From Mytilus californianus (taxonomy: Eukaryota): DNA of 64,000 nucleotides. Below, piece after piece: positions 1 to 64,000 of the stretch (position 1 is the first letter of the stretch; each line of letters begins with the position of its first letter). Below the pieces are notes generated by a model. It searched no databases. It was not told the DNA's origin and saw only the letters and a list, made by a program, of their open reading frames with translations. A program made the position numbers and the translations under genes. The stretch is from positions 108,562,001 to 108,626,000 of the forward strand of contig NW_026262679.1 of assembly GCF_021869535.1 (NCBI RefSeq). Reading direction: 5' to 3'.

Positions 1-885
1 TCATATGTTAAACAGATATCCCAAAACGGTCATCCAATTCATGAAGGCGTCTGTAAAATTTTCGAAGGGATGATTTCGACTTCACCACTAGCAAAAGCTT
101 CCTTGTAAGCAGCAACCCTCTATCAAGGAAATAGTGTTAGGAAATGTAAGGTCTGGAATGTCGTATCAACGGGGAGATATATACACTATATGCAGGCGCT
201 TCTGGAATGTTGCTACATAGAAATGGAAAGTTCACACAACTAATGCTAAAATCATCTCTTTTGTCGTAAAGTTTTGTTCCCAACCGACCGTCATTGTCAA
301 TTTCTAGATGCAAATCAAGATATGAGGCAGACTATTGTATTCTTTATTTCAAATTTCGAAGGGATAGACATGTTCAACATAGTCACCAAACTATGAATTA
401 TTTAGTGAGAGGACTTCATCTATATAGCGGAACGTGACGTTAAAGGGTAATGCTAGATTCTGTTCATTCTTCCTAATAAGATCCTGTACGAAGTCAACCT
501 CGTATAAATAAAGGAAAAAAATCGACAAGAAGAGCACAGTTAATTCTCATTCGAGTGCCGATTGTTTGTAGAAAACATGTCCTCCAAATGTTGTCAATCA
601 AGAAATCAAGCATCTTGATAATGTAAGTTTCAGAGAATTTTTTGTTTGATTCAGAGTGATTTTTTTTTAAAGTACGATTTATCCCTCCCTATGGCTAGAT
701 ACTTGCATCTACGTTGGCCATTCTTTTTTATGAAAGAAATTAAAGCAGGACCAATTCTTTCAATTTGTCTTTTAGTTTGGAATAGGGAATACTTGTGTAA
801 AGGGTAGACAAGTCAAATGTTTTAATACTTTTGCAAGGGATACTTAGATTGTATGTACTCTAACAGATCTTTGGAATTTTTAAGT
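1..885 (-). mobile_element. Degraded Penelope-like retroelement RT fragment, same subfamily as the 32.6-33.8 kb copy; runs off the window start
   Basis: Collinear, highly similar DNA to 32930-33760 (e.g. gaaatcaagcatcttgataatg, gcctcatattatt-like/gcctca.ct, tcagagaattttttgtttga.tcagagtgat). The minus strand gives broken RT segments such as WILKNSKDLLEY and RDFIYIAER-complementary RT core, with stops and frameshifts. Confidence 0.85.
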
Positions 886-2295
886 ATCCACATTTGATTA
901 ACGCCGCCCCTAGAGTAGGTAGTTTCACAATAACATTTAAGCCCGGCTTAAATTGCTGGTAAAATTGATGTTAATAATATAGAAAGAAGTTTCGTGGAGC
1001 ACTTGGAAGACCCCGAAATATAATGTTGTTTGTAATTACACCTATGAAATTTAGTTATCCAATGAAAATGAGGAACCAGGCGTTAGAAAATATGAAATAA
1101 TTATAATTTGTTTTCATTCCCGTTGAACTGTCCTTATGTGTAAGTTTAAATGGACAACAAATTAGAAAATGAATTAATTGATTTACACAAAAACTCTCAA
1201 GGGATGAAGCAAATGGTTTGAATTTCGCTTTATTTTTATCAGTTTATTGCAAAATTGTATGACATTATGCAGTGACAATTTTTGAGAAACAAATAAACAT
1301 GTATATATTCTATTTGTCGTAGCAATGATATAGTCCGCCTTTCCTCGAACCCCTAGTTTTGACTTTGGTATGTAACTATGGTCACTATACTTGACCCAAC
1401 CGCAGGCAGTTAATCCAATATTTGCAAAACCTACCTATTGAAATAGTATTCATTTGTTTTCGTCCTAAATATGAATGAAATATTTGCCATTGGACTTTAA
1501 AAAACAACAATCAATCAATCACTTCCTCGTTATATGATTATAAGACCAAAAAACGCTACACAACGAAAATGTATCTAAAACCTTCACGTTTAGACCAACT
1601 TTTTTATGTTTATCACTGTAAAATGTACAAATGTGAAGATGATTAAACGAAACCAACTCCTGAACCGTAAGGGTTGAATTGGAAGTACAGATATGGTCCT
1701 GACTTCACGCTTCCGTCACTAAACCAATTTGAATGCAGAGGGATTGTCCGTTTTATGTACGGGATGAATAAATACAAGGCTACGTCTGGTGGTATGTGGA
1801 AACTATATCCGATGATTAGACACTGCAATGCTTATTGCACGTTGTAAAACACTGGGAGGGGCCATTACAAGGCAAATTATCTACTCCCATCTTTTAACAT
1901 GGCAGTTTGCTATCCTTCATCCGGACCACCAACTTTGCAAAACCAACCTATTGGACACGTTGTCCATCTAATCTCGTACCGACTATGCATGAAATATTTA
2001 TCACTGGGCATTAACCAAACAACAGTCGACCAACACTATATTAAGGTCTTTCCCCTACGTTGGGAAAGACCTTATTGTTTTGTAATGTTTTTTTCTTTTT
2101 ATTCTTCCACATTTTTGACACGGCCTCCCCTCGATTCCATCCCCCCCTTTTCCCCCCATTTTAAAAAGACTAAGTCCATGTGATGTTACGGGAAAGCCCA
2201 CAAATGGATCCGATGAAGAAGTTAAATAGGAGACGCACAATTCATTTTATCAATACTGTTAAATTATACAAGTTACGTTTCTAGGTACTTTCCGC

Positions 2296-2475
2296 CATTG
2301 TGTTATTGTGCTATGGTCATTTTTTTATTTTTGTCTTTCATTTTTGCTTTTGTGCTTTGCCTACAGAGTGTCTACATGGCATTTTGTTTTTCTTTGTGGA
2401 CATAGTTGTTTGTTTTTATAGTGATTAAGATTATAACACAATGCTGACTGCTTTACCCCAATTTTTTACATTTTT
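2296..2475 (+). repeat. Dispersed repeat, piece of a PLE 3' UTR
   Basis: cattgtgttattgtgctatggtcattt...gtgattaagattataacacaatgctgactgct is nearly identical to 30472-30620, which directly follows a PLE RT stop codon. Confidence 0.75.
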
Positions 2476-2494
2476 ACCTAGTATGTCTAGATAT

Positions 2495-4620
2495 AGGAAG
2501 ATGTGGTATGAGTGCCAATGAGACAACTCTCCATCCAAGTAACAATTTATAAAAGTAAACCATTATAGGTCAAGGTACGGCCTTCAACACGGAGCATTGG
2601 CTCACATCGAACAGCAAGCTATAAAGGGCCCCAAAAATTACTAGTGTAAAACCATTCAAACGGGAAAACCAACGGTCTAATCTATATAAAAACGAGAAAC
2701 GAGAAACACATATGAACTACATAAACAGACGACAACTACTGTACATCAGATTCCTGACTTAGGACAGGTGCAGACATTTGCAGCAGGATTAAACGTTTTA
2801 ATGGTACCAAACCTTCTCCCTTTTTCTGAAACAACAGTATAACATCACAACATAGAAAGACACACTATAAAATATCAATTGGAAGGCTTAACTCAATCAA
2901 AAAACGTAAATTAACACACAATGAACGAATAACTTTGATCTGTGATACCTGACTGCAAATACATAGTTAATCAAAATTATAAGGGATAAATGACATGAAT
3001 AACTAAGGTCAAAAGTAAATAAACAGGTTGAAATAAAGTTAAAGTATAATACCACTGTGAAATGTTAAACAATATTTAGAAAATCATCACTTTTGAAAAA
3101 ACCTGCGTCATATTATACACAGGTAAATGAAAATAATTTTGTTGTTAAGTATACTTCTTCTTCTGTGTGTATAAAATCTTCCGTTTAGGAATACCAAGAA
3201 ATTTCTTTAATATCAATGAAACTAATCTAACACTTGGTACATATGGGGTGAATATCAACAATAAAACTATACAATTAGTGCTAGATAAAATTTCCTAAAC
3301 AGGTGCAAGAACATTATTTAAGGAGAAATGAAATAATTTTGATGTTCATAGTACGAAGTAGTGAAAATTTGTAGTAATTCCAAATAATCAAAGCTGGTAT
3401 ATAGACAAGATCCATGTCAACATTAAATAACAAAAAAGCATTACAACTAGTATCAACAGGTCAAGTTAACAAGAAAGTACGATTTGAGAGTACTCGCAGT
3501 AACTGACAGCTAGTTAAAAGCCAAAACAATTAATAATAAAAAATCATGCATCAGAGACTGAAATCAACTAAAATACATCCCAGGGATTTAGTATTTTAAC
3601 GTCATGAACAGTCAAAGAAGACATGACTTGTGCAATGCCAAAAATAAATGTATCGACAGGTAGTAGGATAGTTAGGAGTGACTTCTTTATAGATAAAAAT
3701 GAACGTGTGTGTGTCTCTATACATCCCGTTTGAAAAGAAAATACAAATTTAGTTATGTTTTAATTTGCTAATGACAAAATCGATATTAGTGCCAATGTAA
3801 ACTATATTTCCAAGCTTTAAGTACAATATTACCGTAAAATTTAGGATTTGAAATACCATTTTAATAAGTTTTCTACAGGTACAGCCAAATTTACGAATTA
3901 AATTTTTGTATCTATGAAAGAATTTAGTAAAAGTTTTAAGTAATTTATGGTAACGATATCCCTGACTTAATAATTTACCAATGATGCATTGATTACGTTC
4001 ATTAAAATCTATGACATCACTACACACACGGGCATACCGAATGAGTTGGGATATATAAACACCGTATGATGGAGCCAAAGGCACATCGCCGTCTAAAAAA
4101 GGAAAATTAACAATAGGGAATGAAAAATCGTCTCTTTTGTCTTAAATTTTAGTATGGAGTTTCCCTTTAGAAATTGAAATGTCTAAATCTAGAAAAGGAC
4201 AACTGCTGCTGTTTATGTTAGATTTAGTTAAAGTAAGTTCTTTTGGGTAAATTTCGGTAGTATATTTAGAGAACTCTGGATTATTTAACGAAAAAATATC
4301 ATCCAGATAACGGTAGGTATTGTTGAATGTATCAACCAAATGTAAAAATGATGTGTCTTTACTGAGTTTGGTCAAAAACTGAGATTCATAGCAACACAGG
4401 AATAAATCTGCTATTAAAGGGGCGCAGTTAGTGCCCATAGGAATACCTACTACCTGACGATACACTTTATCGCCGAAACGTACATATATGTTATCTAGGA
4501 GAAAATTTAAAGCTTCAATCATATCCTCACATTTCCAGTAAGTGTATCTAGCATATTTTCCTTTTTCGTTACAGAAAAAGGCTTTAAACGAGTTACAGCA
4601 AATAAATTTACAATGAGATT
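2495..4620 (-). mobile_element. 5'-truncated Penelope-like element: RT pseudogene (about 3749-4620) plus about 1.2 kb of putative 3' UTR ending at the agatgtggtatgagtgccaatgagacaactctcc motif
   Basis: ORFs 4142-4522 and 3749-4084 carry the PLE RT motifs QVVGIPMGTNCAPLIADLFL, YRYLDD, FLDLDI and APSYGVYISQLIRYAR. An in-frame stop and frameshifts separate them. The 3' UTR boundary is inferred from shared repeat motifs. Confidence 0.85.
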
Positions 4621-4659
4621 TTTCAAAAGACCATTTTATTAAATATGAAAACTTTTTTC

Positions 4660-4980
4660 TTTATTAGATTATCTGTTTGTTTTGCTCACACATTGTTGTC
4701 AATATAATGGAATTTAAAGCGACTGTCATACAAGAGAGGCGAAAGATACCAAAGGGACATTCAAACTCATAAGTCATACAAGTGAGAAGTCTGACTAGCT
4801 ATAAAACCAGTTTTAATCCACAATTTTGTACATAAGGAAATGCATGTACCAAGGCAGGAATATGACAGTTGTTTTCCATTCGTTTGCTGTGTTTGAGCGT
4901 TTGATTTTGACATTTGTTAAGGGACTTTCCGTTTTGAATTTTTCTTGATGTTTGGTATATTTGTTATTTTACTTTTCATT
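4660..4980 (+). repeat. PLE 3'-end-type dispersed repeat carrying a nested 38-bp insertion
   Basis: Matches 30860-31120 (cacacattgttgtcaatataatggaattt...gtcatacaag...ctataaaaccagg...ccaag.caggaatatgacagttg...gggactttccgttttgaatttt). Confidence 0.8.
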
Positions 4981-6218
4981 CAATTGTGAAATTAATGATA
5001 TTTTGTATTGACAAACTTAGGTGTTGACAGGACAAAACATTTTGGATCCGAGTATTGTGCTAGGAGCAGGTTCTTGTTTAAAATCATTCATAGTAGTTGG
5101 GGAAACTCTTAAAAATTATCCCTATGATCCAGAAAATAATATCGTTTCACCTCTTAGCACATCCGAGTACAGATAAAATGTCGGCAGTCACGTACACATC
5201 GAGATAAACATATTCAATGACTTCCCAATGTCACAGCAACTCTTAGTTATTTGGTTTTTTTTTGTTTGTTTATTAAATCGTGAATGGAAAACGTATCCGA
5301 TATTGGTTGTTCATATTGTTCATTGTTGGTGCTTATAAACATGATTAAGTCATATTAAGTTTCGAGTTGTATACTAAGTAGAATTGAATAGAAGTGTGTA
5401 CCATGTGTACGTATTATAAACTTCTACGTAATATCCTTGTTACTTAAATGAATCGATATATATGCATAACGTCGTTGACCTACTTACACGATTTGCTGTT
5501 TTGATATGCTAATAATATCTTGTTATTAACAGTACGTGGATAATACAATATGTAAACAATTTCTTACAAGCAGGTAACAATAACTTTTATTGTTTTGAAA
5601 TCAAATAATTGTAGATTTCTAATATTCTGTTACAGTAAATACCTTATTTTATAAAATGTTGGACTAAAAATAATGTGTTTTACTTTTGGGACAAGTTAAA
5701 TGTGTTGAGACATATCCGTGTGCATATTTTATGTTTAGATAATAAGCCTATTTTTCATTTTTTAAATGTATTTGTTTATATTTCAGTCATATTATTCCTT
5801 TTATTCCTATTCCGTTGCCATTCTGTAAACGCTGGTGAAAACTAACTAGTTCATGAGGGTCTTGATGGGGTTTACAGAATAGAGACTAATGGGCAAAAAG
5901 TGCAGAATAACTAGGCCCAACAAATAAAAAAAAGAGAAAAATAGGCAAAATACAGAATAGAGAATAATGGGGTGCTTAAATATAAAGTATAGAGAACAAT
6001 GGGTAAGAAATATAACTGAAGGATAGAGAAAAATGACATATAAAAAATTGATGAATACAGAAATGAAGGACCCACATCCAACCCCGTACAGGTGTCTGCT
6101 CCGACGTCAGGGTATTCTGATTACCGTCTCTACTTTCTGTTTGTTTTCCCCAAACAATTACAATTGAAGTCTTTTTGAAATTTGGTTGAAGCTTAATTAA
6201 TTCATCTAATTTAGTCAA

Positions 6219-7383
6219 GCATGATCGTGTGATTCCTCTTTGACGATGACATGATCGTGTGATTCCTTCTTAACGATATGGCATGATCGTGTGATTCCTC
6301 TTTGACGATGACATGATCGTGTGATTCCTCTTTGACGATGACATGATCGTGTGATTCCTCTTTGACGATGGCATGATCGTGTGATTCCTCTTTGACGATG
6401 ACATGATCGTGTGATTCCTTCTGAACGATATGGCATGATCGTGTAATTCCTCTTTGACGATGGCATGATCGTGTGATTCCTCTTTGACGATGACATGATC
6501 GTGTGATTCCTTCTTAACGATATGGCATGATCGTGTAATTCCTCTTTTACGATGGCATGATCGTGTAATTCCTCTTTTACGATGGCATGATCGTGTGATT
6601 CCTTCTTAACGATATGGCATGATCGTGTAATTCCTCTTTTACGATGGCATGATCGTGTAATTCCTCTTTTACGATGGCATGATCGTGTGATTCCTTCTTA
6701 ACGATATGGCATGATCGTGTAATTCCTCTTTTACGATGGCATGATCGTGTGATTCCTCTTTTACGATGGCATGATCGTGTGATTCCTTCTGAACGATATG
6801 GCATGATCGTGTGATTCCTCTTTTACGATGGCATGATCGTGTGATTCCTTCTGAACGATATGGCATGATCGTGTGATTCCTCTTTTACGATGGCATGATC
6901 GTGTGATTCCTTCTGAACGATATGGCATGATCGTGTAATTCCTCTTTTACGATGGCATGATCGTGTAATTCCTCTTTTACGATGGCATGATCGTGTGATT
7001 CCTTCTGAACGATATGGCATGATCGTGTGATTCCTCTTTTACGATGGCATGATCGTGTGATTCCTTCTGAACGATATGGCATGATCGTGTAATTCCTCTT
7101 TTACGATGGCATGATCGTGTGATTCCTTCTGAACGATATGGCATGATCGTGTAATTCCTCTTTTACGATGGCATGATCGTGTGATTCCTTCTGAACGATA
7201 TGGCATGATCGTGTAATTCCTCTTTTACGATGGCATGATCGTGTAATTCCTCTTTTACGATGGCATGATCGTGTGATTCCTTCTGAACGATATGGCATGA
7301 TCGTGTGATTCCTCTTTGACGATTGGATGATCGTGTGATTCCTCTTTGACGATGGCATGATCGTGTGATTCCTCTTTGACGAC
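6219..7383. repeat. Minisatellite of about 38 interleaved 30-bp and 32-bp units
   Basis: Units catgatcgtgtgattcctcttttacgatgg (30 bp) and catgatcgtgtgattccttctgaacgatatgg (32 bp), read directly. They explain all the overlapping short ORFs at 6215-7452. Confidence 0.97.
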
Positions 7384-8069
7384 TAATGTATTTTTACTGC
7401 ATGTTACATGTATAAATGAACAGGTACACATTAATCTACGAGTGAGAGTCACTGCTTCTTGTTATTTAGTACCAACCTATTTTGTCTACAAATTAGTATG
7501 CATTTTCGGATCAGTCTGAAGACATTATTGCTAATTTTTAAACAACATAATTATTGTGCGCAGTACTTCGCATCACTCGGAAACGAAATGTATTAGTTTG
7601 TATCTGAAAGGTATAAGTACATAACTTAACTTTCTATGTGTGTTTTGCTTGCTACATCATTCTTGTTCACTTTTATATAAATATTCAAACATTGTATAAT
7701 TCTATATAACAATTGCAATGTTGAATCATCTTTTAGCAGTTGGTTTTATGTTCAGCAATGCGACATCATGTTGTTTGAATCTGAAAGTAACCTCTCACAC
7801 TCAAACTATGGATTTAGTTTAAGATTGAAAATACTTTGTTTTCCTCGGTCAAAGTTGGTCCCTTTTGCCTATACAGGTCGCAATTTATTTATCCACCTTT
7901 GAGCGTTGCAATTTTTTTACACAAACATGATTGATTGTTCGTTTGGATATTTGTGTGGCATATAATACGCAAATATTCCTTGACGCCTTTCCTTGTTCAG
8001 GACATGTGACCGTATACAACATTTCTCCGGATTTCTATATTTTACCCATGTACTTTTATATAAAAAAAT

Positions 8070-8700
8070 AAGATGTTATGATTACAAATTAGAACACTAT
8101 CTAGCATATAATAAAGAATAACGATGTGAATAACTACGGGCCTTCAGTATTGAGCAACCCCATACCGTACGATCAGCTGCAAAAGGCCCCTGAATATCAA
8201 GACATTACTTTAAGCGAAAGTCAACTATGGCAGACGAAAACCCACTGAACTACAGGTTCTTGACTTGAGACAGACACATAAAGAATGTGGAAGGTAAAAC
8301 ATGTTTGCGAATCACGAAAGGTATTGGACAAATCTTCACTTCGACCAGATATTTGAATTGTGCAGCATTTTTAAAGGTTTGGTATATCTATTTGGAAAGT
8401 CTTTCGATGGAATCATTCAGATTTAGGAGCTATTTTCATAACCTACGTTACAACTTTTTCAATGTTCAACCCACCATTTTTTCTTTAAAATGTCCTGTAC
8501 CAAATCAGGAATATGGCAGTTCGTTTCTATGTGTGTTGGCGTTTGTTTTTGTTGCACTTCGGTGTTCCTGTTGTTCCTTTGTTTTCCTCTTATAGTTGAT
8601 GTGTTTCCCTCGGTTTTGGTTTGTAACCCGGATTTGTTTTCTCTCAATCGACTTATGACTTTTGAACACCGGTATACTAGTACTACTGATGCCTTTATTT
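8070..8700. repeat. Two oppositely oriented PLE 3'-end-type repeat fragments
   Basis: 8070-8310 resembles 2495-2830. 8465-8700 matches 30620-30845 (ccaccattttttctttaaaa.gtcctgtaccaa.tcaggaatatggcagtt...cggatttgttttctctcaatcga). Confidence 0.75.
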
Positions 8701-9262
8701 ATAATACATGCTCGTTCTGATCATATACCATGAATATCCTGTGTATGCATCTTGTCTCGCTCAATGGTTCGATTCCCACCATTTTCAACTCCGAGTTAGT
8801 GTATCGACACCTTTATTTTTAAAAGAGATGGAAGGGATTTCCATGTTCAATTACTACACTTGAAGGTTCAAAATGCATATTTCACTTTTATATCCGTTAA
8901 ATAGTATTTTACACTAATGTGTCTAACTTTCCAAACAATAAATTATTGATAACCTCGAAATAGAGAAAGGTTTCAAACTAATATAAATGAAAATGAAATA
9001 TCGTATGATAAGAATACATTAATTATAAGATATGAGAGTTAATAAACTATATATTATCATTTAGACAATCTGACTGATTTATTCAAAGGGGGACGCACTG
9101 AATTATTAACTAGAATGGTTCAAGGTCTTTAAAATAAATAAAGCACCAAGGGAGGCCATTGCTTGAATTTTAAAATGTTTCAGAAGAAGAGACACGGAGA
9201 AACGCTTTTGCTGTACATGCGTTTCGACAACCATTCTGCTAAATGCTAATCGCTTCTTCTCA

Positions 9263-10405
9263 TTTTTATACGACCGCAAAAAATTTTGCGATCGTATATT
9301 GGGATCACGTCGTCGTCGTGGTCGTCGTCGTCAGCGTCGTCCGAAGATATTTGGTTTCCGGACAATAACTTTAGTAAATCTGTAAATGTAAATAGAAATC
9401 TATGAAATTTAAACACAAGGTTTATAACCACAAAATGAAGGTTGGGATTGATTTTGTGTGTTATAGTCCTAACAGTTTAAGAATTAGGGGCCAAAAAGGG
9501 GCCCAAATAAGCATTTTTCTAGTTTCCAGACAATAACTTGTGGAACGGTGTATGGATCTCTCTGAAATTATACCACAAGTTTCCATACCACAAAAGGATG
9601 GTTAGGATTGGCTTTGGGGGGTTATGGCTCAAACCGTTTAGGAATTAGGGGCAAAAAAGGGGGAAAACAAGGGTTTCCTGGTTAATGGACAATTAAAAAA
9701 GTACAATGTTATGTTTGGATTACCTCCCTTACACTGCTTTTAAATTATGTATAAAGAAATGTTGGATTGTTTGAGGTGATTAGCTGTCAATTTATTTTTA
9801 GAAGTTACTATTTAAAAATGCTGATTAAGGAATATTAATTTTAGCCATGATTATGTATGTCATTTCTATTTTAAGACTTTTATAATGTATTTAAATGGGT
9901 AATTATGGTTGCAAACTCCATTAGAAATTTGAATTGAGATTATGACCCATATCTTGAGGGAAAGAATTTTTTTGGGGGAAAAAGGGAGGGGGAGAAGTGA
10001 AAAAAAAGGGGGGGTAAAAAAAGAAATTGTGAGGGGGGACCATTTTTTTTCTCATTTCAGATTTCAGAAAATAAAAAGAAAATTTCTTCAAATATTTTTT
10101 TTTTGCCAAAAAATGGGGGGGGGGGGGGGGGGGGTAATTTTTTTTTGTAGGGGGGGGGGGGTAAATTCGCAACAGAATAGTGTATTGCACAAAAGCAAAA
10201 AATTCATAATTAAATTCAAATCAAATAACCAATTCTAAGTTCTTTGACTACAGTTATTCTGTGTCAGAAACCTATTATGGGTCAAATATTTAATTACAAT
10301 CCAAATTCACACCTGTATCAAGAGCGAATATTGTGTCCATTTTTGACCCAACTGTTCAAGGTTGGACCTCTGCGGTCGTATCCAGCTGCGCTCGCGAAGC
10401 AATTT
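9263..10405 (+). mobile_element. Helentron-type non-autonomous element (HINE/DINE-like) with internal tandem subrepeats
   Basis: T-rich 5' end; subterminal inverted repeat atacgaccgca (9268-9278) / tgcggtcgtat (10371-10381); (gtc)n microsatellite at about 9309-9341; central repeats of about 160 bp; short 3' palindrome. A homologue lies at 59303-60255. Confidence 0.8.
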
Positions 10406-10512
10406 ATTAACTATAACTTTAACTGCATGGTTCATGAAGCAAACTGACCAAATTTATATCAAAACACGCTGTTGTTATTTTTAACGAATGTTCTTCTTTT
10501 TTCAGCCTTAAG

Positions 10513-11984
10513 ATGGAAAGAAAGTCGGATGAAGCTTTGAATTGCTGTAAAATTCCTATATTCAATGGACAATGTACATCTTGGGAAGACGGACCAAATT
10601 ATCTGCCATTTTCAAAAAAATATCTTAGATCTTTGGATCTGTTTTCCTCAAATGGAAAGACAGCAGATATAACTCCCAAAGAAAACGAAGGTAGGCACAT
10701 TATATATATATATATATACTACTTATCTGATATAAAACTAAAGATATGTTGTCTGGTTGCTTATGAAGCATTTTTTCCGACAAAAACCAAATGAAATAAA
10801 GTGAATCAATTTAAATGTTTGGTTGACCGCGCGGCCTTCAACAATAGACACAGGCATCTGTTATTTTCGGCATAAACCCTTCTGATACTCTGCTATCATA
10901 TTTTGTTTTGAAAAAAGTCTTTGCTATAACAAGGAAATTTTCATGGAAAATACAATTTGTTGAAAGTAAGGTCGTGTGCACACGTATAGTAATTTCGTCT
11001 TCAAAGTTCTCCTCTATTGTAGATACTACCAATTTAACCTTCAGGTCAAGGACAAATTCGTTTCCGCAGACTGCCAAAACAAGAAATAATAAACAACATG
11101 CAATTTCTGAAGAAATTGATAGGCTAGGATTAACTGCTGAATCGGTATATGGTGATAAAAAATCTGAAATTGACGAAAATGAAAGTAATTTGAACGAAAA
11201 TAACGACAGTCGTTTTTCGACAGGATATACAGGAAGTAAATTGTTAAAAGATGTCCAAAATGTAACAAAGTATTCAAGTTCGAGGGAAGACAATTCTTCC
11301 AAAGAGAAAAATGCAGGGGAAATTAGAAGCGTCAATATAGAAAAAAAGCTTAGCGAATATGGACATTTCGATATATTAGATATTAATAACATTGCCGCTA
11401 TTCCACGCAAATCATCTACTAGCACAGCTTTGCAGAAAGCGAAAGGTTGTAATAGATATCAAGATACCTTGGGATTATTCTGGATGAATGAAGATACTTT
11501 ACCATTAAGCTCACCAATGATGGATAGAAAGGTTAATGCATGTAGTGCAGACTCAGGATGGTCAAGTGACCCAGGTGATCCACAGAAAATAAGACATAAC
11601 AAAAGGCTATCAAAGAAAAGTGCGCAAAATCAGATCGCAGGTGAACGTTCAAACGTTGAAGATACCAAATCTATTCAAGTTCAACCTGAAAATGAACAGA
11701 GTACAATTGACATTAAAAAAGGACACATAACGAAAATAAAACATTCTTCAAACACAATTGAGACTAACAATTCCTCTAAAGACCAGAACTTATCAAATAT
11801 TAAAACTTTTAAAAATAAAACAAATATAGGATCGAAACACGTGACAGCCGAACATCACGATAGTGGGGAGGAGGATATTCATGAACACACTTCTTTCCAG
11901 AAACAAACTTTACAATGGGTCTCGACTAGCAAGGTTCGACAAAGTAGACGTGAACACAACATGCTTTCTCCTCCAACCTTTTGA
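10513..11984 (+). CDS. Uncharacterised protein, paralogue A (predicted 379 aa), low-complexity and probably disordered
   Basis: Coding exons 10513-10690 and 11023-11984. Acceptor ttttttcag ends at 10505; donor GAAG|gtagg at 10691; acceptor ctctattgtag at 11022. The phase-1 intron keeps the frame (...ITPKENE-D-TTNLTF...). Motifs and the splice junction are shared with the gene at 21224-23010. Confidence 0.8.
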
Positions 11985-14174
11985 TGTATTAACCATAATG
12001 TTCCGTGTATGTTTATCCTCTGATATGAATTTTCAATGTTAAGAGTGATTTATTCTTACTTCCATAACTTGGAGAAGTAAAGAAGTTGTGTTTGGTACAG
12101 TTTCGTGGGGAGAACACTTTCAATATGTCATGGCTTTACTGTATTTGCTGTTATGTATTGGTAATCATGAATAGCAATTTTAACTTTTTTATGTACCAAT
12201 ATGAAATTTTTGTATCATCCTGATTGTCCTAATAAGTTAAAGAATTGCAATTTTTCCCATAGAGTGTTGTGAATGTTCCACATTATTGTTGAGTTTTTAT
12301 TAATTATTAAATATCACATAATCAGGTTATTTGATCATACACAAACCCAAATTAACCTTCAACAAGCGCAACATTTATCATTCTGGAGTTCTATTCCACG
12401 ATTATTTGAAGTCCGCCAAAACTGCTGGTGGTAAATTAAAGTTCCTATAGCAAATAACTTTCTTATTTTGAAATATTTCTGTAATTTCAAAGCATTGAGT
12501 CAAGCAGTTCGTCTAATCACAAATAAAATGAAATAATTATATAAGTACCAATAAAATAAATTGTCATGTATGTAGATCATTTGACACTCGGGAGCTTCCC
12601 ATAAGTAAGTCAACGTTTTACTTGTATAAAAATGTTAATTAGAGGCGGACAAGTTATATACATAATATATGTTTTCATGATATTGTTTTTGTTTATTGTT
12701 TATCATTGAAGGTCTTTGATCTGGTACTATCTGTACCCTTCAATATAAAAAAATAGATAAGCATTGTTAATCAGTCCATGAGTTGATGTAGCCGGGTAAT
12801 CTATAATACTAAGAGAACGAATTTTCAGGATTTTAATGAAAACTTAGCTCTAACTGAACAATTATATACAGTTTAGATTGTGCATTTTGTGTTCGCATAA
12901 GCATACATACTCTTCAAGGCAAAAGCTTTCATCGAGTTTATTTGCAAATGCTTTTTGTAGGCACTTTTGCAAATTAAATTCTCCCATCTAGAAATTTCTA
13001 GTATTCACAAATATTCGCACTCGAATGAAACATAATTAATATAGATTGTGCTATCTTAATATTTTCATTGGTTTCATAAAGTCATTTACAATGTTTGTGT
13101 GAGTATGTTCGTTATAAAACAGATCCTCAAACAGTATATGCAAGACATATCCTGGACTAAGAATCCAATTAAGATCGCTAATTAAGCGTTGATTGAGAAT
13201 TGAGTAGATTAATTGGTCTATTACGCTACGACAGAGGCTAATGATGTCTATTTCGTATCCCAGTAGTATCGTTGCCGCATGAAACTAGCATGAAATGAGT
13301 ATAGGAACTATTCAAGCGACCATACGTTATTTGAACAATAAACTATCTTCAGTCTATTGAGGGAGACATCCTTATCACGTCTCTTTTCCAAATGATTCGG
13401 ATGAAGTAATGAAGCTTAGTGTATTTTATTAGGCATAATATGTTATAATCAAACAATTTATACGAATACTCTAAAGCATTTCTTTATTAAAATTAACCGG
13501 GATTTACTGAAATGGGGAATAAAAGTATTTTATTTTTCTACGTCGGATTATTTTACGCCTTGTATTATGGCAAAAGATATATGCTGTTATGGATCTCGGC
13601 CCACACCTCCACACCTATCTCATAGGACAAGCCTGGATGAGCTATCCCTTGGGTTGTCGTCGTCCGTCAGTTAACTGCAGATTTAAAATTCCGAATCACC
13701 TCTAAAACTACTCTTAGATTGGCAGGAACATTGCAAAAATAGGTACAATAAAATTTCCTCATTTTGTTCTAATCGGAAGAAAAACATGGCCACAAAATGC
13801 AATCATTATTGATTCTGTTTGGTCTATTTTGAAAGTTCTCCCCTGATAAACAGAACTAAATCTATTGAATCTTTAGTCGAATGATGTTTGGGAGACCTTT
13901 TACAAAGATGTCATAATTATTCCGATATGACGTATGATATGGCAATTACCTTTCGGCCGGCAGAAGTTCTCCACATACAACAACAAGGCATTGTATGTAG
14001 GTACTTTGACCCTTCAGAAAGAATCATCCTTTCGAGATGCCCATGATTGTGTGCAACTGACCCAATGGGAAGTAAAATTCTCATCTTTCCTAATATAAAT
14101 AATAGATGATATGTACCAAACTTGCCAAAAAATCTAATTTAAAATTTCTTATATTTCGGAATGTTTGGCCCTTA

Positions 14175-14375
14175 AAAGAGGGGCGAAAGATACCAGAGAG
14201 ACATTCAAACTCATAAATCGAAAATAATCTGACAAAGCCATGGCTAAAAAAAAAAAGACAAATTCGTGCTTTATTTGGCCTTTTATCTTTTGTGATTCGA
14301 GCGTCACTAGTCTAACGAGTCTTATGTAAACGAAACGCGCGTCTGAGTGCAAAATTATAAGCCTTGTATCTGTTT
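14175..14375. repeat. PLE 3' terminus (minus strand) fused to a hammerhead-type repeat (plus strand)
   Basis: agaggggcgaaagataccagagagacattcaaactcataaatcg matches 32630-32675. It is followed by gagcgtca...gagtcttatgtaaacgaaacgcgcgtctg. Confidence 0.7.
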
Positions 14376-15699
14376 GATTTTGTATCAATTTTTGAACAAA
14401 TATATTCTTCAAAGTTGTTAAATTGATAAAAACTTGGCCACCATGCAGAGGCAGTTCTTGATTTTGATATGTCAATTCTTTAACGTCTTCTTCTCTGAAA
14501 CTTTAAAAAATGTGTATGAATGACGATTGGGACGATTTATTCCCGATTGTCCCACTTTTTAAAATTTTAGAGTTTTGATTGCCTGATTTTATTACGTTAA
14601 ATGTTCTTAAATAGAAACTATAATTATAGTTTTTCTTTTACAGTATCAAATTTAAGTAGATTAATATATGAGCATATACTTTAGTAGTTGATATCAATTT
14701 TATAAATGTAAACACGAATTGTTGAATAAATCATCAATTAAAATGCACTTTTGATTAAACAATATAACATATTTGTTATAAAAAATATTTCATGATGTTT
14801 ATTTATAAATCAAATATCAATATATGTTTAAAATTTAAAGCGATTTAAATTTTAAACACATGCACGCACTTTTTTCTTCTTTTCGTTTTTATAAGCGCTC
14901 AGACTGGAAGGTTTGGATGTAGATATAAAAAGATGTGGTATGATTGCCAATGAGACAACTCTCCATCTAAGTCACAACTTGTAAGGAGACTATTAAAAAA
15001 ACATTTACAATAACAATATTACAAAAGCATTAGCTATTTTGTAACCTAATCATTAGAATTTACATCATCAATTTAAAAATAGAGGGCAAGATCTCAACCT
15101 ACAATATCTTTTTGGGAGAAGAGGTAAATGTGACTCAGTAATGACATTAGTGTCCTCTGAACATATACAATTTCATTAAAAAGATGAACTTATTTCGGTG
15201 TAATGTCCAGTGGCAAGTTATATGCATAAGCAGGACGAGATGATGTTGATGTTAGATGAATATGAAACCTTCTTTGAATAGAAGTATATCGACATATCAA
15301 GCCTGATCTTTAATGTGCTAGTAGTCAAGGTAACAGTCCGCAGGAAGACATGTCACCCTACACAGACAAATTTTCTGACTCATGGCCGACCAGTCTTTGC
15401 TCTTACTTCAAAATGCAGCATGCTTTGCGGAGAAGAAGCAAATTCCAACTTTCCATTCTTTGGTTTGACCCGGTCAGGGTTAATTCCTTTTTACTGTGTT
15501 TAAATGTTAGACCAGATGTCGATAAAATTGACATAGCTGCACATTATTTCGAATTTATGTTTATGATCTTCTAATTCAAGGATTTTCTTATAAATGTTCT
15601 TAAAAAAAAACTCTCCCTATTTTTGTTCGCTTGATTTGAGCGTTTACTGGAATATGTATTATCGCTATTTTACGAATTGTTCCTTTGAGCTTGCTGACT

Positions 15700-15940
15700 G
15701 ATAATTTCCGTTCTCAGCGGAGTCGAGTGATATGAAAACGGAGTCGAGTGATATGAAAATTATCGCTAGAAACTAAGGGAACACGTGCCGTTGTCAAGGA
15801 AATTAACAACGTCTTCATTGGTAAAATAGCGATAAACAGATTATCATTGGTCATCTTAACTCGATTGCTTTTCTCGCTTTCGCCGTGCCGGCTCAAGCGA
15901 GAAAATCAATCTCGTTGAGATAACCAAAGATAATCTATAA
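15700..15940. repeat. Dispersed repeat with a long hairpin; partial homologue at about 57620-57750
   Basis: 21-bp tandem duplication cggagtcgagtgatatgaaaa; stem gattgcttttctcgctt / aagcgagaaaatcaatc (15863-15911); ccggctcaagc...aaaa.atctcgttgaga...ataatctataa shared with about 57700-57750. Confidence 0.55.
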
Positions 15941-16189
15941 TTATTTTTTATTGTTTTATGAATAAATTTGTTATCAGCCTAAAATCTATCAATTTGAGAA
16001 CAAATCCCTGAAATTTTGTAACATGTAAAATTATTCGTTTATCTTTGTATTTCTCTTAAAAAATCTTTTTTTTTTATTTTATCCTTGATACTTTTTTTAA
16101 TTACAATTTTTTTTCAATTATATATATGATTAATTTACAATTTATGTTATTGGAATCTATTTAATCTTTTATGTAGTCAAAATATATTT

Positions 16190-16705
16190 TTAATACGCCC
16201 GTCTTTTAAGACGGGACGCATTATGCTATATCGTTGTCCGTCCGTCCGTCGTCAACACTTCTGACTATAACTCAAAAATTCTTTAAGCAATGTTCATGAA
16301 ACTTGGTGAATTGTTTATTCATATTGACATAAGATCCCTTTCGATTTCTAAAAAATTCTGATTTTAGGTTTTGGAGTTTTGGGACTTAATTCATAAAAAA
16401 GGGGGAAACGCTTTGAGCAGTTTTCATGAAACTTTGGTGACTTGTTTATGTCTATTGAAAATAAGCTCCCTTTTATTATTATTTTTTTATAAATTTCTGA
16501 AATGATATGGCGGATTTATTACTACTATTTTATTTTATTTTATTTTTTGTTGTTGTTTTTTGTTGTTTTTTTTTTTTTTTTTGGGGGGGGGGGGGTCTAT
16601 TTGAGCATTGCTCACAGTATTTTTAGTTAATCATACAGATTCATTTAAAGCATAAATACGAGCTTAAATGGCGACGGGCGTATCATACGCTCATAGCGCA
16701 GCTCT
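16190..16705 (+). mobile_element. HINE-like non-autonomous element
   Basis: Subterminal inverted repeat atacgcccgtc (about 16193-16203) / gacgggcgtat (about 16674-16684); (gtcc)n microsatellite at about 16236-16250; internal repeated catgaaactt(t)ggtga; 3' hairpin gcgc-type end. Confidence 0.75.
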
Positions 16706-17949
16706 TTATTGTATTAAATTGATCTTTATTTTGACACCAGTTTAACAAAATATCACAAAACAAAATAAAAATCGCTATCAAAACAATTCCCTTTTGTCCC
16801 ATATTTAAATTTCCCTATTGTCCCCAAAACATCTTCTAGATTGTCCTACAAAATTTCATTACTTTCTTACCTGTAATTTTAAAATGTGGGACAATCGGGA
16901 AGACATCATTGGGACACCCTAAACTTGTAATGTCAATAAATACTACAACTCCATTGACTTGAACAGTATCCAAATTTCTATCATAATACATATAGGTTTC
17001 CAATGCAACATTGCTGTAACTTTATTTCATAGACATAAGACTTTAACAGTTTCTCAAAATATAATGAAGTCTGATTAAAAAGAGAAACCAAGATTTCGTT
17101 AAATGGAATTGGATATCCTGCATTTATCATGATTTTCAATAACATATGATCAAATAGCTGAAAGACCCCCTCCTAAATTATTGAAAGCTATCATTCTGCA
17201 TTGACAATAATATCTTTGTGTAATTCGGGCTAACGCCTTCATGCGGTATCTAATACTTGCTAAACGTAAATAGTCTATAGGTTAGTAAACATTTGTATGA
17301 CAATAATGTGATAAGGTCACCACTGGACAATGTCGATGGCCTTCAGGCTTTTTCCGTCGTCCAAAATAAACTAACCTTGAACTGCTATATAACAAGTTAA
17401 AGTGTTTATCCAAGGAATATTACCAAACTTACTTCTCAACGGCTGGTATCAATGTAAGTACATTTAGTATATTTTTGCATACAAATGCATGGGTACTAAC
17501 TCAAATGTAATTTTACTATTGAGTTGGTGGTATTAATGATAATATAGCCCTTTTGTGATTAAGTGTCGCATGCGAAGTAGAGTCAATCAGTGATGAATAA
17601 CCCCTTCCTTCCGCGAAGTCATCACATTCAACTCAAAATCGATTTGTAATATTCAAATGTGGCATTAAAATGGTATTACAAATCATTTAAACCAGATATC
17701 TAAAGTATTTGTTATTCACTGTACGTTTTTTGCAGAGAGTATTTTCTACATTTTCAATGTTCAGCGCCACATATCTTATTCAATTGTTAGGATAGACAAA
17801 TCTACTACAAATCTAAATGAAAGGTTCTGTAAAGTGGTTCGAACGGATCAACGGCGGCAAAATGTTTACTGCCACTGAAAAGGAGCAAACATTTTGCCTT
17901 GCAACAAATCATCTCTAGAAGTTGTTGCAAGAGCTCTTTATCTTCGATA

Positions 17950-18018
17950 AAATTGAGAATGGAAATGGGGAATGTGTCAAAGAGACAACAACCCGACCAA
18001 AAAGCAGAAAACAGCCCA
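17950..18018. repeat. Short fragment of the aattgagaatggaaatggggaatgtgtcaaagagacaacaacccgacc repeat family
   Basis: Identical motif at about 24686 and about 61346. Confidence 0.9.
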
Positions 18019-19499
18019 ATGTCCATTTTGACTAGACGTGGCTGCGTATCAATACATCCCTCGCAGCCAAATTGCCGGGTTAGTTTACTGCTGGATATAT
18101 GATTAACTGGTCATCATGTCTTTATTACAGCCAACTCTTGGGGTTCCGTCATCTGTGACAATAAATCAGTTATTTTTTTGATGGTGGTTTATATGTCATA
18201 TTTGTCGATTAAAACAATACCTTTCAGAAGATAAGCATCTGATCATTAGTTGTAATTTTGGAATTTTATTGTTTTAAAAAAAAAAATTTTTGTGTATCAT
18301 CGCATTTCTCCATAGACTATCACGTGATATTTGTGTAAACATGTTTTATAGAAAGAATTATTTATACAGGGAATACTAAATTAAGTTTTAATGTGTATAT
18401 GCATTCGTCTATACAAGTGTCATCAAATTTTATTTAACAATGTATTTCATTTTTTTTTCAAACAGTTATGGATCTTAAAAAAAGCTTAACTCGCCAACAA
18501 TTTCAGATAGATATTCTCTGAAAATTGGTTTATAGCAAAAGCTTTATGCCCATACTTTTCAAAATTTATTTATCAATATGCACCAAAGATTAATATCAGT
18601 GAGACAAGCTTCTAATGCAGTTATCTCGATAATTGATGAAACCAAGGTCATAAATATGCAGGTGCATATATATTTCAAATAACATAATTTTACAGTTTTT
18701 TTTAAATGTAAGATTGTGGTTTCTAAATAACCTTTAATTAGTATGCTTGTATATACCGATATAAATAAAAGCTTAAACGTAAGAAGAATTACTATTTGTT
18801 GTTCCCACTTTCACATTGCAACTTTACATGTTGGAAGTTTATTCAGCAAAATATTCCAAAAACAATTCCAAACATCGACCAGAATTGTTTATAAAATTAT
18901 TCGATGTTTGGAATCATTTTTGGAAGATTTTTTTAAATAAACAATCAACATGTAAAGTTGCAAATGTGAAAATGGGAACAATAAAAAAGTGATTCCACAC
19001 ATTGTTGTAGAACAAAAAAAAACATGCGCAATTGAAGATTTTGAATGTATTGAATTTGGAATACTAAACAAAACACACAGGACATTTCATAAATTCCTCT
19101 CTAACCAATTTCTGGTGTACATGTTGTGTAGAAATGACAACATTTATCCATTTGTTTTTACAGAATATAATTTGATCGTAAAAACATGTCATGTTTAGTA
19201 AACAAATCTAAAGGCCATACAAGGCTAAATGCGATCGTGCTACAAATGTAACAATATTTACAATATAAGTACTATATTTGTGTCGTATCGAAACTTTATG
19301 GGATATTCATCTTTTGAGGAAACTTCGCAGACACCGGTTGTTATAAATAGAACATGAACATGATTGTTATTCATAAATTTGGTAAGTAAAATGAATTTTA
19401 GTGATCAGAAAGAGAAAATAGATTTACTACGTTTTTAAAGGACCTGTATGTATGAATATGTACACAATTTCAAGTTAGTTTTGAGGATCTGCCTGAAAA

Positions 19500-20250
19500 C
19501 AAGAATCATTTTTACATCGCGATGACCGTGAGGGCATTCCGATGTATTGTTGCCGACGAGATTTCTACTTACGTAACTTTCGTGTTTGACTGGTAACCGA
19601 TCTATAAATACGCGGACATTATCGAGTGCAAAATAACATTCCTTATCGCTTGTTATAAATTCATTTCTTAAATGAATACTCATAAAATATTTTTGTTTAG
19701 AACATAAATTAATAATATGAAAATGTTTTGTCGTTAGAAATATATATATAAGTAAAAAATCATTGATATTACTCTATGCACACGTACAGAAAAATTGTGT
19801 TAACGCATGCGGAAGAATATCTCAAGAACGTTTTGCGGGAAAATATAAATGCCTGCTCAAATCCAATCTATTAGAAAAAAACATATTATTACAGAAGAGT
19901 GTCCACAATGCACTTGCACTGCACTATTATTAGAATAGTAAAATAGAATGATATACAAATGAATGAAAATTATATTTTATACATGTAACTGTTATATGCA
20001 AACATTAATATAATATATAACAACAAACCAGAGTATACTGATTTGTATCACTACAATATAATAGTTATTACGGTGACGTTGAATTTCCTGTCATTTATTC
20101 ATTATCCACGCACGAACTTGTCTCAGAAAAAAATTATATCTCTGTACATTAACCTCACTTTCAGGTATACAGATGTGATTTTTTTTCTGAGACAAGTGCT
20201 TGTGACCATCCACAAGAACTTGCGGTCATCCGATGTTCAGTACTTTGATT
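19500..20250. repeat. Degenerate dispersed element with an inverted homologue at 53411-53900; contains a hairpin at 20116-20197
   Basis: taacgcatgcggaagaatatctc.agaacgttttgc...atccaatctattagaaaaaa...acagaagagtgtcc and ttttctgagacaagt...tgcggtcatccgatgttcagtact match the reverse complement of 53411-53900. Confidence 0.8.
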
Positions 20251-20616
20251 AAAATTGACATGTTCGGTTCCGTTTTGACAATAATGCCTTATATAACTAG
20301 TGTATGATTGGTAACTTATTTAATGGTGGTTTAAGTTTAAACCTAGTCGTGTATCACTACTTGTTATATGTATTACCTTGTACATGTAACACATTGTCTT
20401 TTTGATATGGAAGAAAAATTCGTAAGTTAGAGATACATTACCATGAAATCGATTATTCAGTTGTTGTTTGCTTGGCGTCCTGTGGCAAACAGTTCATGCA
20501 TATTCAGGACGAAAACAAGTTATCATAAAAACATGACTGTTGTAGGGTCTGAAGTATACGTGAACTTGAGGACAGGGCGGAGGATTTTACTGTGACTGGA
20601 AAACAATGCTTGTATG

Positions 20617-20622
<6 letters not shown>

Positions 20623-20663
<41 letters not shown>
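20623..20663. repeat. (TA)n microsatellite
   Basis: Perfect TA run read directly. Confidence 0.95.
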
Positions 20664-20665
<2 letters not shown>

Positions 20666-21223
20666 TGTAAGAGACTTAGCCACACAACATGTCAATGTCC
20701 TCTAGGAAGTTGCTATGGTTCTCAACTTGTAAACACCACTACAGCACTTTTCAATACTGACACGTGTCTTGGATTATGAAATTGATCATTTAGGTTATTT
20801 CTACCTCAATGGATGGACAGCAATTCTTTCTAGATATATTGTCCGTCCGCATGCAGTCAGTGGTTTATTTAGTCATTTAGTCATGTTGAGTAGGGTCTGC
20901 TTATCCTTCTGGAGCAACTGGGATCAGTCTTTCGGTTTTGTAGGCTGGTGTTTGTTGTTTTCTTGTTTTTCGTGTTCTGCCATGGATTTGTCGGTTTCTG
21001 GTTGTCCCTTTGTTATATTCTGCCTCTTTATTATTAGTATATAGTAGAAGCTAATGTAGTATCATTACTACTACTGTGTGACTGTCCAACTTATTTGACC
21101 AACTCAGAAGCCAGTCTTCAGTACAAGATTAAGAATTTACAGGAACAAGTTCAACCTTCTTCATTTTGTGTATTCGTATGAAAATTTATATTTGCAGACA
21201 CATTTTGAACCAGTTTGTTAACG

Positions 21224-23010
21224 ATGTTTTCAAATAAGAGAAATGCAATTCCAGGAACCATCACACGTTCTAGTGGAAACAGTTTCTTTGATGACGAAGA
21301 TGATGATGGTGTCGTAATATCAGAACTTCAAAATTCCTCTCGACCATTCAACTTGTATTCAGCTCTTGAAAGCTTCGGGGATACAATTACTGAAGAAAAT
21401 GAAGGTATATAGCTAATTGTGATATTGCTGGTAGATTGTTGATTTTGGATTTACTTACTTATGTTGGGACTGGGTTAACTATCTGGATCTTTTCTTGAGT
21501 AACTGATTTTTGTCATTTTATTTTTTTTAACATTTGTCAGACTATGAAAATAAAATAAATTACGAACATAAGCATACAATTTACTTGAACTGCAGAAGAA
21601 CGATTGTATCGTCAAAAGCATCTCTGGAGTTGCAATCTATTATATAACGACACTCAAAGAAATTGAATAGAAAAAAGTGTCCATACGGGATCAACTATTT
21701 TATTCTTAGTTTTACAACATTACGGTTCGAATGCAAAAACATTTATGTATTGATACATTTTAGATACTTAGTACTTACTCTTAAAAAAGTCTAATACGTA
21801 CGTCCACTTACAAGTATATCTTATTTCAGATTCTTTTGATGATCCGTGCAGTCCGCAAATACACACTCCAATCAACAACGACAAAGACAAAAGTACTTTA
21901 GAAAATTCAATTACAAAGAAAATTGAAAACCTCAGATTAACTGCTAAATCTGATAATGCTAATGTGAAATCAGTCAAACGATTTTCTTACAAAGAAAATT
22001 CAGAAATAAGAAAAGGCCGAAAGAATAATCATACGAGGATGCATAACTCAGATAAAAGTATAATACATCAAGATTTGTCCTGTGTTAAACGAAGGTCTAG
22101 TTTAAAGGATGTAACACAAATGTTTCCTTGTGGATGCGATGAACATTCGACAAACACGGAAACAAAGAGTAATATGGATTTTAAAGAATTTAACAGATGC
22201 GTGCAATTTGATAATTCGGTGCTAAAAGACTCGCAATATATGAAAAGAAGGTCTAGTTTCAGCGAGATATCACAAATGATTGCCTCTAATAAGAATGACA
22301 ATATAAAAGACATTAGAGTGAAAAGCAGTCATGTAGATAAATCCTGGATTGATCGTGACGGTCGATTTTCTGAATTGAATAAACAATCGATGGGTAAAGA
22401 TGTAAAACAAACGAAAAGACGGTCAAGTTTAGATGATTTAAATAAAGTTTCATCTACATTTCCATCCGAAAAATACACAAGTGATAACAAAAAATTAGAA
22501 ATAAAAGACAATGTGATTTTCCAATTTTATCAATCGGATGGTATCGATTCAAACGATATAATATCGATACCACAAAAATCAGCGACTAAAGCAGCATTAC
22601 GAAGTACAAAAAGTGCTATAAACATGCGCGAGTTCTTGATTAGCTCAAAAATACATATTGTTTCATCAGAAAAAAGGATGCTAAATTGTTCGGAAGGCCA
22701 AACAATAATAGACAAAGTTGCAATGACCGCTGCCGCACACGATTCAGGAGGGGCGATAAAAGATGACAACGCTTTGCAAAGAAAAAAGAATGAGAATAAA
22801 GTCGACAAATCAGTTCATTTAATTTCAGACAGTTCTGTTATTAAGAATGCCGAATTTAAAACTGGAACGGGTAATAGTGATATTCAAAACAATGATCTGA
22901 ATTCATTTGAAAATAATTCCGTCCAAACTAAACCATGGGAGTGGTTAGCTAAAAGCAAAATTCGACAAAGTAAAAGAGAACATCATATGATTTCTCCTGC
23001 CTGTTTTTGA
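21224..23010 (+). CDS. Uncharacterised protein, paralogue B (predicted 453 aa), low-complexity, with three internal KRRSS repeats
   Basis: Coding exons 21224-21404 and 21830-23010. Acceptor tatttgcag ends at 21197; an in-frame TGA at 21206 precedes the ATG; donor GAAG|gtata at 21405; acceptor cttatttcag at 21829. The phase-1 intron keeps the frame (...ITEENE-D-SFDDPCSP...) and runs into the 21964 ORF. Confidence 0.8.
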
Positions 23011-24684
23011 ATTTTTCAATGTTGAATTAAATTAAAATGACTCTGTTACAACTTATTCTTATATTTTATGTAACATGATTAATAGACTAAAGTCTCTTTA
23101 TAATCCGGATATATATAGGTCTATAGATATGTAAACTATACAGAAATCCAACGACAAATATACCAAAGAAATTTATATAGTACATGTATCCTTTTATATT
23201 CTTTATTCAAAACAAATCTAAGACTGCTACAGTGGAGACAGCAAATCTTTAGGACTATTTTCTTTTATCCTTACTTTTACATATTAAATTCGATAACATT
23301 CTGTACTGTTAGATCTATTCAATGATAATAATAATACTAAGTTCAAGGTTTAACGTGTTATAGATAGAATAATACTTTCAGTTCGATAAGACTACGACAA
23401 GGACTTTTATTGTCGAATTGGGACCCTGTTGTTGTATATGTATTAGATGTAATCTTTTATTTCTGATGCATTATCCCCTCAGATAGCCCCTCAGATATGA
23501 GACGATTACATCTGATTTACATTTCTCTGTCATCAAATTGATACCGTATCACTGTATTTGTATGGCAATAAGAATCGTTGGATTAACTTGTCTTTTTCTG
23601 GTTTAATTGCCAAAATCTGAATTTTTTGCTGATAAATGATAACACTTCTATGTATATCATAATAAAACCGATCTCTGTATCTACTAATAAAATAACAAGG
23701 TTCAATTTGTTAGCCGGCATGACGTAAAAACGACGAATCAAAGAATTCAACTTTATATATAATTAATATAGGAAAATGTTATTGTTTAAAAAATTCACCA
23801 TTCCAGGCCCTTTTGTTTCCCACATAATTAATATTAGCAATAATTAACAAGTTTCGGGTCGAATCTAATACAGATACCAATAGTATATGTCACATGTAGT
23901 TTCAAATTGTAGTAACTGTTACCTTCTGTAAATCCCTCCTTTATCAGGAGAACCTGGAATTTTTCCAAAAGTTTTTTTTTTATATCTATGTTACACTATA
24001 GTACACTATTTAACAAGTCTGTTTTGTTCCACCTCAATGCCACTATTAATTTTGGCCAATTAGTTAAGGAATTAAATTTAGTTTATAGTAAGTTTATTGT
24101 AGTAAGAAAAACAAGACGGGTTCAAACAGAAAGATTTTGAAAACAGAGAAAACTCTGCGCATTACAATCAGCATCACTTCAGATGACAATACGAATACTA
24201 AAAATCCAGGCTAAAAATAAGGCATAGGTACTTTAATTCAGTCGTGGACCCGTCGCGGGTGTCACGTTCTAGTAACCATAATTATTATATCTATACTATT
24301 AAACGAGAAGACCTCATTTTGTGTGTCGCTTCTCTTCCTTCCACAATAAATTAATCATCATGCCTCTGTGTCCTATAGGTACCATACATAGTCGCATTTG
24401 TCATCCTCGCTTATGATTATTCAGTTTGGGTTATCAAATTATTTTGGGAGGAAAACGAAAATAAAGGCGTCCGGATATTGTTTCCGTCATCGGACGGACT
24501 TTTAAGTCATAGAAAAGACTTCCGTTTAGGACTGTTTTAAAATTACACATAATTTTCATAAGTACTTGGGGACAGGACAATTATTTTCGCGTTTTTCTGT
24601 ATACTGTAAATAAAGTGTATTTGATATTTACTATCAATTCCAAGTTTACTTTCCACTGCGGTCACTGATATATTATATAGAGAT

Positions 24685-24985
24685 AAAACTGAGAATGGAA
24701 ATGGGGAATGTGTCAAAGAGACAACAACCCGACCATAGAGCAGACAACAGCCGAAGGCCACCAATGGGTCTTCAATGCAGCGAGAAACTCCTGCACCCGG
24801 AGGCGTCTTTCATCTGGCCCCTAAACAAATATGTATACTAGTTCAGTGATAATGGACTGTCATACTAAACTCCAAATTATACACAAGAAACTAAAATTTA
24901 AAATGATACAAGACTAACAAAGGCCAGAGGCTACTGACTTGGGACAGGTGCAAATATGCGGCGGGGTTAAACATGTTTTTGAGAT
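24685..24985. repeat. Dispersed repeat (aattgagaatgg... family)
   Basis: Near-identical to 61346-61665. Confidence 0.9.
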
Positions 24986-25464
24986 TTCAACCCTCCCCCT
25001 ATACCTAGAGTCTCTATATATAATATATCGGTGACCGCCGTGGATAGTCTCTTAGTCTATATAATATATCAGTTACCGCCGTGGATAGTAAATAGCAAAT
25101 ACACTTTATTTAAAATATATGTATGGATACAGAAAAAACAGAAAACAAAAAATAACGGATTTTGGAAAAAAGGGGGAGGGCAAAAAAAAAATTGTCCTGT
25201 CCCCAAGTACCGATGACTTTTGATACCTTTCCTGAAATTCTCCAGTCATAAATCTTTTACAAAAATTCATCCTACGACAGTTTACATACTTTCAATTACG
25301 CTCTAATGCCCGTGGTGTTTTCTAGTTATATTTTTTAATGCTGAATTAATCATCGTCCAATCTATGTACATATAACATAAATCTAATATCTTTGAAGAGA
25401 AATGCAAAGTGGTAAGTAATTTATTCACAATGATGTTAAAGTGTAAGCCAGTCAATATATTATC

Positions 25465-26145
25465 ATTTTATATACCCTTCTTAGATGGGACGTATTTAAT
25501 ATTTTATACCGGAGTCCGTCCATTCGTACGTATGTCAACACTTCGTACACTCACTCAAATTTGCTTTAATCAATTCTCATGAAATTTTAACACAACATTT
25601 AGGATTGACGTACGAAAGCTCTCTTTCGATTTTAAAAACATATTTTGGTTTTTCGTTCGAGCTAGAGTAACGAGATTTTAACCGTTGATGACAGTTTTTT
25701 TTCACATGTCGCTCAATAACTCGAGTTTGGCTAGATCAATTGACTTATTACTTTATGCTGCTGTTTGTATGGGGTTGTTAAAAGAAATATCCACTTCGAT
25801 TTTGAATAAGATTTTAGTTTGTCGTTCAAAAGTTTCAGGACTTTAACCATCAGATTTAAGGCAATTTTCATATATTGCACACTTACTAGAGTTCTATAAA
25901 ATTGATTTACTTAAAAACTCTTACCACTCTTATTCAATTGTGACGTTATAATTTACTCTTTTCCCGGAAAATTACGTAATATCAAAATCTGCTATAGATT
26001 TATGATTTGTTTGGCGTTTGTGACGTCATATTTACCACAGATTAGACATTTGCTATAAATCTTGAACCAACCACTAATTTGAGTCCTACATATATATTTC
26101 AATATGCAATAGAAAGGCGTATTATGGGCTCCTGGTGTAGCTGTT
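25465..26145 (+). mobile_element. Degenerate HINE-like element related to 16190-16705
   Basis: ttttatatacccttcttagatgggacgtat, gtccgtcc, gtcaacacttcg, catgaaatttt and ctttcgattt(t)aaaa match the 16.2 kb element; 3' aggcgtattatgggctcctggtgtagctg. Confidence 0.5.
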
Positions 26146-27129
26146 AATAGTGATCAAATACAGCTTTCTCTTTTGACATGCCTTTGAACTTATTTTTTAA
26201 GTAGATAAGTAGTATAAATTAACGAGAGAGAAAAAATTAAAACTCAAACGATTTCAAGACATGCTAAACAAAAATGACTTACATAGCACCATGCGTTCAA
26301 TATATTACTTCCTTGATTCGACTTGAGTCGAGAAAGTTTAAAGAATAGGGAAACTTGTTTTGCAAAGCCTTACTTTCAATTTGGAGCTATGTTGTTAAAG
26401 GTCACCTAAGTCTGATTTCTGGACACTCATTTGGTTCCAGTTGATATTGGAACTTCACAAGAATGAATGAATTTATACTTTCAAATCGGTGCAAATACAT
26501 AATTCTTACAAAAGCGTTCTTTCTTTTCTTTTCTTTTTTTCTTTTGATCGGATGGTCGCATAAGAATAAGACATTTTGTATTAGCCCTGAATAAAAATAT
26601 CGAATATGTCTTTAATAAACGTCACTGTCTAATTTGGCGCTAGAGATGACAAAAGCGAATTTTTTTTATGGGCATGATGTGATGTTATATTCATCGCTAA
26701 CTTTTCTTGCATATTTAAAATAAATGTCACAGCCTAAGCCCAAAACCGTACTCAACAGTCTTTTCACAAAAGTGTTTCATATAAGAAAATTTAATGCAAT
26801 ATATCTCTGTTATTTACATACCAATAATGGTTTATACATAATAATGTGAAGAAGGAAACAATGAAAGAAAAATATCCAAATAATGAAAACTACATTTGTG
26901 GGGAACGAAAATCAAAGGTCATAATCAGGGTTTTGATTCCAGTTGATCTTGGAATTAATGTCCATGTTTTATGTTCATGCTATAATTTCTATTAACATGC
27001 ATGTACATAAATTATTGACGTCTTCATTTGACCAAAAACTCCTCAAACAAATTCTAAGAGAAAACCAGCATAGGACCATTTTATAATAATATTTTATTAG
27101 ACGTAATATTTTGCTAATGATATTTATAA

Positions 27130-27385
27130 TTTACAAAAGATACCAAATGGATAATCAAACTCAAAGTGGAAAACGAACTAACAATGCCATGGCAAAACAC
27201 GAAAATCGAACAAGAGATAAACAACAGTATACAAAACACAACATAGATTACTAATGACTGGGCAACAAGAACCCCACCAATACCGGGGGTGTTTTCAGGT
27301 GCTCCGGAAAAGTAAGAAGATCAAGCTCCACATGTGGCATCAGTCGTTTTGCCTATATGTAAGTAAAAATCCGGTGACAAATATT
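27130..27385 (-). repeat. PLE 3'-end fragment, 32.6 kb subfamily
   Basis: Matches 32635-32880 (gccatggcaaaa, gaaccccacca, gctccgga, gctccacatgtggca). Confidence 0.75.
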
Positions 27386-27779
27386 TATTCATGTTTCTAT
27401 GTTTATTAAGTCACGTTTGGTTTTGATTTTGTCAGTTTTTATGGACTTCACATTTTTGAATATGCCTTGGAGTTCGGTATTTTTGTTATACTTTTTTGCT
27501 ATGTTGGCTGCGGTATGGTTAATTGGACACACGTTAAAGTTGTTCTGTTTTAAGTGGACTAAAGCTTTAAGTGATTTTTTTAAATATACTATTATAGAGA
27601 ACAACTTGCGATGTCAATAGTTTCTTGTTCAGGTTGGCTAAAACTTACAGCGGAAAAAATGATTATGATTGCTCACAAGGTTCTGGGACAAGGCTACTAT
27701 CAGTATATCATGAAATTAAGACATCGTGCTTCTTTCATCCAAGTATTATTAAACGCAAAAAAATACTCATCATAGATAA

Positions 27780-27935
27780 CGCCTTATAATTTTGTAAGCC
27801 AGACGCACTCATCAGTGACGTTCGAATCAAAAAGTTAAAAGGCTAAATAAAGTACGAAACTGAAGAACATTGAGGATTAAAAATTTCGAAAGGGTTTGCC
27901 AAATGCAGCTAAGGTAATCTATTCCTGGGGAAGAA
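27780..27935 (-). repeat. Hammerhead-type PLE-associated repeat with an internal deletion
   Basis: The minus strand reads cgaacgtcaCTGATGAgtgcgtctggc. The core CUGAUGA is intact but stem II and GAAA are deleted relative to the 14.3 kb copy. Confidence 0.65.
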
Positions 27936-28439
27936 AATCCTGCTTTGACGTTACTATTTGCATCAAAGGAATTGTCCATTAGATTGACAGAAATTCTGTA
28001 CTCCTTTCCGAAAAGATAGAGAAAATTCTGGATAAGGGAACTAGATACTGCAATGCCATATGGTTGCAATGAAAACATCAAAAGAGTAGGAAATTTGTCA
28101 AGTCCAGCCTGCAGTGATGTAAATGTAATGAGCTTATTTAATACTAGTACTACTTTAAGACACCAGCGTAGTCATGAGCAAAAACATTACCATCGGCCCA
28201 ATGTAAAAAAAAATCTTCCAAATCTAGATCGCTCTCTGTGAGCTTTGATGACCTTCTTTCACATCTTCATCATCCGCTAGGGTAACATTACATTAGAACT
28301 ATTTTTTTTCACTGCCTATTAATTTTCTAAAATGCACTTGACAAGGGATGCATAAATACATTTTTCTCAAATATACAGACTGGTCAGTATAATTTGTAGT
28401 GTAGCTCTTTTCCGTCTTTTTAAACCAGTAAGATCGGAA

Positions 28440-30845
28440 CCTTTACATGAGGAAAAGAGGAAATTCCTTCCAGTTCAGTTTTATAATAAAGAAATTGATG
28501 CAATCAACATCAGCAACGTTCTTCACCACAAGGAGGTAACATCTAAAATTCCACTTTATTTTCAAAATCAGTCTGTTCATATTGTATCCTACAGTTACAC
28601 CAAAACCATTGCACCTAAAGTATTTAACTATAAGCAAGCATTGCAGGCCTTGATTTAGAAGAATACCTAAAAAAGTACCTGTGACATGTGACTGTTCCTA
28701 CTTGCCTTATATTTACAGCCCCTCTGGCCTTGTTGTTACTGGGGATCTCTACATGGACATCTCCAAAAGGTGATATCTCATGGTCCTAAGTTAAGAGAAC
28801 CCCAACACATCAATTGGAACCATAACTTCAAAATAATTATGGATTCCATTGAGGACTACGCCAGAGCATGGGTTAAACGAGAAGAAGTTGAACTGGACAC
28901 TTTATCAGAATGGGTCAAAACAATCAGGTCACTGATAATACGTCGAATTCATAAGTTGAAAAACTGTGTGAATGATCGACCAACGTTCGTTTTCAGAGAC
29001 AAAGAAGCTGTGAAATGTCTATCATCTCTTCACGATAAATATGATGTTGTTCCTGCGGACAAAGCTTCAATAATATTGTCTTTGTATGTAAATCGTACTA
29101 CTACGAGTCTCTTGTAAAAGAATAAGGAATACATGAGCACTCAGCTAATCCCACATACAAAAACATATAATTTGACAAGGATGAGATTTTGCCGAATCAT
29201 AAGTCTTTCATGGCTTCAATGAACATTACATTGAACAGCAAATCTGAGGACTTACCTTGTTTGAATTGGATACATAAGCTTCACAAAATTACGTACAAAC
29301 AACGGTACATTGTCGGCTCATCTGCATGTTCTTCAAAGGAATTGTCCATTAGATTGACAAAAATTCTGTCCGCAGTGAAAGAGGGTCTTCAAAAATACTG
29401 TGAAACTGTTTACTCGCGTAGTGGATTCTAAAAAACTCTAAAGAAATTCTGAATAAGTTTAAATCTCGATCTTTCTCTGAAATTAATTCTATCAAAACAT
29501 TTGATTTTTCAACCCTGTATACTATCATTCCTCTTGTGAAATTGAAAAATCGTCTAAAAGAAATAATCCATAATGCTTTTCAATATAAAAATGGCAGCAT
29601 ATAAATCTATTACTTTGGGATACCATACGGCATATTTTGTTAATAGTGAACAAAAAGGTAAAACATGCTATAGAGAGGAACAAGTGATCAGTATAATGGA
29701 GTATCTTATTGACAACATATTTGTTGAATTTGGAGGGAGACTTTTTCAACAAATTGTCGGCATTCCTATAAGAACGAACTGTGCGCCTCTCCTTGCCGAC
29801 CTCTTCTTATTTTCATATTAGTCGGAGTTCCTTCAGCCACTTCAAAAACAAGAAGATCAAAGAAGCCAGATCATTTAATTTCACATTCAGATATATTGAT
29901 GATGTTCTTTCCATTATCAATCCAAACCTTTCTGATTGGGTAACATTAATATATCCTCAAGAACTAGAAATGAAAGAAAAAACAGACACGGCTTCATCCG
30001 CCTCATTTTAGACTTATACCTCGAATTTGACATAAGCGGTCATCTCAGTACCAGAATCTATGACAAACGAGACGATTTTAATTTTGAAATTATCAATTTC
30101 CCCTACCTAAGTAGCAATACACCAAACTCATTCGATATTCAAGAGCTTGCAGCTGCTACTCAGACTTCACAAAACGTCACCAGTGTCCGAGCAGAAAGTT
30201 GATGAACCAGGGTTATGTCAAAGAACGTCTTGTCCTTTTCTAAAAAAATGTTCATCGGAAGATACCAAGACCTTGTTGATAAATATTTCGTATCAACTTC
30301 ACAAATAATACATGATGGTCTTGAAGTATAGATTCTAGGCACTGACGTTGTTTATCATCTTAATTACGTGTTATAGTGTACTTTTATTTGTGTTTTTAAA
30401 TTATTAACCTTTACCGTTAAGTCCATTCTGGTAATATCCTTTTGACGTGGCTTGGTCCTTACGCATCCCGTCATTGTGTTATTGTGCTATGGTCATTTTT
30501 AGTATTCTTGTCTTTCATTTTTGCTTTTGTGCTTTGTCTATATGCCATTTTGTTTTTCTTTGTTTACATATTTGTTTGTTTTATAGTGATTAAGATTATA
30601 ACATAATGTTGACTGCTGTACCCACCATTTTTTTCTTTAAAAGTCCTGTACCAAGTCAGGAATATGGCAGTTGTTATCAAATAGTTCGTTTCTATGTATG
30701 TTGGCGTTTGTTTTTGTTGTTCCGTTGTTTTTTTCCTCTTATAGTTGATGTGTTTCCCTCGGTTTTAGTTTGTAACCCGGATTTGTTTTCTCTCAATCGA
30801 TTTATGACTTTTGAACAGTGGTATACTACTGTTACCTTTATTTTT
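28440..30845 (+). mobile_element. Long degraded Penelope-like element (RT pseudogene to about 30331, then 3' UTR)
   Basis: Fragments GPKLREPQHINWN, VVPADKAS, WIHKLHK..YKQRYI, KTFDFSTLYT, QQIVGIPIRTNCAPLLADLFL, FRYIDD and YDKRDDFNFEIINFP, with multiple frameshifts and stops. Confidence 0.9.
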
Positions 30846-31679
30846 GACATTTTTGCCTATTATGTTTGTTTGTTTTGTTCACACATTGTTGTCAATATAA
30901 TGGAATTTTAAGCTACTGTCATACAAGTGAAAGGTTTAGCTAGCTATAAAACCAGGTTTACTGCACCATTTCTACATAAGGAAAAGCCTGTACCAAGTCA
31001 GGAATATGACAGTTGTTTTTCATTCGTTTGATGTTTTTGATCTTGGTTTTGCCATTTGATAAGGGACTTTCCGTTTTGAATTTTCCTTGGAGTTAGACAT
31101 TTTTGTTATTTTACTTTTTATTGACAAACTTGCTTCGAGAAGTTACTGTTCCTCCTGTGGGCTATATTTATTATGCTGTTTTGCATCGAGGTGACTGGAG
31201 GAGGTGATACTAAGTGGACAATCAAACCCATATCTCGTTTATATCAACCAAGTCCATAAAATACGTATATATGGGTGTGCGCATCAGCCTTTAGATCTGC
31301 CACTGCAAGCTTCACCTGAATGACAAAGGATAAAGCCTTATTATAATAATAGATAATAATAAATAGTGCGAAAGTGTAAACAAGTGTAAACATATCAAAA
31401 CGATAATGCTAACCTAAATGTTTAAAACTGAACCAGAAATGAAACAAATGAAATATAGATGTTATAAAAGACGGACAAAAGATACCAGAGGGACAGTCAA
31501 ACTCATAGATCGAATTATATAAATTACAGGCAAAAAAAGTTATAGGTAAGAGAACTGTCTATATAGTTTGATGGGTAATAAATGTTAAGAAGAAATATAA
31601 TGCATTTCTTTCTGCTTAGTAGCCCCTAATGTATCAATGCATCTTTGCTTTCCAAACTTTCGGTTATGAGGATTACTGC

Positions 31680-31900
31680 TAACTCATCAAAGATACCAGG
31701 ATTATGATGTAATTCGCCAGACGACCCTTCCGTCTACATAACACTCACCAATGGTACTCGTATCAAAACAATTTGAAGGTCGAATAAAATAAAAATTGAT
31801 GAGCATATATGAAACCAAACATTCCAAACTGTGATGCCAAGTACTTCTTAGACTTTATTTGCCTCGGGTAGAACACTTTTTTTTTTACCTAAATGTTTCG
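31680..31900 (-). repeat. Degenerate hammerhead-type repeat
   Basis: aactcatcaaagataccagg...gccagacgacccttccgtctacataacactcacca is the reverse complement of the family at 41700-41995. Confidence 0.65.
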
Positions 31901-32024
31901 AATAATTCATTCAACATTATTTAAAAAAAGAGTTTCTTAGATAGCAAATGAAATTTTAGTGTCAGTTCAGTTATTTTGATACTTCATTATTATAAATTAC
32001 ATTGCCTAATAGTAGTTTCATGAT

Positions 32025-32280
32025 TTAAAAGCTGCCTTCAAATTTGTTAAAAGCTGTCTTTAATTTGGCTAAACATGTCTTCAATTTGGGTACACCCCAA
32101 GGGTTGACTGGGGTACTGAAACCAATGCCTAGTGTTTGAAAGTGCCATTTCTTTGTACATTTAAGAACCATCTGCAACAAATCTGAAGGGTCCATAGGTG
32201 GCCTGTTGTAAGACAAAAATGTTTGCTCCTGTCCAGCATGCCTTCATTTTTTCATTATAGTCCAAGCCGTCTTGCAAATC
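32025..32280 (-). repeat. Degenerate dispersed repeat homologous to 62880-63125
   Basis: Shared aacaggccacctatggaccc(c/t)tca plus weaker upstream similarity (ttggact...aaaatga...tgga.agg). Confidence 0.6.
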
Positions 32281-32624
32281 TTAAATTCGAGTGATCTTTC
32301 TGACAATTATCTTCATGAAACATATATATTTATTGGGGAGGAAAAAATATATGTTTACAATTCAAAATGTTTGTATTTATTTTTTCTGTTCAAGAGTCGC
32401 TATTCAAACTGAAGCTTTCTTCAGTATTTTTATTCAAATTTTGCAACATGAAAAAAATAACAACAGCAACAACAACAAACAACAAACAACAAATTGACAT
32501 AAAAGTCTAAGATAAGATATTAGTAATCTGATATCAATGTTCGCTCATGTAAATTGTATATCCCACAAATCCTGATTATAACGAAATATGCGGACTTGAG
32601 GAAATACATTCTGATAGCATGGAT

Positions 32625-33760
32625 TTTAAAAGAGGGACGAAAGATACCAGAGGGACAGTCAAACTCATAGATCGAAAACAAACTGAAAACGCCATGGCCA
32701 AAAATAAAAAGAAAAACAGACAAATAATAGTACAGATGACACAACATAGAAAACTAAAGACTAGGCAACACGAACCCCACCAAAAACTGGGGGTGATCTC
32801 AGGTGTTCCGGAAGGGTAAGCAGATCCTGCTCCACATGTGGCACCCGTCGTGTTGCTTATGTTATTACAAATCCGGTAAATAGTCTAAATTTGGTAGGTC
32901 ACATTCGTGAAAAGGGAAGGGTATTGTAGTCACGACATAAGAAACATATCCGATATCATCTGTGAAACGGTTAATCCATAACGGTCAACCAACTCGTGAT
33001 GGCGTAAAATTTACGAAGGGATGATTTCAACTTCACCATTTGGAACTCTAGGTTTAATAACTTCCTTGTGAGCAGCAATCCTCTATCAAGGAAATCATGA
33101 TAGGAAATACAAGCCCGGGAATATCGTATCAATTGGGAGATGTATACTCCGTATGCAGGCGCTGCTGGAATGTTGCTACATAGAAATGGAAAGTTCTAAA
33201 TTGGGAAGCTGAAATCATCTCTTTTGTCGTAAAGTTTTGTTTTCAACCGACCCTCATTGTCAATTTCTAGATGTAAGTCAAGATGTGAGGCAGACTTAAC
33301 TGTATCTGTAGTATCCTTTATCTCTAGTTCGATGGGATAGATTCGTTCAACATAGTCACCAAATTTTGTATTATTTAGTGAGAGAACATCATCTATATAG
33401 CGGAACATAAAGTTAAAGGATATTGCTAACTTCTTATCTTTCTTCCTAAGAAGTTCCTGTATGAAGTCAGCCTCATAATAATAAAGAAACAAGTCGGCAA
33501 GAAGAGGGGCACAATTGGTTCCCATTGGAATTCCGACAGTCTGTTGAAAAACACGTCCTCCAAACGTAACAAATATGTTGTCAATCAAGAAATCAAGCAT
33601 CTTGATAATGTCAGTTTCAGAGAATTTTTTGTTTGAATCAGAGTGATTCTTTACAAAGTAGGATTTATCCCTCCCCAAGACAAGATACTTATATCTACGT
33701 TCGCCATTCTTTTTAAGGAAACAAAGTAATACCTACTCTTTCAATTTGTCTTTTAGTTAA
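32625..33760 (-). mobile_element. 5'-truncated Penelope-like element: RT core and C-terminus (to about 32930) plus about 300 bp of 3' UTR
   Basis: ORF 33196-33678 has QQTVGIPMGTNCAPLLADLFL, FRYIDD and YDKRDDFSFPI. Past a stop it continues NFPFLCSNIPAAPAYGVYISQLIRYSR...LVDRYG. It ends at the complement of agagggacgaaagataccagagggacagtc. Confidence 0.92.
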
Positions 33761-34364
33761 TAAAAGCTGATTTGTTTTTTTTAGGTCATGTTAAAAACCT
33801 CCTCAAAGATACCAGGCTAATAATTATATATTTGAAAGCCAATGATTATATACAAGTATATTAGAACCGAAACAGTTGAAGAGCTATATGACCAAAAAGG
33901 ACCTAAAATACTAGCCAAATCAATCTAAGATCAACTTTACCTGAGAGAGTTGAAACATTTGTTTCTTATTAATTTATGACTTTTAAGCTAATTATACCCT
34001 TAGTGACTTATAGTTCACCAGCAGCGGTATTGACCTAGTTCTGTGAAAAATGAAAACAACTCTGTATAAATTTCAAAAAAATTGTATAAAACTATTTTCA
34101 GCTGTGAAAGATACATGTATATTGGAACAAATACTTACTCTCTTTAAATCCAAGTCAGCATTGTAGATAAAACACTGTTTTCAAATTGTGATGTAGACAT
34201 GAGGACAATATTATTCTCAGAACAGAACAGATATGGAATGCAATGATTATGGATGATATAGAAAAATGCCATAGAGACTTAAAAATGAAAAAATTTCAAC
34301 TAAAAGGGGATGAGATATTCAACTCAATATCTTCAGGCATAAAACACAATTTTCAAACATTCTT

Positions 34365-34990
34365 TTTGCCAACTCGGGTGGTTTTAAAGAGTGATGTTCG
34401 TCGGACAAAGAGACATAACTCAGACCTGACTGGTTATAATTTTACCTGCGTTGCCAACGCCGCTCAACTCCGTCTGTCTGTCCGTCCGTCCAAAAGACCT
34501 TAGTTAGAAAATTTATCAAATTTCTATGAAAGGGAATAATTTTATATTTGATCTGCAGCTTGATTGTGTTGTAGCATGTTAACAATTTTAGATCTGTCGT
34601 GTACCTGTTTGCCAGTAGTTTGAAATTTTACAACATTCATTGTACACTATTTGTCAATCTGTTTATGGCTTCTATGGAAGTGAATAAGTTATATTTGATC
34701 TAGAGCTTGATAATGTTGAGTTGTAGTGTGTAAAAAGTTTTTAAATCTGCCGAGCAGCTGCTACCTGTTTGCCAATAGTATGAAAATTTACAACATTCAT
34801 TGTACGCGGAAATTTTTATCAATCTTTTCTAGGCTTCTTGGCTTCTTGGCTGGGATAATGTTTAGTTGTAGCGTGTAAGCAATTTTTAAATCGGCCGTGC
34901 ATCCGCTTCCTGTTTGTCGATAATTTGAAATTTTACAAACCTCATTGTATAAGGAATTTTAAAAGATTGTATTCAAAAATTTTCATCCCT
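34365..34990 (+). mobile_element. Degenerate HINE-like element with (gtcc)n and internal subrepeats
   Basis: tccgtctgtctgtccgtccgtcc at about 34470-34492, followed by three copies of a ctg.ttgccaatagt..gaaattttacaacattcattgta-type unit. Confidence 0.5.
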
Positions 34991-35414
34991 GAATATTACA
35001 TAATTGAAAGTACTTTATTCAAATCCAATTGAACATAGTTTTGGAAATCAGGTTCATCAGGTATGATTCTGTACACATGTTACCTCAATCAGTTGTATAC
35101 TACTATGCAGGTCCAGACCCGGTTTTGGTTTGTTGTGGTTATTGTAGTCTCTGTTACTGGTAACCATTAGAATATTATTTAAATTGACAAAGTGGATGCC
35201 TTTATGATATTCCGAATCATCGGACGAGAAGAAAATAATGCGATTGAAATAGTCGTTTGGTATACAGATAGACATTTAGTATGTATTGAACACCACACAT
35301 TTTTCTATTCCTTTTAAAGTTTTGAAAACTGGGTTAGTTGGAATGCTTACAAGACTGTGCCAATAAAAGTATCAACCTCATAAAAGATGAACGAAAGAAC
35401 ATAGTTTGGCCTCG

Positions 35415-35460
35415 AGTATCACTGAAGAGACATCGATTATCGAAATGAGCATCTGGTGCA
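35415..35460 (+). ncRNA. Degenerate type I hammerhead ribozyme motif
   Basis: gtatca CTGAAGA gac atcgatt atc GAAA tgagca TC tggtgc. Stem I (gtatca/tggtgc), both core segments and the cleavage triplet are present; stems II and III each carry a mismatch. Confidence 0.55.
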
Positions 35461-36808
35461 ATATAAATTTGGTGCCGTTAATGTTATTATATTTTTATTT
35501 AGAAACAAACAATGGTATTTTGTAAAGGCAAACAGGAGCGGATGTCCCGCCGACCAAGTTTGAAAAAAACAGAAGGTGTCGGCATTAAAAGAAATATCTT
35601 CTTTTTTTCAATTTGAAAATCATATCAGTATCTAATGAAACAGAGCTTTTAATATTTGATTGTACTCCGTATCACTATGTATTGATACATTGGTAAAATG
35701 TCTTGATCGAGCTCGATGTAGATTCTTAGAGCTCGATGTAGATTCTTACCCGGCGTCACCGCATGGTGATAAAATATAGGTGACAATTTATTCACAGTAT
35801 ATAATAAAGCAGTTAGCTACTTTTATGAAAGATATGATGGTAAGATTTATATTTCGACAAGAAACTCATCAATTCAATTGTAAATAACTTAGCTTATTAT
35901 TCGAGCGAGCGATAACTTTAATTTCATATTTTTTTTTCAAATGTAATAGTTAAAATGTTTCACGAAAGGTTGTCTTTAAATAAACCCTTCGTCTGTCTTA
36001 AATTTTTGGGAACAAATTCTCAATTACTAAACAATTTCTTATTTTTAATTTAAAAGCGTGCAAATTTGTCCTTGTTTACATTTGACATTTATCAATATTA
36101 TCTACTTGAGCCTTGCTACTGTCTCTTTCTCTGTAATGTCTCTAGACTTCAAAATAATGGAAAGTTAAGTCGTCTAGCATGTAAATGAATTAACAGGAGT
36201 GTGCGGCCTCATTGTCATTAATCGTCTTTATTAAAAACGTCAAATGAAATGGCTGACATGGCGGCCATATTTAAAGCGGGAAATTAGCTGATCCGTCAAA
36301 GACCCTGATCATTAGTTCTACGTTATTGAGTGATGTTTTAATTATGTCCACAGTACCAGACACTTCATTTTCATTATTTCTCGTTAAATGAAGACATTAT
36401 TGTTTTTTGTTGCCGTGGAACCACATTAGAAGCAAACTTAAGTGTACAATCATTCAATAATGTTAAAGACTGGTATCCATGTTGGTCATTATCCAAATAA
36501 AAGACCAATAAACAAATTAATGTCAATACCATCTTACTGTTTATTTATGGAAATGAGATTCTTTGGAAAATTCATGAAAAAGAAATGTAGATGTTTTAAG
36601 AACTTATTAGATACTTCAAATTGATCTACGGGTAAACAAGTTTAACTTGGTCAGTAAAATACAATCGTTCATGTATGTTAATAAATGTTTTAAATCAAAA
36701 ACATTCTAGTGTAGATTGTAAGGGAAAAGTGTTGAACTAGACAGTCTAATTTTACCATAGCATTTTCTGATGTTCTAGTTTAAAATAAAAAGAAGCGTGT
36801 TACAATTG

Positions 36809-36925
36809 TGTTATCCTTTACTTCCAGACTAGCCATGATGTTTTTCATGTTATCCTTTACTTCCAGACTCGCCATGATGTTTTTCATGTTGTCCTTTACT
36901 TCCAGACTAGCCATGATGTTTATCA
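36809..36925. repeat. Three tandem 39-bp units
   Basis: tgttatcctttacttccagactagccatgatgtttttca x3. Confidence 0.95.
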
Positions 36926-37633
36926 TGTTGTTTTCATCACCATATGTGAATATATCGAGAAAGTAGGATTCTGTAGAAACTAAAAACGTCGGGAGAAAAG
37001 CAACAATACTTAATTCTGATAAAATATAAAATAATATAAGAAATGTGTCTTGGTTTCGTAGTACATGTTAACCCTTCATTATAGGGACGTTCGAACTATA
37101 TCCGACTTCCTTCATATAACTTGATAAAACAGACGATTGCCTTAATGTGAAATTGTAAAGAACTTGCAATAGGTCGCTCATTGTTCAGATTATTACTACT
37201 AACCCTAACCACATATTTTTTTATGTTTTCCGGAATACAGATTATTGAAGAAAGGGTGTTACACGTACAACTTCCAAATTCTAACTTACAGCACGTGTTT
37301 TTTTTTTCACAAGACAGTTATTGAAAAAAATTTGCAATGTTCAATATCATTTTAATTTATTATTTCAACAACAATTATAAATATTTTTCAGTCTCGTTCA
37401 TTCTGTCATTCCATTTTTTATAGCACTATTTAGAATGTTGAATTTACAGTAAAGAAATTTACACAGTAAACAAGTCTTAAATAACTATCACAGTTAATGT
37501 CAGGTTACCAAACACGATCAGCTGATATTCTCGGCCGGTTCTGGTCTCATAATATCATGTTTACAGTATACAAGGCAGTAATACTACTTCCATTTCTGAA
37601 GATGAAGATATGCATTTTATACCACTTTCTTCA

Positions 37634-44268
<6,635 letters not shown>

Positions 44269-47200
44269 TGAAATACAAGCTGAACAACTTTTTTTGCTGG
44301 AAATTAACAGTGTCTATAGAGTTAAAAGTGTTGGAATGATGTCATTTAGCGACATCTCTGTATTTATTTTATTGATGTACAATAGATTGATATGGGTGAT
44401 TAAATGCGGTAATTTCAATTATAATTTCTAAATCATGCGGGCTTGCTTTGATTGGATTAAATTATCCAAACTCCGCCCTTCACGTCACTATTCCCTGTTA
44501 TCCTAAAGGCAATCTGTCAGTATAGCAATTTCAAAAGCAGCTCAATACAATTTGTAATAATTATTAATATTGTTGTGTTTTTAACGTTTAAAATATATTT
44601 TTGATATGACAGAAAGAGAAAACTTATTTTGGATGACAAAACATAAAAGTTATACAATAAAGATACATTATGAAATATAAAAAAAGGAATTATAAGCAGT
44701 TGGAGGATTATCTGACGTTCCAGTAAATTCTGAATATATTTAAATTTATTAGTTTCGCAAATAATCGATGTTTATTGGGGGGAAATGTTCTTATTAATAG
44801 GTTGTTAATTTGAACAAAACAGTCGTATATATATTTCAAATGTTAAAATCAAATTGGCATAACTTGTAATATGTAATATGTGTTAATGCATTGATAAGGT
44901 TTACTTATTAAACTATCCAGATTTTTGCTTTATTCCATATAATAAAAATATAATCTGATATCATTTCTGGAGATGTGTTTTACTTGAATGAACAATATAC
45001 CTGCTTCAAGAAACAAACAAAAAATACCCGGAAAATAAATAATGATAACAATTATTATATGTAAATGATTGCATACATATATGTAAATTTATAAATTGAT
45101 ACTTATACGTATAAATAATCATTGCATTGTTAAAGACAAAAAAATAAGTACAAAAGAGGGACCCCTAACATCGAACATTTTTTTCATTTTTTATTTGAAA
45201 TTGTACTAATTGATACGTATTTGAGTTGTTAATATGTATTTTTTATCAAACATTCTTCTTTTAAGAAGCACAACAGACTTCAACCATATTTTGAAAGGCT
45301 ATATTTTGGTTGTGAACAAGATTAATTACCGTTTCTGGATCTAAATTGAAAAAAGAACATATTTAAAAGAATTTTAAATCCATGTAAATAAAGTGAAATA
45401 AACAGTTGATAAAGATAATCCCCCTTAAGATATTATCAAAATTATCCGATTGAGAAAACAAAAACCCAGCAAAATAATGTTAACACTTCATTTATTAGTT
45501 ATATAATTATCTAATTTTCACACGAACGGTCACCAATTACATTATAATTGTACATGGAAACTACATGTTTTAACCATTTTTTTTTTAACTTATAACAATG
45601 TAAAACTGATGATATCTTCCTGTCTTTAGGCTTAGTAGGACAGTAGTTACAGAGTAATTATAATCAATTTCATCAATTAAGTTAAGAGCAACAGTAGTTC
45701 GTAATGCAAATCCACACTCAGTCAAAATGTCCAAAGGAAAAGGAAAAATTATAGATCAGACTTTACTTTAGCTGAAATAGAAGAAAACAGTTCAGATTAT
45801 ACCGTTAACCCTTTAATACAACATGCTTGATATTATTTAAATGTATGACCTCTTTTAGTGTCTTTAGACAAATAACCTAACGTTTTAAGCTTCAATTTGC
45901 ATTTTTGTATAACCCCATTTCAACATAAAGACGACAAAGGTCCCTAATATTTATAATATGACAAATAGACTTCTTTTCGTTGAGTGAATTTTTCAATTCC
46001 TGGAAGAAAAAACATTGCCGGAACCCTGTAGAAAGCAACAAATAAACGACTAGATACGTTATGTCTACAGTTTATTTATTATAGTGGTATACACTCCGTC
46101 GCTTATCGGTAAATAATGTTTGCTATCAATCAAGTCATTGAATCTGAATTATCCTGGATTTGATCAACCCTGGACACAGCTAGCTAGATTATGGTTGGCT
46201 TCCAGCAGAAGACTTACTTATTTTTCAAATTATACGAGCTCGAGATCAGACCATTTCGTTACAGAAGTTACAACAATAATATACCTCTCTATAGATCTTT
46301 GCAATGTATTGTAAAAATATGTTCTCGTAATAAATTTATTCTCGTTGAATGTTGTTGACACTTCTGAATCATAATCAGTCACTACCTCTTCAACAACATT
46401 TTAAGGGGCGCTTTTTTTGCAGCCACATGAAACACTTCCGAAGCAGCGTGGCATAAACAAGTTTTGGGATGTGCAATGTCAAAGCTATTTATACTACGTA
46501 GTTCGGACAATAATATTGACGTTAGTTGGTTTAAATTATACTTTGAAGAATAATTATGACCAATCTAGTGACATTTTTACTGCCTTTTATTGTAAAAGTA
46601 ATTTTATATTTAAATTGAATTTATGTTCGCATATACTGCACAAGTATGTCTTTAATAGAATAAGTATTATCAACATACGGGGGCTCATTTATTGTTAATT
46701 TCAACAAGTAAATAAAGTTGATCGGATCATATTAAATAGCCCATCAGTCTTAAGTTCCTAATTCTTCAACAATAGAAACCACGAGTTTAAATATTTATAC
46801 AAGGAAATCTCTTTAAATCGTTGTTTTTTCTTGTTACGCGTATTTTCTTTAAATCGAAATATTTTATAATGAGATAAATGGTCAATCCGAGTACTCATTT
46901 AAATCAAATTAAAGAGTTCAATTTTATGTATAGTTTATCTAATGTTGTAATAATTTCTAATTTACAGGCTTTTGATGCTTTGATATATGGGTACATTGGA
47001 TTTAAACAGTTCAATAACAATAAATATTCTAAGAATATTTTTTTTTCTTTGTTTGAAGTTTATAAAGATTTATAATTTGGTATGATGAATGTTTGTCTAT
47101 ATATAGTGTCGGCCGATCACCGTATCTTGTTCTTTCCATCCATCGCCATTTCCAGTCAATAAGCCATTATGTTTTCCTGTTTATGTTTTTGCCAGATCTT

Positions 47201-47809
47201 CATACCTGTTTTCTTTTAAACTATTTCTCGAGTGTTAGGCAGGGTGTTGTCTGAATCTTGGTTGTTTAACCTTTTTCGTCATTTATATATGTGTTACTGT
47301 CAAAATATTACACATCTTCACTGTTTCGACATTGGAAGAATACATGTAGCATTAATAAATTTGTCCATAAGCAACCAACAATCAATCAATAAATTTGTCA
47401 TTTATATATGACCGTTATAGGAGGCGTGGGATATACGTCAATGAGACAGCAACCCAAACACACAAAAAACCTAAAAGAAAGGTAGAAGTCAACATGTAAT
47501 CTTCAACAACAGACAAGTGTCTGTACTAAGCTTTAAATTGTTCCGGTACCGTGTGAATATATTTTACAGAGTCTATGAAAGATCTTTCATCAACAAAACA
47601 ATCCCTGAAAGAAAAAGATCCAAAATAAATGAATAAAATGGCATATAACGATACAGCCTCTGACAATGTTCCTTACTTGGGACAGGTAAATGAACTGTGA
47701 TGTGGTGAGGTTTAACTAGTTTTTGAACACTCAACCCTCTCACTTTTTACCACGATCAGTGAAATACGAAAGAATGTATGTTTTCGTATTATTTACGATA
47801 TATATCTAC

Positions 47810-47948
47810 ATCTTACACCTTACACCTTACACCTTACACCTTACACCTTACACCTTACACCTTACATCTTACACCTTACACCTTACACCTTACATCTTAC
47901 ACCTTACACCTTACACCTTACACCTTACACCTTACACCTTACACCTTA
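47810..47948. repeat. 7-bp tandem repeat (cttacac)n, about 20 copies
   Basis: Read directly; occasional cttacat variants. Confidence 0.97.
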
Positions 47949-50041
47949 CGAAATGAAATAATAATTCGTCGTATAAAGCATAAGACTTACTTCAAATTTT
48001 AATATATTGAAATAACACAAACAATTTTAATTACAGCTATGAATACGGTATTTGTGCATCCTACCTATAGAAAACGTACAGCGACAAGCTAGGTTTTCAA
48101 CTGTAAAAAAGATCGAGCTAGAATACATATAGGTGGTATTGTGCATGGCATCACGTCGGATTATTTTTATTGAAGCTACGACAATAATTCTTGGATAAAT
48201 AAGTTACAACTATTATGATTACAGTGACAATAAATCGCATCAATTATGTCAAGAAATAATGCATTTTTAAAATAAATGTTGAGAATTATCATTCATCAAA
48301 GCAAAAGTCTTCCGTTTGAACATATTTTCTTACTGTGGCAAATATTAGCACCTAAATGCTATTATATCAACATTTGTGCAAAACAATAAAATATATTATT
48401 CAACAGTTGGTGTTCTCTATACCTTCGTTAAGTTTATATTCCTTATTTCGCTTTCTATTGGTAAACGCAAATTTGCATTTTAAAGCTTTGTAATAGACTG
48501 TGTTTTTATGAATGAACTCGAGTGAGCTAATTCTCTAGCTTAAAATCACCCTTAAATATCGAGTACAATTACCCCTCCGATGTGGTGACTAAATCACTGT
48601 ACCATATTTTTATATTACTTTCATCAAACGATTAAAAAAAAAACCAAAGAACTTGCGGAAATATAAATTTGTAAATATCTTAAGTCTTAAAATTTTGTTA
48701 TACTTTTTTTTTATCAGCAAGCTGAAATAAGAATTAAGACAGGTGCTTGATGGAAAGCATCATTAAAACTTAATTTTAATCCTAAAATTCATTAAATCAT
48801 AGATATAATTACTTATTTTAGGTTCTGGCTATTATTGAGATAAACATTTTATATTTACTTTATAAACAGTTACCATAAGATAAAACGAAACGAATTACAT
48901 TATATATATGGTATTTAAAACTGGGGTTAACCGAGACAGGTGAAGTCCGAAACGACTTAATCATTTATTTTTAATTCATTAAATAAGTTTTGAATAACAC
49001 CTATTGAAATTTTTATTTCATGTTCTTGGCTGTAGGAAAAAGATTTCGTTTCAATAATAGAGAAAATTGGTATATACTGGTATTCTAATTGATGTACTAT
49101 GTCAATTAACATTGACATACATTATATTTGGCTTCGTGATCACATTTGCAAGGTGTCGTGTCTGTTATGAGCCTGGTGTCAGGAGGGACACGAATTTCAG
49201 ACCCCTTCATTTTTACATCAAATCTCTCTGGAAATAGTGCAGCCCTTGTCCCTTGAAATATTGACGGTTTCTGGTACCCACAAAATGTAAACACCCTGTA
49301 TACCCAAAAATAAAATATATAAATGTTTCATGTTTTCGTAAAAAAGTGAAAAATGTTTCTTACCACCACCATGCATTCTTCAAAATATGCAGATTAGGCT
49401 ATGTGTTATATTAAATTATTCTTTCCTCTAAATCTATATTTTTGTATACAGCTGGTGATGTGATTACATCTAGGTGACGATCATATTATATTCGGGTTTG
49501 GAGCGGGGGGCAGGATGATATTTTGCGGTTTTGCAGTTCATCAACAACTGTTGCTATATGCATGCCTCGCGCTAAAATGATAATATACTAGTAATCAAAT
49601 GATGTTCAACAGTTATTTTTAATATACACCATGTTTTAAATATATATTTATGTGAATGTTCTATGTTATACAAGTGGTTAGACTGATAAAATATTAAATC
49701 TTGAATCTGAATATCATCTGGGAACTATTATCATATAGTCTTTGTCTACTCATTAATAAGTAAAGAAGTCATGTTCTTTCAGGCGTATGTACTGCACATA
49801 TATCAGTGTATATAATCTGGTCGCTTTTTCTTACATTACTTTTCACTAACAAGAAATTTGATCAAATATTTAAATTAGAAAAAAATCTTGGTCTTTCCCA
49901 CGAACCCCCAATGAAAGAACACCCCTTCTAGTTGTCAACACGAACAGCGTTTCTATATCACACGAAACAAATATATAATAGACACCAGAGGCGCATCATT
50001 ATCGCTCATCTTTTACCTATATTTACACCAATTTTAACTAT

Positions 50042-50112
50042 ACTTACCTGTTCACACCTTTGTTTACCTGTTCACACCTTTGTCTACCTGTTCACACCTT
50101 TGTCTACCTGTT
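50042..50112. repeat. About three tandem 20-bp units
   Basis: tacctgttcacacctttg(t/tc) repeated. Confidence 0.85.
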
Positions 50113-52621
50113 ATCACTTACAAATTGATATCATTAAAGAAGCCGACAGCATGAGATTTGAAGATAATGGACAAAACAGAACTGTATTCTTGCTCAATTT
50201 GTTTTTTCTTTTGTATGCAAAGATTAAATTAGGGGCATAAAACCGAATTATCACCCGGACGGGAATTGTCTAACTTGTAACAAGTCCATATTGATCTTTG
50301 ACACATTTTCCTATAAAACTTGAAAGTTTAAGTATTGATTTTAGCACCTCAAATTGACCACCGGAGAGAAGCACTCTTAGGCTTATTAATTTGAAATAAA
50401 ATTGAAATTAAATTTGTTTACTTCTGTTGAAGAGAGAGAAATAAGTTAAATAGTGAAATAAGGTCCCTAATAACTAAAATCAGGCTTAAATGACATGGCG
50501 TAATAACTTAACAATTCATTTTATTCTTGCTATTCATTTAAATTCATTTCAGCTCTTGTAACAGCAGGGTTGTTAATTGTAACGCAAATCATTTTGATTT
50601 TGCCGGAAGTATGGAAACTTATGATTGGTCGGTCCTGCTTACTATGTTTATCACAGCAACAGTTAATTTACCAGCACCGAAGGTATGAGTCATATATATG
50701 AATAAATGTAATGCCAGAAATACAAGAAATTAATGTTACATCCCACTAAAAATCACAAAAACAAATACTAATAAAAAATCAAACTTGCACTTAAACACTG
50801 ACCAAACCTTATGTTTGTGAGAAAGGTTGTGGTAGGGATATAAACGACAAGACCGAATTCATGCAGCCGGGAAAATTAATTTTATTTTATAATTCAAGAC
50901 TTACCACTAAGTACTCAACTGACCATCAAAACTGCAGACAAGGTACTTGTAGCATTTAACGCAAATGCCTCCTTCCTTTCTCAGTTTGTCTTGATCCCCC
51001 ACACCCAACCCAATATGATATTTTCCGTTGATAATAAATCTTAAATTTTGATTGATGTTTCAATTAAAGTGGCTGCATGGAAGTAGATAATTCATAAAGG
51101 GAGAAGGAATTAGCAAAAATATTGGAGACTACAACAGACAACATCAACCACTAAAACTCGACAAACAAACAACAACGAATAACGCATAGTTCAAAGGTCG
51201 GACTATAACATCAGATATTTTTTGTTTCCAAAAAACGGACCTATTATGGGAAGAACCATTTCAATTATTAAAACATTAGGTATTTATCATGATATAGACA
51301 ATACAAAAGAAAACAGCTCAAAATTTGGAGTAGAACATGAGTAAGTAATATAACCATTAAACCATTGTGTTCAGTGTTTGTTGACCAAGCACCAGAAGCA
51401 GCATCATGATTTCCATTATTACGTCATCGGGGTTCCGTGTGGCTTATGCAAATGGACAAATATTCTAGTTATACAAATGCAGGAGTCAATAAGGGCAGGT
51501 GCATGTTTATGTCACAAGCCTATAGTTCAGTGGTTGTTCTTGGTTCATGTCTGTCAAATTTGTTTTTTGTAAATTGTTTTGGTATAATTAGGCCGTTAGT
51601 TTTCTCAATTGAATTGTTTCATATTTTTCATGTCGGGGCATTTTATAGCCGACTATACGGTAAGGGTTTTTTTCACGCATTGTTGAAGGCCGTACAGTTG
51701 CCTATAATTGCTTACATTCACTTCAATTGGACATTGGTGGATAGCTTCTCATTGGCAATCATACCACATCTCCTTATTATTTAAGCATTTAGTCTGAAAA
51801 TGAAACCCAACAGTGTTAGAATTAGATTTTTATGGTGACACATTTTTGTTCCTCAACGGGATTTGAACTCACACCTTTGATACACTACAGCAACAATCGT
51901 TTAGCCTCATGTCCAGCGCTCTAGACCACTCGACCACATCCGCTATATTAGAATATAACTTCAATTGTCGTAGTGTTACCTTGTCACGTAAGGCGAATCT
52001 ATATATACACATATGTTAAAATGTTTTAAAAAATATCTAGTCCTCCTAGTGGCTGATGAACGTGGACAAGTGTAATTAAACAGTCTAAATAGTCATCCAG
52101 ATGCAAGTGTCACCAAGGGCAGGACTGGTGCTGAAATGAAATTCTTACGTGTATGGTTTAGATTTGGTGTAAAATATATTTGGGTTTAATATGAAACTCT
52201 CTGACAAACAATTCTAAAAATACAAGACAATTGGGATAAATTATGAGAATTTTTTATTATTATTCATGAAAGAACCTATATATATAGTTCAAACAAGCTA
52301 TGGTTATTTACGAATAAACCTTAGCAGTCAGCATAAAAATATCAAAGCTAGCACTATATTCCCTAGCACGCAGTAATACCGGTATGTTGCTGCTTTAATT
52401 CATTATTGAAGTGCAATTCGTCTTTAAAATTAGAACTGGAGCATCTTGGATAAGCTTTATCTTGTGGAGTAATATACTGATATCTTCCCTTTTCAATCTG
52501 AATCGAGTGTACTGACACACGCAATCTTGTCAATTTTTTAACAATAATATCAGGGCCGTCAATTATGTGGAGGCATGTAGGCAGTGCCTCCTATTACTGG
52601 CCGACCAAAATAATAACATAA

Positions 52622-52972
52622 TAATATATACAAACAAGAATGTGTCCATAGTATACGGATGCCCCACTCGCACTATCATTTTCTATGTTCAGTGGACCGT
52701 GAAATTGGGGTCAAGACTCTAATTTGGCATTAAAATTAGAAAGATCATATCATAGGAAACGTGTTTACTAAGTTTCAAGATGATTGGACTTCAACTACAT
52801 CAAAAACTGCCTTGACCAAAAACTTTAACCAGAAAGACCAAAAACTTTAACCCGAAGCGGGACAGACGGACGGACGGACGGACGGACGGACGGACGAACG
52901 AACGGACGGACGAACGAACGAACGGACGCACAGACCGAAAAACATAATTCCCCTAGGTGAGGCATAAAAAAC
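52622..52972 (-). mobile_element. HINE-like element with a (GACG/GAAC)n microsatellite
   Basis: Microsatellite at about 52864-52930; T-rich terminus (ggcataaaaaa on the plus strand); internal duplication gaccaaaaactttaacc. Confidence 0.7.
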
Positions 52973-53410
52973 AAGAGAGAAATAGAAGCTCATCTCCAAG
53001 CTAGAACTCGATCCACATATATTTACTTGAGATACAAGAAAATGCCGAGGAGGCATTAAATGATTCTATTTTTTGTATGTACAAGCACTTTTGCCAATAA
53101 AAATGAAATTACGATCAACAAACTGGTACCATTTACGTCAACGATAAATGGCAAACGCAGCAGCTGAACCCGTGTAAAAGCATTTTAATCCCACTTGTTG
53201 CCTTGGATCATACCACCAAACATATAAACGAATGATTTGTATTGAAACCAATGCTTTAATTTTTTTTATCCCATGGTATTTACAAAACTTGATTGACGAC
53301 ATTGTAGACTTCATCGGTTGGTAAATATCAAAATCACATCCCATACCATGAGGACTTAACCAAATGAAATTCACAGGTCGACAAGTATGAATAGTATAGA
53401 AGACATGGGG

Positions 53411-53900
53411 AAATCAAAGTACTGAAGTACTGAACATCGGATGACCGCAAGTTCTGGTGGATGGTCACAAGCTCTGACTTGTCTCAGAAAAAAAAAAATC
53501 ATATCTCTATACCTGAAAGTTAGGTTAAGGACACTCTTCTGTAATAATTCGTTTTTTCTAATAGATTGGATTTGAGTAGGCATTCATATTTTCCCGCTTT
53601 TGTTGCAAAACGTTCTCGAGATATTCTTCCGCATGCGTTAACACCCATTTTTGGTATTCATGATTTGTTATTGATATATATATTTCTCACGACAAAACAT
53701 ATCTATGTTCTTAAAAATTATTTTCATTAATATTTATTGTTGAAATTTATATATAACAAGCGATAAGGAATATTATTTTGCACGCTATAATATCCACGTA
53801 ATAATACGAAATACGTTCGGTTATCAGTCAAAAGCGCAAGAAAATTTCTGCGGCAATACAACACCGGTATGACCTCTCACGGTCACATGAGATGTAAAAC
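53411..53900. repeat. Inverted homologue of 19500-20250
   Basis: See the 19.5 kb feature; this copy lacks the extra segment of about 240 bp. Confidence 0.8.
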
Positions 53901-53934
53901 TGTACCATATAACATATATGTAGTTTGTGTAGAC

Positions 53935-54028
53935 CATCGCACTTCAGCGTTACCACCATCGCACTTCGGCGTAACTATCAACAAGATAGCGTCACAGTGC
54001 CACCATCGCACCTCAGCGTGACCATCGC
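53935..54028. repeat. Short degenerate tandem repeat (accatcgcacttcagcgt-like, about four units)
   Basis: Read directly. Confidence 0.7.
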
Positions 54029-54519
54029 GGTTCATATATTTTGACCTGGGCTACTGAAATGTTGTAAATTTTGCCATTAAGATATCAGATATCAGATAGT
54101 TTGCTACTGAAAAAAAGGAAATGACTCAACATCAAAATGTTTTTAAGTTCTGTTTCTTAAACTACAAGCACTGTCGAAATAAATTTTAAAGTGTACATGG
54201 TACTTACATTTCCTTTTCTTGGAGTTTCTCATTGGGAGAAGGAGAACTAAGGATTTGTATAGTAAGAAGGATTGGAATCTCGTGGACTTTTGCATAGACT
54301 GTAATTATAATGGGTTGCTATACATATCCTTGCATAAACCTAAAGGGTCGGATTCTTAAGTGCCATTGGGCTAAAAATATATTATTTCGCTTTGATTTCG
54401 TATTATCATTCGTTATTTTTCGTTTCGTTCTCACTTTATACTTTATAAGTACCCCGTCTGAAGCTGTAAATTTTTGAAAACACATTAGAGTGACCTCCCC
54501 TTGTATTTACCGGAACACA

Positions 54520-57500
54520 ATGGCACTCACACAAGATGAACTTCGAAAAGCAATAAAAGGTTTGTTTTACGTACATAGAGCTTAATACATTTAACAAAGG
54601 ACACATGAATATCGCACAAGCCCGTTTATTTCAAATAGTTTTATATCACAAACATTTCACGCTTTTATTTAAATCTTACAGACATACTGAAGGATGCCGA
54701 TCTTGATAGCTTGTCGGCAAAGAAAGTTAGACTACAGTTGCAGGACCAGTATGACACAGACCTCTCAGATAAGTATGTTTTCAAGTACACTTATCATTTT
54801 AATTTTCTGTTATTAACCATTATTATAAGTTTTAAAGGTATAGTGGTGTGCGACACTTTTGTGTACAGTGTGTTGTGTGCACGTGGATAGTAACTCGTGA
54901 AGGTAGATAACTCTACATCAACAATGATCAGCTGATTGACAATACTGTTTAATGCATGTTAGTTTTTTTGTCTTCCTTAGAAAATGTTTATTTCCAACAG
55001 AGGTAGAACTCATGGTTGTATGAGGTTTACCTTCACCAACATTATATTGTGTATGCTCTAAATGCAGAGCTTGTATTTCAAATGGATAGATAGATAGATC
55101 TTTATTCTCATTAACTAAATTACATAGTTACAGAGATCTCATTAACTAAATTACATAGTTACAGAGATGATAATATACACAATAAAACATATTTTGCATG
55201 TGTGAAAATTACGTAAATAAATGTTTTTTAACCAGGAGGACAGACTTTCACCGATATATATTTAATAATAGATCTACACAACTTTTCTAGGAAAACAATA
55301 TTGACTGAAGTGAATACATCATTAAATTTAAGAATATTTTAAAACATTTGTGCAACAATAGTGTGGTAAATATTTATGTCGTTCTTTTTTTGAAAAAAGG
55401 GCAAGACATTACATAATGGAACTCATCGCCGATGTCAGCAGATTCACAAAGGTGACATAATCTCTGGTGATAGTTTGTTTTAAGTTTCAACTCACAAGAC
55501 CAACCCAGACACACTGACACAAAAAAAGGCATACTCAAAGAAAACAACTGAAATTTGTTTCACTTATTACAAAAAATTTTACATTTGCCTTGTGTTGAAA
55601 ATCATTATGGTGAATTTTTTCATAGTGATGCTCAGATTGTCAGTTATTGAAAATGTTGATTATAGATTATAATTTTGTTTCAACAAACCAAAATGTTCAA
55701 CTGGTCAGAAGTTTTACCAATCTTCTGCAGAAGAACCTGTTAACTGCAAAGTGAAGTATATAGTTTATTGAACTGTGTCTTCAGATACATCATTGAAAAT
55801 TGATGAATGTCCTGGAAAAGTTGGTTCCCTATTCAATAAACTAGCAAAAACATTACAAGCAATTTTCAACATGTTTCAAAACCTTAACGGTAACGAACAA
55901 TCATGTTTTTTTAAAGAAAAAAAGAAATAGATCAGTTAGTGATGGAACTTATAGAAGAGAGTCAAGATAGTCAAGAAAATGAAGATGATGCAAGTTCTGA
56001 AGAGGAGGAGGTAACAAAAATTTTCTTCGTATTTGAATTTAAAAGATACTATAGTTAACATGTATATAAAGAAATGTGTTGTATACATCAATGAGACAGC
56101 AACCTTCATGCAAATAAATAAAAACAATCTAAAGGTCAATATAAAGTCTTCAACAATAGACTGTTGGACACAGTTGTTCATCTCTTAGTTAAATATAACC
56201 CTTTGTTAAATCTTTTTAACAGATGGTTACTAACCAAGGGTTAAAATTCTGTTGTTCAACTTCTTTTTAATCCTTGGTTACTAAATGTAACTCATGATGG
56301 TTAAATTCTCAATGCATGTTAATTTTTATCAAAAGACTTATCAGCACTTTTCCAAGGTCCTAGAAAAACTGTTTGGTCAATAAATATGATTTCCTGTTAA
56401 AACAATACGCCTTTCGTTGTCTAATAAAATAGTACAACAACATGGACATGACAGAGAGTACCTTTTGTGTGAAAAGAAGCCTTGTTCATCGGATTGAGTC
56501 TACTTGGTTATAGATTACTTAATAATATTTAATTTTGCTGCATGAATTTGTTTATTGAAAAAAAGGATACATGTAACTGGGTAAAACTGATGTTGATTTG
56601 ATTATTTCTATATATATATTAGGTACAAGTAACAAATATGATCATGAACGTAAACCTCGATGCAAAAAGGGGGATGGACTGTAGATTTTTAAACTAAATA
56701 ATACATTTTTTAATACAAATGGTCATTGTTATCAATTTTCCTGGATGAAGAAAGATAAACTGTAACCTCACTGTTTTTCCCTTGGTATTATCTTGAGACA
56801 ATAATTCTAAATGGCCCTGGGGAGAACACTGAGTCTGTTTGGATGTTACTTGATTTTAGGGTTTCATCATTTACTCCTACTGTAGTAATTAAGACTGTGT
56901 ATTTCTACTTCTATTTTGTGGTTCCCCCGTATATAAATAGATGTACTTTATCTACCTGAATGTTCAATGCTCAATGTACATTATATTATGGAAGAATATT
57001 TGTTTTCATTATTTAGTTGGAGGATGAACCACCTAAAAAGAAACCAAAACCAACAAAGAAAGCCACAGCCACAAAGGTATGTAATCTTGTTTGTTTTAGA
57101 TTTTAATTGTAAACAAGTCGTGAAAAACAAAGCAGCATTTCATCATGCCAGACATGTCTGTCTGCATATGTAATTTTTGTGCAGGGACTTAGTAATTGAA
57201 AAAAAGTTTTTTAATACATTGTATTTCAATGACCAATAAGTATTTACTACTCAAGGCTGTTGTAAGCTATTGTCATCACTTTGCATTGTGGTTAGTTGTA
57301 AACTGTATATTAAAATCTAAGATTAGGAATACCTCTCAACCAACTGGGCCAATTCAATCAAACTTGGCCTGCATCATCCTTAAGAGATCTACTTTAAAAG
57401 TTATATAAGATGCTACCATTGTCAAACCCGTATGACTGCAATTGATTAGAATAAAACAAAGTGGTAAAGTAATAAAAAGTCAATGAAAAAATTTCCTGTT

Positions 57501-60500
57501 AATGACCAATTACTATCAAACTTTTAAGAATTATGGGTATTCAAAAAGGGAAATCACCATAATAAGAAATAGGAACTCTCACAAGAGTGAAGAATTTGAA
57601 GGATTCACGCAATCAAATATTGACGAAAGCAAAGCCAGAAGTATAGGCAGGGATATTTTAGTTTGTCGGAACTGGATTGCAAGTCATCCGTACCGGCTCA
57701 AGCAATAAAAAAAAATCTCGTTGAGATGATCAGCTATAATCTATAAATTAATTAAACATTTAATTAGAGTACTCATTGTACAGCTTTTATAATTCTTTCA
57801 CCACAAATTATCCCTGGTAGTTAACATACAAATCAGCTGCAGTAGCTATCTAATCAGCAGTGTGTAGTAGTGAACTATATAAGTGCCTATGCATATGGAA
57901 GATAAGAAGTTAAGAACGCACCACTTCAAACATTGTCACCATTTTACTAAAATAAAAAATTAAACAAAAGAATATACTGTATATATGAACCATGTAAAAA
58001 TTCTGATAAAATATATGAAATATAAATTGCTTTCAAAGTTTGGTTCAATTTTTTACGTTTATGATCCTAATTTTATCCCAGTCAGCTAAAAGAAATGTAT
58101 AAATCCCTCCAAAGCCAGATGTATTTTTCAATTCTGATCTATTTTTAAATGCAATAAAAAATATCTGAAATCCTGTGTAGGGTTGGTTTAATATGGCAAG
58201 GAAGTGTCCATTGTTGACATTAGGCATATGTACAGGTGGGGGATATAAACTACTTAGAACCTTTACTTTCTGTCTTTGTATGATTTCACAATCATTCATA
58301 TTACTCTCAATTTTGAATTATTGTGTGCATTTATTATTGCTGTTATAGGAAAAGCTGCATACAAAGATATGGATCAGATATCATAATGAGAGTTCTTATT
58401 ATTGCAATACTCACCCAGTTGCATTATTCACATCAATAAAAACCTCATTATAATTTCTACAGTACCCAGTAATCGTGTACATCATTTTTGTTTTAGTTTA
58501 ATATCATGGTCAGTTACTTTTATCTATTTTCAGCCGAAACCACAACCAAAGAAAACTCCAGAAAAAGTGGTAGCAGTAACAACTAACATGAGTGATTCAT
58601 CAGATGGTGATGTTAGTTTTACCATTATCTATACCCCACATATATTGGGGTTTTGATCCCCTGACATGCTTTTTCTAACTAGTTAGGTGCATGTCACAAG
58701 AACAAATAGTTTTCATTGTTATTTTAAGGGAAACAAATTGATTACATTAAAAAAATGAAATAGAAAAGATATGCTGACCTAATGTTCAAATTTTTATACG
58801 TGTAAAGATGATTTTATGAAAAACATATAGAACATACAAGAATAAAACAAATTGCTTCCAGAATTTAGGTTTATCTACAAAATATTTTGGGGGAACCTAC
58901 AATGCTTCAAACAAGTTGTTTGTTAGAACGTTAGAATGATAAACATGGTGCAGTTTAGATACCACATTATTGACAATTTCAATGACATTTTTAACCAATA
59001 AACATGTATTTGAACATCCTAATGAAAGAATTTAATGGAAACTTTCAGAAAAGAAATATCTGCTTATTGTAAAAATGATTTTAGTATGGTTAATTTTTGT
59101 AGGATGATGATGAAGCAATGGCTCAGAAATTACAAGAAGAATTAAACAGTGGTGGTAGAAGAACAAGATCAAGAAATACAAAGGTTGGTACTCCACACAC
59201 TCTTATTAGTGTACATCATCATTTAAACAGATAAATATTTATTTTATTTTATACTTTAAGCATGATTTATTGTTCAAAAGGACAAATGGATCAGACACAA
59301 GTTTTTATACGACCGCAAAAAAAATTGGTATGACGTTGGCGTCGTTGTCCGAAGACACATTGGTTTTCGCACTCTAACCTTAGTTTAAGTGTATGGATCT
59401 CTATGAAATTTTACCATAAGGTTCAATACCACAAAAGGAAGGTTGGGATTGATTTTTGGGGTTATGGTACTAACAGTTCAGGAATTAGGGGCCAAAAATA
59501 AGCATTTTTGTAACTTCCAGACATAACTTGTGTGTTAGTGTATGGATCTCTCTGACATTGTACCACAATGTTCCATATCACAAAGGGAATGCTTGGATTG
59601 ATTTTGGGGGTAAATGCCTCAAAATTTTAGGAATCGGGGGCCAAAAAAGGGGCAAAAAACAAGCATTTTTCTAGTTTCAGGACAATAACTTGTGTGTAAG
59701 TGTATGGATCTTTATGAAATTGTACTACAAAGTACCATATCACAAAGGGAAAGCTGGGTATGAGTTAGGGGGTAATTGCCCTAAATGTTTAGGAATTTGG
59801 GGCCAAAAAGGGGCCAAGAAACAAGCATTTTTCTAGCTTCCAGACAATAACTTGTGTTCAAGTGTATGGATCTCTCTGAAATTGTACTGCCAGGTACCAT
59901 ACCACAAAGGGAAGGCTGGGATTGAGTTTGGGGGTGATGAATCATAAGGGGGTTCAAAACATTTGGGGGGGGGGATTTTTTTTTTCTTTTTTTTTCTTTA
60001 AAATTTTCCATTTTAAATTGGTTATTTCTGATTTATATATAAGAGCAAATAATAATGATATGGTTTGAATAGGTAAATTAAAAAATTTTAAGTTCTTAGA
60101 CCACATTCATTCTGTGTCAGAAACCTTTGCTGTGTCAAATATTTAATCACAATCCAAATTCAGTGCTGTATGAAGCTTGAATGTTGTGTCCATACTTGCC
60201 CCAACTGTTCAGGGTTCGACCTCTGCGGTCGTATCAAGCTGTGCCCAGCTTTTATTACAACTTAGGAACGTCTTTTTTGTCGAGCCTTCGACTTTAGTCG
60301 AAAAAGCGAGACATAGCGATCCTACATTCCGTCGGCGTCCACAAATATTCACTCTGTGGTTAAAGTTTTTGAAATGTTAATAACTTTCTTAAACTATACT
60401 GGATTTGTACCAAACTTGGACATAAGCTTGTTTATGATCAAATAGTAGTATCTAGAAGGAAGTTTTGTTTTCTTCCAGTTAACATTACATTCAGTCTGCA

Positions 60501-63491
60501 GTTAAAGTTTTTAAACATTTATTAGATTCATAAACTATCCTGGATTTTTACCAAACTTGGACAGAAGCTTCTTACAATCAAAAGATGGTATCAAGAGAAA
60601 TATTTTTATTGATTTACTTCCTCATTTTTGTTGTGCCTGCGATTAACAGAAAAAGTAGGCGAGACACTGGGTTCTGTGGAACCCTTACGAATTTTTTATG
60701 ATTCTGACTCAAATATACAAATTTCGCTGTACATAATATGCTTTCTTAATCCATCTGTTTCATGAAAAATCAGACACTAAAGTCTTAAAGCAAAATACAA
60801 TGTGTATATTATCATATCTTGATAACCTGAATAAAGTGTCAAAATATCCAAGGTCAACTTGCCTGATGGAGTTTAGATCTCACTTTCTGTAAAAATTAAG
60901 AACTTGATTGATGCTTCTCAATTTTTTAACAGGCTTAAATTAAACCAATAAAACTCGTACAACCAACCCTTTTATAAATGCCACTTCTCCATTGCTTAGT
61001 ACAGTTCTGAAATAGACTTCTTATCTGTTCAAGTGAGGTTAAAATTTATACGGTAATTTTTAAAGTCTTATATATGAGCTGCAACTTCAAAACATAAGGC
61101 CAAATAAAAATATAATGGTGGTTCCCATTTCCCAACGTACCCTAGCACTTTTCCAATTACTAATAAAGATAAGTTTAAAATAGCGACCGACACGCTCAAA
61201 ATTAATGTTTGACACATGTATAGCAGTATTAACTCTATTTCCTTCCTAGTTGTGTCAAAGATTATTATCCGTGTGCTCAGGAAATTTTCTAGATATAAGA
61301 AGATGTGGTATGAGTGCCAATGAGACAACTCTCCATCCAAGTCTTAAAATTGAGAATGGAAATGGGGAATGTGTCAAAGAGACAACAACCCGACCATAGA
61401 ACAGACAACAGCAGAAGGTCACCAACAGGTCTTCAATGCAGCGAGAAATTCCCGCACCCGGAGGCGTCCTTCAGCTGGCCCCTAAACAAATATATATACT
61501 AGTTCAGTGATAATGAACGCCATACTAAACTCCAAATTGTACACAAGAAACTAAAATTAAAAATAATACAAGACTGACAAAGGCTAGAGGCTCCTGACTT
61601 GGGACAGGCGCAAAAATGCGGCGGGGTTAAACATGTTTATGAGATCTCAACCCTCCCCCTATACCTCTAGCCAATGTAGAAAAGTAAACGCATAACAATA
61701 CGCACATTAAAATTCAGTTCAAGAGAAGTCCGAGTCTGATGTCAGAAGATGTAACCAAAGAAAATAAACAAAATGACAATAATACATAAATAACAACAGA
61801 CTACTAGCAGTTAACTGACATGCCAGCTCCAGACTTCAATTAAACTGATTGAAAGATTATGTCTTCATCATATGAATATCAGGCACAATCCTTCCCGTTA
61901 GGGGTTTAGTATCATACCATCATAACATATATGAGAAGAACATAACCCGTTACATGCCAACAACTGGTTTTTAAATAAATGTGTTTAGTGCCGATGCAAA
62001 GACCCTATAAGTGAATCAATATTAACGCCAAAATATGCAATCTTTAATGACCTGACAACAGTATCGTAACTATATCCCTTCTTAATAAGTCTATTTAAAG
62101 GTTTTGTTAGCTTCAGAGGTGAATACTGACATTTTTGTGCTTTATAAAGAATATTTCCATAAAAAATTGGATGTGAAATACCTGAACGTATAATAAGTCT
62201 GCATGTTGAGCTATATTTACGAATGATGTAGACTGTTTCACTGGACCATCATGACCTAGTTTCTGAGTTTAATATTCAGTCATGTAATTGCAGTCTTTCT
62301 ATAAATACTATATAAATGCTTAACTGTTAACTCCACCACATTCTGTATGTGCTTGACCCAAGTCAGGAACCTGTAATTCAGTGGTTGTCCTTTGTTGTTG
62401 TAAATCACATTTTCTTTTCGTTTATTGTTTTGTACATTAATCAGGTTGTAAGTTTCGTGTTTGAATTGTTTTACATTCATCTTGTCTGGGCCTTTTATAA
62501 CATGCTATGCGGTAGTGGTTTTTCTCATTGTTGAAGGCAGTACGGTGACCTATAGTTGCTCATAATCTGACACATTGTCATATTTTAATATTGACTGTAA
62601 CTTAAATTGAAAACCTATTTCCAAATTTAATTAATAAAAGTAGTAATCTTGCAAACACATCAATGATCATATGTTAAAATATGTATATTTTCTTTTGTTG
62701 ACAACCATGGGTTTATGCCAGATTAAATTGGGAAAACCCGTAATACAGTCAAACATATGTAAACAGTAAATTGATGGATTGATAGTTGGTCGCTAAACAT
62801 TCAGTGGCAAATATTTCATGCATGTTCAGGATGAGAACAAAATAACAATAAATACAATTGGTAGGTCCTGTAATAGAGGCCAACTGGGATGAAGGTTGGG
62901 GAAATTTGGACTGCTGCTGGAAAATGAGTGTATATTGGATAGGGACAGAAATTTTGCCTTGTAACAGGCCACCTATGGACCCCTCAAAGAGTTTTAGCAA
63001 GGTTCTTTACATGCAAAGAGCCTGGCACTCTCTTTACATGAGACATCACATTTAACATCCCCATTCTAACCGGACGTCGTTGCTTATTTGTGCTTCGCGC
63101 ACAGCTGAACGGATGCCCTATGTTACACTTTACAAAGGACTAGTAAAATAAGTGAGGGCAAGCATATTTAATTAAAATTACTTTGTTAAAAATCCAATTA
63201 AATTCTTGGTTGAAAATACATAAATTTTATATGACAGGACTTTGAAAATTTGAATATGAGGTTTTAAGTTGTTTTGATCAGTTGTTTAAATTTATATAAA
63301 AATAAGGAAATGTGGTATGATTGTCAATGTGACAACTATCCATTAAAGTTTAAATGAAGTGGATGTAAGTAATTATAGGCAAGTATAGTGCAGTACACTG
63401 TGCTAAATGTAACAAACTGTAGCAGAAACTAACTTATCTTTCTATTTGCAGAAAAAAGAAAGAAAAACTCCTGTTAAAAGAGAAAAGAAGG
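54520..63491 (+). CDS. DEK_C-domain chromatin protein, probably UAF30/Spp27 (SWIB)-like; 5' seven exons, incomplete at the window end
   Basis: Exons 54520-54559, 54682-54772, 55917-56010, 57017-57076, 58534-58611, 59103-59183 and 63452-63491 join in frame with GT-AG introns. They give MALTQDELRKAIKDILKDADLDSLSAKKVRLQLQDQYDTDLSDKKKEIDQLVMELIEES (DEK_C), then an acidic/Lys-Pro linker and DDDEAMAQKLQEELNSGGRRTRS. A SWIB domain is not visible in the window. Confidence 0.88.
59303..60255 (+). mobile_element. HINE, same family as 9263-10405, intronic
   Basis: Inverted repeat atacgaccgca (59307-59317) / tgcggtcgtat (60224-60234); about four central subrepeats of about 155-165 bp (atggatctct...ccacaaa.ggaa...ggaatt.ggggccaaaa...aagcattttt). 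Confidence 0.8.
60272..60690 (+). mobile_element. Second HINE of a different family, directly abutting the previous one
   Basis: tttttgtcgagcct 5' end, gtcggcgtc, internal duplicated ccaaacttggaca, partial inverted repeat aggcgagaca and terminal hairpin gggttc-tgtg-gaaccc. Confidence 0.65.
61298..62225. repeat. Long copy of the aattgagaatgg... dispersed repeat, preceded by an agatgtggtatgagtgccaatgagac fragment
   Basis: 61346-61665 is near-identical to 24685-24985; the continuation resembles the PLE 3' UTR architecture at 2.5-3.7 kb. Confidence 0.75.
62880..63125 (+). repeat. Dispersed repeat homologous to 32025-32280
   Basis: Shared aacaggccacctatggaccc.tca core. Confidence 0.55.
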
Positions 63492-64000
63492 GTAAGAATA
63501 GATTCACTATAAACATTTCATATATTTATAAAAGTGAATTATCTAGTTTACAAATAAATTATAAAAACAATTACACAGCACAATTTTACAGAACTGTCCA
63601 TCAATATTTAGAGGGATCTGAAACAAACATCAATGAAACATTCACCCAACAATAAAGGGTAGAATATTGTCAAAGATTGATAGTCTTCACCTGATTGATG
63701 CTACACTCCATGTTTAGGTGTTGGTTATCTCTCATTATCATACCACATGGGTAAACGTAATGCATTTTTTTAGGTGCATGTCATTTTTTTTTAATCTTTG
63801 GTAGCCATTGTCACCCATAAAGTACAGTAGGTGATATTACCTAAAGACTTTCGGTCAATTATAAACTCAGTCTAAGCATAACCTATTTGTTTGAAATGGA
63901 TATTTGGCAAAAGGATTCATGAAAATAATCTGAAGTTCTATTTGTAAAATGTTTACACAGTCTTTAAAAATCATAATTTTTTGATTGGTCAGTTTTGCTT

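What the first reader, a model, noticed from the sequence alone, without database searches (positions are those of the whole stretch)
10513..23010. Tandem pair of unrecognised paralogous genes with a conserved exon junction and a novel C-terminal motif
Genes A and B are otherwise highly diverged and low-complexity. Both have an acceptor just before the ATG, a first coding exon of about 60 codons ending IT(PK/E)ENE at an identical GAAAAYGAAG|GTA phase-1 donor, and one long terminal exon. Three more blocks align: AISEEIDRLGLTAES / SITKKIENLRLTAKS; DINNIAAIPRKSSTSTAL / DSNDIISIPQKSATKAAL; and the extreme C-terminus QWVSTSKVRQSRREHNMLSPPTF* / EWLAKSKIRQSKREHHMISPACF*. Islands of conservation in disordered sequence are typical of short-linear-motif scaffolds or regulators. 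I cannot assign the family, so this is the best candidate for an undescribed system in the window.
Basis: partly seen in the sequence, partly recalled or inferred. Interest (0 to 1): 0.75.

Follow-up and report, generated by a model that had tools for sequence, protein, structure and literature searches.

The report
Unnamed disordered mussel gene pair
Two neighbouring mussel genes are real, expressed, spliced paralogs of a small unnamed family of floppy (disordered) proteins.

Summary
The window is Mytilus californianus. Gene A (LOC127735742, 379 aa) and gene B (LOC127735740, 453 aa) match RefSeq "uncharacterized protein" models residue for residue.

- **Gene structure.** Both genes have three exons: a 5' non-coding exon, an acceptor 7 or 26 nt before the ATG, a coding exon of about 60 codons ending at a phase-1 donor, and one long terminal exon.
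- **Expression.** RNA reads and contigs from three studies show gene A transcribed from the + strand and spliced at 10690|11023. B's junctions are shown only by a close relative's transcript.
- **Paralogy.** BLASTP gives E 5e-9 for the C-terminal tail. hhalign gives 96% probability over 218 collinear columns.
- **Third paralog.** LOC127734949 lies 47 Mb away on the same chromosome and keeps the same phase-1 intron.
- **Selection.** dN/dS is 0.47 for A and 0.60 for B, which is weak but significant constraint.
- **Structure.** AlphaFold2 predicts near-total disorder (pLDDT about 40).
- **Family.** There is no Pfam or PDB match. An exhaustive profile search of 1.84 billion proteins found only 8 representatives; every one that carries a name is Mytilus.

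My best reading is a mussel-restricted family of intracellular disordered proteins that act through short docking motifs and basophilic-kinase (PKA-type) phosphosites. That function is inferred, not shown. Interest is modest. The scan had not noted this family on other DNA.

The parts
5497..5573 (+). Gene A 5' non-coding exon; donor GT at 5574. The 5' end is approximate.
   Evidence: The clipped part of M. californianus RNA reads at 10503 matches 5541-5570 exactly. The relative's transcript L009 maps to 5497-5573. The sequence reads CAAGCAG|GTAACA.
10506..10690 (+). Gene A coding exon 1. ATG at 10513, 59 codons plus 1 base, phase-1 donor GAAG|GTAGG. Contains the RSLDLFSS motif at 10627-10650.
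   Evidence: Sequence. RNA depth is 15-28 here and zero in the intron. Contigs in runs X5 and X8 bridge to 11021.
10691..11022 (+). Gene A intron, GT...AG, 332 nt.
   Evidence: Zero RNA depth from 10694 to 10989 in all four runs.
11023..12450 (+). Gene A terminal exon. The coding part runs to the stop at 11982-11984. The 3' UTR continues at least to 12450, the end of the stretch I laid.
   Evidence: RNA depth is 17-35 throughout. It is 100% identical to P0006, LOC127735742.
11100..11144 (+). Gene A block AISEEIDRLGLTAES, the family-wide I-S/T-x-E-V/I-x-x-L-G-L-T-A motif. It is the only segment that AlphaFold2 models with moderate confidence, as a helix.
   Evidence: AlphaFold2 helix at residues 82-93 with pLDDT 66-70.
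11379..11432 (+). Gene A block DINNIAAIPRKSSTSTAL.
11913..11981 (+). Gene A C-terminal tail, 23 aa ending in Phe-COOH.
   Evidence: BLASTP E 5e-9 against the B tail. Q, E and the terminal F are invariant across all 21 aligned family members.
19277..19381 (+). Gene B 5' non-coding exon; donor GT at 19382.
   Evidence: The relative's transcript L008 maps its positions 1-105 here at 93% identity. The sequence reads AAATTTG|GTAAGT. This was not tested with M. californianus reads.
21198..21404 (+). Gene B coding exon 1. The acceptor AG is at 21196-21197, the ATG at 21224. It holds 60 codons plus 1 base and ends at the phase-1 donor GAAG|GTATA. Contains the RPFNLYSA motif at 21341-21364.
   Evidence: The model length equals RefSeq P0001.
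21830..23077 (+). Gene B terminal exon. The stop is at 23008-23010. The 3' UTR reaches at least 23077.
22084..22440 (+). B-specific expansion carrying three K-R-R-S-S-(L/F) sites at 22084-22113, 22240-22269 and 22411-22440. Each fits the R-R-x-S-hydrophobic consensus.
   Evidence: The region is an insertion relative to A in the alignments.
22546..22599 (+). Gene B block DSNDIISIPQKSATKAAL.
22939..23007 (+). Gene B C-terminal tail, 23 aa ending in Phe-COOH.

Best explanation
A and B are two functional, transcribed, three-exon protein-coding genes of Mytilus californianus (LOC127735742 and LOC127735740).

Origin. They arose by an old tandem duplication inside a small, unnamed gene family. The third M. 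californianus member, LOC127734949, sits 47 Mb away on the same chromosome. The family is known so far only from Mytilus and from a few transcriptome or assembly contigs of unidentified organisms, which I infer to be other mussels.

Protein. The products have no signal peptide and are almost wholly disordered. What selection keeps is a fixed order of short motifs:
- an N-terminal R-S-F-N-L-F element;
- the acidic E-E-x-E/D|D exon junction;
- a short amphipathic helix, I-S/T-x-E-V-x-x-L-G-L-T-A;
- one or more basophilic-kinase sites (R-R-x-S-hydrophobic), triplicated in B;
- a D-x-N-x-I-x-x-I-P-x-K-x-x-T-x-x-A-L block;
- a basic C-terminal tail, W-x4-K-x-R-Q-x2-R-E-x2-M-x4-F-COOH.

Most likely mechanism (inferred). 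They are intracellular adaptor or regulator proteins that dock on folded partners through the helix and the tail. Their binding is switched by phosphorylation at the R-R-x-S sites by a PKA-type or related basophilic kinase. The A lineage has additionally acquired an R-x-x-S-x-P site of 14-3-3 type.

Shown here: gene structure, expression, paralogy, constraint, predicted disorder and the absence of a known family. Inferred: subcellular location, kinase, partners and role.
For: - Identity and gene models: (100% identity to RefSeq proteins of exactly the predicted lengths).
- Expression and splicing of A. Depth is 15-35 on the exons and 0 in the intron. At least 95% of first mates lie on the minus strand, which means + strand RNA in a standard stranded library. 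Contigs from runs X5 and X8 (two separate studies) bridge the junction, and run X21 (a third study) shows the depth pattern.
- Three-exon structure of both genes.
- Paralogy.
- Same phase-1 junction in LOC127734949 (GATG|GTAAGA ... TTTTAG|AT).
- Tree: A and B form a clade (support 99/97) apart from the LOC127734949 group.
- Conserved order A, (A2), B on one strand in M. trossulus.
- Constraint: dN/dS 0.47 for A (Fisher P 9e-5) and 0.60 for B (P 0.002). Non-synonymous change is lowest in several conserved blocks, including the tail. The reading frames are intact in four to five Mytilus species.
- Disorder: mean pLDDT 40.7 for A and 40.3 for an outgroup member. About 67-71% of residues are disorder-promoting.
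- No known family.
- Narrow distribution: 8 representatives at E<=1e-3 among 1.84 billion proteins. Named members are all Mytilus.
- Phosphosite motifs.
Against: - No experiment or tissue metadata bears on function. The run metadata were coded.
- The R-R-x-S, 14-3-3 and PDZ-like motifs are short patterns that also occur by chance. The 14-3-3-type site is specific to A. A's own R-R-x-S site is degenerate (S-R-F-S).
- dN/dS of 0.5-0.6 shows that much of each chain is nearly free to change.
- The AlphaFold2 alignments were shallow (21-24 sequences), so low confidence does not prove disorder.
- B's junctions in M. californianus rest on the RefSeq model and a relative's transcript, not on reads I laid.
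Confidence: 0.6

Rival explanations
1. A and B are very diverged members of an already named, widely distributed metazoan family of disordered proteins. The homology is simply beyond the reach of the searches run here.
For: - Disordered proteins lose detectable similarity quickly. A and B are only about 24% identical to each other.
- The exhaustive search used an A/B-weighted profile.
- The follow-up word search scored only 8000 candidates.
Against: - No Pfam hit for any of seven family members or for the tail alone.
- No PDB sequence hit at E<=10 with three different profiles.
- The profile search read every one of 1.84 billion representatives and returned no protein from any RefSeq-annotated non-Mytilus mollusc.
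Confidence: 0.12
2. They are young, fast-evolving lineage-specific genes whose products have little sequence-specific function. Only the tail and a few residues matter, or the proteins serve a bulk property. Examples would be a reproductive or stress protein under relaxed or diversifying selection, rather than motif-by-motif docking.
For: - dN/dS is 0.47-0.60, and many 30-codon windows have non-synonymous change at or above synonymous change.
- Copy number varies between species: an extra A2 copy exists in the M. edulis complex.
- B has an internal expansion.
- Both A and B sit on long branches, about 1.5 changes per site.
Against: - The same motifs are kept in the same order across A, B and the much older LOC127734949 branch.
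- Selection is significantly purifying overall.
- The reading frames are intact in all Mytilus species sampled.
Confidence: 0.2
3. The open reading frames are not real genes: they are chance ORFs, pseudogenes, or remnants of a mobile element.
For: Composition is low-complexity. Retroelement fragments lie elsewhere in the window.
Against: - Stranded RNA coverage with a clean intron.
- Spliced full-length transcripts in a relative.
- Orthologs with intact frames and dN/dS below 1.
- Only two copies in the window and no dispersed copies.
Confidence: 0.02

Closest known systems
LOC127734949 of M. californianus (P0017) and its Mytilus orthologs, also 'uncharacterized'
   Same: - The same three-exon plan, with an acceptor just before the ATG.
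- The same phase-1 intron after E-E-x-D/E.
- The same order of motifs and the same kind of tail ending in F-COOH.
   Different: - Only about 22-25% identical to A and B.
- It keeps F-E-P-Y-W-V-E and extra R-R-x-S-S-x-x-x-L sites that A has lost.
- Its tail ends in T-S-F, a class I PDZ-type ending, whereas A ends in P-T-F and B in A-C-F.
- It lies 47 Mb away.
Small disordered PKA-substrate regulators such as DARPP-32, inhibitor-1 and ARPP-19/ENSA (compared from my own knowledge; not a database hit)
   Same: - Intracellular, largely disordered chains.
- Activity resides in a few short motifs plus R-R-x-S/T phosphosites.
   Different: - No sequence similarity was detected.
- Their defining motifs, the PP1-docking K-I-Q-F and the F-D-S-G-D-Y core, are absent.
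- Phosphorylation of the mussel proteins is untested.
The unnamed disordered tyrosine-motif family reported by this scan on another piece of the same genome (s1-282011)
   Same: The same kind of object: paired mussel paralogs, nearly fully disordered, defined only by an ordered set of short motifs, with no Pfam family.
   Different: - It is a different family, built on tyrosine-centred motifs and reported across molluscs, brachiopods and nemerteans.
- The family here has no such motifs and was found only in mussels.
- I did not compare the sequences.
Pfam PF17733 KPWE_dom (PEX14-like)
   Same: A weak local match to B residues 201-223, E 0.02-0.03.
   Different: - The score is 15 bits against a cut-off of 27.
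- The match covers half the model.
- It is absent from A and from all other family members. I take it as chance.

Membership tests
Unnamed mussel family defined here (A, B, LOC127734949 and relatives) | Phase-1 intron splitting a G|AT Asp codon directly after an acidic E-(E/N/T)-(E/D) run, about 60 codons after the ATG. | tested here: met
   A at 10690|11023, B at 21404|21830, and LOC127734949 at L010 10193|14383.
Unnamed mussel family defined here (A, B, LOC127734949 and relatives) | The I-S/T-x-E/K-V/I-x-x-L-x-L/F-T-A motif, about 25 residues into the terminal exon. | tested here: met
   L, T and A are invariant in 21 of 21 sequences.
Unnamed mussel family defined here (A, B, LOC127734949 and relatives) | A C-terminal tail with Q, E and the final F-COOH invariant, and W, K, R and M nearly invariant. 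| tested here: met
Any Pfam-A family | A score at or above the family's gathering cut-off. | tested here: not met
   Best hit is KPWE_dom at 15.3 bits against a cut-off of 27. Nothing was found for A or for five outgroup members.
PKA-type (basophilic kinase) substrates | The R-R-x-S/T-hydrophobic consensus, conserved across orthologs, and phosphorylated in vivo. | tested here: inconclusive
   - The pattern is present three times in B (K-R-R-S-S-L/F).
- It is present in LOC127734949 (R-R-Q-S-V) and is mostly conserved in orthologs.
- It is degenerate in A (S-R-F-S-T-G).
- Phosphorylation cannot be tested with these tools.
14-3-3 clients (mode 1) | An R-x-x-pS-x-P motif. | tested here: inconclusive
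   R-T-N-S-F-P or R-V-N-S-F-P occurs in A and A2 orthologs only. It is absent from B and from most outgroup members. This is a pattern match only.
Class I PDZ ligands | A C-terminus of the form S/T-x-hydrophobic-COOH. | tested here: not met
   A ends P-T-F and B ends A-C-F, so position -2 is not Ser or Thr. The LOC127734949 branch does end T-S-F.

The most novel reading that the evidence does not exclude
The invariant tail (W-x4-K-x-R-Q-x2-R-E-x2-M-x4-F-COOH), together with the L-G-L-T-A helix, is a new bipartite docking module for a conserved cellular machine. The family would then be a mussel-specific set of multi-site PKA-switched adaptors. A and B would be sub-functionalised copies: B with triplicated kinase sites, A with a 14-3-3-type site.
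Probability: 0.25. Interest if true: 0.5.

Novelty: new member of a known kind. Interest (0 to 1): 0.3.

Why it matters
Mussel genomes hold many 'uncharacterized' genes. This work turns two of them into a defined family. The family now has a diagnostic intron, an ordered motif set, evidence of expression and constraint, and a third, older member.

That gives experimenters concrete handles: a 23-residue tail peptide, a 12-residue helix and defined R-R-x-S sites, all usable in pull-down and phosphorylation tests. It also gives annotators a seed alignment for a new family model.

It does not by itself open a long-standing question. Lineage-restricted disordered families are common, and nothing here points to an unusual mechanism.

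Tried and rejected
- **Pfam.** I scanned the exon translations, the full-length database proteins, five outgroup members and the tail alone. The only hits were sub-threshold and look like chance: KPWE_dom, DUF1382, RYDR_Jsol and TMEM95.
- **PDB sequence searches.** Three profiles (A1, A2, A4) at E<=10 returned nothing.
- **Fold search.** I did not run it. Both AlphaFold2 models have pLDDT of about 40, and the tool warns that such models give meaningless matches.
- **Naming the organisms behind the outgroup transcripts.** A paper search for six accessions, including SRR26950822, SRR23320465, SRR26215657 and ERZ26273167, found none. BLASTN of those contigs against Mytilus DNA found only the coding tail and a retroelement fragment. 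The taxa stay unknown, and 'other mussels' is my inference.
- **Literature search** on Mytilus restricted or disordered genes found nothing on this family.
- **Earlier scan notes.** None exist for this family.
- **Motifs considered and dropped after reading the alignments.**
  - The KEN box in A and the D-S-G-x-x-S degron in A occur in M. californianus only and are not conserved in orthologs.
  - I also checked RVxF, SxIP, IQ, PIP-box, LIR and B56 L-x-x-I-x-E motifs by eye. None fits the conserved columns.
- **Extra copies.** I looked for further family copies in the window and found none.
- **Rfam** returned nothing in 5000-24000.
- **Joining exons.** Searches used exon references or the stored database proteins P0001 and P0006, and dN/dS was summed exon by exon with the split codon skipped.


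Full report
**What is there**

The window is Mytilus californianus DNA, from the 132-Mb record JAKFGE010000003.1 at about 108.57 Mb.

Gene A, on the + strand:
- The ATG is at 10513.
- A 178-nt coding part ends at GAAAACGAAG|GTAGG (10690).
- The acceptor is TTGTAG|AT at 11022|11023.
- The frame runs to the stop at 11982-11984.

Gene B, on the + strand:
- The ATG is at 21224.
- A 181-nt coding part ends at GAAAATGAAG|GTATA (21404).
- The acceptor is TTTCAG|AT at 21829|21830.
- The stop is at 23008-23010.

Both introns are phase 1 and split a G|AT Asp codon right after E-N-E. The exon-wise translations (59 + 319 aa and 60 + 392 aa), plus the split Asp, give 379 and 453 aa. The word search returned proteins of exactly these lengths at 100% identity. 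These are LOC127735742 (P0006) and LOC127735740 (P0001), both named only 'uncharacterized protein'.

**Transcription and splicing**

I laid four runs on 10250-12450.
- The raw-read RNA run X21 covers 10503-10693 and 11021-12450 at depth 15-35. It has zero depth from 10694 to 10989.
- At least 95% of first mates lie on the minus strand. In the usual stranded library this means + strand RNA.
- Contigs from two further studies (X5 record 11, X8 record 17) run straight from 10688 to 11021. Because of the shared AG, this is the same join as 10690|11023.
- Reads are clipped at 10503. The clipped 30 nt occur once in the window, at 5541-5570, just before CAG|GTAACA.

Gene A therefore has a 5' non-coding exon at about 5497-5573, with an acceptor at 10505|10506, 7 nt before the ATG.

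Two transcript contigs from a close relative carry uninterrupted 380-aa and 452-aa frames (L009 and L008). They are 88-89% identical in protein and are probably M. coruscus, which is my inference. Each maps to the window in three blocks:
- L009: 5497-5573, 10508-10693 and 11021-11985.
- L008: 19277-19381, 21197-21404 and 21828-23077.

B thus has the same plan: a 5' exon ending AAATTTG|GTAAGT, with the acceptor 26 nt before its ATG. Its junctions in M. californianus itself rest on the RefSeq model and this relative.

**Paralogy**

- Pairwise BLASTP of the terminal-exon products is significant only for the last 33 residues (E 5e-9). The other blocks give E of about 1.
- Profiles settle the question. 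hhalign of the A orthologs (A6) against the B orthologs (A7) gives 96.3% probability and E 1.6e-9 over 218 collinear columns. These run from A 102-379 to B 215-453 and cover the R-F-S block, the D-x-N-x-I...A-L block and the tail.
- An extra A-like protein from M. trossulus (P0012) matches B in the window at E 1e-7 over 173 residues. An outgroup member (P0018) matches A at E 2e-11 over 338 residues.
- Only two copies exist in the window.

**The wider family**

A profile of A and B orthologs (A1) was run against all 1.84 billion representatives. It found 8 proteins at E<=1e-3.
- Apart from A- and B-type sequences, these are P0016 to P0020 (333-391 aa).
- One of them, P0017, is a third M. californianus gene, LOC127734949, which also occurs in M. 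coruscus and M. edulis.
- It lies at 61.2 Mb of the same chromosome, 47 Mb from A.
- It has the same acceptor just upstream of the ATG and the same phase-1 junction, GATG|GTAAGA ... TTTTAG|AT.
I could not identify them.
- None of them belongs to a RefSeq-annotated mollusc. I therefore infer that they are other mussels, but this is not shown.

A maximum-likelihood tree puts A and B in one clade (support 99/97) against the LOC127734949 group. Both A and B sit on long stems of about 1.5 changes per site.

In M. trossulus the order on one strand is A, A2, B across 55 kb. A2 is a 298-aa A-type copy confined to the M. edulis complex. In M. californianus, A and B are 9.2 kb apart and there is no A2.

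**What is conserved**

Across 21 sequences the following elements recur in a fixed order:
- R-S-F-N-L-F.
- The acidic junction.
- I-S/T-x-E-V-x-x-L-G-L-T-A, with L, T and A invariant.
- An R-R-x-S-x-G site. It is degenerate in A (S-R-F-S-T-G). In B it is G-R-F-S plus three K-R-R-S-S-L/F sites inside a B-specific insertion.
- D-x-N-x-I-x-x-I-P-x-K-x-x-T-x-x-A-L.
- The tail, with Q, E and the C-terminal F invariant, and W, K, R and M nearly so.

Everything else is Ser/Asn/Lys/Glu-rich filler. About 67-71% of residues are disorder-promoting.

AlphaFold2 gives mean pLDDT of 40.7 for A and 40.3 for P0018. Only the L-G-L-T-A helix reaches about 66-70. The alignments were shallow, so this is supportive rather than conclusive.

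**Selection**

I computed Nei-Gojobori estimates exon by exon, skipping the split codon. M. californianus against M. trossulus gives:
- dS 0.25 and dN 0.12 (ratio 0.47) for A;
- dS 0.27 and dN 0.16 (ratio 0.60) for B.

Both ratios are significantly below 1 (Fisher P 9e-5 and 0.002). Non-synonymous change is lowest in several conserved blocks, including the tail. This is real but weak constraint, as expected for motif-only proteins.

**Comparison with known families**

- No Pfam family reaches its cut-off for any member or for the tail.
- No PDB chain matches at E<=10.
- The nearest functional analogy, from my own knowledge, is the class of small disordered PKA-substrate regulators such as DARPP-32, inhibitor-1 and ARPP-19. 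None of their defining motifs is present, so this is 'may work like', not membership.
- The class I PDZ ending (T-S-F) exists in the LOC127734949 branch but is lost in A (P-T-F) and B (A-C-F).
- The KEN and D-S-G-x-x-S patterns in A are not conserved in its orthologs.

**Verdict**

The genes are true tandem paralogs of an unnamed, apparently mussel-restricted, disordered protein family with a new conserved tail. However, the genes were already modelled in RefSeq, the family was not seen across Lophotrochozoa, and a scaffold or regulator role is still an inference.

My best mechanistic guess is motif-mediated docking through the helix and tail, switched by basophilic-kinase phosphorylation. I put this at about one in three. 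That the genes are real, expressed paralogs of an unnamed family I put above 0.9.

This is a new family of a familiar kind, and interest is modest.

**Limits**

- One read-laying run, spent on gene A only.
- One exhaustive search, run with an A/B-weighted profile.
- Coded run metadata, so no tissue information.

Noticed in passing
window 10223-10391 and 60076-60244: A dispersed repeat of about 170 nt, the two copies 83% identical. RNA depth is very high (about 200 in the raw run; word depth up to 13,700 in run X1), and many reads run on into unrelated sequence. It is probably a SINE-like element present in many transcripts. It lies in the first intron of gene A.
   Followed up: partly
window 38428-38757 (-) and 43738-44268 (-): A homeobox gene on the minus strand. 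The 38.4-kb ORF ends in the first half of a homeodomain (Pfam PF00046, 28.6 bits). I did not test which homeobox class it belongs to.
   Followed up: partly
window 33199-33678 (-) and 4145-4522 (-): Two related ORF fragments carrying a Y/F-R-Y-L/I-D-D box. The first matches reverse transcriptase below the cut-off (RVT_1, 21.8 bits against 29.6). They are likely decayed retroelement copies.
   Followed up: partly
window 5497-5573 and 19277-19381: Both 5' non-coding exons contain upstream ATGs. In A one is followed directly by TAA. In B there are three (at 19299, 19355 and 19361). These are possible small upstream ORFs.
   Followed up: no
L012 (M. trossulus CM071705.1, 73.26 Mb): An extra A-type gene (A2, 298 aa, LOC134715931) lies between A and B in M. 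trossulus and also occurs in M. galloprovincialis. It lacks the middle 80-odd residues of A, and its gene spans about 5 kb. It is absent from the M. californianus window.
   Followed up: partly
P0051 (M. edulis, 533 aa): A protein named 'SYCP3' carries folliculin-interacting-protein and Cor1 domains, plus a stretch 94% identical to 18% of LOC127734949. It is probably a chimeric gene model that fuses neighbouring genes.
   Followed up: no
window 11552, 10280, 10310: At these places every RNA read or contig laid differs from the window's letter (for example C in the window and A in the reads at 11552, 20 of 20 reads and all three contig runs). This is either an allele private to the reference individual or an assembly error. 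At 11552 it would change a codon of gene A.
   Followed up: no
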